Origin: Candidatus Zixiibacteriota bacterium
GTDB lineage: Bacteria > SM23-81 > DAOVCL01
Direction: 5' to 3'
DNA length: 41,640 nt
Assembly (NCBI GenBank): GCA_030670005.1
Contig: DAOVCL010000001.1
Location: 1-41,640 of the forward strand
Shown: positions 1-41,640 of the stretch, in pieces
How the letters are laid out: each line of letters opens with the position of its first letter
How positions within the stretch are numbered: position 1 is the first letter of the stretch
Made by a program: the position numbers and the translations under genes
The notes under the pieces: model-generated
The model's input: the letters and a program-made list of their open reading frames with translations, nothing else
Told to the model about the DNA's origin: nothing
Databases searched by the model: none

Positions 1-120
1 GGTAATTTCACCACGGATAACAACGGACTATGCACAGAGAAACAGGTATCAGGAATCAGTTTACAGGGATCGGGAATAGCCAGCATAAGCTTAATTTTTA
101 ATTCTCAATTCTTAATTGCC

Positions 121-217
121 TTTTCCCGTGTGATTTCGTGAATTTCCGTGGTAAATTTAACTATTCGTGTAGATTCGTCTATTCGTGTCATTCGTGTTCT
201 ATCAGTGAAATCCGTGA
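121..217. repeat. Phased array of degenerate (A/T)TTC(C)GTG motifs
   Basis: CGTG cores start at 127, 137, 147, 166, 184, 193 and 213, with variants CGTC at 176 and CAGTG at 203. That is roughly one per 10 bp. The array lies directly 3' of the minus-strand receptor gene. The same motif occurs in the opposite orientation at 10491-10525. Confidence 0.6.
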
Positions 218-257
218 CCCTTGTTTGGTTGCGGCTTTGCCGCGCTGTGAACTGCTC

Positions 258-2951
258 TTAAAAGCTTACCGACAATCCAATCTGCACCTGCCTGGGTTCT
301 GAATAGAAGTCAGGCCTTACAAAATAGTCCTTGGCGGCATCCGCTCCAGCTACCCTCTGCTCAAGGGTGTAGGTTGCCGTTCCTGTATCCTCAAAGACCC
401 CATTCTCGTTCTTTGTATCCAACAGGTTATAGATGTTGGCGAAGATGGAAAAGCAAAAGCCACTAAGGCTGAAATCTTTGTGGGTTCTCAGATCAATGGA
501 AAACTTATCCGGTCTGCGCTCGCTGTTCTCCCTCAGGCCAACGGAGAGGGTCCTCCCAACCTGAACCCCCTGGATTATCCTGGGGGTGTAGGGTAATCCA
601 GTGCTATACCTTCCTATAAGCCCTATGCTCCAGATATGGGTGCCCAGGATGAGGGAGGCATTGAAGGTGTGTTTTTGATCCCAAGCAAGGGGAATGACCT
701 GTTTTCTTAGTTCCCGGCCTGCCCTGGCGTCGTTAAAGGCATCGTCGGGGTTTGAGGCTGTCCCTTCGGCTATCTGAAAGGTATAATCCACAGTAGCCGA
801 AACATAGTTGGAGGGCCTCTTATTCAGGGAGAGAGTTATCCCCCTCACGTTGGCATACTCCCGGTTGACATACTTGCTATACTTCGTCCCAGGAATTGCC
901 GTATTTATCTCCGGGCTTGTCCCCACCCAATTCCTTATGTCCCTATAAAACAAGGTTACATCTGCACCGATATTATCTGAGAGCTGCTGTTGCAGGCCGA
1001 TCTCATACATCACCGTCCTCTGGACGTCCAGATCGGCATTTCCGATGATTGTGCTCACCCCAGTGGTGCGGGGAACTTCAAACTCGGAGTTAGCATACAG
1101 GTATTCAAAGGGAGGGATCTGGAGAAAATGGCCATAGGAGAAGTGGATTACCCCCCTGTCGGTTATGGGGTAGGCAATCCCTATCCTGGGAGAAAGCTGC
1201 ATCTTTGGCTTGGCATCCTTATACCAGATCTTCTCCCTTTCCGCCAGGCTCATCACGCTATCGTGATGCTCTGGCTTGAAGGGATAGTGGATATTGGGGT
1301 CTTGAGGATCCCGGAGAACCTTGCCATCGGGCTGGAAATAGTCATATCTGAGTCCAGCATTTATGATCATATCCTTATATTCAATCTTGTCCTGGATATA
1401 AGCAGAGAACTCCTTGGGCCTATGGGTATACTGGTTATGATTGGGCGCAGTAATGGGGGGAATTGTCGGTTGGAATGGAGTGATCTCACCACTTTCATCC
1501 CTCTTAGGGATGATCTCGAAATCGTGCAGGTAAAGTTTATGAAACCTCATCTCCACCCCGGACCTGACCTGATGGGTAGAGGTTACTTGACTGGTTAGGT
1601 CAAACTTACCCACGGTGGTAGTGGTGTTACGGTGAAAATGCTGCATCTTCGTCCCCCCGGAGGCAAAATTATAAGGGGGGGCATCCATAGAATCGGGATG
1701 CACATAACGGGGGTCAAGAGAGTCTTCGTAGACATAGTGTTGGTAGTCGGAGAAGAACTTGGATATGTTCAGGGTGTAGAAGGCCTTTGAGCTTAAGGTA
1801 TGGGTCAGGGAAAAGAGGTGATTGTATCCCTTTCTGAATCTCTTGAAATCTCCATCCGGATTGTATCTGAAGTAGTGGTCATAGTCCCTGTATTTGGTTC
1901 TGTCCCACATATATCCATAGCTCAACCTTATGGAGGGGGATAACCTCCAGGTCAGCTTAAGCTGGGAGGAGACCTTCCGGCGGTAGTTCATGGGAATGAT
2001 CTTGTAATCCCCCTTCTTCCTAAAGGGTGTAAACTTCCGCTGGCCATAGAGCCAGCCATCGTTATAGAAATATCTTCCGGTGGCATAAAAGCTAAGCTTA
2101 TTACGGAAAAAGGGGAGGGGACCGCTCAAACTCCCCTGAAGATTCTCCATAGCCAATGGATCAACCTTGTCTATATCAAGAAAGGTCTCCTTGTGGTTGC
2201 TCAGGTAATCGCCTGAGTAGGCCGAGAGTTTTCCGCTGTATTTCTCCCCACCCTCTTTAGTTACTATATTTACCACCCCAGACATTGCCTGTCCATATTC
2301 GGCATTAAAGGTTCCGCTGACCACTTGGAGCTCCTGGATGGCCGCATTTTCTACCTCCACGGCCAATCCACAGTCATAGGCATCGGTTACGGAGACGCCA
2401 TCTATCCAATAGGCAACTTCGTTTGAGCGTCCACCCCTGATATGGGTTTCACCAAACCCTCCCACGGTTATCCCCGCCTGAAGTTGGAGGATATCCCTGA
2501 ACTCCTCTGCGGGTATGTTGGCGATCTGCTCAGAGGTAACTATGGCCGTGGATGATGTTAGATCGGGCCTGATTATCCTCCTTTCGGCGACCACTGTAAT
2601 CACCTTGCCAATCTCCAGAACCGTGGATTCAAGCTTGAAATCAACCTCTGTGGTGAGGTCAATGGAAACCCTCACATTCTTAACCTCTGTAGGCTTATAT
2701 CCCATCATTGAGGCCTTAAGGGTGTAGACCCCAGGCCGGACATTTAAGATCACAAAATACCCCTTCAGATCGGTGGCTGCCCCCAAAGTTGTCCCCTCCA
2801 CAATCATATTTACCCCGGGCAAGGGTTCCCCCGTTTGGCTATCGGTAACCCTCCCGGAGATCTTCCCCGTTATCCCCGCCCACAAGGGAACGGAGCCAAG
2901 GGTTATGATCAAAAAAAGTAAGAAAGCAGAGAACTTCTTTATTCTTCTCAT
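258..2951 (-). CDS. TonB-dependent receptor-like outer-membrane beta-barrel with N-terminal carboxypeptidase-regulatory-like domain
   Basis: Internal ATG at 2951 is preceded by GAGGAGGAGGAG. Signal peptide MRRIKKFSAFLLFLIITLGSVPLWAG. CarboxypepD_reg-like segment GKISGRVTDSQTGEPLPGVNMIVEG...GVYTLKASMMGYK. Plug-like region followed by a long barrel ending in ...QIGLSVSF with a terminal aromatic residue. Confidence 0.85.
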   Translation of the reverse strand: MRRIKKFSAFLLFLIITLGSVPLWAGITGKISGRVTDSQTGEPLPGVNMIVEGTTLGAATDLKGYFVILNVRPGVYTLKASMMGYKPTEVKNVRVSIDLTTEVDFKLESTVLEIGKVITVVAERRIIRPDLTSSTAIVTSEQIANIPAEEFRDILQLQAGITVGGFGETHIRGGRSNEVAYWIDGVSVTDAYDCGLAVEVENAAIQELQVVSGTFNAEYGQAMSGVVNIVTKEGGEKYSGKLSAYSGDYLSNHKETFLDIDKVDPLAMENLQGSLSGPLPFFRNKLSFYATGRYFYNDGWLYGQRKFTPFRKKGDYKIIPMNYRRKVSSQLKLTWRLSPSIRLSYGYMWDRTKYRDYDHYFRYNPDGDFKRFRKGYNHLFSLTHTLSSKAFYTLNISKFFSDYQHYVYEDSLDPRYVHPDSMDAPPYNFASGGTKMQHFHRNTTTTVGKFDLTSQVTSTHQVRSGVEMRFHKLYLHDFEIIPKRDESGEITPFQPTIPPITAPNHNQYTHRPKEFSAYIQDKIEYKDMIINAGLRYDYFQPDGKVLRDPQDPNIHYPFKPEHHDSVMSLAEREKIWYKDAKPKMQLSPRIGIAYPITDRGVIHFSYGHFLQIPPFEYLYANSEFEVPRTTGVSTIIGNADLDVQRTVMYEIGLQQQLSDNIGADVTLFYRDIRNWVGTSPEINTAIPGTKYSKYVNREYANVRGITLSLNKRPSNYVSATVDYTFQIAEGTASNPDDAFNDARAGRELRKQVIPLAWDQKHTFNASLILGTHIWSIGLIGRYSTGLPYTPRIIQGVQVGRTLSVGLRENSERRPDKFSIDLRTHKDFSLSGFCFSIFANIYNLLDTKNENGVFEDTGTATYTLEQRVAGADAAKDYFVRPDFYSEPRQVQIGLSVSF

Positions 2952-3288
2952 CTCCTCCTCCTCTTTTAGAGAAATAATAATAAATCGCGCCAAGGACGTC
3001 AACAGAAATATCTTCTCAACCACATTTTTTGTTATCAGATAGGGTAATCGATTGATTTTAACTATGCATACCAGAATTCTCAACGGCCTGAGAGTTCGAA
3101 GAAAATTCTAAAGTTCGGGGATTTAACCCGAATTATTTATAAATTTCAGCCCCGAAGGCACTAAATCACTAAGAATACAAAGCCAAAAAGTGGTTCGATA
3201 TTTCGGGGCTTGGTGGCAAAGAGGGGCTATCGCCCTATCCCCTGAAGGAGGATGATGATCCATCTGCCCAAAACTCCACTAAAACAGA

Positions 3289-4668
3289 CTATGCTCCCTC
3301 CTCTATGGCCGGTTCCTCCTCTACGAATGCTGGATTCTCGAACTTAGCATATTCGTCGATGAAGGCCAGCTTGACGCTTCCAGTGGGTCCATTGCGCTGT
3401 TTGCCGATTATTATCTCCGCCACCCCCTGTAGTGGATTTCCCTTTCTGTCCTGGAGGATGCCATAGATCTCCGGCCTGTAGATGAAGAGAACCAGATCGG
3501 CATCCTGTTCAATAGCCCCAGACTCCCTCAGATCGGACAATTGTGGTCGGTGCTCCTTCCCCCTTACCTCCACCTGGCGGGAAAGCTGGGAGAGGGCCAC
3601 AACCGGCACATCCAACTCCTTGGCCAGACCCTTGAGGGAGCGACAGATGGTGGAGATCTCCTGCTGCCGGTTCTCCGCTCCCTTAGGGCCCTGCATAAGC
3701 TGGAGGTAGTCCAGGATCACCATCCCAATATTATGAGAGGACTTGAGCCTCCTGGCCTTGGCCCTCATCTCCAATACCCCTATAGCCGGGGTATCATCAA
3801 TAAATAGGGGGGCCTCGGAGAGAGGACCTACGGCTATGGAGAGCCTGGGCCAGTCCCTGTTGGGCAACCTTCCGGTGCGGAGAAGGTGAGAGTCCACCCT
3901 GGCCTCCGAGCAAAGCATCCTCTGCACCAACTGGCTCTTAGACATCTCCAAGCTGAATACGGCTACCGGGAGCCTCTCTTTAATGGACACATATTGTGCT
4001 ATGGAAAGGGAGAGGGCCGTCTTGCCCATTGAGGGACGGCCGGCGATGATCACCAGATCTGATTTTTGGAAGCCAGAGGTGAGGGAATCCAATTCCTTGA
4101 AGCCGGAGGGAATGCCGGTGACAAATCCTTCCCTCTTATGAAACTCCTCTATGGCCTCAAAGGTGTGGGGAAGAATCTCCCCTATATGAACAAATCCACC
4201 CCTCATCCGGCTCTCCGAGAGGTTGAATATCTGCTGTTCGGCCTTGTCCAGGAGGTTATCGGCCTCCACCTGAGGCTGATAGCATTCGGTGACTATCCCC
4301 GTGGCTACATCGGCCAACTTTCTTAAGGTGGCCTTCTCTAAGACGATGCGGGCGTAGTATTCCAGATTGGCAGCCGTTGGGGTGGACTCCAAAAGGTTCA
4401 TCAAGTAGACCCTTCCCCCGGCCTCCTTCAATTTTCTTCTCTTCCTCAGCTCATGGGTAAGGGTGATCAGGTCTACTGGCTTATTCGCGTCATAGAGAGT
4501 GATTATAGCCTGGAAGATTTGCTGATGTTCCACTCTATAAAAGCAGCTCTCATCGAGTAGCACCACGGCCTTTCCTATGGCCTCTTTGCTCAGGAGCATA
4601 GCCCCCAGAACTGACTGTTCTGCCTCGACTGCCTGGGGAGGCAATCTCTCTCCACTTGGTTCAATCAT
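3289..4668 (-). CDS. dnaB: Replicative DNA helicase DnaB
   Basis: N-terminal PPQAVEAEQSVLGAMLL. Walker A GRPSMGKTALSL. C-terminal RecA-like motifs (SLEMS, IIGKQRNGPTG). 459 aa, a typical length. Confidence 0.95.
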   Translation of the reverse strand: MIEPSGERLPPQAVEAEQSVLGAMLLSKEAIGKAVVLLDESCFYRVEHQQIFQAIITLYDANKPVDLITLTHELRKRRKLKEAGGRVYLMNLLESTPTAANLEYYARIVLEKATLRKLADVATGIVTECYQPQVEADNLLDKAEQQIFNLSESRMRGGFVHIGEILPHTFEAIEEFHKREGFVTGIPSGFKELDSLTSGFQKSDLVIIAGRPSMGKTALSLSIAQYVSIKERLPVAVFSLEMSKSQLVQRMLCSEARVDSHLLRTGRLPNRDWPRLSIAVGPLSEAPLFIDDTPAIGVLEMRAKARRLKSSHNIGMVILDYLQLMQGPKGAENRQQEISTICRSLKGLAKELDVPVVALSQLSRQVEVRGKEHRPQLSDLRESGAIEQDADLVLFIYRPEIYGILQDRKGNPLQGVAEIIIGKQRNGPTGSVKLAFIDEYAKFENPAFVEEEPAIEEGA

Positions 4669-4672
4669 TCAA

Positions 4673-5368
4673 TCACCCCCTCTCCAACTGGGTACATAGA
4701 AGCTTCAGATCCTCCCAGGCCGGCCTCTTCAGATGGGGATTACGCAGCAGTGCAGCAGGATGGTAGGTAACCAAAAGTCTTCTACTCCTGAATGGATGCA
4801 AGAATCCCCTCAGCTCTCCCAGGCTTCGCCTGGTATCCAAAAGGGTCTGAGCAGCAATCCTGCCCAGGGCACAGATGACCAAGGGATCAATTATCTCTAT
4901 CTGCTGATCCAAATAGGGACGGCAAAGTGCTACCTCGGAGGGAAGCGGATCCCGGTTGCCTGGTGGTCGACATTTGAGTATGTTTGCTATGTAAATATCC
5001 TCCCTCGTCAAGTCTATGGCCCCGAGCATCTTAGTGAGAAGCTGCCCAGCCCTTCCCACAAATGGCCGGCCAAGGCGGTCCTCATCTCCCCCGGGCGCCT
5101 CCCCCACAAAGATAATCTCGGCCTGGGGGTTCCCCTCCCCAAACACCAGGTTCTTCCTGGACTTAGCCAGCGGACACCTCTGACAATCCTTTATCCTCTC
5201 GTAAAACTCTTCCAATCTGCAACGAGAGGAGTCTTCCGGCTTGGGAGGGGGAAAAGGCGAGGAGAAATATACTTCCTTATAGCCCAGCTCCATCTGCTGG
5301 GTTATGTACCTCTGAAGAAGGCAGAGGGTCTCTTGGTCTACTTGAGAATCTCGGCTATCCGATCCCAT
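4673..5368 (-). CDS. Uracil-DNA glycosylase, family 4 (Fe-S type)
   Basis: Motif A GEAPGGDEDRLGRPFVGRAGQLL, ANILKCRPPGNRDP, motif B HPAALLRNP, and cysteines CQRCPL...C...C. The ATG at 5368 overlaps the coaBC 3' end by 31 nt; an alternative ATG lies at 5293. Confidence 0.85.
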   Translation of the reverse strand: MGSDSRDSQVDQETLCLLQRYITQQMELGYKEVYFSSPFPPPKPEDSSRCRLEEFYERIKDCQRCPLAKSRKNLVFGEGNPQAEIIFVGEAPGGDEDRLGRPFVGRAGQLLTKMLGAIDLTREDIYIANILKCRPPGNRDPLPSEVALCRPYLDQQIEIIDPLVICALGRIAAQTLLDTRRSLGELRGFLHPFRSRRLLVTYHPAALLRNPHLKRPAWEDLKLLCTQLERG

Positions 5369-6531
5369 ATCCTTTCGGCTACCTCCAACTTGGGTAGTTT
5401 GGGCAAGGGCTCAGTCCTCCCATCCCTCCAGATCAGGGTGACCACATTTGACTCCACCTCAAAGCCTGCCCCCTCCTGAGTGGGGTCGTTAAGCACGATG
5501 AGGTCAAGGTTTTTCTCCTCCAGCTTCCTTTTGGCTCTGTCTAAGCTATTTCCTGTTTCTAAGGCAAAACCAACCAATATCTTATCTCCTTTTATCTCAC
5601 CCATCTCTTTAAGTATATCCGGGGTGGGCTCAAGTTTTAAGCTGAGCTCTCCCCTACTTAGCTTCTTCTGATGCAGGCTCTGGGGCTTAAAATCGGCCAC
5701 GGCGGCAGCCATCACCAGAATGTCCCCCTCCCTAAAGGTATCTTTCACCTTTTCCCTCATCTCCTGAGTTGTGCGCACCCGCTGGAGATTTACCCCAAAA
5801 GGGGGAGGAAGGATTGAGGGACCACTGATCAGGGTGACTTCACCTCCCCGCCAATTGGCCACCTGGGCCAGGCTATAGCCCATCCTCCCTGATGAACGGT
5901 TGGTTAAAACCCTCACTGGGTCCAAATCCTCCTCTGTCCTCCCAGCGGTGACCACCACCTTTTTGCCCAAGAGATTCCTTTTTGGATAAAGGACTTCTTT
6001 AATTTTTCCTATTATCTCTTCAATCTGTGCAAATCTACCTTTTCCAATCTTTCCTGAAGCTAGCTCTCCATAGCCCGGTCCAACGAAGTGAAATCCAAGT
6101 TCCATAAGCCTTTTGGAGTTGGACTGTAGAATGGGGTTCTCCCACATACCTGAATTCATTGCTGGACATACTATGATTGTGGCCTGGGAGGCTAAGGTTA
6201 AGGCGGTGAGAAGATCGCCAGCCAGTCCCAGGGAGAGCTTGGAGATGATGTCTGCCGTGGCCGGAGCGACAAGGACCAGTTCTCCCCATTGAGCAAGGCT
6301 TATGTGCTCAGGATCCCATCGCCCCTCCGGGCCAAAGAGGTTGGTATAAACAGGATTGCCGGAGAGGACCTGAAAGGTAAGGGGACTGACAAACTCCTGG
6401 GCGGCCTCGGTCATCACTACCTTCACCTCTGCTCCCCCCCTCTTCAGCTCACGCACCAGCTCTCCCGCCTTATAAGCGGCGATGCTGCCTGTAATACCAA
6501 CTATTATTCGCTTGTTCTGTAAAGGATCCAT
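5338..6531 (-). CDS. coaBC: Bifunctional phosphopantothenoylcysteine decarboxylase / phosphopantothenate-cysteine ligase
   Basis: N-terminal flavoprotein domain (IIVGITGSIAAYKA, PAMNSGMW) fused to a CoaB ligase domain (ITSGPTxE-like VVVTAGRTEEDLDPVRVLTNRSSGRMG, AAAVADF). 397 aa. Confidence 0.92.
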   Translation of the reverse strand: MDPLQNKRIIVGITGSIAAYKAGELVRELKRGGAEVKVVMTEAAQEFVSPLTFQVLSGNPVYTNLFGPEGRWDPEHISLAQWGELVLVAPATADIISKLSLGLAGDLLTALTLASQATIIVCPAMNSGMWENPILQSNSKRLMELGFHFVGPGYGELASGKIGKGRFAQIEEIIGKIKEVLYPKRNLLGKKVVVTAGRTEEDLDPVRVLTNRSSGRMGYSLAQVANWRGGEVTLISGPSILPPPFGVNLQRVRTTQEMREKVKDTFREGDILVMAAAVADFKPQSLHQKKLSRGELSLKLEPTPDILKEMGEIKGDKILVGFALETGNSLDRAKRKLEEKNLDLIVLNDPTQEGAGFEVESNVVTLIWRDGRTEPLPKLPKLEVAERIWDRIAEILK

Positions 6532-6790
6532 TAGATCTTTCTTCTCCGCAGAATCTCATGGAGTTACCAAGCTACTATGAACTTGACGCCCTGCAGGCAG
6601 ACCCTATAGGACGCAGATTAACGCAGATCCTTAGGATCTATAAAAATTGTCCTGCAAAATCTGAGTCCAAAATGGAAATTTCTATACTATTCAATTACCT
6701 TTCATTTTAACTTGTTAATTGCTAATTGACCATTGCCAATTGATAAGTCTGCGGGGTCTATTTAACATCAACCCTTCTCAAGGGTAAGCT

Positions 6791-7312
6791 CTAATCTTTC
6801 CTTGGGAATCTCCTCCTCAAATATTCCAGAACCTCATCCCCTCCCCCTTTTCTCATCCTCAAGATCTCCACCTCAGGGCGAGCCTTCACCATCTCCACAA
6901 AAGGGTGGTTCCCCCAATAAATCGTCCCCAGAAGTGGCTTGGGGGAGTCCAGGCATTTAATCACCACCTCCCTGAATTGAGGAGAGAGAAGCTCCATATT
7001 CCCCACCTCATCAATAACCAAAAGCTCGGCCTGCACTAAAGCCTTCTCTAAGGCCTTGACACCAATGAGATTCAGGTCCTTCAGGTTCACCCCATATCTT
7101 CCCACTCTGGGCCTGCCCTTTATCCCAATATGTGCCAGTATCCCCTCCCTTCCATCAAAGGTGACTATCTTAAACCCCTCTCTCCCCTTCCCCCTTATCT
7201 CCTGGGTATAGAAACCTCCGGTTGTCAGTTTCGTCCCAGCGATGAACCTTTGAATCACCGTAGTCTTTCCACACCCAGGCTGACCAGAGATAAACAGCTT
7301 TACTCCCCTCAA
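6791..7312 (-). CDS. THEP1/COG1618-type P-loop nucleoside-triphosphatase
   Basis: ISGQPGCGKTT Walker A, GFYTQEIR...REGFKIVT, VGRYGVN and VIDEVGNMEL match my recollection of Aquifex THEP1. TTG start forms a TTGA overlap with the purH stop. Confidence 0.8.
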   Translation of the reverse strand: MRGVKLFISGQPGCGKTTVIQRFIAGTKLTTGGFYTQEIRGKGREGFKIVTFDGREGILAHIGIKGRPRVGRYGVNLKDLNLIGVKALEKALVQAELLVIDEVGNMELLSPQFREVVIKCLDSPKPLLGTIYWGNHPFVEMVKARPEVEILRMRKGGGDEVLEYLRRRFPRKD

Positions 7313-8835
7313 TGCCTGAAATGTCTAACTCCGGTAAAGATCATAGCCAGCCCACATTCATCTGCGGCAGCTATCGCCTCCCCATCCCTCTTTGAGCCTC
7401 CAGGCTGGATTATGGCCTTCACCCCCGCTCTGGCCGCCTCATAAACCCCATCTCTCATTGGGAAGAAGGCATCTGAGGCTAAAACCGAGCCTTTAGCTCT
7501 CTCCCCTGCCTTGCGTGCTGAGATAATCACGGCATCCACCCTGCTCGGCTGGCCTGCCCCTATGCCCACCGTCTTTTTATCCTGAACCAGAACTATGGCA
7601 TTCGATTTTATATGTTTCACCACCTGGAAGGCAAAGAGAAGCGAATTCATCTCTTCGGGAGTAGGTTTTCTCTTGGTGACCACCCGCAGATCGTCTATTG
7701 AGACGAACCTTAAGTCCTCATCCTGGAGGAGAACTCCTCCCCTGACAAATCTCAACTCTTCCCTTGGTCCTCTCTTCAACTCCCCACAGCGCAAGAACCT
7801 GCGGTTCTTCTTCTGTTTCAAAAGATTTAAAGCTTCAGATTCATAATCAGGGGCTAAGCAACACTCCACAAACCTGGTTTGGTCAATCAAGCGGGCAGTC
7901 TCCGGGTCAACCTTGCGGTTTAAGCCGATTACGGAGCCATAGGCGGATAATGGATCACATTCCAAGGCCTCCCGGTAGGCCTGGGCCAGGGTAGAGGACG
8001 ATGCTGCACCACAGGGGCTGGCGTGTTTGAAGATGGCGACAAAGGGCTGCTCAAAGTCGAGAATCATCCCCAGGGCCACATCCAGATCTCTCAGGTTGTT
8101 AAAGGAGAGTGGCTTGCCAGAAAGCTTCTCCGAGGCTCCCAGACTCGTCCCTCCAGAAGTAGGATCCCGATAGAAACTCGCCTTCTGATGCGGGTTCTCC
8201 CCATATCTTAGCTCCTCAACCTTCTGGAAGTGCAGATCTAAGAAGGGCGGTGAATCACCTGCCAGATACCGATAGATCAGGCGGTCATACTCCTGAGTAA
8301 GGTGAAAGGCCTCCTGGGCCAGCTTGAGCCTGGTTTGGGGGGAGAGTTCCCCATTTTTTGCCTTTAGCTCTGAGAGGACCCCCCCATATTGGGCCGGGCT
8401 GGTGAGCACGGCCACTCCGTGGTAGTTCTTGGCCGCTGCCCTTACCGCAGAGGGACCACCAATATCAATAGCCTCTAATACTTCATCAAGGGAAACTTGA
8501 GGTCTTTGGCTTATTTCCTTAAAAGGATAAAAGTTACAGATAACCATATCAATTGGCCCAATCCCCCTCTCTTCCAGCTCCTTGAGATGCTCCTTGTCCG
8601 ACCTGTCAGCCAATATACCTGCATAGACAATTGGGTGAAGGCTCTTCACCCTACCCCCAAGGATGGAGGGCCAACCAGTGAGTTCCTCCAGGTCCTTGAC
8701 CCCTACTCCAGCCCTGCGGAGGGAATCGGCAGTTCCGCCTGTGGAGATTATCTCTACCCCTAAGCCCTTTAACCCCAAGGTGAACTCGGCTAACCCATCT
8801 TTGTTATAGACGGTTATAAAGGCCCTTTTTATCAA
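7309..8835 (-). CDS. purH: Bifunctional AICAR transformylase / IMP cyclohydrolase
   Basis: MGS-like N-terminus (ISTGGTADSL...GRVKSLHP) and an AICARFT C-terminal domain (KHxxSNAIV, GAGQPSRVD, FTGVRHFRH end). 508 aa. Confidence 0.95.
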   Translation of the reverse strand: MIKRAFITVYNKDGLAEFTLGLKGLGVEIISTGGTADSLRRAGVGVKDLEELTGWPSILGGRVKSLHPIVYAGILADRSDKEHLKELEERGIGPIDMVICNFYPFKEISQRPQVSLDEVLEAIDIGGPSAVRAAAKNYHGVAVLTSPAQYGGVLSELKAKNGELSPQTRLKLAQEAFHLTQEYDRLIYRYLAGDSPPFLDLHFQKVEELRYGENPHQKASFYRDPTSGGTSLGASEKLSGKPLSFNNLRDLDVALGMILDFEQPFVAIFKHASPCGAASSSTLAQAYREALECDPLSAYGSVIGLNRKVDPETARLIDQTRFVECCLAPDYESEALNLLKQKKNRRFLRCGELKRGPREELRFVRGGVLLQDEDLRFVSIDDLRVVTKRKPTPEEMNSLLFAFQVVKHIKSNAIVLVQDKKTVGIGAGQPSRVDAVIISARKAGERAKGSVLASDAFFPMRDGVYEAARAGVKAIIQPGGSKRDGEAIAAADECGLAMIFTGVRHFRH

Positions 8836-9725
8836 TTTATTCCCCCTCCTGTTAGCCTGCTTAATGCCTCCTCATATCTTCCCCTAAGCTCCTCCACCAA
8901 TTGAGCTGGAAGTTCAGGAGCCGGAGCCATTCCCTTCCATCCTATGGAACGAAGATACTCCCTTAGATACTCCTTGTCAAAGCTCTTCTGAGCCCTCCCT
9001 GGTTGGTATTCATCTTGAGGCCAATATCGTGAGGAGTCCGGGGAGAGGGCCTCATCTATCCAGAGGATTTCCCCATTCAGGAGGCCGAACTCAAATTTTG
9101 TGTCGGCCAAAATCAACCCCTTGGAGAGTGAATAGGCCAAGGCCTCCCGGTAGAGACGAAGGCTTGTTTGCTTGAGCATCTCTGCCCTCTCCTCCCCGAT
9201 TAGCCCCACTAACTGAGAAAAGCTAATGTTCTGGTCATGGCCGCTGGTTGCTTTGGTGGTAGGGGTAAAGATTGGTTGGGGAAGCCGCTCAGCCTCCCTC
9301 AGACCATTGGGAAGCTTAACCCCGCAGATTCCCCCCCTTTCCCTGTATTCCCTCCAGCCCGATCCGGCCAGATAACCCCTCACAATGCACTCCACATCAA
9401 TCCTTTTGGTCTTGGTCACCAGCATCGATCTTCCGGAGAGGATTTCCTCATATCCTTTCAAATGATTTGGATACTCCCTGATATTAGAGGCCAATAGATG
9501 ATTTTTAATAATTTTTTTCAGGTATCTAAACCAAAAGAGGGAGAACTGGGTGAGGATCTTCCCCCTCCCGGGTATAGGGGTGGGAAGAACGGAGTCAAAG
9601 GCCGAGATCCTGTCTGTGGCCACAATCAATAACCTGGAACCAAGGTCAAAGATCTCCCTCACCTTTCCTCTGGCAAACCTCTTAAGGCCAGGGATCTTAA
9701 CCTCTGTTAGGGAAACTTCCTCCAA
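8832..9725 (-). CDS. purC: Phosphoribosylaminoimidazole-succinocarboxamide (SAICAR) synthase
   Basis: GKVREIFD, LLIVATDRISAFD, LILADTKFEFG, DEALSPDSSRYW. The called start is TTG and overlaps purN. Confidence 0.9.
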   Translation of the reverse strand: MEEVSLTEVKIPGLKRFARGKVREIFDLGSRLLIVATDRISAFDSVLPTPIPGRGKILTQFSLFWFRYLKKIIKNHLLASNIREYPNHLKGYEEILSGRSMLVTKTKRIDVECIVRGYLAGSGWREYRERGGICGVKLPNGLREAERLPQPIFTPTTKATSGHDQNISFSQLVGLIGEERAEMLKQTSLRLYREALAYSLSKGLILADTKFEFGLLNGEILWIDEALSPDSSRYWPQDEYQPGRAQKSFDKEYLREYLRSIGWKGMAPAPELPAQLVEELRGRYEEALSRLTGGGIN

Positions 9726-10344
9726 TTCTCACCCTCCTTCCCTCTACTTTTACCCTCCCCTCGGCAAAGAGCCCGATGGCTTCCGGGTAAAGCTTATGCT
9801 CAACCTCCAAGACCCTCTGGGAGAGGCTTTCGGCATCATCATTCTCCAATACGGGTATAGCCCTCTGCAGAACGATGGGGCCATGATCATACTTCTCATC
9901 AACTATATGCACGGTCACCCCGGTGAGCTTGACCCCATACTCAATCACTGCCTGGTGCACCCTTTGGCCGAACATCCCCTTTCCCCCAAAGGCGGGGAGA
10001 AGAGCAGGATGAATGTTCAGGATTCGATTCCTATAAGCACCAATCACTCTTGGACTGAGAAGCTTCATATATCCGGCCAAGCAAACCAACTCCACCTCCC
10101 TCTCCCCAAGAACCTTGAGGAGCTCTTGATCGAACTCCTCCGGGGCAATAAACTGTTTATGACTTAGATGGAGACCAAAGAGGCCCTCTTTCCTCGCCCT
10201 CCTCAGAGCCCCGGAGCCGCTGTTGTTGCTGATTACTGCCCTTATCTCGGCCTTAAGCCTCCCCTCCTCGATGGCATCGATTATGGCCTGAAGGTTTGTC
10301 CCCTCCCCTGAGGCCAGGACAGCTATCTTCAGAGGCTCACCCAT
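9697..10344 (-). CDS. purN: Phosphoribosylglycinamide formyltransferase
   Basis: IAVLASGEGTNLQAIID, NIHPALLPAFGG, GVTVHIVDEKYDHGPI. 215 aa. Confidence 0.92.
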   Translation of the reverse strand: MGEPLKIAVLASGEGTNLQAIIDAIEEGRLKAEIRAVISNNSGSGALRRARKEGLFGLHLSHKQFIAPEEFDQELLKVLGEREVELVCLAGYMKLLSPRVIGAYRNRILNIHPALLPAFGGKGMFGQRVHQAVIEYGVKLTGVTVHIVDEKYDHGPIVLQRAIPVLENDDAESLSQRVLEVEHKLYPEAIGLFAEGRVKVEGRRVRIGGSFPNRG

Positions 10345-10490
10345 TCCTCCCCTACTATACCAATTCTTCCCCTCAAAATCAAATCATTTTTCAGAAAAAA
10401 TGAGGGGCCAGCAAACCCTCGCTGACCCCCCATTTCTGCTCTTCCTATTCTGCTATCTCCCTACTACTTATACCTAAATTAAGCCTTGAA

Positions 10491-10525
10491 CACGAATTCC
10501 ACGAATGGACGAATAGCACAAATCC
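10491..10525. repeat. CACGAAT-type motif array, reverse orientation of the 121-217 array
   Basis: cacgaattccacgaatggacgaatagcacaaatcc: four tandem CAC/GACGAAT-like units upstream of purN. Confidence 0.5.
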
Positions 10526-10671
10526 TAATTTACAATTTCTATAACAATTCACGGGGACTCAGGGAACAGGGAAAATAGCAGAATTGAAGAGGTATTTTTC
10601 CTGTGCCGTCAGGGCTCCTAACCCAACAATTCTCATTATGGGAAAGGTTTCCTGACCTTGATTCATTACTT

Positions 10672-10733
10672 GTAGGGGTCGGATTCATCCGACCCGCTCT
10701 CATCTTTGCGGATTCGATAAATCGAACCCCTAC
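10672..10733. repeat. REP-like compound palindrome (GTAGGGGT ... ACCCCTAC)
   Basis: Outer arms GTAGGGGT (10672-10679) and ACCCCTAC (10726-10733). Inner perfect 8-bp hairpin GGGTCGGA-TTCA-TCCGACCC (10676-10695). Second small hairpin TTCGA-TAAA-TCGAA. Confidence 0.6.
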
Positions 10734-10864
10734 GAGCGCAATCCCCTTCAGTTCTTCCACTTGTAACCTGTGGCTTGTCACTTGTGACTCCCTCACCACA
10801 GGAGAACCATCTTCTTGATCTGGCTGAACCCCCTAACCTTCAAAGGTCAGATCTGTAAGGAAGC

Positions 10865-10890
10865 GGACAGACCTGAAGGTTTGTCCCTAC
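10865..10890. repeat. 26-nt hairpin repeat GGACAGACCTGAAGNTNTGTCCCTAC, copy 1
   Basis: 24/26 identical to 40994-41019. The stem GGACAGA/TTTGTCC contains one G-T pair. It overlaps the stop codon (10887-10889) of the GH16-like gene. Confidence 0.75.
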
Positions 10891-12266
10891 TTGAGCAAGA
10901 TCATCTTTCTCGTCTGCACAAAATTACCAGCCTGAAGCCTATAAAAATAGATTCCGCTGGAGAATAAATTTGTATCCCATTTAACAGTCCTATGTCCAGC
11001 CTTCTGCTCGCCGTCTACCAGGGTAGCTACCTTTTGCCCCAGGACATTAAAAATATCGAACTTAACCCAACAATCCTTGGGTAGGGAGTATTTGATCGTG
11101 GTTATTGGATTGAAGGGATTGGGGTAATTGGGATAAAGAATAAAATCTTGTGGAGTGGTAGCAATCGGATGTGAAAGGACAATGGTAGTATCAAAGATGA
11201 ACTCAAATCCTTTAATGATTATCTCTTGACTCCCAGATGGAGCTTGACCATTGAAGAGCCAAAAGTTAATTCTTGGGTTTTCATCGCCTGGTGGAGGGTT
11301 ATCGCTACCAGTATAATACCAGGATTCAATTATATATTCATCGCATGGTGGAGTAGAGAAGTGACCATAAAGACTTTGAAATTCTATGCTGTCTTCGTCC
11401 CAAGTAAACATGTGAGTTGAACAAGTATCTGATTCTATTTTGAATCGATGTCTATTTCCCTCAACATACCAAGGATGAATTACATATTGAGCGGTGCTGT
11501 CTTCATCAGCTATTCCCCATCGTGAAAATTCAATATCTATCTCGCGATAATTGTTTTCAGGGGCACACTCATCCCAGGTGAATAGTCCAACAACAGTATT
11601 TTGATCAAGTGAATCTACTCTGCTTTGCACATAGAAAACATATTTTCTATATCCGAATGAAGTATCCGCTATGACTTCGGTGCAATACCACTTTCCACTT
11701 CTATAAGTGATTTTCATATGCAATTGGCCATCCTCGTCTACCCAGACATCGCTTGTATCATCTGAAAAGTAATTCGGGCCTGGACCAATTTTTGCCTCAC
11801 ACTGTTTAACTATCCAATTGTATCCTGAAAAGTTGATGATCCTGTTTCCTGGATGCCTACATTCTATCACATGTGGATAGACAAAAAGTTCATCAAGAAG
11901 AGTCTGTTCACCACTTCTCCTTGGGGCCCCTACTCCGTTTGGTAGTAGAAAAGCAGCAAACCTTTTTGCATACTTATCATTGCCTCCAGTTGTGACATCA
12001 CAACACCAAGTACTATCATCTTCAATGATTGTTAATGGGTTTGCCCAGGTAGGTTTTGTCCACCATCCTCCTTCAACACAAATATACACAGCTACCTTGT
12101 GTTCAGATGGAGTGACACTCCATACTCGTCCACAGAGGTCATCAAGACTATTCCATCGAGGGATATAAGTGAATTCAATTCCTTCATTGTCTTGGGCCAA
12201 GACTGTCTTGGCCGGAAGCAAAAGTGACAACCCCCCAATCAGTAAAGCAATTGACAAACTTCTCAT
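10887..12266 (-). CDS. Secreted GH16-like (beta-jelly-roll) protein with T9SS C-terminal sorting domain
   Basis: ATG at 12266 with AGGAGA upstream. Signal peptide MRSLSIALLIGGLSLLLPAKTVLAQ. NYREIDIEFSRWG resembles the GH16 E-x-D-x-E strand. C-terminus is YPNYPNPFNPITTIKYSLP...GIYFYRLQAGNFVQTRKMILLK. Confidence 0.65.
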   Translation of the reverse strand: MRSLSIALLIGGLSLLLPAKTVLAQDNEGIEFTYIPRWNSLDDLCGRVWSVTPSEHKVAVYICVEGGWWTKPTWANPLTIIEDDSTWCCDVTTGGNDKYAKRFAAFLLPNGVGAPRRSGEQTLLDELFVYPHVIECRHPGNRIINFSGYNWIVKQCEAKIGPGPNYFSDDTSDVWVDEDGQLHMKITYRSGKWYCTEVIADTSFGYRKYVFYVQSRVDSLDQNTVVGLFTWDECAPENNYREIDIEFSRWGIADEDSTAQYVIHPWYVEGNRHRFKIESDTCSTHMFTWDEDSIEFQSLYGHFSTPPCDEYIIESWYYTGSDNPPPGDENPRINFWLFNGQAPSGSQEIIIKGFEFIFDTTIVLSHPIATTPQDFILYPNYPNPFNPITTIKYSLPKDCWVKFDIFNVLGQKVATLVDGEQKAGHRTVKWDTNLFSSGIYFYRLQAGNFVQTRKMILLK

Positions 12267-12617
12267 GATATAAACTCTCCTGTCTTTGATTTTTTGAGAC
12301 TCAAACTTGACGATTGATTGTCTGTACAATCGCCTTGCACTCTTATTTTGATTTTTCTATTTTATATATCACCTCCTTTCCTTAGAATTATGAATTATCT
12401 CTCTACCACCTCCTTTCTGTAGCTTTTCCTTTAAAGCTGCGGGCTGAGTTCATCTCTATTTGAAGAACTGTCTGTTCGTTGTAAAGAACAATAATCACCA
12501 ATATTATATTCGCAAATGTTTATCTATTTGTCAAGCCCTAAAACGTAAATTCAACCGAGGTGATTAATTAAACCCCAGGCCAAGGAAAGGATGGTAGAAT
12601 AAACTAAGATCAACAGC

Positions 12618-14153
12618 TTACCAGAAGAGATGGTTGAGGAAATAATTTCTGACTTCCTCAACTATGGCGCACCAGGATGGAAACTTCCGCCCTTTCTCGA
12701 TGATGAGGAAGGGTTTTTTAGCTTGAATTAGCAAAATTCTGTCCCTGAGCTGGTAGTTCAAACCTACCTTGGAGAGGATTTCTCGTTTTTTCTCCAAATT
12801 TCCCTTTATAAACTGAAATTTGGCTTGGTTAGCCAGCAAAAAGGTCCTCTTAGAGAGTTCAAACCAAGATTTGCCTCTCTGCTCAAAACCCTGGATTTTC
12901 GCCTTGAGGTCAACCTCCTCTTCTTGAAATTTCCTCTTCTGGGTAAGATATTCGTTGTCGGTCAGGAGGTCTCTTAGCCTGAGCCCGATGAGGTTGTCTA
13001 ATTGATTCTGGCAGTGGGTAAGCCTCTTCTTCAGGTTTAGATGGGCCTTAGATTGAATCTGGGTTTCTTCATCCCTGAGCTTCTCTAATCTTTTTAGGGC
13101 CCAGTCCCTGAACCTGTTAGAGATGGTGATCCTCTCCAGCCAGGCCATTATCTGTGACTCCAATTCTGGTAGGCTTATGGGCTTTTGCCCACAGGATATG
13201 TTTCTTTTTCTTCGGGTGCAGCGATAATAGACATACCTGCGCCCTGAGGGTTTCCAATGTTCCTCGGCGGTGATTGCCGCCCCACACTCACCACACCTGA
13301 TCAGCCCGGTGAAGGCGAATTGATGGGTCTTGGGTCTGGGCCTGTCTGGTGAGCCAAGGATTCGTTGCACTTTATCAAATTCTTCTTTGGTGATCATCGG
13401 TTGATGAGCTCCCTGGAAGAGTTCGCCCTGGCGTTGGATCACGCCATAGTAGAAGGGGTTGTGCAATATCTGATAAAGAGTGCTGGGGCCTATGGGCTTG
13501 TTTCCCAAACGACGGGTCTGTCGGGTACGCAGTCCCCACTGCCCGTTGGCTATCTTCAGAACCTGGGAGGGTGAATAGACCCCAGAGGCCACCAGCTTCC
13601 AGAGTTTACGCACCAGAGGGAATCGGTCCGGGTCCTTGGTGATGGTCCCAGTGGTCCTATCGTTGAGATAACCCAGAGGTGCAAGGCCAGGCAGCCAGCC
13701 CTGTCCCAGCTTGGCTCGGAGGCCCCTCTTCACATTGTCTGAGAGGTCGTCCACATACTTCTTGGCCATGCCGAACTCCAACTGCATCCAGAACTTGTCA
13801 TTGCCGGTGTTTCTAAAGCTTCGTTGGGGGGTGGCTATCTCCTGAATCTTGCCTTCTTCCACAGCCCAGATGAGGGTGCCACCATCTACCGGGTTCCTGG
13901 CCAGCCGATCCAGCTTCCAACAGAGGATGCCATTGACCTTGCCCTTGTATAGCTTGTCCATCAGGGAGTTAAAGCCTGGTCGGCCAGGAGCCTTGGCTGA
14001 TTTCGACTCGGAGATGATCTCGGCTATTTGCAGGTTGGATCTCCTGGCCCAATCCTTGAGCTCCTTGATCTGGGAGTCTATAGAAAGCACCTGTCTATCC
14101 TCGGATTCTGTGGATTTACGCACATAGATTATATACCTGGTTGTTTGATTCAT
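12618..14153 (-). CDS. Large serine recombinase (resolvase/invertase catalytic domain + recombinase domain + zinc ribbon + coiled coil)
   Basis: YIIYVRKSTESEDRQVLSIDSQ carries the catalytic Ser region. Also DRLARN, a recombinase domain (GYxxD...), Zn ribbon CGECGA...YYRCTRR, and a long C-terminal helical region. 511 aa. Confidence 0.9.
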   Translation of the reverse strand: MNQTTRYIIYVRKSTESEDRQVLSIDSQIKELKDWARRSNLQIAEIISESKSAKAPGRPGFNSLMDKLYKGKVNGILCWKLDRLARNPVDGGTLIWAVEEGKIQEIATPQRSFRNTGNDKFWMQLEFGMAKKYVDDLSDNVKRGLRAKLGQGWLPGLAPLGYLNDRTTGTITKDPDRFPLVRKLWKLVASGVYSPSQVLKIANGQWGLRTRQTRRLGNKPIGPSTLYQILHNPFYYGVIQRQGELFQGAHQPMITKEEFDKVQRILGSPDRPRPKTHQFAFTGLIRCGECGAAITAEEHWKPSGRRYVYYRCTRRKRNISCGQKPISLPELESQIMAWLERITISNRFRDWALKRLEKLRDEETQIQSKAHLNLKKRLTHCQNQLDNLIGLRLRDLLTDNEYLTQKRKFQEEEVDLKAKIQGFEQRGKSWFELSKRTFLLANQAKFQFIKGNLEKKREILSKVGLNYQLRDRILLIQAKKPFLIIEKGRKFPSWCAIVEEVRNYFLNHLFW

Positions 14154-14202
14154 AGGCTTGAGAGGTAAAGATAAGATATTGGGTAATCTTAGCTTAAGAA
14201 AA

Positions 14203-14228
14203 GGGGACTGTCAACCACGACAGCCCCC
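14203..14228 (-). terminator. Hairpin plus T-tract after the small ORF
   Basis: Minus strand reads GGGGGCTGTC-GTGGTT-GACAGTCCCC followed by TTTTCTT. Confidence 0.45.
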
Positions 14229-14419
14229 TAAGATTTGGTGGACAAATGCTTGGGTCTTTGTTCAGGCATCTCTGAGTGATCTGGTGGGATGCAGAGAATA
14301 TAGAACAACCTGAGGAGACGGGCGCCCATCTCCCAGGCCTCTTCGTCGGAGATTGGCTTCCCGAACTCCTCGCAGTAGATCTGCTTTAATTCATCGATGT
14401 CGGATTGATTTAGTGGCAT
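14228..14419 (-). CDS. Small hypothetical protein (63 aa) immediately upstream of the serine recombinase
   Basis: ATG at 14419 gives MPLNQSDIDELKQIYCEEFGKPISDEEAWEMGARLLRLF... The longer ORF-track start at 14533 would run through the upstream gene's terminator. No recognisable domain. Confidence 0.35.
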   Translation of the reverse strand: MPLNQSDIDELKQIYCEEFGKPISDEEAWEMGARLLRLFYILCIPPDHSEMPEQRPKHLSTKS

Positions 14420-14530
14420 ACTTCCAAGGTAGGATAGATTCAAAGCGGTGAATAGAAGGGGGAAATTGACTTTAGAAGCAACTTGGGCAGACGATCTTTG
14501 AAATGGCATCTGAACCCAAATAAAAAGAAC

Positions 14531-14556
14531 CACCCCCTGAGATGTCTCAAGGGGTG
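14531..14556 (-). terminator. Intrinsic terminator of the 1269-aa T9SS gene
   Basis: Minus strand reads CACCCCTTGAG-ACAT-CTCAGGGGGTG followed by GTTCTTTTTATTT, about 35 nt after the stop at 14589. Confidence 0.6.
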
Positions 14557-14588
14557 ATTCTTTATTATTGCGCTTTTTTCGGATGGAG

Positions 14589-17500
14589 CTACTTAAGGAG
14601 GATCATCTTCTTGGTCTGAGTGAAGTTTCCTGCCTGCAATCGGTAGAAATAGATGCCAGAGACCAACGGACTCGCATCCCACTTGGCAACCTTATAACCA
14701 GCCACCTGCTTCCCGTTAACTAGAGTCACAACTCTTTGACCTAGGATGTTGTAGATCTCCAGATTCACCCAGCAATCTTCTGGCAATGCATACTTGATCT
14801 CGGTAATGGGGTTGAAGGGATTGGGATAGTTCTGGAAAAGTGAGAATTTATCCGGTAACCCTGCCGTTCCCTGTTGATTGATCTGCTTGGGTGGTGGTGG
14901 TGAAGGTAGGTCACCCAACTCCAACTGAGCAATAGGGGTGAGAATGTCCTCAGGATAGGTTTGGACGAACTTCCTAAACATCTCTTTGGCTCCAGCATCA
15001 TCCTTCAGACCATAGCGCAGAATCACCCCCATCTGGAAGAGAAGGCTTTTCTCCATCTCCTCATCTTGGAAATTCCCCCTCAGATATATGCACCTACCCA
15101 AAGCCTTCTGGTACTCCCCAGCCCTCTGTAGGTATGGCACACTCTGTTCTAAGGCATACCTTCTTAAATCAGTGTCGGGATATTCCCTGGCTACATTCTC
15201 TAAATAGGGAACTATCTGGGGTTCCTTCCCCCAATCCCTCCAACAGAGGATGATAAAGTGGAGAGCATATTGGGCATGCTGAGATTCAGGATAATGGGAG
15301 ATCACATATTCAAAGGCTTGAATCGCCTCCTCATATAGCCTCTGTGACCTATACCATCCCCCCAGCCTGTTGTAATAGTCCGCAGGATTACTGCTTGAGT
15401 CAGGAGGGGAGCCGCCACCACCTTCCCCTGCCAGCAATTTTCCCCCACCAGGAGGCTCCTCCAACCAGGGCCACCATATCACTTCCCTATAGAATTTACT
15501 GGGGTCAGGGCCTTCTGGATCATTCCACCAGTTATACATGGCATAGACAGGTCTAAGTAACCTATTCGCATTAGCAATTTCATAAATACTGTTATCATAG
15601 ATTGAATTGTTGCCAGGGAAATTGTAATTTCCGAGATTGGGATAGGAGCTGTTTTTGCACTCTACACCCTTCCAATTGCCGATGATATGGTTATAGCCAG
15701 GTAGAGGATACTTAGGAGGAACCGGATAGGCATAGAGGATAGGGGAGCTATTATGGGAACAAAGCAAGCCTTCAACGCTATTGCTATCCATCTGGCAGTA
15801 CCCAAAGTTAGGTGAGGATTGGCCCCAGCAAACAACACCATGGCCATTGTTCTTAAAAAGGGACTGGCTAATGAAGGGGCTTGAAGCATAGAGGAGCAAT
15901 CCAGGAGAGCTACTGCTATCAAACACATTACAGTCAATCTGAGGCTTACTTCCCCAGGGACTGTAAGAGTTCATGCAGTATATTCCGGTCATATTATTCC
16001 TAAATTCATTGTCGTGGATAATAGACCCTGTGGCGTTGACCTTAACCCCATAAGAACAGGATTGAATCAGGTTGTGATCAATATCTGGTGAGGAGTGATC
16101 GCAATAGATGCCGGTGTTAGCATAGAGAATCCTGGCATATCGGATCCTCGAATGATCGCTGGCTTGGCCGGGGAATTCTATCCCATACCAATCGTTCATC
16201 TGGGGATTGGATGCTGATGAGGTGAAGGTTATGGAGTCTGAAGCAGTTCCTTCAGCAGCCAGAAGACCTTCTACGGTCAATTTAGTGCCTGAGGCAAATT
16301 TGAGCGTAGTTCCTGGCTGGATGGTCAGGGCGCCCGAAGAGGCTATGGTAATGTCGCAGTGGATCGTATCTGTGCCTGACCATGTGTGATGAGTGGTCAA
16401 ATATGCCCCTTGTCTTAACCTGAACAGCTTCCCCTGCCCCGGGCCTAAGGTGGTGGTGAAGTTTACCGTCCCGCTCTGGTTGAAAAGGACCGTCTCATCT
16501 CCGGAATACATCTCCTTGATGGTATAGCACTCTCCCTGAGAAAGCTGAAGGGTCGCCGTCACCGTCTGTGTCTCAGTGGAGAGGCAGCGGCGGTTGACCA
16601 ACATAAAGTAGTCATAGAGGTCATCGTGAAAGAGGCCTACCTCCACATAGACCGAAGTGTCAGGAAACTGCTCACTAGTTATGGATGTAATGTAGCTTCC
16701 CGAAAGGGTGCTCACCTCATCCCAGGGACCGGCATCTACCCAGGTAAGCCCTTGAATAACCGGATTCAAGGAATCCAAGATAGCATTCATATCCCGCACC
16801 ACATACCACTTGTAATTTGGCACAAAATGGCCGATCGTAGGATCAGAGGTAGGATTGCCTTCAGCATCTACTAAATCTACCAAACCGCCGAATCTTCCCC
16901 CCGCATTGCCAATGTACTTACGGTAATCTATTGTAGGATAGACAACATACACAATGCCCTTTGTCCCATAACACAAGGAAAGATAGATTTCAGCCTTGAG
17001 TTCATTTGGCGTGGGGTTTCTATATTGCTTTACCCCATAGTACCAATACTCAAAGGTCTGAATGAACATCCAGAAGGGTATGTCATCATTAGGATTGTCT
17101 GGATCGCCATTGGCGGCCAGGATGGCTGGCCTCATTCCCCAAATCAGCTTATCCCAGGATTTCTGAATGCTGTGGATCCCCACAGAGGCAGAATCGGTAT
17201 TGGGATAGATAGTGTACCTATCAAAGAGAAGCTCATCTGGCTCAAGCGTCTGGATGAAATAGTTGAAGTCATCGACGAAATAAAAGGCACCATTGAGGGG
17301 CACAGTTCCAGCCTCCCTGGCCAGGCTGTCAACATACGTGTAGCTTCTAAGCATAGTAGGCCGAGGTTCATCCTTATACCAGTGGAAGTTGAGGGCCGGA
17401 TTTATGTTGTGAATGGCAAGCAGGGAATCCTTGATCGTCTGGTCATAATAGCCTCCGCCGTTGTATTCAAATGCGTAATAGTAATAGACATCCCGGATGA

Positions 17501-18398
17501 ATACATTGTCAATATACAGGTCCCTCTCATCCAGCCACTCAAGGATCAGATGGGTCTCGTAGCGTCTATCTTCAAGGATAACCCAATCAGGTAAAGTCAA
17601 ATCTTCGTATGAGCCAGGGGACTGAAAATCATCTGCATAAATGGATTTAGTAACCACCTCTGTTTTAGCTACTCCGGTATCGGGTTCAAGGTAGAATAGT
17701 TGGGAATGTGGGCTATCCTCATCCGATTTACCAACCCACTCGCACCACATTTTGACCGTTGCCACCTCAGTATGCTGGGTGTTATCTCCCACCATCTTCA
17801 TCCTGAAGGTTACATAATAGGGCCTACGCCTGCCCTGATCATATCTGAGAAAAGTCCCATCCAACAGAGGGCCAGCAGTGTCCTGGGCGACCAGGGCTCG
17901 GTAGACATAATGTCCGGGCTGGGGATCCGGGTCCCAATATTGGCCTCCGGTCGCAGGAGGATAGTCAAAGCGACTACCTTCTTCTATACCTACATCATAC
18001 GTAGCCTCCTGCCCATCGGCGAAAAGCCAAACCGTTGCGGTATCTGGAGCGGGGGAATATGGGTCAGTCCAGGGGAAGTTATCATCGATTACCGGGGATA
18101 AGTTCTGATTGAATATCTTGACGCCAAATGAGTTGTTCAGGCTTATCTCATCTCCATAGGTGACATCCAGATTAATCCCACAGCTATCAATCTGCCCCCA
18201 GTAATTCTCAAAGTTTACATCACCAGGGTCTTCCCATTGGTACATATTCACGATTACATCTTGAAGCCAATAGGGGTCGGTAAAGATGACCTTGGGGAAC
18301 CCCTCCAAGGTTTGCCCCCAAACCCCTGAGGCCCAAAAACAAACCAGCCCCAATAGGACAAAGGACAGGCCTAACTTTTTGAAATTTAACCGTCCCAT
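14589..18398 (-). CDS. Large secreted protein with parallel beta-helix and TPR-like regions and a T9SS C-terminal sorting domain
   Basis: AAGGAGA lies 8 nt upstream of the ATG at 18398. Signal peptide ...LSFVLLGLVCFWASGVWG. Beta-helix-like repeats NTGIYCDHSSPDIDHNLIQSCSYGVKVN...TGIYCMNS. TPR-like YYNRLGGWYRSQRLYEEAIQAFEYVISHYPES. C-terminus FQNYPNPFNPITEIKYALP...GIYFYRLQAGNFTQTKKMILLK. Confidence 0.75.
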   Translation of the reverse strand: MGRLNFKKLGLSFVLLGLVCFWASGVWGQTLEGFPKVIFTDPYWLQDVIVNMYQWEDPGDVNFENYWGQIDSCGINLDVTYGDEISLNNSFGVKIFNQNLSPVIDDNFPWTDPYSPAPDTATVWLFADGQEATYDVGIEEGSRFDYPPATGGQYWDPDPQPGHYVYRALVAQDTAGPLLDGTFLRYDQGRRRPYYVTFRMKMVGDNTQHTEVATVKMWCEWVGKSDEDSPHSQLFYLEPDTGVAKTEVVTKSIYADDFQSPGSYEDLTLPDWVILEDRRYETHLILEWLDERDLYIDNVFIRDVYYYYAFEYNGGGYYDQTIKDSLLAIHNINPALNFHWYKDEPRPTMLRSYTYVDSLAREAGTVPLNGAFYFVDDFNYFIQTLEPDELLFDRYTIYPNTDSASVGIHSIQKSWDKLIWGMRPAILAANGDPDNPNDDIPFWMFIQTFEYWYYGVKQYRNPTPNELKAEIYLSLCYGTKGIVYVVYPTIDYRKYIGNAGGRFGGLVDLVDAEGNPTSDPTIGHFVPNYKWYVVRDMNAILDSLNPVIQGLTWVDAGPWDEVSTLSGSYITSITSEQFPDTSVYVEVGLFHDDLYDYFMLVNRRCLSTETQTVTATLQLSQGECYTIKEMYSGDETVLFNQSGTVNFTTTLGPGQGKLFRLRQGAYLTTHHTWSGTDTIHCDITIASSGALTIQPGTTLKFASGTKLTVEGLLAAEGTASDSITFTSSASNPQMNDWYGIEFPGQASDHSRIRYARILYANTGIYCDHSSPDIDHNLIQSCSYGVKVNATGSIIHDNEFRNNMTGIYCMNSYSPWGSKPQIDCNVFDSSSSPGLLLYASSPFISQSLFKNNGHGVVCWGQSSPNFGYCQMDSNSVEGLLCSHNSSPILYAYPVPPKYPLPGYNHIIGNWKGVECKNSSYPNLGNYNFPGNNSIYDNSIYEIANANRLLRPVYAMYNWWNDPEGPDPSKFYREVIWWPWLEEPPGGGKLLAGEGGGGSPPDSSSNPADYYNRLGGWYRSQRLYEEAIQAFEYVISHYPESQHAQYALHFIILCWRDWGKEPQIVPYLENVAREYPDTDLRRYALEQSVPYLQRAGEYQKALGRCIYLRGNFQDEEMEKSLLFQMGVILRYGLKDDAGAKEMFRKFVQTYPEDILTPIAQLELGDLPSPPPPKQINQQGTAGLPDKFSLFQNYPNPFNPITEIKYALPEDCWVNLEIYNILGQRVVTLVNGKQVAGYKVAKWDASPLVSGIYFYRLQAGNFTQTKKMILLK

Positions 18399-18420
18399 TT
18401 TCACTTTCTCCTTTCTTTTA

Positions 18421-18480
18421 GCATTCAGCATTCAGCCGTCAGCTATCGGCTCTCGGTATTCGGTTTTCGGGATTCGCTTT
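18421..18480. repeat. Degenerate ATTCAGC / ATCGGC / ATTCGG short-motif array
   Basis: gcattcagcattcagccgtcagctatcggctctcggtattcggttttcgggattcgc, located between two T9SS genes. Confidence 0.5.
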
Positions 18481-18511
18481 GCCGATCTACGGGCCGCGAG
18501 CTACGGCTTTT

Positions 18512-20188
18512 TCACCTGATCAGCAAGAGTTTTCTGGTTTTCTGAGCCACACCTCCTTTCTGGGTTTGCACCCTCAATTGACAGAAGTAAACTCCACTCC
18601 CCACTTCTCTCCCCTCCTCATCCTTTCCATCCCAGGTTACCTCATATCTCCCTCCTTTTTGTAGTTTATCGACCAAAGTTTTTACCTCTTGCCCTAATAA
18701 GTTGTAGATCCTCAAAGTGACGGCGGACGGCCGACCGCGGACGGCGGACAGGGTGTAGCGGATCAGGGTGGTGGCATTGAAGGGATTGGGAAAGTTCTGC
18801 CGCAAACTCACCTCCCTGGGCAGCTCTAATCCTCCTTTCTCCTCCTGCACATAATTAAGCGTTGTATCTCCAGAGAAGACCATCACCCTCCCCTCACTGT
18901 TTTCATATGGCGGAGTATATAGCCCCGGTGCCCCAAAGAGGATGTCATCTATCCCATTCCCATTCACATCCCCTGCCCTGCCCACAGATTTGCCGCAACC
19001 CTCATAAGAACCAGAGAAACCGTTGAACCCTACATCGAGCTTCCCATCCATAATCCTGCCACCCAAGTAGACAAGTACAGCACCCAGGTCCCCAAACCCA
19101 CTGGGATTGCCTGCTAACACATCAGCATAGCCATCTCTGTTGATATCACCAGCTTGGGGAAAGGGCCCCTGCGGTCCCCACCAAACATTGCCATCTTCTA
19201 AGATCACATCGGGAATGGTATCCACCTCCTGCCCACCATAAAAGATATAGGCTCTGTATATATAGCCTAACGAATCCCAATAACCACCTCCACAAATTAT
19301 GTCTGCATATTCATCTCCATTCACATCACCAATGACGGATACTTCGGAGCTAATACGGTATGATAGATGCTCTTCATCAAGCACAAAGTCTGGGATAGTG
19401 TCCATCTCCTGACCCCCGAAATAAAGACGAAAATAATCCGGGGAAGGGGTACCTTTCATCCCTCCTATAACCACATCATCATAGCCATCACCATTAATAT
19501 CACCACCTCCGGAGACACTAATACCTAAGCCAGAGCGAGCTGAATCCCCCACCACAGTCCAATCAGGGATGCTATCCATATCCGGGCCACCCAAAAAGAT
19601 ATAGACCTTGCCCTGCATGGTTTCATTGGGATAATTTACCGCTGACACGATAACATCATCATATCCATCACTGTTTACATCTCCTGCGGTTGAAAGAGAA
19701 CAACCAAAACCATCAAGAAAGTTCTCACCAACCAGAATCACATTCGGAATGGTATCCAATAAGGGTCCACCAAAATAGATGTATATTACACCTGGCTCCT
19801 CGGCATAGTATCTGCTCACGTAGATCATGAAATCACCAGCTTCGTCACCATTAACATCTCCAGCATAACTCAATCGAGATGTAAGTATCTCATCATTGCC
19901 TCTACTCCTAAGAACCATATCCGGTATTGAATCCATCGGTGAGCCACCATAGTAGAGGTAGACTTTCTGGTCGCCACTTGCTCCAGCTATGATATCATCA
20001 TATCCATCCCCATTCTGATCACCTATCCCAGCAACGCCATACCCGAGTCTGCTTCCAGCACTATCCCCCACCGCCTCAAGTAATTTCACTCCGCTATACT
20101 TTCCATGCTTCAGAAACTGTCCACGAGTAGATACCGAAATAGTCAGGAATGTGACGGCGAAGACTGGGATTATGTATTTAGGTTTCAT
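18512..20188 (-). CDS. FG-GAP/VCBS-repeat beta-propeller protein with T9SS C-terminal sorting domain
   Basis: Signal peptide MKPKYIIPVFAVTFLTISVS. At least seven GDxNGDGYDDxxxG repeats (GDQNGDGYDDIIAGA, GDVNSDGYDDVIVSA, GDINGDGYDDVVIGG, GDINRDGYADVLAGN, GDVNGNGIDDILFGA...). C-terminus NFPNPFNATTLIRYTLSAVRGRPSAVTLRIYNLLGQEV... Confidence 0.85.
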   Translation of the reverse strand: MKPKYIIPVFAVTFLTISVSTRGQFLKHGKYSGVKLLEAVGDSAGSRLGYGVAGIGDQNGDGYDDIIAGASGDQKVYLYYGGSPMDSIPDMVLRSRGNDEILTSRLSYAGDVNGDEAGDFMIYVSRYYAEEPGVIYIYFGGPLLDTIPNVILVGENFLDGFGCSLSTAGDVNSDGYDDVIVSAVNYPNETMQGKVYIFLGGPDMDSIPDWTVVGDSARSGLGISVSGGGDINGDGYDDVVIGGMKGTPSPDYFRLYFGGQEMDTIPDFVLDEEHLSYRISSEVSVIGDVNGDEYADIICGGGYWDSLGYIYRAYIFYGGQEVDTIPDVILEDGNVWWGPQGPFPQAGDINRDGYADVLAGNPSGFGDLGAVLVYLGGRIMDGKLDVGFNGFSGSYEGCGKSVGRAGDVNGNGIDDILFGAPGLYTPPYENSEGRVMVFSGDTTLNYVQEEKGGLELPREVSLRQNFPNPFNATTLIRYTLSAVRGRPSAVTLRIYNLLGQEVKTLVDKLQKGGRYEVTWDGKDEEGREVGSGVYFCQLRVQTQKGGVAQKTRKLLLIR

Positions 20189-20224
20189 TTAATCTCCCTC
20201 CTAAGAGGTGGTTGACCCTCTATC

Positions 20225-20839
20225 GCAAAGGTAACGCCCTCCTTGTGCTTATTATCTTTAGCCTATCACCATCCACAGCCCCGCTGTAGCCTGAGAGGTG
20301 GCTCATGGTCAAATATTGCATCAGCTTTAGATTGAGCATATCTCGTGGGTGTGGTTTTTTGGTGGCGTTACCTGTAGGTAACTGAAAGGCATAAGTGAAA
20401 TGTGATCCGAACCAGCCTCTTTGATAGAGGATTAGCTACAGAGGGATGACGAGTAGCCAGTAGTAAGTGGCTTTAACCGCTGCATCCAGGTTAAGCAAAC
20501 GTAACTCTGGCGAAGATAAGAGAGGGAAATGCAGGAGTACTTGTATTGGTAATCAAATGCAACTCAGGAAGCGCTTAGTCAAACCATTTTAGCTTCTGTT
20601 TCCACCAAACAAGAAAACCAATTGGCAATCCTCTGTCAAGGGAATTTTTATCCGTTTTGCAGAATAGAGATACCGGACTCTGAATCCCTGGGGCTTCCGT
20701 AGGAAACCCTGCCAAGCTTTGCTCGGTCGTATAAAGCTTCACTTCGTTGATCCAATAAGATCACCGTCTGCTGGCAATTAGATTCTTGTCTGCACAAAAG
20801 ACAGGAGCCATCCGATTTCACGGATGGCTTTTTGTTTTT
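20225..20839 (+). ncRNA. Candidate large structured ncRNA of unknown family (5' end uncertain)
   Basis: No ORF of 60 aa or more in any frame across 20189-20993. A 10-bp long-range helix pairs 20229-20238 with 20364-20373. Multiple nested hairpins are present. The 3' end is a canonical intrinsic terminator at 20806-20839. Confidence 0.4.
20806..20839 (+). terminator. Rho-independent terminator
   Basis: AGCCATCCG-ATTTCA-CGGATGGCT forms a 9-bp stem, followed by TTTTGTTTTTG. There is no upstream CDS on this strand. Confidence 0.75.
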
Positions 20840-20993
20840 GGGTTATCCACAACCCAGATCACTTAGCTAAGAGCCAAAACGGATTTTGCCTTCCCAATTT
20901 TGTCTCCAGGGACAATTTCTTCCGTCTATTTTATCCTTTCTTCTCCTGTTACGATTGAAGTATGAATCTGAAACAGAAAGGGGGTGATAGAGA

Positions 20994-21323
20994 ATGAAAA
21001 ATCACTCCCAAAGAATCAAGCAGAAGACAATTAAACAGAAACAGATACTAAACAGGCTTTGGAAATATCGCAAGGAGCGAGGGCTAACACAGAGAGATGT
21101 AGCTTACATACTGGGGACAAAGAATTCTTCTCAGATCTCCCACTGGGAGAGAGGAGACAAGATCCCCGGGACCAGGAATATCTTGAAACTCTCTGCTCTG
21201 TATCAGCGGTTATCCAATGATCTTCTATGGGGATTCTATGAGAAGCTAAGGGAAGAAGTAATAGCCAGGAAGAAGAAATTAAAAAATCTAAAGATCAGAC
21301 ATGCTCAAACCCAAAGAAGTTGA
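20994..21323 (+). CDS. XRE-family helix-turn-helix transcriptional regulator
   Basis: GGGGGTGA SD upstream. LWKYRKERGLTQRDVAYILGTKNSSQISHWERGDKIP is a classic HTH_3 pattern. 109 aa. Confidence 0.85.
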   Translation: MKNHSQRIKQKTIKQKQILNRLWKYRKERGLTQRDVAYILGTKNSSQISHWERGDKIPGTRNILKLSALYQRLSNDLLWGFYEKLREEVIARKKKLKNLKIRHAQTQRS

Positions 21324-21352
21324 GCAGGGCTTAGAAAAATAAGTCTAATATT

Positions 21353-22045
21353 ATGCAAATCCAAATCAGGGATTTAAGAAATGGAGATTGGTATTGGATA
21401 CATAAGCAAATAATCCAGGAGCATGCTCCTAAAATAAAAGCAGTGGGAGTTTTGGTTTACAGCTTTCTTGCTTGCCTTGTGGATAAAAGCCAGGCCTGTT
21501 TTCCCTCTCAAAAATACATGGCCGAGAAGCTTGGCTACTCACGGGCCACCATATCCGAAACCATCAGAGTCCTGGAAAGTTCTGGACTGATTAAGATAGA
21601 GAGACGAAGCAGGTATCATCTGGTCTACTCTCTGCTCAAGGTGAGATGTCAAAGGGAGTTTACACCTGAAACCAGATGTAAAGCAGAGGAAACTCAGATG
21701 TCAAATAGGGGAAACTCAGATGTAAACTATGGTGACACTAACGATAATACGTTAACAAGAATATATAATACCGATAATAACGATAGAATAAAAACAGGAA
21801 CGGTCTTAAAAAAATTCAGACCTAAAAGCAAAGAAGAACTGTTAGCCTGGGATATTGCTCAATCTTTAGATGATGAAAAAAACCTGGGCCTCTACATCTC
21901 CTACTGTCGCAAGTATCCTGGGGATATAATCTGGAGGGCATTTGGAGAGACGAAAGAAATTTCAACAGAGAAAATCAAGAAGTCCAGAGGGGCCCTGTTT
22001 ACCTATCTGGTTAAAAAGTATTCAAATAATAAGAAAAAGTTATGA
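21353..22045 (+). CDS. Winged-helix DNA-binding protein, putative replication initiator (paralog 1)
   Basis: wHTH-like FPSQKYMAEKLGYSRATISETIRVLESSGLIKIER. The C-terminal module ...NLGLYISYCRKYPGDIIWRAFGE...KIKKSRGALFTYLVKKY is shared with the next gene. Confidence 0.5.
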   Translation: MQIQIRDLRNGDWYWIHKQIIQEHAPKIKAVGVLVYSFLACLVDKSQACFPSQKYMAEKLGYSRATISETIRVLESSGLIKIERRSRYHLVYSLLKVRCQREFTPETRCKAEETQMSNRGNSDVNYGDTNDNTLTRIYNTDNNDRIKTGTVLKKFRPKSKEELLAWDIAQSLDDEKNLGLYISYCRKYPGDIIWRAFGETKEISTEKIKKSRGALFTYLVKKYSNNKKKL

Positions 22046-22599
22046 TCAAAGAACCCCCTAAAATCTTACTCTTAAGAAGCAGGCTCATCGGAAATGATGG
22101 GAGAAGCTATCAGAGGATGAGACAGACCATTTGGCTCTATCTCTATTTGGTGCTGCAGCTCAACCCTAAGACGGGAAGATTGGCCACCAAGGTATCAACC
22201 ATAAGCCAGGATATGGGAATAAAACAAGAAACTATTAGAAGCTGGCTTGGCCATCTGAGGAGAAAGGGCTATGTGTCAGTGAAGAGGGATGGGGATTACT
22301 GGCTGATAACCGTAACCGGCTTGAAGCCAATCCCGGAAAGCTATCAGGCCAAAGCCTTGAAACCGGATGAGGTAGTCAATGTCGAAAAGCAGAGACTGGC
22401 CCAGAGGATAGCAAAGGAGTTTGAGGATGAGGGCAACCTGGGATATTATGAGGACCTCTGTGAGAGATACCCAGAACATTTAATTAACCGCGCCTTTTCT
22501 GAGGTGAAGAAAGTGCCTCAAGTAAAGATCAAAAAGTCGAGGGGCGCGCTATTTACATATCTTGTGAAAAAATATGCCAACAAAAAAGAAGAAAAATAA
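22042..22599 (+). CDS. Winged-helix DNA-binding protein, putative replication initiator (paralog 2)
   Basis: ATGA overlap with the upstream gene. wHTH-like ISQDMGIKQETIRSWLGHLRRKGYVSVKR. C-terminal ...NLGYYEDLCERYPEHLINRAFSE...KIKKSRGALFTYLVKKY. Confidence 0.5.
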   Translation: MIKEPPKILLLRSRLIGNDGRSYQRMRQTIWLYLYLVLQLNPKTGRLATKVSTISQDMGIKQETIRSWLGHLRRKGYVSVKRDGDYWLITVTGLKPIPESYQAKALKPDEVVNVEKQRLAQRIAKEFEDEGNLGYYEDLCERYPEHLINRAFSEVKKVPQVKIKKSRGALFTYLVKKYANKKEEK

Positions 22600-23080
22600 T
22601 AAAAGGATTCTGTGCATTGACCCTGGCACCAGGGAGATGGGCATAGCCATCTTAGAAGATACAGAGCTCATCTATTATGGGGTGAAGACGCTGAAGAAGA
22701 AGAGGCCGACTTCGGTTCTCTTGCGGGAGACAAGGAGGATCATCTCCAGGCTGATTGATGACTATGGCCTCAAGACCCTGGTCATTGAGAAGACCTTCTT
22801 CAATCGCAACAAGAATGTCTCCAACCTCATTGTCATGGCTGAGGAGATAAAGGCCTTGGCTAAAAAGAGAAAACTGAAAGTGGTTGAATATGCCCCCAAG
22901 ACAGTGCGTAAATCCGTCTGTCAGGACGGTAAGGCCACGAAGAGGGAAGTGGCCAAAGTAATCTCTTCCCGGTATCCAGAGCTAAACATATATCTGACCC
23001 AGGATCGCAAGTGGAAGGTGAAGTATTGGCAGAATTGCTTTGATGCAATAGCCTTGGGTCTCTGTTATCTATCTGAATAG
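22574..23080 (+). CDS. RuvC-like Holliday-junction resolvase (RNase H fold)
   Basis: ILCIDPGTREMGIAIL (first Asp), LVIEKTFFNRN (Glu), VVEYAPKTVRKSVCQDGKATKREV, and CFDAIALGLCY (C-terminal Asp). 168 aa. Overlaps the upstream gene. Confidence 0.8.
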   Translation: MPTKKKKNNKRILCIDPGTREMGIAILEDTELIYYGVKTLKKKRPTSVLLRETRRIISRLIDDYGLKTLVIEKTFFNRNKNVSNLIVMAEEIKALAKKRKLKVVEYAPKTVRKSVCQDGKATKREVAKVISSRYPELNIYLTQDRKWKVKYWQNCFDAIALGLCYLSE

Positions 23081-23085
23081 CTTTC

Positions 23086-23197
23086 TCCCTCTTCCCCCTG
23101 GTCTCATGGTAGGCCAGGTTATGCTCTTCTTGCCAAGGGTGTAAGGTGCGGTCTGGCCAGAGGCAAGATCAGGTGGGGCTGCACCTGGGAAGAGGGA
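23086..23197. other. Multi-branch palindromic structure (closing stem plus three hairpins)
   Basis: TCCCTCTTCCC (23086-23096) pairs with GGGAAGAGGGA (23187-23197). Internal hairpins are CCTGG/CCAGG (23097-23118), TCTTGCC/GGCAAGA (23128-23168) and CAGGTG/CACCTG (23170-23187). Confidence 0.4.
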
Positions 23198-23372
23198 TTG
23201 GTTATTGGACGATATGAGGCCATTGTGGGGTATAAAAAGTGCCCTTCGAAGTCCTATAAAGGACAAGCTAAGGTTAAAGTTGGTATGGTTATTTGGGAGA
23301 GAAGTTAAAAGCTGGCAGGGTTAATTGCCGGTATAAGTCTTAATGGTCTCAAGGAGCTCGTTTCTCTTGTCG

Positions 23373-23903
23373 CTAAACTTCGACTCTTCTTATTGGTATT
23401 CCACCTTTTGAATAGATGGCTTTAACCTCATTGAGATGACCGGTTTGAGTTGATATGATGATGCGGGCTTCAGCATGCGGGGCCAACCGAGGAATACCGA
23501 ATTTCATCACGCTGTCAGGTGATACACGAGCCTGCCTCAATTTGGGGCGCCACATACTGCTGTCCTCGCGAATTGTCCTAGGAGCGGCGAGGATATTGAC
23601 TTCTTGGTCTGACAGAATTTGATATGCCCAAATAGGTGAGTTGCTGACGATACTGAGTTCTATATTTTGGGTCTCCTTTCGTCCTTGATTATTCAAAATG
23701 AGACCTGATTCATGGCGAGAGAGTTTCTTATTGTCTTTTTCAAGTGGGAACATTTGATTTGGCCCGTAAAGAATAACTCTTGGTTTTTCTCTGGCATAAT
23801 AGTTGTAACACGGTCCATACCAAAAAGGAATGGAAATAAATGCTATGATTATAGCTATTGCCTGCCATTTAAGAGTTTTCTTTCTTGTCTTTGATCTTGG
23901 CAT
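23373..23903 (-). CDS. Single-pass membrane protein, unknown function
   Basis: Basic N-terminus MPRSKTRKKTLK followed by the TM segment WQAIAIIIAFISIPFWYGPCY, then about 130 aa with no recognisable motif. Confidence 0.5.
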   Translation of the reverse strand: MPRSKTRKKTLKWQAIAIIIAFISIPFWYGPCYNYYAREKPRVILYGPNQMFPLEKDNKKLSRHESGLILNNQGRKETQNIELSIVSNSPIWAYQILSDQEVNILAAPRTIREDSSMWRPKLRQARVSPDSVMKFGIPRLAPHAEARIIISTQTGHLNEVKAIYSKGGIPIRRVEV

Positions 23904-24055
23904 AGAGAAGAGTCAGGATTTTCTTACTTCCTTTTTGGGTTTCTGAATAAGTTAATGATCTGCTCCTTGGTTGGGATTTGGGACAGTTTGTACAGATCGG
24001 GTAAGTTGCAGTAATCTTGGAAATAGCAGGTAAAGGTAATTCCGAGCAAGCGGGC

Positions 24056-24762
24056 TTAGCTTTGTAAGCACTTCGCCAGGAATTCCTCAATTTCCTCTCG
24101 GAATTTCCAACCCTTTCTCTTTGTATCAAAAAGAAGGGAGGCCATTGGATTGGCTCCACTAAGATGAGGGAGTATTAACAAATTGCAGCTAGGGCTCTCT
24201 CTTTCTCCTATAGGAAAATGAACCTTGATTGGTTCTGAATCTGCCCCTGACAGAGCTCTTTTTAACTCTTTCCAGAAGAAATCTCTCCAATCGAGTGACA
24301 CATTAGCTTTCTTCAAAATCCAGATACTACCATGGTTACCTACGCATATAATTGTCTTAGGCAAAGTTCGTTTTATCTCTTCAGGTAACCAATGATCAGC
24401 ACACGCACGTAAGTTGATCCCTTTGTGTTTTTCTTGACGGATATTTCCAAAACACTTTATGTAGTGGGTCCAGTATAGTTTCAAGTCTCTATCTGGAGGT
24501 ACTCAAAAATAGATTGGAGTCTGTTTAAATGAATCCCACCTCTTTTGGAGATTGGAGGATCTATCGGGTACGCAGCAGGATGTAAGTTTTTTCTACCCCA
24601 ACAGATAAGCTCTTTCTTGTCATCTTTTATGCCTTCACATAATTTTATATCGTAGAAAAGAGGCTTTCCGGGGAATGATATTTCCCCGGTTGGCTGTTCT
24701 GTAATGATGAGGGCATGAATCTGGGGCCCTTCATATCCCTTACTATCAAAGGTATTGTCCAT
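24056..24762 (-). pseudogene. Divergent UDG-superfamily (DNA glycosylase-like) gene interrupted by a frameshift near 24484
   Basis: AAGGAGA SD upstream of the ATG at 24762. The upstream half carries a motif-A-like LIITEQPTGEISFPGKPLF and ...GGIHLNRLQSIFEYLQIE. The downstream half, in another frame, continues with LYWTHYIKCFGN, TIICVGNHGS and a motif-B-like LLILPHLSGANP. The two ORFs overlap as TTGA. Confidence 0.5.
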
Positions 24763-25015
24763 TATTTCTCCTTTGTTTTTGTTTCTTTCTACGAGAGTGA
24801 CCAAGCTTACATGATAGTTTGAAGACCAACAACTACCACCAGCTAAAATCGGTGGATTGGTAGGGATAACTAAAGCTATTTCTTAACTTCGGTGACCTTA
24901 AAATCTCCCTGGCAACTCTCCTGTTGACTGTCTTTTTTAAGGTTCTGTGCTTTGTTATCCATGAACTCGAGAAACTCGAATTACTAAAAACTAAGTACCA
25001 ATTCCAATGAGGAGC

Positions 25016-26011
25016 CTATTTTTTGAGTATCCTTTTTAGGCTTTGAATAAATGTATAACCATCTACCCAATTTTGATTACGACTTTTGTCATTCCCAGAA
25101 CCCTTTTCAATGTCAACATAGTCAACTTTGTATTTCTGGTTAGAGTGAACTAAGAGATACTCAAGAGCAGACTGGCGCTTATACTTCTTGTCCTTTAAAA
25201 ATGCAGGTCGCTTGGTAAACCTTTCTTGGTCAGTTTTTTGCAAAATTTGTAATTCTTCAACTATGACCTCACAGAGGTTTTCGATGGTTCTGGCTGCATC
25301 ACCTTCCAATCCTAAACCTATGAAGATTTTCTCTTGTTCGGTGGTGGCTTTTGCAACCAGATCAAAGAAATCAAGTTGATCGACATAGTAGCTTTCCCTC
25401 TCGCCTTTGGGAGGGAATTCTTCCTTGTAGTTCGAGACACCCTTGGATAATACACGCACCAGATAGTGGCTTGATCCAAACTCAGTCTCAAATTCTGATA
25501 ATAAATCAGACCAAGTAATTATAGAATCAACTCCTTCTATCTGAGTGAATTTTTCTGATCCTCCATATATGAAACAATGATGAACGTATTGGATTTCGGT
25601 GTTCTGAAGAATGTCATTGATGGTTTTCTTCTGTAAATATATCTGGTGCTCAATAGCATTTTTCTGGATACGCTGGAAAAATTTAGCTTCGCCAACTATC
25701 AGGTATTTATCCATAAGCACAAGAGTAATATCAGGCACTGCGTATTCGTTATTCTCCGTAAAGTCCCTACCATACCAGAGTTCCGTTGAAAGTTGCACAT
25801 TCTCGTAGTTAAAGTCAGCTTCCATAAATTCCTTGAGGTCAATATGCAACTTTCTATTGTTTCTGTCTTTAAACGGCAACTTGCCCGAATCGTCCTTTAG
25901 CAACGAGAGGAAGGTCTTGAGTCCTCCAAATTGGCTTTCCATAATCATCGAGGCCAGTACGGTTGCTGTCCAGTATTTTTCCGTGCGGTTGTTTTCGTCT
26001 AAACGTTTCAT
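25016..26011 (-). CDS. PD-(D/E)xK-family nuclease-like protein with an uncharacterised C-terminal domain
   Basis: Ordered motif STELWYG ... VPDITLVLMDKYLIVGEAKFF (E...PD...ExK) followed by QxxxxxQ helices. About 170 further aa have no recognisable motif. Confidence 0.55.
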   Translation of the reverse strand: MKRLDENNRTEKYWTATVLASMIMESQFGGLKTFLSLLKDDSGKLPFKDRNNRKLHIDLKEFMEADFNYENVQLSTELWYGRDFTENNEYAVPDITLVLMDKYLIVGEAKFFQRIQKNAIEHQIYLQKKTINDILQNTEIQYVHHCFIYGGSEKFTQIEGVDSIITWSDLLSEFETEFGSSHYLVRVLSKGVSNYKEEFPPKGERESYYVDQLDFFDLVAKATTEQEKIFIGLGLEGDAARTIENLCEVIVEELQILQKTDQERFTKRPAFLKDKKYKRQSALEYLLVHSNQKYKVDYVDIEKGSGNDKSRNQNWVDGYTFIQSLKRILKK

Positions 26012-26227
26012 TGCTATTCCTCTCTTTCATTTTTGCCGCTTCCCCTTTGTTTGGTCTATTAGCTTATATAAGCACCAAAGTCTGGTCACGCCTCGGCTTC
26101 ATGGCGTTGCCAGGGCCATTTAGCCTATCTTGTTTATATCCGACAGCGTTGCGATACTTCTTTGTAGAATAGAATTAAACCCAAAAATCAAAAAAAGCAA
26201 GGGTTTTTCCATTGCCTTTTGATTTCT

Positions 26228-26638
26228 TTACTTCATTTCGCCTATTTTGGGTGGCACGGCAAGGATCTCGGCCCCTTTAAGGCGATTTGGAATATCATTG
26301 AGCCAATGTTCTGCATCCTTGATAGGTCCCCGCACCAACAGCATATCATCGCTACCCGGTATAACTATAACTGCGTACCAATCTTTGTTCAATTCGCAGG
26401 GATCGTCTGGGGCTTTGCGGTAAACGTCGATCCCCCCGATCAGAGAACCAGAAGGCACATGTGGATCAGAGTGTGGGATCCCGGGGTCCTCACTTCCGCT
26501 CGCATAGACTGAATGCACGACGGTGGCTGGGATACTTCGTAACCACCTCGGAATGGCGTCATCAATTAACTGCACCGGTGCCCACTTACGCCTCATCACT
26601 GCCTGAAACTGGCAAAGCGGCATCTTTTTGATTCGCAT
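26228..26638 (-). CDS. Hypothetical protein (136 aa)
   Basis: The ATG at 26638 is preceded by AAAGGAGAG at 5-6 nt spacing. No recognisable motif. GC is visibly higher than in neighbouring island genes. Confidence 0.45.
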   Translation of the reverse strand: MRIKKMPLCQFQAVMRRKWAPVQLIDDAIPRWLRSIPATVVHSVYASGSEDPGIPHSDPHVPSGSLIGGIDVYRKAPDDPCELNKDWYAVIVIPGSDDMLLVRGPIKDAEHWLNDIPNRLKGAEILAVPPKIGEMK

Positions 26639-27017
26639 CCACACTCTCCTTTCTATTCTCTGGAGTTTAAAGTTTTTCCCCTGACTTAGAAATAAATGGA
26701 TTTTGCGGTCACTGTCAATTTATTTTCCCCCTTGCCTTTTGGTTTTTAGAAGAAAACTAATGGCCAAGGTGGTATAAAAACCCCCGCCTTCAACATAAAG
26801 ATATTTTGCGGTTGTTGAAGGTGGGGTCGCCAGACTGCCAAAGCATTCGCTGCTTTGGTAATTAAATTCTAAGTGGGTTTTGAGAAGTTGTCAAAACAGC
26901 AAATCGGTGGCGATTTAGTATAACAACTTGGTGTGTCTGCGAAGTGTAAGGTATTAGGGCAAGCGAAATAAGCCGCAAAGCCTGTATCAGATGAAGTTGC
27001 AGCTTAGGGGGAATTTC

Positions 27018-28097
27018 TCAGAAAAATAGATGAGCCCCATGTTTCTCAAGGAATTCACGCTTGGATAATGTAATATAATCCTCAAACACGTCTTTCTTGT
27101 CTTCAGGCCAAAGAATCTTGTATCGCCTTACGAAGCCTATGACATGGTCATTGAAGGGCAACAAAAGTCTCATTTCAGCCAGAGATTTGAGCCCAGCGAG
27201 TGCCAGGTTGTCCGGAAGTGATTTTAGCGCCCTCTTAGCTGCAGGAGCACCGTACCATGCACCAGAATTAGCTTGATTTAGTAGGGCTTGAACATACCTT
27301 GCTTCCAGCTCTGTTGGGATAGCATCTTGTGCTTTGGGCACTGCAGGAGTTATTTCGTTCACTTCATTATATTGATCTTGTTCCATGGTGGCAACAATAT
27401 CTGTAAAGAATGCTATGCGAAGTCTTTCATCAGTCCCTTTGAGTAATTCCGTAGGTACAGAAGATAGGAATTTAGCCTTAGTAGAAGCTTGGCTCGATAG
27501 AGTTACTTTTCGCAAGATCTGTTCAAGAATCAATATCGCCTTTTCATCATACGTTCCACTTGAGAGGATGGCCATCAAGGAATCTCCGGCGGAATCTTGC
27601 TCAAAGGCTTCAACAAGTTTGTCCAAGACGTACGCCTGATCTTGTTCACTTAACAGCTGTAGTTTGAGGGCCAAAGGTTCTAATGGAGTACCCGGCTTTT
27701 TGGCAGCATTGAGTATTGACTTGGCATCAGATGTAGGCGTATATGAGATAGTTGGAATTGTCTTAGGAATTTCTTTGGCTGACATACTGTGTAATCTTCC
27801 GGCGATTACTTGAGCCTGGAGAACGCCGCTTTCGACTAAGGAATAGAGTTGATCACGTCTTGCTTTCAGTTCCTCTGGCGTGAATTTGTTACCTTTAGGG
27901 TGTTTAGAATCGTATGCGCCTATCTCTTGATGGCAATCAAAGCAGAGGGGGATCCCATTGTCGTCATCATTACCGCCCTCGGCTTCTTGGATGATATGAG
28001 CTGCTTCAATGTTAGTTCCACACTGTTTAAAACAGAGGCAGCATATACGAGCGCAGCGAACAAACATTCTTGCTTTGGTATTCTTATCAAAAGGCAT
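27018..28097 (-). CDS. HNH endonuclease domain protein with long alpha-helical C-terminal extension
   Basis: N-terminal CCLCFKQCGTNIEAAHIIQEAEGGNDDDNGIPLCFDCHQEIG shows a CxxC...H...N...CxxCH HNH/zinc pattern. About 280 further aa are predicted helical by composition. Confidence 0.75.
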   Translation of the reverse strand: MPFDKNTKARMFVRCARICCLCFKQCGTNIEAAHIIQEAEGGNDDDNGIPLCFDCHQEIGAYDSKHPKGNKFTPEELKARRDQLYSLVESGVLQAQVIAGRLHSMSAKEIPKTIPTISYTPTSDAKSILNAAKKPGTPLEPLALKLQLLSEQDQAYVLDKLVEAFEQDSAGDSLMAILSSGTYDEKAILILEQILRKVTLSSQASTKAKFLSSVPTELLKGTDERLRIAFFTDIVATMEQDQYNEVNEITPAVPKAQDAIPTELEARYVQALLNQANSGAWYGAPAAKRALKSLPDNLALAGLKSLAEMRLLLPFNDHVIGFVRRYKILWPEDKKDVFEDYITLSKREFLEKHGAHLFF

Positions 28098-28396
28098 TTG
28101 AAACCCATCCTGGATTTACCATCGCTTCAATCCTTACCACTCAAAACTCAGATCGGAATGTTTGACTGTTTCATTTCGTTTCAATATAATCTCGCCTACC
28201 ACCTAAATCTCGATGGTTTACCTGCTAATAACCCTTCAACACTAATATCTTCATCTAGATCTTCCCAGTGAATGCCCTGCCCTCCACCAATCAACCGGAA
28301 CTTAGCTCCCTTCGGTCGCTAACTTCTCCATAGGGTCTCACCGACCCTCTGGCGCTCCGCAATCCTGCGCTTGCTCGGATTGCTCCGCTGTCACCC

Positions 28397-28464
28397 TTGA
28401 AGGGGGCATACCCCCTTCAAACAACCCCCGACATTTCGGAATTTTTTAGAAATTCCGAAATGTC
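28397..28464. repeat. Two adjacent perfect palindromes
   Basis: TTGAAGGGGG-CATA-CCCCCTTCAA (28397-28420, 10-bp arms) and GACATTTCGGAATTT-5 nt-AAATTCCGAAATGTC (28430-28464, 15-bp arms). Confidence 0.8.
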
Positions 28465-28673
28465 CAACTATTACGCTCTTCTTGGGTTGAATGCAAAAGC
28501 CTGGGGAACCGGGCAAGCGGAACAGAAATGCTTCGTCCATCACTTAGATCAACGCTTAAGGTGTCTTCTGTTACAGTAACACTTTGTGCAGTAGGCATTT
28601 GTATTTCAACCGCCAAAGTATTCATTCCAACCCTCTAAGGTGGCAGAAGCCCTCTTCCGCCACCTTCTCCTTT

Positions 28674-28699
28674 GCCGTCAGAACAGGGGTTCTGACGGC
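28674..28699 (-). terminator. Strong hairpin 25 nt downstream of the clpC stop (non-canonical, no U-tract)
   Basis: GCCGTCAGAAC-AGGG-GTTCTGACGGC has an 11-bp perfect stem. A second hairpin, GGTGGCAGAAG-CCCT-CTTCCGCCACC, lies at 28639-28664. Confidence 0.45.
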
Positions 28700-28723
28700 T
28701 CAGGAAGATAACACCCCATCGTC

Positions 28724-31192
28724 TCAGTGGTAATTTGGCTGGGAGCGGCGGCTACTTATCTTCTTCTCCCCCCCTTTCCATCTGCTCACAAAGCTCAGCT
28801 CATTCCCTTCTCTCCCCACCTCTATCTCCGCTCCGTCAACTACATCACCGTCAAGTATCCCCTCAGCCAAGGGATCCTCAATGAGCCTCCTGATCACCCT
28901 CTTCAGTGGCCTGGCGCCAAACGAGGGATCATAACCCTTCTCCGCCAGAAGCTCCTTTGCTTCCTTGGTCAGTTTAAAGGTAAGCCTCTTCTGTTTGAGT
29001 CTCTGATTGAACTCCTGGATAAGGATATCCACTATCTTCATCATATCCTTTCTGCTAAGGGAATGGAAGACGATTACCTCATCCAATCTGTTGAGAAGCT
29101 CAGGATTGAAGGTCTTCTTCAACTCCTCCAGTAACCTCTCCTTCATCTGCTCGTAGACGGCTCCCTCTCCTGTTTTCTGGAAACCCATAGACTTCCCCTT
29201 CTCTATCTCCCTGGCCCCCATATTGGATGTCATTATCACCACCGTATCCTTGAAGCTCACCTTCCGACCAAAGCTATCGGTAAGGGTCCCCTCGTCGAGT
29301 ATCTGCAGAAGGAGATTGAAGACATCTGGATGTGCCTTCTCGATCTCATCAAGCAGAACCACTGAGTAGGGTTTCCTCCTTACCTTTTCGGTAAGCTGCC
29401 CGCCTTCCTCATAGCCCACATACCCAGGAGGGGCCCCAATGAGTCTGGAGATGGCAAACTTCTCCATATATTCAGACATATCAATCCTCACCAGGGCATC
29501 GGGGTCCTCAAAAAGGAACTCGGCTAAGGCCCTGGCCAGCTCTGTCTTACCAACCCCGGTGGGTCCCAGGAAGACAAAAGAGCCTATGGGGCGATTGGGA
29601 GCCTTCAATCCAACCCTCGTCCTCCTTATGGCCCGAGAGATGGCCCTTATGGCCTCATCCTGTCCCACTATCCTCCTGTGTAGCTCCTCCTCCATCCTGA
29701 GAAGCTTCTGGGATTCGCTCTCCTCCAAGCGTTGGATTGGAATGTCGGTCATCTTGGAGATAACCTCGGCAATGTCGGCGGCGGTTAAGAGGACCTTGTT
29801 CTCCTTCCGCTCCTTCTCCCAGTCCTGCATAGCCTTCTCTAACTTCTGGCCCAGTTTTCTCAGCTTATCCCTCAGCTCGGCAGCCCTCTCAAACTCCTGA
29901 TTTTTGACTGCCTCCTGTTTTCTGCCCTCCACCTTGGCCATCTCCCCCTCTATCTTCACGATGGATGAGGGTTTGATCAGGGAGTTGAGATGCGCCCTGG
30001 AACCCGCCTCATCGATGACATCGATGGCCTTATCGGGTTGATACCTCCCGGAGATATACCTGTCGGAGAGCTGAACTGCCGCCTCCACAGCATCCTCACT
30101 GATCACTACCTTGTGATGCTCCTCATACTTGGTCTTCAGTCCCCTGATGATCTCCACCGTCTGCTCATAGGTAGTGGGGTCCACCATCACCGGCTGAAAC
30201 CTTCGCTCCAAGGCCCCGTCCTTTTCGATATGTTTCCTGTATTCATCCAAGGTGGTGGCACCTATACATTGTAGCTCTCCCCGGGAGAGAGCGGGCTTGA
30301 ATATGTTGGAGGCATCCAGTGAACCCTCTGCACCTCCTGCTCCCACGATGGTGTGCAGCTCATCTATGAAGAGGATGACATTGGCGCTATTTTTTATCTC
30401 GTTTATCACCGCCTTGATCCTCTCCTCAAACTGGCCGCGATACTTGGTTCCGGCAACCAGGGCGGCCAGATCCAGGGTTACCACCCTCTTCTCGCTCAGG
30501 ATCTGGGGCACCTCACCGGTCACAATCCTCTGAGCCAAACCCTCCACTATAGCGGTCTTACCCACACCTGGCTCCCCAATGAGAGCTGGGTTGTTCTTTT
30601 TTCTCCTGCTCAAAATCTGGGTCACCCTTTGGATCTCCTTCTGACGGCCAATTATGGGGTCAATCTTTCCCTTCCTGGCTAGATCGGTGAGATCTCGGCC
30701 AAAGTGATCCAGGGCTGGTGTTTTGCTCTTTCTGCCAGGGGCACCGGCTGCGGCCTCGCCAGAGGAGATCTTCCTCAGTTCCTCAAAGACGATTTGATAG
30801 TCCACATCATACATAGCAAGTATCTGGGAGGCCACACTCTTTGGATCCTTGAGGATGGCCAGAAGTAGGTGCTCAGTCCCCACATTCTTAGAATTGGTAA
30901 GCCTGGCCTCTTGAGCAGCGATCTCCAGCACCCTTCTCGCCCGGGGGGTAAATGGTATCTGGCCAATGGTCAGGGTCCCTCCGGTAGCAGCCACTGCCTC
31001 CTCAATGGATTGCTTTAACTCGTCCAACTCCAAATCCAGGTTTAAAAGGATGGAAATAGCCATCCCTTCCCCCTCCCTGATTATCCCTAAGAGGAGGTGT
31101 TCAGTGCCTATATAATCATGCCTTAATCTTCCTGCCTCCTCTCTGGCGAACTGAATTACCCTTTTCACCCTCTCACTGAACATTCCATCCAT
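28724..31192 (-). CDS. clpC: ATP-dependent Clp protease ATP-binding subunit ClpC
   Basis: Double Clp_N repeats, a UVR-like motif [13 protein letters not shown], and two AAA+ modules ([15 protein letters not shown] and [15 protein letters not shown]). 822 aa. An alternative ATG at 31183 gives MFSERV... Confidence 0.95.
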
Positions 31193-32252
31193 CTTGCTCT
31201 CCTTTAGATAGTTTTTCCCTCACCAGGGTAGCTCTCTCCACATCCCTTTCCGGAGCATCAATCACCAGATTTAGGTTCTTCTGCAGGTGGGCAGGTTGGG
31301 TCAACAGAAGCAATTGGTTAATGGTCAGAAGGGAAACAGAACCTATTACCCCCATTCCCAACCCCAACCTGAGGGCAGAGAGAAGATTCATCACCTCCTG
31401 AGAGGTGAGAACTCGCGCATTTCGCAGTATCCCATAGGCCCGCCAGATCTTGTCCTCGATCTGATCCCGGGCATCTTTAATTAAGGTCTCCCTTGCTTTC
31501 TCCTCATAGGCGATGACCTGCCTGGTAATCCTCTCTAAATTCTCTATGATCTCTTCCTCGGATCTCCCCAAAGTAGTCTGATTCGATATCTGGAAGAGGT
31601 TTCCTAAAACATTGGTCCCCTCCCCATAGAAACCCCTGACCACGAACCCTACCTGGGAGACCCCTTTGAGGACCTTGTTTATGTTGTTGGTCAATACCAG
31701 CCCGGGAAGGTGGATAAGGACCGAGGCCCTAAGACCTGTGCCGGTATTGGTGGGACAGGCGGTGAGAAAACCGAATCTCTCAGAGAAGGAGAATTCCATC
31801 CCTTGGCTGAGTTGGTCATCTGCACGGTCAGCTATCTCCCAGGCAGAATTGGGCTGAAACCCCGACTGGATAACCTGAATGCGGAGGTGATCCTCCTCAT
31901 TGACCATTATGCTCACCACCTCACCCTCACCCACAAAGAGTCCCTCAATTCCCCCATCTCGGCCAAACCCAGGGGAAGTCAGATGCCTCTCCACCAAAAA
32001 ATCCTTGTCCAGATCAGAGAGGTCATCCATAGGGAGAAAGAGACCTTTTTTAGAAGGCCAGAAATCCCCCACCCCATCTCGCACGGCTCCCAAGACCTGG
32101 GTCAACTGTTCCTTGCTGGCATAATGGACGAAGGGGAGTCCCTTCAGGTTGCGCGCTAACCTCACCCGACTGGAAAGGACAAGATCGGAATGAGGACCAC
32201 TCCCATCAAGCCAGGTGGCCAGCTTCTGCTTCAAATCATCTAAAGTGGGCAT
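31173..32252 (-). CDS. mcsB: Protein arginine kinase McsB
   Basis: Guanido-kinase signature LTACPTNTGTGLRASVLIHLPGL. N-terminal LSSRVRLARNLKGLPF. 359 aa. Overlaps the clpC start. Confidence 0.9.
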   Translation of the reverse strand: MPTLDDLKQKLATWLDGSGPHSDLVLSSRVRLARNLKGLPFVHYASKEQLTQVLGAVRDGVGDFWPSKKGLFLPMDDLSDLDKDFLVERHLTSPGFGRDGGIEGLFVGEGEVVSIMVNEEDHLRIQVIQSGFQPNSAWEIADRADDQLSQGMEFSFSERFGFLTACPTNTGTGLRASVLIHLPGLVLTNNINKVLKGVSQVGFVVRGFYGEGTNVLGNLFQISNQTTLGRSEEEIIENLERITRQVIAYEEKARETLIKDARDQIEDKIWRAYGILRNARVLTSQEVMNLLSALRLGLGMGVIGSVSLLTINQLLLLTQPAHLQKNLNLVIDAPERDVERATLVREKLSKGEQDGWNVQ

Positions 32253-32408
32253 TTAACCCCGGATTATGTGTTAGGAAACCACGAGATTATCACAAAGTAT
32301 TCAAAATAAAGAACTCACAAAAATTAAGTTTAAACCCCTCTTTCACCTAAAAGGTGAAAGCCTAGATTCTTGCAAATTCTTACATAAATCTATGAAAATC
32401 CGTGTTCA

Positions 32409-32471
32409 CCCTGTTAAATAATTTAGAAATAAACGTCATCGCATTCTCAAGATGGTTTTTATTTAACGGGG
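32409..32471. repeat. 13-bp inverted repeat enclosing 37 nt within the mcsA-mcsB spacer
   Basis: CCCTGTTAAATAA (32409-32421) pairs with TTATTTAACGGGG (32459-32471), giving 12 Watson-Crick pairs and 1 T-G pair. A separate 8-bp hairpin, CTTTCACC-TAAAA-GGTGAAAG, lies at 32340-32360. Confidence 0.6.
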
Positions 32472-32499
32472 TTCATCTGCGGTTTATGCATATTTTGGG

Positions 32500-33000
32500 T
32501 TAACTGCTTTTGCTCAAATCCTTTATCATATCCCTGAGCTCGGCTGCCCTCTCAAACTCCTCACTCTCTATAGCCTTGCGCAGATTGTCCCTCAGCTTCC
32601 TCACTTCCCTCTTTAGCTCCATCTTTAAGCTCAGTTGAGGGGGTGACTTTCCCACATGCTGGTTGCTTCCATGGATCCTGCGCAGGAGATCCTTCAATTG
32701 CGAGGAGAAGGTCTCATAGCAGACCCCACAGCCAAGCTTCCCGGTTTTCTCGAATTCGGCAAAGCTATGGCCGCATCCCGGGCAGAGTATTTCAACCCCT
32801 TTTCCCTCCACTTTCTCAGGTTCTTTCTTGGTCATTCCGGCAAAAAGGTCACCCAGGGAGAAGGAGATGTTGCTTATCGCCTCCTTCAATCCTCTCTTCT
32901 CCGCACATTTTCGGCAGAGGTGGAGGACCGTTTTTTTGTCATTTACTATCTGGGTAAACTTTATGGTGGCTGGATTCTTCCCACAGTCGTCGCAAAGCAT
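32500..33000 (-). CDS. mcsA: McsA-like UvrB/UvrC-motif zinc-finger protein (arginine kinase activator)
   Basis: CxxC pairs CDDCG...CRKC and CPGCG...CGVC. C-terminal UVR motif [16 protein letters not shown]. The ATG at 33000 shares one nucleotide with the lolD stop (TGATG). Confidence 0.8.
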   Translation of the reverse strand: MLCDDCGKNPATIKFTQIVNDKKTVLHLCRKCAEKRGLKEAISNISFSLGDLFAGMTKKEPEKVEGKGVEILCPGCGHSFAEFEKTGKLGCGVCYETFSSQLKDLLRRIHGSNQHVGKSPPQLSLKMELKREVRKLRDNLRKAIESEEFERAAELRDMIKDLSKSS

Positions 33001-33677
33001 CAACCCTTCTCCTCAGTCAAAACTCCATCCTTTAACCTGTAAACCCTGTCGGCCCTAAAGGCCAATTCCTCATCATGGGTGACTATGACGAAGACCTGAC
33101 TCCGGCTACTATTTAGCTCCCAGATCAGGTTGTGCAACTCCTCGCTGCTCTTCTTATCCAAGTTCCCAGAAGGCTCATCAGCCAAAACCAGCTTTGGCTG
33201 GTTAGCCAGGGCCCTGGCTACAGCCAGCCTCTGCTGTTCGCCACCGGAGAGTTGGTTGGGGAACTGTTCAGAATGTTCCCTCAGATTTACCTGCTCCAGG
33301 AGCTCATATGCTCTCTTTTTGGCCTGCGATAGGGGAAAGCCCGCTATCAATTGGGGAATGGCGACATTCTCCCAGGCAGAGAACTCGGGCAAGAGGTGGT
33401 GAAACTGAAAGACAAAACCTAATTTCCTGCTCCTGAACTCTGCCAACCTTCTCCCATTCAAGCCCAGAACATTCTCCCCATCGATCTCGATCTTCCCCTG
33501 ATCTGGCCGATCTAAAGTTCCCAATATGTGCAGAAGGGTGCTCTTTCCTGCCCCGGATGCTCCCACCACCGAGGCAATCTCCCCCTCCTTTACCTCCATC
33601 TCCGCTCCCTTGAGAACGGGGAGAAATCCACTTCCGGAGGGAAAACCCTTAAATATGCCTTTTGCCCTTATGGTCAC
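33000..33677 (-). CDS. lolD: Lipoprotein-releasing system ATP-binding protein LolD (MacB-type ABC ATPase)
   Basis: Walker A GASGAGKST, signature LSGGEQQR, Walker B LVLADEPSGNLD. Confidence 0.8.
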   Translation of the reverse strand: MTIRAKGIFKGFPSGSGFLPVLKGAEMEVKEGEIASVVGASGAGKSTLLHILGTLDRPDQGKIEIDGENVLGLNGRRLAEFRSRKLGFVFQFHHLLPEFSAWENVAIPQLIAGFPLSQAKKRAYELLEQVNLREHSEQFPNQLSGGEQQRLAVARALANQPKLVLADEPSGNLDKKSSEELHNLIWELNSSRSQVFVIVTHDEELAFRADRVYRLKDGVLTEEKG

Positions 33678-33818
33678 CCCAACTCCTCCTCACTAACCAC
33701 TTTCATACAAGGATAGGTGGAGAAATACAACTCCTGTAGCGAAAGATAAGTAGCAACGGAGCTGTGGTATAGATCCCCTCGCCCTTGTCATTCTTAATTC
33801 TACATTCTTCATTCTAAA

Positions 33819-35036
33819 TCAGTACCTGATTGCCTCCACCGGAACCAGCTTGGCTGCCTTGTAGGCCGGATAGAGGGAGGCCAAGGTGCATATCAATATG
33901 GAAGCCAGGGCCACCAGAACGAAATCTAAAGGATGCATATCAATGGGCAGGGAACTGATAAAATAGATCTGGGAGGGCAAGGAGACAATTCTAAAGGTCT
34001 CCTGAGCCCAACAGAGCGCATATCCGATGCCACTCCCCAAAATGGCCCCCACCACCCCCACAACCAGGCCTTCAGTTAGGAAGATGTGCCTTATTCCCTT
34101 TGGGGTAGCCCCCATTGATTTCAAGATCCCTATCTCCCTGGTCTTCTCCATCACCACCATTATCAGGGTGCTGATGATGTTGAAGGCAGCCACCAAGATT
34201 ATCAGGCAGAGAATGAGGAACATAGACCACTTCTCAATTTTCATCCAACCAAAGAGATTCTTGTGCAGATGCATCCAATCCACTGCATAATAGGGATAGC
34301 CGAGATGGCGGTCCAACTCATTGGCAACCTTCCCCGCCTGATAGTAGTCTCTGATCTTTACCTCGAGCCCGCTTACCCTATCCCCCAAATTAAAAAGTTT
34401 TTGCGCTTTGTCAAGGGAAATTAGGGCCAATTGGGAGTCATATTCATACATCCCGGTTTCGAAGATTCCGATGACCTCGAACTTGGTGACCTTGGGGAGG
34501 GAGAGACCTGGATCTAACTCCTCCTTTCCCAGGCTGAAGAGGTTTACCCTATCTCCTATGGATACCCCTAACTCCTCTGCCAGATCTGAGCCCAGGCAGA
34601 TTCCTTCCTTTAGATCAAAGTCACCGGACTTGATGTTCTCCCCTATTCTGGTAACCTTAACCTCCATTTTCGGAAGGATCCCCCTCACGGCGATACCATC
34701 GCTTGCCGTGGCAGAGGCAATTGCCGCCTTGGCAAAGACAAATGGGGAAGCGGCCACCACATCCTTCAGCTCTTCGGTCTGAGAGATAACCTTTGGGTAA
34801 TCTATCATCCCCCCTTCCTCCATAGAGAAGACAGTGATATGGGAGGTAGTCCCGATGATCCGAGAACGGACCTCAGTCTCGAAGCCATTCATCACCGAGA
34901 GCACGATCACCAAGGCCGCCACCCCCACCAATACCCCACCCACGGAGATCAGGGTGATAATGGAGATAAACTTTGACCTCTTCCTGGCCGTAAGATACCT
35001 TTTAGCAATAAAAAGCTCGTAGGACATCCAATTCAC
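33819..35036 (-). CDS. LolC/LolE-family lipoprotein-release permease (FtsX/MacB type)
   Basis: N-terminus ...ELFIAKRYLTARKRSKFISIITLISVGGVLVG. Large periplasmic domain followed by three C-terminal TM segments with the FtsX-like motif. 405 aa. Confidence 0.8.
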   Translation of the reverse strand: MNWMSYELFIAKRYLTARKRSKFISIITLISVGGVLVGVAALVIVLSVMNGFETEVRSRIIGTTSHITVFSMEEGGMIDYPKVISQTEELKDVVAASPFVFAKAAIASATASDGIAVRGILPKMEVKVTRIGENIKSGDFDLKEGICLGSDLAEELGVSIGDRVNLFSLGKEELDPGLSLPKVTKFEVIGIFETGMYEYDSQLALISLDKAQKLFNLGDRVSGLEVKIRDYYQAGKVANELDRHLGYPYYAVDWMHLHKNLFGWMKIEKWSMFLILCLIILVAAFNIISTLIMVVMEKTREIGILKSMGATPKGIRHIFLTEGLVVGVVGAILGSGIGYALCWAQETFRIVSLPSQIYFISSLPIDMHPLDFVLVALASILICTLASLYPAYKAAKLVPVEAIRY

Positions 35037-35102
35037 CTATGTGGAATTTGGCTCCCTTCGTTCGTTAATTTCCCCTTGAGTTCCACCCCCATAGACCCAG
35101 CT

Positions 35103-38030
35103 CTACTTCAAGACTACCATTTTCTTTGTATCAGAAAACCTACCTGCTCTCAACCGGTAAAAATAGATGCCGCTGGAAACGGGGATCCCACCTTCACTCG
35201 TACCATCCCAGAAGATGGTTTTATAACCTGGCTTTTGGAAACCATCAACCAAAGTGGCAACCTTCTGGCCTAAGATGTTATAGATCTCCAGCTTCACATA
35301 ACTCCCCTTGGGCAGGGAGTAGCCAATCCTGGTTATAGGATTAAAGGGATTGGGGTAGTTTTGGGAAAGGGAGTAGAATCTGGGAACGCCTGGCCTATTG
35401 CCACCAAATTCATCCCCTACCCCTGTTACCCCCTCTAACCAATCTAATACCCCCTTCATTACCGCTACCCTCTTCTCAAAGGGCTCGATCCCCTCAAATC
35501 CAAAGGCGAAGAATACCAACCTATAAGTGTCTGTGTCAACTCCAATGGCTCCAGTTCCACTCGACCTTATATTCTTAGCTCCCTCGTCAGTAGTGGGGTC
35601 ATATTCAAATACAGGGAAGGCTAAAGAATGGGGAGTGATTGCCCCGCTGAAGGGTTGAGTTTGTGGATTAAGATCAATCTCAAGCCCATCTGTTACGGGG
35701 TTTCCAGGGGTACCCTTCAGATGGTAACTTCTGATAAAGGAGCTAAGGGAATCAGCGTATAGATAGTCAGAACAAAAGTTGGTGTTAGAGATCTCATACT
35801 GGATAAAACGTCCTGAGAGAAAAAGCTTCCCCCCATTATCCAGGTATCCTTTAAGGAGATCCCTCTCGGCTTCAGATAGGGTATTGACTGCCTGCCCTCC
35901 GGTAAACCAGATAACATTACTATAATTCATCAAACTCTCTTCAGGGACAGATTCATCAGTATCTACAAACTGCCTGTAGAATGCTCCTATACTATCTAAA
36001 ACTTGACTATAATATATTGAGCTTCCACGCCCTCCATCGTCTACTACAAGAAGGATTTGGGGTTCGCCAATTTCTAAGCCAAACTTTATGTCCTTGATGA
36101 AAAAACTGTCGTTAGCGGTTATGTGCAAGTGACAACAGGCCAAATGAGATGTTGATAAGCTGTCCACAATGAACCTGAATGGTTCACCAAGGTTAGCCCC
36201 AAGGGAACCTGCGGGAATATCTTGAAATTCCCCATAATTGTCTACAAAAGTGACAAATGAGTCTATTGTGCTTATTGTCGTTGTAATCCCAACTGCGTCT
36301 TCTTTTCCAACATTTTTCAATATCAGATACAGGTTACAGGTTTCCCCTGGGTCTGCCCTGCCGTTATTGTTACCTCCAACATCCTCTACAGTGTTAGAAA
36401 TGTGTGAGAGGACAGGATTCACTACCGTCATACTGAAGTAAGATTTCCATCTATCCTCATCTTCGCTCTTTACATCTAAGAGGAAGAGAACCCTGTGGCT
36501 GTCCGGACAAAATGGAGAAACAGAAAGAACAAAGTCATCTAAACCTTCGGCTATACTATGCCCGGGGAGATTCCAATAAAAAGCTGTGCTATCAGAAATA
36601 TAAATAAAAGTGTCACTGGAGTGTATACTTGCCGATACATCCCTATGTTCAATCGCATCGCAATTCTCCAAGGTTAAGTTGAGTTCTATTGTCTCTCTAC
36701 TGTTAACCCGACCATTGTCATTCCCGCTGCTTTCTCCTGATCTGTCATCATCTACTCTAAAGGAAGAAAGGAGAATACCCCTTTTTTGTAACATTATCGT
36801 TGGGTCGCCAAGCAAGGTCATCCCATAAAACCATTGTCTGGAGACTTCCCCATTGATAGCGAACCACTCCTTAAAAGACTCCCCCAATGATTTGCCCTGG
36901 GAAAGGGGAGTATAAAAATCCCCGAAATACAACATACTTCCTGTTTTAGTGCTTCCTATTGCCCCTAAGCCATAAGTTGGAGAGAATATATACCAGCCTC
37001 CCATATAATTCTTCTCTACATATCTACAGTTGGAACAGGCAAAAAGGTTATAAAATATAGCTACAGGATCTATGGTGACAATATCCCGATACCCTACTAC
37101 ACCACCTCCCCAACCTTCACCTATTTTAAAATGATGAGAAAACGGTGAAGAATGGCAATGAAGTTGGACCGATCCATAACCATCAGTTAGCCTCCTCTTG
37201 TAATCTTCTGCTATTGTGATATCACCTTTAGCTACCAGACTTCTTTGGTCATAAAGCGCGCTTAGATCATTATCCCATTCCTCAGCCCAGGGTTCCCAGT
37301 CATCGTCTACATAAAGCAGAGCTTTCCTTTCAATAGGAAAATTGCCAAGTTTGAACTCGTGATTTTTCCTGAAGTAATTATTCACCAACTCAGCTTCCGA
37401 ATCTCCCGAATAAACGAGAGGAGAAAAGGTCAAGCGACCTATCCAAATCTCTGGTTCTACATTTCCACTATGCTCATCAAACATCCCATCACTGTCTGAA
37501 TCAGCCCATATGCCGTCCAAATCCATATAGTAGAGATCAATGGGAAACTCCTCATATTCCCTCCCTTCTCCCCAGTCCTCATACATTTGATACCAAGGAA
37601 TGGGAAAGTCTCCCACTAACACACAGCCATTTAACCCTTCCGCGAAATGATCTTGAAGAAAAGCCCTGAGATCGGTTGGAGTTCCACCTGATGTTGTATA
37701 TAACCTTACCTGATAACCATCTTCCCCCAAATCCTGTATGTATTGGGCAATGGATGATTCAACCTCTGCATATAAGGACGAATTGATCATAATAAAGATT
37801 AACAAAGAATCATCTTTATTCGAAGTGGTTATCTTCTCTAATTTAACCTCAAAGGGCAGAGTTGTTTTGGGATGTAACCTATAATATTCTTGGTAGGATA
37901 TAGGCTCTCTACCAGAAGAATCAACCCATCTGGTAACCGGAACATCCTCTATTTCGTATGCGAAAAGGGAACTCATAAGAATTAGCCCAGTTACTAAGAC
38001 CAATGCAAACTCAATCCTTCTTTTAAACAT
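35103..38030 (-). CDS. Peptidase C25 (gingipain)-like protein with T9SS C-terminal sorting domain
   Basis: AAGGAGA SD upstream. Signal peptide MFKRRIEFALVLVTGLILMSSLFA. C25-like VLVGDFPIPW, and candidate His/Cys dyad contexts LHCHSSPF and LFACSNCRY. C-terminus SQNYPNPFNPITRIGYSLP...GIYFYRLRAGRFSDTKKMVVLK. Confidence 0.55.
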   Translation of the reverse strand: MFKRRIEFALVLVTGLILMSSLFAYEIEDVPVTRWVDSSGREPISYQEYYRLHPKTTLPFEVKLEKITTSNKDDSLLIFIMINSSLYAEVESSIAQYIQDLGEDGYQVRLYTTSGGTPTDLRAFLQDHFAEGLNGCVLVGDFPIPWYQMYEDWGEGREYEEFPIDLYYMDLDGIWADSDSDGMFDEHSGNVEPEIWIGRLTFSPLVYSGDSEAELVNNYFRKNHEFKLGNFPIERKALLYVDDDWEPWAEEWDNDLSALYDQRSLVAKGDITIAEDYKRRLTDGYGSVQLHCHSSPFSHHFKIGEGWGGGVVGYRDIVTIDPVAIFYNLFACSNCRYVEKNYMGGWYIFSPTYGLGAIGSTKTGSMLYFGDFYTPLSQGKSLGESFKEWFAINGEVSRQWFYGMTLLGDPTIMLQKRGILLSSFRVDDDRSGESSGNDNGRVNSRETIELNLTLENCDAIEHRDVSASIHSSDTFIYISDSTAFYWNLPGHSIAEGLDDFVLSVSPFCPDSHRVLFLLDVKSEDEDRWKSYFSMTVVNPVLSHISNTVEDVGGNNNGRADPGETCNLYLILKNVGKEDAVGITTTISTIDSFVTFVDNYGEFQDIPAGSLGANLGEPFRFIVDSLSTSHLACCHLHITANDSFFIKDIKFGLEIGEPQILLVVDDGGRGSSIYYSQVLDSIGAFYRQFVDTDESVPEESLMNYSNVIWFTGGQAVNTLSEAERDLLKGYLDNGGKLFLSGRFIQYEISNTNFCSDYLYADSLSSFIRSYHLKGTPGNPVTDGLEIDLNPQTQPFSGAITPHSLAFPVFEYDPTTDEGAKNIRSSGTGAIGVDTDTYRLVFFAFGFEGIEPFEKRVAVMKGVLDWLEGVTGVGDEFGGNRPGVPRFYSLSQNYPNPFNPITRIGYSLPKGSYVKLEIYNILGQKVATLVDGFQKPGYKTIFWDGTSEGGIPVSSGIYFYRLRAGRFSDTKKMVVLK

Positions 38031-38070
38031 CGCGATCTCCTTTTTTATTGACTTAGGAAGTCTTTTTCCC

Positions 38071-39143
38071 TCATCGTAGAAGTATCATCTTCCTGGCTCT
38101 GGTAAACTTGCCGGTCTTTAACCTACAAAAATAGACCCCACTGGAGACATCTTTGCCAGAATTATCCCTCCCATCCCACAAAACCCGGTAATCACCAGTA
38201 GGCTGCTCCTGATCCACCAGTGTTCTTACCTCCTGCCCGAGGATGTTGTAGATCTTAAGGGTGATGTGGTACGGTCTCCTCTCTATATCTCTATCTGGAA
38301 TGGAGTAACGAACCATGGTGCTTACATTAAATGGATTAGGATAATTTTGGTAGAGCTCAAAAACTTTAGGAATCACTGATCGGGGATCATAATCCTCTAC
38401 CCCCTCTAATCCGGAGTAGACCTCGATTTCATCGAAATTGGCATAAGTAGCGTCTGCCAAAAAACCCAGATAGTGCCAGCATATAGAATCTGGCATAGAA
38501 ACACCTATGTTTCGATAATTAGAAACAAGATAATGTCCGCCAGGACCGGGGTGGATCACCCAATTGGCTGGTTCCTCTTCTCCTTCTGGCCAGACCTTAA
38601 AGTAGATCTGCGCTGGTTGCTGGTTTACCGTATCTGATTGGCCCATCTTGAAGTAATACCAGCGATTTATCTCCAGATCAAAAGGGCGAAAAGCAAAATA
38701 AGGACAGTTAATAAACCTATCGGAAAGAAATAATCCTCTTTTACCACAGTCGTAAGGCGAGTAATAACACTCAATATTACGTCCATAGCAAAACCCGACC
38801 ATGGAAATAAGGAAATGAGGATTAGAATTAAGGAAAAATTCTGTAACTTTAATCTTTACCTGAGCAGTAAAGGCCACTGGTGGAGGATCGTAACCATTAG
38901 CGAACGTCATCCCTAGCAACGAACTGTCTCCACTCCAATGCCGATAAACTTTGGTGCTTCTATCTGTCACCACTTTCCAAGTACCATTCCAAGTGCTATC
39001 CCAAGCTGTCCATTCCCATCCCTAGCAGGCCCTCCTATGGTATCGTGTTCAAAATCATCAAACCAGAGAAGCTGTGCTTTGGCTAAGAAGGGGAAAAAAA
39101 GAACAAACAAAGCTCCAACTATTATTACTTTAAACTCCCTCAT
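38071..39143 (-). pseudogene. LamG/jelly-roll-like T9SS cargo gene whose 5' signal-peptide segment is out of frame with the body
   Basis: The ATG at 39143 follows TGAGGAGGTA and encodes MREFKVIIVGALFVLFFPFLAKAQLLWFDDFEHDTIGGPA..., but that frame stops at 38967-38969. The body frame (GWEWTAWDSTWNGTWKVVTDRS...) opens only after the TAG at 39022-39024. C-terminus YQNYPNPFNVSTMVRYSIP...VYFCRLKTGKFTRARKMILLR. Confidence 0.6.
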
Positions 39144-39171
39144 TTGAACTTACCTCCTCACTTCTAAGGCT

Positions 39172-40956
39172 TTACCTCAGCAAGACCATCTTTCTAATCT
39201 GACTAAGACTACCACATCTTAAGCGGCAAAGATATATCCCACTGGCCACCTCCTTTCCCTGGCTATCCTTTCCATCCCAGACAACCACATAATTGCGGGG
39301 GTCTTGCTCTTCATTCACTAATGTCCTCACCTCCTCTCCCAAGATGTTGTAAACCTTAAGAGTAACCGCCGACCGCGGACGGCCGACAGCCGACAATTGG
39401 TAGCGGATAAGGGTGGCGGAGTTAAACGGATTGGGGTAGTTCTGGAATAAGGTAAAATCCTTGGGCAGACCAAGATCATCATCCCCTGGTTCATCCACTT
39501 TATCCCAATCCCAGGTGACAACCTTAGCATAGATGTCCCATCCCTTGGACCGGCGAGCATCCTGCCAAGTAAAGGTGATCCGAGCATTGGTGAGGGCTAC
39601 TGATGGATACTCTTGATCTGGATTGGCGACATCTGGCCTCTGATTAACCAGGTAGTTTGTTCCCAGTGTGTCACCCGAACTGCTATATCGCTGAGCATAG
39701 ATGTCTTGGTCACCGTTACGATCATCTTGCCAACAGATGACGAAATCACCATCCCCATCCATTGCCATCCTAGGCCAGTATTGAGAACTTGAGTCAACAT
39801 CATCGGTCACCCTGAAATTTGCGCCCAGTGTATCGCCTAAGCTGTTATACCGCTGGGCATAGATGTCCCAGTCACCATTGCGTCCATCTTGCCAACAGAC
39901 GACAAAATTACCATCCGCATCCATTGCCATCCAAGGATACCACTTATAACCTGTCTCGACATCATCATCGTTCACCCTGAAATTTGAGCCCAGGGTATCA
40001 CCCGAACTGCTATACCGCTGGGCATAGATGTGCTCTTTACCACCGTTGCGGCTATCCTCCCAACAGATGACGAAATCACCATCCGCATCCATTGCTATCG
40101 AGGAAAACCATTGTTTACCTGTCTCGACATCGTTCACCCGGAAATTTGTGCCCAATGTATCACCTGAACTGCTATACCGCTGGGCATAGACGTTCACATA
40201 CGGATCCATAACACCCTGACTTTTACCCAAAACAGCAGAAGGACTACCGTTCCAGCCGAGGGGATGAGTGTTCCAACAGATGACGAAATCACCATCCGCA
40301 TCCATTGCTATCGAGGGGAAGGATTGATAACTTACCCCGACATCGTCGTTCACCCTGAAATTTGCACCCAGTGTGTCACCTGAACTGCTATACCGCTGGG
40401 CATAGATGTCCCCTAAATCACCGGGACGACAACCTTTCCAACAGATGACAAAGTCGCCAGCCGCATCCATTGCTATCGAGGGAAGCGACCCGCCCCTATC
40501 GCTCACCCTGAAATTTGCACCCAATGCGTCACCCGAATTGCTATACCGCTGGGCATAGATGCCACAGTCATTGTTGCGACAACCACTCCAACAAATGACG
40601 AAATTGCCTAATGCGTCCATAGCAACAACAGGACAACTCCAAAGACTTCCACTTATGGTATCATCGTTGACCAGAAAGTCATCCTTGATAATACCCGAAT
40701 TTATGCTCACCTGCTCTGGTTTTAACACTCTCCCCTTTGGCAGGGATATGGCCACTCGATGATTTCGGGCCCTCTCAAACCTATCGTGAGGAAAATCTCT
40801 ACCCCTGTCCACCGGCGAAAACTGACCGTTCTCTACATCAATCTCCCACCTTCTAACCTCAGGGCCAAATCGCTGCCACTGGGCAGAACAGAAATTCACT
40901 GCTCCCAGAGAAAGCAGAAGCCCAACAAGTAAAAAGAGAAAACTTACCTTGCGCAT
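39172..40956 (-). CDS. Tandem-repeat (propeller-like) secreted protein with T9SS C-terminal sorting domain
   Basis: ATG at 40956. Signal peptide MRKVSFLFLLVGLLLSLGAVNFCSAQ. About seven units of IYAQRYSSSGDTLGxNFRVNDD...SIAMDADGDFVICW. C-terminus FQNYPNPFNSATLIRYQLSAVGRPRSAVTLKVYNILGEEV... Confidence 0.8.
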   Translation of the reverse strand: MRKVSFLFLLVGLLLSLGAVNFCSAQWQRFGPEVRRWEIDVENGQFSPVDRGRDFPHDRFERARNHRVAISLPKGRVLKPEQVSINSGIIKDDFLVNDDTISGSLWSCPVVAMDALGNFVICWSGCRNNDCGIYAQRYSNSGDALGANFRVSDRGGSLPSIAMDAAGDFVICWKGCRPGDLGDIYAQRYSSSGDTLGANFRVNDDVGVSYQSFPSIAMDADGDFVICWNTHPLGWNGSPSAVLGKSQGVMDPYVNVYAQRYSSSGDTLGTNFRVNDVETGKQWFSSIAMDADGDFVICWEDSRNGGKEHIYAQRYSSSGDTLGSNFRVNDDDVETGYKWYPWMAMDADGNFVVCWQDGRNGDWDIYAQRYNSLGDTLGANFRVTDDVDSSSQYWPRMAMDGDGDFVICWQDDRNGDQDIYAQRYSSSGDTLGTNYLVNQRPDVANPDQEYPSVALTNARITFTWQDARRSKGWDIYAKVVTWDWDKVDEPGDDDLGLPKDFTLFQNYPNPFNSATLIRYQLSAVGRPRSAVTLKVYNILGEEVRTLVNEEQDPRNYVVVWDGKDSQGKEVASGIYLCRLRCGSLSQIRKMVLLR

Positions 40957-40993
40957 TTTTTCCACCCCCCAGTGGTTAAAGTCACCATTAATC

Positions 40994-41019
40994 GGACAGA
41001 CCTGAAGATCTGTCCCTAC
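40994..41019. repeat. 26-nt hairpin repeat GGACAGACCTGAAGNTNTGTCCCTAC, copy 2
   Basis: GGACAGA-CCTGAAGA-TCTGTCC followed by CTAC, 24/26 identical to 10865-10890. It lies about 40 nt upstream of the start of the repeat-protein gene. Confidence 0.75.
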
Positions 41020-41094
41020 AAGCATAACAAGGACTCCGATTTATTTGAGTCCAAGGAATCTCTGTGCGTTCAAGGCTCCTGCCCTTGACGGCAA

Positions 41095-41640
41095 TCACCT
41101 CAAGATTACCATCTTCCTGGTTTTCTCCACCTTTAACCTTTGACCCTCTACTTTTAACCTGCAGAAATAAACCCCACTGGAGACATCTTTGCCAGAATTA
41201 TTCCTCCCATCCCACAATACCTGGTAATTACCAGCAGGTTGCTCCTCCTCCACTAAGGTCTTAACCTCCTGGCCAAGGATGTTGTAGACCCGGAGGGTGA
41301 CGGCCGACGGCTGACCGCGGACGGCCGACAGGTGGTAGCGGATGAGGGTGGTGGAGTTAAATGGATTGGGGTAGTTCTGGAAGAGGGTGTATCCAAGAGG
41401 GATGGGCTTAATCCTCTCGCTCTCTTTAACCTCAGTGGGCACCCCAAACCATCCCAAGATGTTGTTTAAAAGCCTTGTCCTGGCCTCTAAACTCTGAGGG
41501 GGGGGGTTTGAAGTAATGGCCTCAAAGCCAAAACCAAAATAGACCAGCCGGTAGGAACCCTCATACCTTATGGCTGCAGGCTCAGGGGAGGGAAGATAGT
41601 TGAAAATAGTTGTGGCATCAGCTAAGGGGATGATGACATC
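41095..41640 (-). CDS. T9SS cargo protein, 3' part only (open reading frame continues past the window end)
   Basis: The frame is open from 41640 with no stop: DVIIPLADATTIFNYLPSPEPAAIRYEGSYRLVYFGFGFEAITSNPPPQSLEARTRLLNNILGWFGV... The YRLVYFGFGFE segment resembles YRLVFFAFGFE of the 35103-38030 protein. C-terminus FQNYPNPFNSTTLIRYHLSAVRGQPSAVTLRVYNILGQEV... Confidence 0.8.
   Translation of the reverse strand, partial: DVIIPLADATTIFNYLPSPEPAAIRYEGSYRLVYFGFGFEAITSNPPPQSLEARTRLLNNILGWFGVPTEVKESERIKPIPLGYTLFQNYPNPFNSTTLIRYHLSAVRGQPSAVTLRVYNILGQEVKTLVEEEQPAGNYQVLWDGRNNSGKDVSSGVYFCRLKVEGQRLKVEKTRKMVILR

What the first reader, a model, noticed from the sequence alone, without database searches (positions are those of the whole stretch)
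23373..28097. Co-oriented run of HNH nuclease, orphan 136-aa protein, PD-(D/E)xK nuclease, UDG-like glycosylase and membrane protein: candidate undescribed anti-MGE system(s)
Five minus-strand genes in a row pair DNA-targeting catalytic folds (HNH, PD-(D/E)xK, UDG-like) with uncharacterised accessory domains or partners: a 280-aa helical tail, a 170-aa C-terminal domain, a 136-aa orphan and a single-pass membrane protein. None matches the architecture of a classical restriction-modification system, since no methyltransferase, ATPase or helicase is visible, nor any named defence system I can recognise. Glycosylase-based defence against modified phage DNA has been described recently (Brig1-type). 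A glycosylase next to nucleases could act on abasic or modified DNA, but that is inference. The gaps suggest several single-gene modules rather than one operon.
Basis: inference. Interest (0 to 1): 0.8.

Follow-up and report, generated by a model that had tools for sequence, protein, structure and literature searches.

The report
Nuclease gene cargo on mobile element
The five co-oriented genes are not one defence system but a patchwork of independently travelling single genes (two intact nucleases, a small conserved protein, a broken glycosylase gene and a membrane protein) sitting in the variable cargo arm of a small mobile element; they are plausible but untested anti-invader genes.

Summary
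The gene run exists, but with corrections. The UDG-like gene is split by a frameshift into 93-aa and 142-aa ORFs, and the same split is present in two other assemblies. The "orphan" 136-aa protein belongs to a conserved, unnamed family with 122 representative homologs. The HNH protein (HNH plus a confidently predicted alpha-solenoid) belongs to a widespread ~360-aa family. The 331-aa protein carries an invariant E/D/ExK motif and a PD-(D/E)xK-like fold, and its family is very rare. No PADLOC model matches any of them.

The run lies directly downstream of a conserved 2.4-kb core, XRE-Rep-Rep-RuvC (window 20788-23202). Related contigs have the same core followed by no cargo or by entirely different minus-strand cargo (AbiV, ParE/Phd, unknown genes). 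One variant also carries a tyrosine integrase and excisionase. Only the 331-aa cassette is shared with one other variant.

Across about 100 homolog loci none of the five genes co-occur. The HNH family's neighbours include restriction-modification genes, recombinases and Schlafen-like genes, mixed with housekeeping genes.

Verdict: this is a mosaic cargo arm of an integrated element carrying independent single-gene modules. They are probably conflict or defence nucleases, and one is decayed. It is not a multi-gene system. Interest is moderate to low.

The parts
27018..28097 (-). 359-aa HNH nuclease fused to an alpha-solenoid (ARM/HEAT/PUF-like) C-terminal domain. It is intact and belongs to a widespread ~360-aa family.
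   Evidence: 245 homolog clusters, all full length, and at least 474 relatives in metagenome contigs. Invariant residues are C19, C22, H34, C52, C55 and H56. The AlphaFold2 model has pLDDT 93.7 and pTM 0.89. Foldseek gives only weak solenoid matches, E 0.2-1. The closest solved HNH core is McrA, E=0.0017.
26228..26638 (-). 136-aa protein of a conserved but unnamed small-protein family, with motifs ASG, GGxDVYR, NKDWY and GPxKDxEHW.
   Evidence: 122 representative homologs in 1.84 billion proteins. The alignment is A3. There is no Pfam hit among 57 members and no PDB hit. Genomic contexts are heterogeneous.
25016..26011 (-). 331-aa protein: an N-terminal PD-(D/E)xK-type nuclease domain plus a ~170-aa C-terminal domain of unknown fold. 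It sits in a discrete cassette (25016-26129) that is shared with a sister element.
   Evidence: Only 4 homologs exist in 5.8 billion proteins. E77, D94 and E108-A-K110 are invariant. The AlphaFold2 model has pLDDT 70. Top Foldseek hits are mostly PD-(D/E)xK nucleases but none is significant against PDB; one BFVD hit reaches 1.4e-4. The cassette is 90% identical at nucleotide level to L008. dN/dS is 0.18-0.20.
24481..24762 (-). N-terminal fragment (93 aa) of a frameshifted UDG-superfamily gene. It carries a variant of motif A, TEQPTGE.
   Evidence: The same ORF call is made in L001 and L002.
24056..24484 (-). C-terminal fragment (142 aa) of the same UDG-superfamily gene, in the -1 frame relative to the N-terminal fragment.
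   Evidence: Pfam UDG gives 1.8e-4 for this fragment alone and 25.2 bits, above the 24.3 gathering score, for the fused protein. PDB 4zbx (family-4 UDG) aligns across the junction. The k-mer-limited search found no homologs other than the protein itself.
23373..23903 (-). 176-aa single-pass membrane protein of unknown function.
   Evidence: One hydrophobic helix at about residues 15-33. No family hits and no relative in viral contigs. Its 90% cluster holds only near-identical copies.
20788..23202 (+). Conserved core of the mobile element: XRE repressor (20994-21323), two HTH_36 Rep/DnaD-like proteins (21353-22045 and 22042-22599) and a RuvC-like resolvase (22574-23080).
   Evidence: Pfam, PHROGs and NCBIfam hits. 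The core is 76-90% identical at nucleotide level to L008/L009, L010-12 and L118-121, and the homology always ends near 23202. L010-12 add a tyrosine integrase and an HTH_17 excisionase. dN/dS is 0.07-0.25.
28196..28625 (-). Co-oriented DUF2442 gene upstream of the HNH gene, disrupted by a ~170-nt highly structured MITE-like insert (about 28292-28463).
   Evidence: The spliced protein scores 78.2 bits against DUF2442, against 35.5 for the truncated ORF. Copies of the insert occur in L010-12. The RNA fold has z=-7.5. Contigs L001 and L002 end inside the insert.

Best explanation
The run is the variable accessory (cargo) arm of a small integrated mobile element. The element's conserved core, on the opposite strand, encodes an XRE repressor, two Rep-like initiators and a RuvC-like resolvase.

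The arm is a mosaic of single-gene cassettes that were acquired and lost independently:
- an intact HNH nuclease whose alpha-solenoid domain would supply target or trigger recognition;
- an intact PD-(D/E)xK-type nuclease with an extra C-terminal domain;
- a small conserved protein of unknown role;
- a UDG-superfamily glycosylase gene already inactivated by a frameshift;
- a membrane protein.

Each intact nuclease most likely acts alone as a conflict gene that cuts foreign DNA or kills infected cells, in the manner of type IV restriction enzymes or Shedu-like single-protein nucleases. This would benefit both the element and its host.

Shown: the gene content, the element context, the independence of the genes, the frameshift, and purifying selection on the 331-aa gene. 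Inferred: nuclease activity and any defence role.
For: Element context:
- The core at 20788-23202 recurs in three other contig families at 76-90% nucleotide identity. Homology always stops about 120 nt after RuvC.
- What follows the core differs each time. L008/L009 have HEPN_AbiV plus unknown genes plus a split copy of the 331-aa gene. L118/L119 have ParE/PhdYeFM plus unknown genes. L010-12 go straight into host genes, with an integrase and excisionase on the other side of the core.
- GC content is 0.39-0.45 across 21-28 kb, against about 0.50 in the flanks.

Independence of the genes:
- HMMs of the 331-aa and 136-aa families find nothing in about 85 HNH-family loci or the reverse.
- The 331-aa homologs sit next to unrelated genes.
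- The 136-aa family has no sequence-conserved neighbour.

Cassette mobility: dS of the 331-aa gene between the window and L008 is 0.25-0.31, against 0.6-0.87 for the core genes.

Functionality: catalytic residues are invariant, and dN/dS of the 331-aa gene is 0.18-0.20.

Conflict flavour:
- Neighbours of the HNH family include serine and tyrosine recombinases, N6 methyltransferases with Eco57I domains, type I R subunits, a BsuBI/PstI restriction endonuclease and SLFN_AlbA_2.
- One 136-aa homolog lies between a PIN gene and a GmrSD_N+HNH gene, inside an island with AbiEii, an MmeI-like gene and a PLD-SNF2 gene.
- The HNH module also occurs with many different Pfam-less C-terminal regions.
- The full-length family is absent from 50,697 phage genomes.
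Against: - No defence function is demonstrated for any of these families, and PADLOC gives no hit.
- The neighbourhood analysis had no background control, and the neighbours also include housekeeping genes.
- The window has no integrase or att site next to the element, so the cargo boundary on the HNH side is undefined. The genes could belong to the host rather than to the element.
- The PD-(D/E)xK fold assignment rests on a medium-confidence model with no significant PDB match.
- One gene is broken, and a sister copy of another is split too, so part of the arm may be decaying.
Confidence: 0.55

Rival explanations
1. The five genes form one coordinated multi-gene anti-MGE system. For example, the glycosylase would create abasic sites on modified DNA, the HNH and PD-(D/E)xK nucleases would then cleave them, and the small and membrane proteins would act as regulators.
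For: The genes are co-oriented and adjacent. The DNA-targeting folds are plausible partners. UDG-superfamily defence glycosylases do exist: Brig1 (PMC11078745) and Brig2 (bioRxiv 10.1101/2025.10.29.685425).
Against: The glycosylase gene is frameshifted in all three available copies. No pair of the genes co-occurs in about 100 homolog loci. Gaps of 150-380 nt separate the genes. The 331-aa cassette moves alone between element variants.
Confidence: 0.05
2. The genes serve the element's own life cycle or DNA metabolism rather than defence. Examples would be an HNH homing or packaging endonuclease, a recombination nuclease working with RuvC, and uracil repair.
For: They lie next to replication and recombination genes. 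HNH and PD-(D/E)xK nucleases are common in phage replication and packaging modules. PHROG HNH families match the HNH domain.
Against: Sister elements with the same core lack all of these genes, so they are dispensable for the element. The full-length HNH family is absent from 50,697 phage genomes and has only one full-length relative in IMG/VR. No terminase, intron or intein context is present. In the UDG-like protein the uracil-reading Asn (N82 of 4zbx) aligns to His, the family-4 N-terminal CxxC is missing, and the gene is broken (PMC11078745).
Confidence: 0.15
3. The arm is mostly decaying genetic debris of an immobilised element and has no current function.
For: The UDG-like gene is frameshifted. 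The sister copy of the 331-aa gene is split in L008/L009. An HNH-family member is broken into three ORFs in L063/L064. The adjacent DUF2442 gene is disrupted by a MITE-like insert. No integrase lies next to the core in the window.
Against: The HNH, 331-aa and 136-aa ORFs are full length with all family-invariant residues. dN/dS of the 331-aa gene is 0.18-0.20 even against the split copy. The core genes are under strong purifying selection, dN/dS 0.07-0.10.
Confidence: 0.15

Closest known systems
Variable defence/accessory hotspots of integrative mobile elements, such as the P4-like satellite and P2 prophage hotspots and integron cassettes (from my own knowledge, plus bioRxiv 10.1101/2025.10.29.685425 for integron-borne glycosylases)
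   Same: A conserved element core is followed, at a fixed position, by unrelated cargo in each variant. That cargo includes Abi (AbiV), toxin-antitoxin (ParE/Phd) and nuclease genes. Individual cassettes are exchanged separately from the core.
   Different: The core here (XRE, two HTH_36 Rep-like proteins, a RuvC-like resolvase, sometimes a tyrosine integrase) is unlike P4, P2 or integrons. No attC-like or att repeats were found. The hosts are uncultured bacteria encoding T9SS-sorted (Por_Secre_tail) proteins. None of the window's cargo is a validated defence gene.
Type IV / McrA-like standalone HNH restriction nucleases
   Same: It is a single polypeptide with an HNH beta-beta-alpha-Me, zinc-finger nuclease plus a separate domain that could supply target recognition. 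McrA is the closest solved HNH core (profile E=0.0017). There is a weak PADLOC mREase_IV hit (E=0.042).
   Different: The domain order is reversed: the HNH is N-terminal here. The partner domain is an alpha-solenoid with no significant structural match, not a 5mC-binding domain. Similarity is limited to about 30 residues. The substrate is unknown.
Brig1/Brig2 UDG-superfamily antiviral glycosylases (PMC11078745; bioRxiv 10.1101/2025.10.29.685425)
   Same: It is a highly divergent UDG-fold gene in a mobile, A/T-richer context. The best solved relative is the same Sulfolobus tokodaii family-4 UDG (4zbx/4zby) that is reported as Brig1's best structural match (PMC11078745). The uracil-reading Asn is replaced, by His here and by Glu in Brig1.
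   Different: The gene here is split by a frameshift and is probably inactive. Motif A reads TEQPT rather than GE(A/Q)PG. I had no Brig1 or Brig2 sequence or model, so relatedness was not tested. The k-mer-limited search found no homologs at all.
Shedu (SduA) and other single-protein PD-(D/E)xK defence nucleases with variable accessory domains
   Same: It has a PD-(D/E)xK-type core with an additional domain, is a standalone gene, and is found on mobile DNA. SduA, Hna, Card1 and an Argonaute-associated Cas4-family nuclease appear among the weak Foldseek matches.
   Different: No PADLOC Shedu hit. Foldseek E-values are 0.006-0.4 only. The family has about 5 members in 5.8 billion proteins, so it is far rarer than Shedu.

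Membership tests
HNH endonuclease superfamily (PF01844 and relatives) | A beta-beta-alpha-Me motif with a general-base His, an Asn and a metal-binding His, often framed by CxxC...CxxC zinc ligands | tested here: met
   C19, C22, H34, C52, C55 and H56 are invariant and N47 is nearly invariant in 103 homologs. PHROG HNH gives 1.6e-8. Many homologs carry precomputed PF01844. The window copy itself is below Pfam gathering, 19.5 against 21.4 bits.
PD-(D/E)xK nuclease superfamily | Catalytic D...(D/E)xK on the second and third core strands, with an upstream acidic residue | tested here: met
   E77, D94 and E108-A-K110 are invariant in all 5 family members. In the model D94 precedes strand 95-99, and ExK ends strand 103-110.
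PD-(D/E)xK nuclease superfamily | An alpha-beta-beta-beta-alpha-beta core fold recognisably similar to solved members | tested here: inconclusive
   The AlphaFold2 model has pLDDT 70, from a 5-sequence alignment. Top PDB Foldseek hits are mostly PD-(D/E)xK enzymes (Nt.BspD6I, EcoO109I, PspGI, BstEII, SduA), but the best E-value is 5.9e-3 and TM-scores are below 0.25. One unnamed BFVD hit reaches 1.4e-4. No sequence-profile hit.
Uracil-DNA glycosylase superfamily (PF03167) | A Pfam score at or above the gathering threshold | tested here: met
   This holds only for the conceptually fused protein: 25.2 against 24.3 bits, with the alignment spanning the frameshift junction. The 142-aa ORF alone scores 22.0 bits.
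Uracil-DNA glycosylase superfamily (PF03167) | One intact reading frame encoding the whole fold | tested here: not met
   There are two ORFs in different frames with a 4-nt overlap. The split is identical in L001 and L002.
Family-4 UDG | Motif A GE(A/G)PG, a uracil-reading Asn in the 'TN' strand, and four Cys ligands for an Fe-S cluster including an N-terminal CxxC | tested here: not met
   Motif A reads TEQPT. N82 of 4zbx aligns to His100. There is no N-terminal CxxC in the sequence. NCBIfam family-4 models score 16 bits against cutoffs of 125-250.
Brig1/Brig2 defence glycosylases | Sequence or structural homology to Brig1 or Brig2 | not tested
   No Brig1 or Brig2 sequence or model was available. 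PADLOC v2.0.0 predates them. The only shared feature is the same best solved relative (PMC11078745).
Any catalogued defence system (PADLOC-DB v2.0.0) | A significant match of any component to a defence-system HMM | tested here: not met
   No hit was found for five of the six ORFs. The HNH ORF has only a chance-level mREase_IV hit, E=0.042.
Classical restriction-modification system | A cognate methyltransferase adjacent to the nuclease | tested here: not met
   No methyltransferase domain was found in any ORF between 20994 and 28625.
Multi-gene system / operon | Conserved co-occurrence of at least two of the genes in other genomes | tested here: not met
   HMM and tblastn searches of about 100 homolog loci found no second family member next to any of them.
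Integrative mobile element | An integrase or recombinase with flanking att repeats | tested here: inconclusive
   Sister elements L010-12 carry a tyrosine integrase and HTH_17 next to the same core. The window has no integrase remnant near the core and no convincing flanking direct repeats. A serine recombinase lies 7 kb away at 12618-14153.

The most novel reading that the evidence does not exclude
The HNH-alpha-solenoid protein would represent a new, widespread family of single-protein immune nucleases, with at least 245 clusters across several phyla. In this reading a conserved N-terminal HNH "warhead" is coupled to interchangeable, uncharacterised C-terminal sensor domains. The 136-aa family would be a new small accessory or regulatory protein that recurrently accompanies nucleases (HNH, PIN) in defence islands.
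Probability: 0.25. Interest if true: 0.6.

Novelty: new member of a known kind. Interest (0 to 1): 0.35.

Why it matters
If the reading is right, the locus is another example of a mobile element using a fixed "slot" to shuffle single-gene nucleases and addiction modules. This time the hosts are poorly studied uncultured bacteria.

It also points to three uncharacterised protein families that could be tested as stand-alone defence genes: the HNH-solenoid family, the rare PD-(D/E)xK family and the 136-aa family. The HNH-solenoid family is the most useful lead. It is abundant, it has a confident structural model, and its nuclease module is also found attached to other unknown C-terminal domains.

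The finding does not reveal a new multi-gene mechanism. Its glycosylase component, the most topical element, is a broken gene.

Tried and rejected
- **One five-gene system:** rejected for lack of any co-occurrence.
- **HNH-359 and orf136 as a conserved pair:** four HNH-family loci with long flanks and 80 metagenome loci contain no orf136 relative. An orf136 homolog does sit next to a different HNH protein (GmrSD_N+HNH) in L023, but other contexts have RtcA/RtcB, aconitase, UvrD or Sel1 neighbours. This is a hint only.
- **Frameshift as an assembly error:** rejected, because the same split is present in a 99.8%-identical but distinct contig and there is no long homopolymer at the site.
- **Programmed -1 frameshift:** no slippery heptamer is visible at ACTTGAAAC. 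It was not pursued further.
- **Phage homing or packaging HNH:** there are no matches in 50,697 phage genomes.
- **att sites or cassette recombination sites:** only short, chance-level repeats were found.
- **Integrase remnants near the core:** none found.
- **Rfam search of the region and the whole window:** nothing found.
- **Relatives of TM176 and the RuvC-like protein in IMG/VR:** none found.
- **orf136 family against Pfam and PDB:** nothing found.
- **Scan of genome contigs with the broad orf136 alignments:** it failed for lack of conserved stretches and succeeded only with 6 close sequences.
- **C-terminal extension of P0159:** I read it as PIN-like, but could not verify it.

Full report
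**What is in the sequence**

Between the RuvC-like gene (plus strand, ends at 23080) and clpC (minus strand, 28724-31192), every sizeable ORF is on the minus strand:
- a 359-aa HNH protein (27018-28097);
- a 136-aa protein (26228-26638);
- a 331-aa protein (25016-26011);
- two overlapping ORFs of 93 and 142 aa (24481-24762 and 24056-24484);
- a 176-aa protein (23373-23903).

Upstream of the HNH gene lies a sixth co-oriented gene, a disrupted DUF2442 gene (28196-28625). Intergenic gaps are 150-380 nt. Promoter-like and terminator-like sites are no more frequent than in shuffled sequence. GC content is 0.39-0.45 across 21-28 kb, against about 0.50 on either side. No tRNA and no Rfam family is present.

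**The individual genes**

HNH (359 aa):
- The window copy scores just below the Pfam cutoffs but hits PHROG HNH families at 1.6e-8.
- It has 245 homolog clusters, nearly all 350-370 aa and aligned end to end. They come from Bacteroidota, Desulfobulbaceae, Planctomycetota, Geomonas and many metagenomes.
- The CxxC...H...N...CxxCH residues are invariant.
- With a 103-sequence alignment, AlphaFold2 gives a confident model (pLDDT 93.7, pTM 0.89). It has a small N-terminal HNH domain followed by an all-helical solenoid at residues 74-358.
- Foldseek finds only weak similarity (E 0.2-1) to PUF, armadillo and HEAT repeats.
- The nearest solved HNH core by sequence profile is McrA (E=0.0017, about 30 residues).

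331-aa protein:
- It has no family hit in any library and only four homologs in 5.8 billion proteins.
- E77, D94 and E108-A-K110 are invariant.
- A medium-confidence model (pLDDT 70) places these residues on consecutive strands.
- The Foldseek top lists are dominated by PD-(D/E)xK enzymes, but no PDB match is significant. One unnamed BFVD hit reaches 1.4e-4.
- I accept the PD-(D/E)xK assignment as probable, not proven.

UDG-like gene:
- The 142-aa ORF hits Pfam UDG below the cutoff.
- Joining the 93-aa ORF to it lifts the score above gathering (25.2 against 24.3 bits). Both the Pfam alignment and the alignment to the Sulfolobus tokodaii family-4 UDG (4zbx) run straight across the junction.
- It was therefore one gene, now broken by a single-base frame change. 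The break is the same in two other assemblies, one of which differs at several other positions.
- The uracil-reading Asn (N82 of 4zbx; its role is described in PMC11078745) aligns to His. Motif A reads TEQPT, and there is no N-terminal CxxC. Even the ancestral protein was therefore not a canonical uracil glycosylase.
- No homolog other than the protein itself was found.

136-aa protein:
- It is not an orphan. A full HMMER scan of 1.84 billion representatives gives 122 homologs of 115-145 aa with conserved motifs.
- There is no Pfam or PDB relative.

176-aa protein:
- It has one N-terminal TM helix and no relatives beyond near-identical copies.

**Context: a mobile element**

Immediately adjacent, on the plus strand, are an XRE repressor, two HTH_36 Rep/DnaD-like proteins that share a C-terminal domain, and a RuvC-like resolvase. 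This 2.4-kb block (window 20788-23202) recurs at 76-90% nucleotide identity in three other groups of metagenome contigs. In every comparison the homology stops about 120 nt after the RuvC stop codon. What follows differs in each group:
- In L010-12, host genes follow directly. A tyrosine integrase and an HTH_17 excisionase sit on the other side of the core.
- In L008/L009 there is a run of convergent genes: HEPN_AbiV (PADLOC AbiV 2.7e-10), several unknown genes, and an 88%-identical copy of the 331-aa gene that is itself split.
- In L118/L119 there is a run of convergent genes that includes ParE/PhdYeFM.

The co-oriented minus-strand run in the window therefore occupies the variable cargo slot of this element family.

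The only cargo shared between variants is the 331-aa cassette (window 25016-26129, 90% nucleotide identity). Its synonymous divergence (dS 0.25-0.31) is less than half that of the core genes (0.6-0.87). This indicates that it was exchanged after the cores diverged. Its dN/dS of 0.18-0.20 shows purifying selection.

The window has no integrase remnant next to the core and no convincing att repeats. The cargo boundary on the HNH side is therefore not defined.

**Are the genes linked?**

No.
- The 331-aa homologs outside this element sit beside an HTH antitoxin-like gene and trkH/trkA (L003), or beside SbcCD-like and UvrD genes (L004).
- HNH-family members are flanked by varied genes. Examples are an integrase, an AAA_15/21 ATPase, SLFN_AlbA_2 and a type I restriction-modification system in Arenibacter (L006), a LanC-like gene and housekeeping genes (L005), and SLFN_AlbA_2 and a deaminase in Geomonas (L007).
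- HMMs of the 331-aa and 136-aa families find nothing in 80 metagenome loci plus 4 genome or viral loci of the HNH family, and nothing the other way round.
- The 136-aa family has no sequence-conserved neighbour in 11 genome loci. Its neighbours range from PIN and GmrSD_N+HNH inside a clear defence island (L023) to RtcA/RtcB, aconitase, UvrD plus an integrase, and Sel1 repeats.

**Is a defence role plausible?**

- I examined 126 neighbour ORFs from 21 non-redundant full-length HNH loci. The most recurrent Pfam families were serine recombinase (3), N6_Mtase/Eco57I (2), tyrosine integrase (2), SLFN_AlbA_2 (2), NOV_C (2) and DUF488 (2). Single type I R, BsuBI/PstI and Hen1/RlaP genes were also present, alongside housekeeping enzymes.
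- This is the flavour of variable, conflict-rich regions, but I had no background control.
- The full-length family is absent from 50,697 phage genomes and from plasmids, apart from domain-only hits. It has one full-length relative in IMG/VR. This argues against a phage homing or packaging role.
- The same HNH module (residues 1-95, 46-78% identity) is attached in other contigs to unrelated, Pfam-less C-terminal regions of 150-540 aa. This is a modular architecture reminiscent of sensor-effector immune proteins.
- UDG-superfamily glycosylases are established defence effectors (Brig1, PMC11078745; Brig2, bioRxiv 10.1101/2025.10.29.685425), but the copy here is broken.

**Verdict**

The best-supported explanation is a mosaic cargo arm of a small integrated element that carries independent single-gene modules. 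Two are intact putative nucleases that most likely act alone against foreign DNA. One is a decayed glycosylase gene. Two are of unknown role.

The multi-gene system reading is effectively refuted. The single-gene defence reading is plausible but untested.

Against the catalogue of known things, this is a new member of a known kind: an accessory or defence hotspot of a mobile element. It contains uncharacterised families, of which the HNH-solenoid family is the most worthwhile experimental lead.

Noticed in passing
window 28196-28625, insert at about 28292-28463: A DUF2442 gene is interrupted by a ~170-nt insert made of five consecutive hairpins (RNA fold -82 kcal/mol, z=-7.5). Splicing the insert out restores a full DUF2442 match (78 against 35 bits). 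Diverged copies of the insert occur in contigs L010-12, and both short metagenome contigs (L001, L002) end inside it. It looks like a MITE or REP-like repeat of this lineage.
   Followed up: partly
window 20788-23202; L008-L012, L118-L121: This is a family of small elements with a conserved XRE / Rep / Rep / RuvC-like core under strong purifying selection (dN/dS 0.07-0.25). Some members carry a tyrosine integrase and an HTH_17 excisionase. Each has different cargo after RuvC. No relative of the RuvC-like protein was found in IMG/VR. I do not know of a described element type with this core.
   Followed up: partly
window 21353-22599: The two Rep-like proteins (230 and 185 aa) share a C-terminal domain (58% identity over 66 aa, both ending in KKSRGALFTYLVKKY). 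Their genes overlap by 4 nt, and the second overlaps the RuvC-like gene by 26 nt.
   Followed up: no
window 20189-20993: This is an ~800-nt stretch without ORFs between the FG-GAP gene and the XRE gene. It contains a terminator-like hairpin followed by a T-run on the plus strand at about 20806-20845. Nothing in Rfam matches it. Homology with the sister elements begins at 20788, so the left 600 nt are specific to this genome.
   Followed up: no
window 10887-14153: A large serine recombinase (Resolvase + Recombinase + Zn_ribbon_recom, 12618-14153) sits at the edge of a low-GC patch (0.40 at 11-13 kb), about 7 kb from the element. Large serine recombinases were also the most frequent neighbours of the HNH family elsewhere (3 of 21 loci).
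   Followed up: no
L065-L117 (metagenome loci): The N-terminal HNH module of the 359-aa protein (residues 1-95, up to 78% identity) is found on many proteins with different, Pfam-less C-terminal regions of 150-540 aa. This suggests domain shuffling around a conserved nuclease head.
   Followed up: partly
P0159 (334 aa); L023 5364-7689: One orf136-family member carries a ~180-aa C-terminal extension that I read as PIN-like; this is unverified. In L023 an orf136 homolog lies between a PIN gene and a GmrSD_N+HNH gene, with gaps of 116 and 28 nt. This is a possible recurrent link between the small protein and nucleases.
   Followed up: partly
L008 6025-7021; L063/L064 5989-7166: Relatives of the cargo genes are themselves often broken. 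The sister 331-aa gene is split into 174 + 147 aa, and an HNH-family member is split into three ORFs. This is consistent with rapid turnover of these genes.
   Followed up: no
window 10887-20188 and 35103-41457: Several large secreted proteins carry Por_Secre_tail (T9SS) sorting domains that are similar to one another. There are internal tandem repeats at about 39650-40610. clpC, mcsB and a UVR-domain (mcsA-like) gene lie on the other flank. The host is probably an FCB-group bacterium; it was not identified.
   Followed up: no

Follow-up and report, generated by a model that had tools for sequence, protein, structure and literature searches.

Family-4 UDGs, UdgX and the Brig glycosylases are the described systems closest to the locus reported here. 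The family-4 enzymes carry GE(A/G)PG as motif A and HPAAVL as motif B, and UdgX of M. smegmatis carries GEQPG and HPSSLL, respectively (PMC4787834). In the S. tokodaii family-4 enzyme, Asn N82 is the residue that reads the face of uracil, as cited in PMC11078745. Brig1 and Brig2 are UDG-fold anti-phage DNA glycosylases that act on modified bases, and the best structural match of Brig1 is the same S. tokodaii family-4 enzyme (PMC11078745; bioRxiv 10.1101/2025.10.29.685425).

In a 41,640-nucleotide stretch of DNA from a Candidatus Zixiibacteriota bacterium (hereafter the window, meaning the whole stretch analysed) we identified two minus-strand ORFs that share the sequence TTGA between the end of the first and the start of the second, and that are collinear halves of one UDG-superfamily protein. 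A first-pass annotation had described the overlapping pair, with coordinates that proved exact, as a further, highly divergent gene of the UDG superfamily that a frameshift splits within the fold; this assignment is now borne out by the match of the joined sequence, by homologs that are single ORFs and by the predicted fold of a relative. The two halves, and the family-4 UDG of the same genome that served as the comparison copy, are as follows:

24481..24762, minus strand: N-half ORF, 93 aa, from ATG at 24762 to TGA at 24483-24481; contains beta1 with motif A (ALIITEQPTGE), the cysteine pair C42/C54 (LCEG...ICWG) and the helix GGIHLNRLQSIFEYLQIE
24056..24484, minus strand: C-half ORF, 142 aa, from TTG at 24484 to TAA at 24058-24056; contains beta2 (LYWTHYIKC), beta3 (TIICVGNHG), beta4 with motif B (LLILPHLSGANP), C104 and C121
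4673..5368, minus strand: housekeeping family-4 UDG; motifs GEAPG and HPAALL, cysteines in CQRC, KC and LC

Family-4 UDGs (UdgA; 1ui0 of T. thermophilus, 4zbx/4zby of S. tokodaii and 1vk2 of T. maritima) were the best profile and structural matches, and the locus shares with them the order of beta1 with motif A, a helix, beta2 ending in KC, a Cys-x3-L helix, beta3, beta4 and the His of motif B. Nevertheless, the joined sequence scored only 17.9 bits vs a cut-off of 125.3 for the family-4 profile TIGR00758 and 19.2 vs 250 for NF040953, and is not a family-4 member. Several residues of the fold point the same way: motif A is TEQP in the clade of relatives described below (TEQPT in the window) rather than GE(A/G)PG, motif B is HPSG.N (HLSGAN in the window) rather than HPAAVL, an invariant His in the strand motif YWTH takes the place of the uracil-reading Asn, and the N-terminal cysteine pair is C-x5-C-WG (C-x11-C in the window) as opposed to C-x2-C. 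In the window's subtype this pair, moreover, follows motif A instead of preceding it.

With UdgX, itself an Fe-S-type UDG fold, the clade has in common the E-Q-P of motif A and the H-P-S of motif B, and UdgX was among the top structural matches of the relative that we modelled. However, the clade alignment showed no KRRIH loop, the defining feature of UdgX, the joined sequence gave no match to TIGR03914 at E-values up to 0.1, and the sequence match to UdgX was weak (E about 0.03-0.1). The likeness to Brig1 and Brig2, compared by published description, is one of overall profile: all are divergent stand-alone UDG proteins to which, among solved structures, the S. tokodaii family-4 enzyme comes nearest, with an altered base-reading residue and AT-rich, mobile or defence-island contexts, to which the clade offers a parallel in relatives that reside in a type I restriction-modification (R-M) operon or beside a type IIG R-M gene. 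They differ in that Brig1 has a Glu (E147) where the clade has His, and in that Brig1 homologues are mostly actinobacterial whereas members of the clade occur in uncultured archaea, WOR-3, Cloacimonadota and Desantisbacteria; unlike either Brig protein, furthermore, the window's copy is broken.

Identity of the joined protein

The C-half alone matched the Pfam UDG profile PF03167 with an E-value of 1.8e-4 and 22 bits over profile positions 50-128, just under the gathering cut-off of 24.3 bits. When the two halves were joined, a comparison with the UDG superfamily that had been suggested at the annotation stage, the score was 25.2 bits vs the cut-off of 24.3, and the alignment (residues 80-210) spanned the junction. 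The housekeeping UDG scored 137.6 bits against the same profile and 213 bits against TIGR00758 (cut-off 125.3). In a phmmer search of PDB sequences with the joined protein, the matches were family-4 UDGs alone (4zbx, 1ui0), again with alignments across the junction. In the alignments to these family-4 enzymes YWTHYIKC lay opposite ITNVVKC, CADHWL opposite C..YL and IICVGNHG opposite IIVTLGRH, with PHLSGAN of motif B opposite HPS/HPA. BLASTP of the joined protein against the housekeeping UDG aligned GYEGPQIHALIITEQPTGEISFPGKPLF and placed TEQPTGE...GKPLF opposite GEAPGG...GRPFV; together with the HMM alignments this upholds the five motif correspondences with the housekeeping copy that had originally been read from the sequence alone. 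Motif A and motif B stand at the expected UDG positions in the joined protein, but with altered residues, TEQP in the former and Leu for the usual proline in the latter. The N-half scored 17.1 bits against an HMM built from the N-termini of homologs, a value reached by 0 of 2000 shuffled sequences (shuffle maximum 5.2), and the HMM matched it in swapped segment order.

An attempt to model the C-half alone with AF2 gave a pLDDT of 35 and was unusable. The fold was instead modelled for the closest intact relative (L011:7989-8624, from a WOR-3 MAG), which is 31% identical, has the same domain order and was placed in a 12-row alignment; a search for contigs on record that encode this protein returned none. 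The AF2 model had a pLDDT of 68.9 and a pTM of 0.70, with strands formed by KILLIT (followed by EQP), YYWTH, VIFTF and the segment ahead of HPSG, in keeping with the alpha/beta fold and four-stranded parallel sheet of the UDG superfamily. All top Foldseek matches of this model in the PDB were members of the UDG superfamily, the best being 4zby (S. tokodaii family 4; E 2e-4, probability 1.0, TM ~0.5), followed by UdgX, the T. maritima and T. thermophilus family-4 enzymes, and then TDG, MUG and SMUG1. The structural comparison that had been proposed for the repaired fusion was therefore made on the relative, where it returned a UDG fold with family 4 as the best match.

A motif-defined clade and its cysteines

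An exhaustive phmmer search with the 142-aa half detected 42 other proteins with E < 1e-3; the best had an E-value of 4e-18, and 15 fell below 1e-10. A word-indexed homolog search with the joined protein returned only the protein itself, and the same kind of search with the family alignment returned only seven proteins. In all, roughly 40-60 sequences of the clade are known in public data, from Bathyarchaeota, Heimdallarchaeota, Thermoplasmata, Thermoproteales, Thermococci, Methanoregula, WOR-3, Cloacimonadota and Desantisbacteria; no relatives were present in IMG/VR viral contigs, GenBank phages or PLSDB plasmids. PF03167 was matched by 26 of the 27 aligned members (best E 1.2e-13), and the family profile matched the sequences of the family-4 UDG structures 1ui0 (3e-8) and 4zbx (3e-6). 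Among the top-ranked papers of a literature search, none described a UDG family with the motifs of this clade.

The typical homolog is a single ORF of 212-240 aa. The window's C-half starts at residue 95-112 of such proteins, meaning that their N-terminal extension is about the size of the 93-aa ORF. Of 63 related loci that we surveyed in genomes of GTDB and metagenomes of JGI, about 43 had one intact ORF with both halves, most of the others being cut by contig ends. Whether homologs are single ORFs had been raised as a check on the split, and the answer was that they are; as the norm of the family is one gene, the window's copy is broken.

The motifs that define the clade in our alignment (A1) are C-x5-C-WG, (I/V)M(V/I)ITEQP, (F)YWTH(F/Y)IKCPGN, CA(D/E)xWL..EI, P.LI..FG, W...W.E and HPSG.N. 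Four cysteines (C42, C54, C104 and C121 in the numbering of the joined protein) are invariant or nearly so. For two of them, C104 and C121, the aligned counterparts in family-4 UDGs are the cysteines of KC and C-x3-L, at nearly equal spacing (17 vs 16 residues). The initial reading that the Fe-S cysteines of family 4 are absent consequently does not hold, since four are conserved and two of these stand at family-4 ligand positions. The four-cysteine site of the intact ancestor would probably bind a [4Fe-4S] cluster. The cysteine pair (C-xn-C-WG) comes after the TEQP strand in the window, L011, L037 and L066, and before it in most members and in family 4. The C-terminal-domain tree of the clade is star-like and gives no signal for or against a single origin of this permuted subtype.

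On beta2, the window has His100 where family 4 has the uracil-reading Asn, and this His is almost invariant in the YWTH of the clade. As that Asn is replaced and a normal family-4 UDG is encoded elsewhere in the genome, the target is probably not plain uracil, and the residue comparison fits the initial suggestion that the substrate may be other than uracil. Overall, the window's copy keeps 30 of 37 well-conserved columns, with four of the seven misses accounted for by the displaced TEQ strand. The motif-B proline, which is kept in 25 of 26 relatives, is Leu in the window (HLSGAN), with the His and Ser retained, and the proline of IKC-P-GN is Phe; both losses are consistent with relaxed constraint.

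Nature of the frame break

Three features on the minus strand bear on how the two halves came to be in different frames, the third of which is a candidate slippery site noted within the N-half:

24768..24773, minus strand: Shine-Dalgarno sequence AAGGAG, 5 nt ahead of the ATG at 24762
24484..24502, minus strand: interval in which the frame changes, 19 nt; net change -1 nt or +2
24529-24523, minus strand: in-frame heptamer T TTA AAC within the N-half ORF

The AAGGAG is the start signal for the whole ancestral gene, and a similar motif stands ahead of about half of the window's long ORFs. Inspection of the sequence upstream of TTG 24484 revealed no ribosome-binding site. Frame B, that of the C-half, is closed by a TGA at 24505-24503, and frame A by the TGA at 24483-24481, so that the frame must change within 24484-24502; an open frame of 148 aa agrees with this interval. 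The first-pass annotation had located the change at 24463-24483, which is the wrong side of the overlap, although its observation that the critical interval contains no slippery heptamer applies equally to 24484-24502, where we found neither an X XXY YYZ heptamer nor a homopolymer run of four or more. The frame-B stop lies 7 codons upstream of TTG 24484, and this TTG is simply the first start-like codon past that stop, so the neat TTGA overlap merely reflects the rules by which ORFs are called. The break has the helix that follows motif A on one side and strand beta2 on the other, which places it inside a single alpha/beta domain; on the L011 model it would part beta1 from beta2-beta4 of one sheet.

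The gene is base-for-base identical to the window in four independent contigs (Logan SRR26080964 and SRR13892598; ENA ERZ23499054 and ERZ23499063), which derive from distinct runs and samples of two or more studies and were built by two assemblers/pipelines (Logan, ENA). All four were called as 93 + 142 aa and differ from the window only outside the gene, and gene calls in the metagenomes yield the same 93-aa N-half product. We consider it highly probable that the locus is one gene of ~235 aa cut by a genuine frameshift, and that it is most likely a recently inactivated pseudogene. A sequencing or assembly artefact hiding a single intact ORF is a very improbable explanation: metagenome-assembled genomes do contain indel errors, but 100% identity between the window and four contigs of separate origin makes such an error unlikely, and there is no homopolymer run in the interval at which one might have arisen. 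The lack of both homopolymer and slippery heptamer, together with this identity, argues against random error and programmed recoding alike. A programmed -1 ribosomal frameshift, or transcriptional slippage, that yields the full-length enzyme is the least probable of the explanations considered, even though the shift needed is -1 and TTTAAAC is present in frame at 24529. A -1 slip at that site meets the frame-B TGA at 24505-24503 after 8 codons, meaning that the heptamer is almost certainly a coincidence; the interval 24484-24502 contains neither an X XXY YYZ site nor a run of A or T, and the homologs require no recoding. The only in-frame slippery heptamers (24592 and 24529) both precede the frame-B stop, a further ground on which programmed frameshifting was rejected.

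A genuinely split, two-subunit enzyme, in which both products are made, the second via termination-reinitiation at TTGA, and assemble non-covalently into a UDG fold, would account for several features of the locus: both pieces are intact apart from the frame change, most conserved residues are retained, the stop/start overlap resembles that of coupled genes, and the arrangement is fixed in all sampled populations. We nonetheless regard it as unlikely. No relative is divided at this point into two intact pieces, the norm being one ORF, and the broken copies found elsewhere in the clade break at other positions or bear several lesions. Moreover, the TTG lacks a Shine-Dalgarno sequence and is simply the first start-like codon that the frame offers, 7 codons past a stop, the cut separates strands of a single sheet, and the motif-B proline is gone. 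That both halves are otherwise free of stops and keep 30 of the 37 columns means either that inactivation was recent or that the pieces are still under selection; the frame change and the proline losses taken together fit recent inactivation with the first signs of decay. Of the three options initially put forward, a pseudogene is thus the best fit, an assembly error has become unlikely and a functional split is without support.

On the pseudogene reading, a net one base was lost from 24484-24502, or two were added there. Translation from ATG 24762 would end at TGA 24483-24481 and give a fragment of 93 aa that comprises beta1, motif A and one pair of cysteines, leaving the other 142 codons (beta2-beta4, two cysteines and motif B) out of frame. 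The sole route to the C-half would be re-initiation, at low efficiency, at TTG 24484, which no ribosome-binding site precedes. The intact ancestor would have been a monofunctional DNA glycosylase, presumably flipping its base into a pocket formed by the Y-W-T-H strand, TEQP of motif A and HPSG.N of motif B.

Other copies in the clade are also broken, amounting to about 7 of roughly 55 complete loci. In a Bathyarchaeota MAG (L010:6780-7483) there is an A-run frameshift and an in-frame TAG 12 codons ahead of YWTH; a Thermoproteales copy (L014:1900-2650, the same sequence as L067) has N-terminal stops and a frameshift after LIVCMG; and four more (L035, L043, L064 and L066) are truncated within their contigs. 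Decay therefore seems to be common in the clade.

Genomic setting and possible role

The window is chromosomal, encoding DnaB, CoaBC, the family-4 UDG, T9SS-tail proteins and ClpC/McsB. Within it lies an island that holds the broken gene:

20080..28298, strand not applicable: low-GC island of ~8.2 kb, 40-45% GC vs 48-54% outside
island, plus strand: Cro/cI-like HTH protein, two replication-initiator-like wHTH proteins and a RuvC-like resolvase (Pfam, PHROGs)
island, minus strand: HNH protein, 138-aa ORF, 331-aa ORF, the split UDG-like gene and a 176-aa membrane protein

By blastn, the island had no match in two genomes of the same genus, whilst both flanks matched at 71% and 82-87% identity; the split UDG-like gene is absent from both genomes. 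The island is strain-specific and foreign, and the broken gene is part of its accessory cargo. From its domain matches, the plus-strand part is predicted to be a phage-like regulatory and replication module. The minus-strand genes of the island gave no match worth noting to PADLOC. One of them (27018-28097, minus strand) encodes a 359-aa protein whose N-terminal part is an HNH domain (best match to PHROG HNH families 1.6e-8), which also matches the HNH region of IscB weakly and has a long C-terminal part without a family match.

At the boundary between the island and clpC (28298-28464) lies a dispersed repeat of ~165 bp, present in dozens of copies at 82-94% identity across both same-genus genomes. 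A piece of ~70 bp at 28638-28707 and a repeat of ~245 bp at 32251-32500, downstream of mcsB, are also multi-copy; all three look like MITE- or REP-like elements. Two metagenome contigs (L001 and L002) stop at 28325 and 28291, respectively, at the edge of the 165-bp repeat. The assembly that contains the window comprises 224 contigs totalling 1.85 Mb, with a completeness rating of 90%, against 3.0-3.2 Mb and 97-99% for the two same-genus genomes, so either the completeness estimate is generous or the lineage is much reduced.

The neighbourhoods of relatives are mixed. In L011, the closest intact relative, the UDG-like gene is the last in an operon of hsdM, Schlafen-AlbA_2, hsdS, hsdR and YgjP, its start overlapping the stop of the YgjP-like metallopeptidase gene. 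In this WOR-3 MAG (L011:128-8627) the Schlafen/AlbA_2-HATPase gene is inserted between hsdM and hsdS of the type I R-M operon, and its product has weak PADLOC matches to pAgo-associated models. The divergent neighbour in L051 is a type IIG restriction-methylase (PADLOC 6e-85), and the neighbour in L059 has the same N6_Mtase and Eco57I Pfam domains. Other members stand directly after a tyrosine integrase (L013), after a large defence-type helicase (L030) or near a NucS/PD-(D/E)xK nuclease (L018), and many have housekeeping or ORFan neighbours. An intact member is also carried by contigs of 23-27 kb (L063 and L020-L022; P0028) on which almost no gene has a Pfam match, and which may represent an archaeal virus or other mobile element. 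A conserved operon with the neighbouring genes was considered and rejected, as neighbours vary from locus to locus. The joined protein matched neither PHROGs nor PADLOC, the 2023 version of which predates Brig1/Brig2.

That several relatives adjoin R-M genes makes a Brig-like defence role plausible, whilst the mixture of neighbourhoods means that the link to defence is partial. Our preferred, though tentative, view of function is that members of the clade may be Brig-like anti-phage glycosylases acting on a modified base, the alternative being a specialised repair glycosylase. More broadly, it is possible, at well below an even chance, that the four-cysteine proteins with TEQP, YWTHxIKCPGN and HPSGxN motifs constitute an unrecognised Fe-S UDG-fold family, horizontally spread among uncultured archaea and candidate phyla, which would serve as a stand-alone anti-phage glycosylase against a modified base, often alongside R-M, with the window preserving a recently decayed copy.

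For the genome itself the result is an ordinary one: a probably defunct accessory gene on a small island of foreign DNA, with the family-4 UDG performing the housekeeping function. The wider value lies with the clade, a compact, motif-defined and uncharacterised branch of UDGs. As its base-reading Asn-to-His change, four cysteines, scattered taxa, R-M neighbours and frequent decay resemble the profile of Brig1/Brig2, the clade provides a candidate set in which new modified-base specificities might be found.
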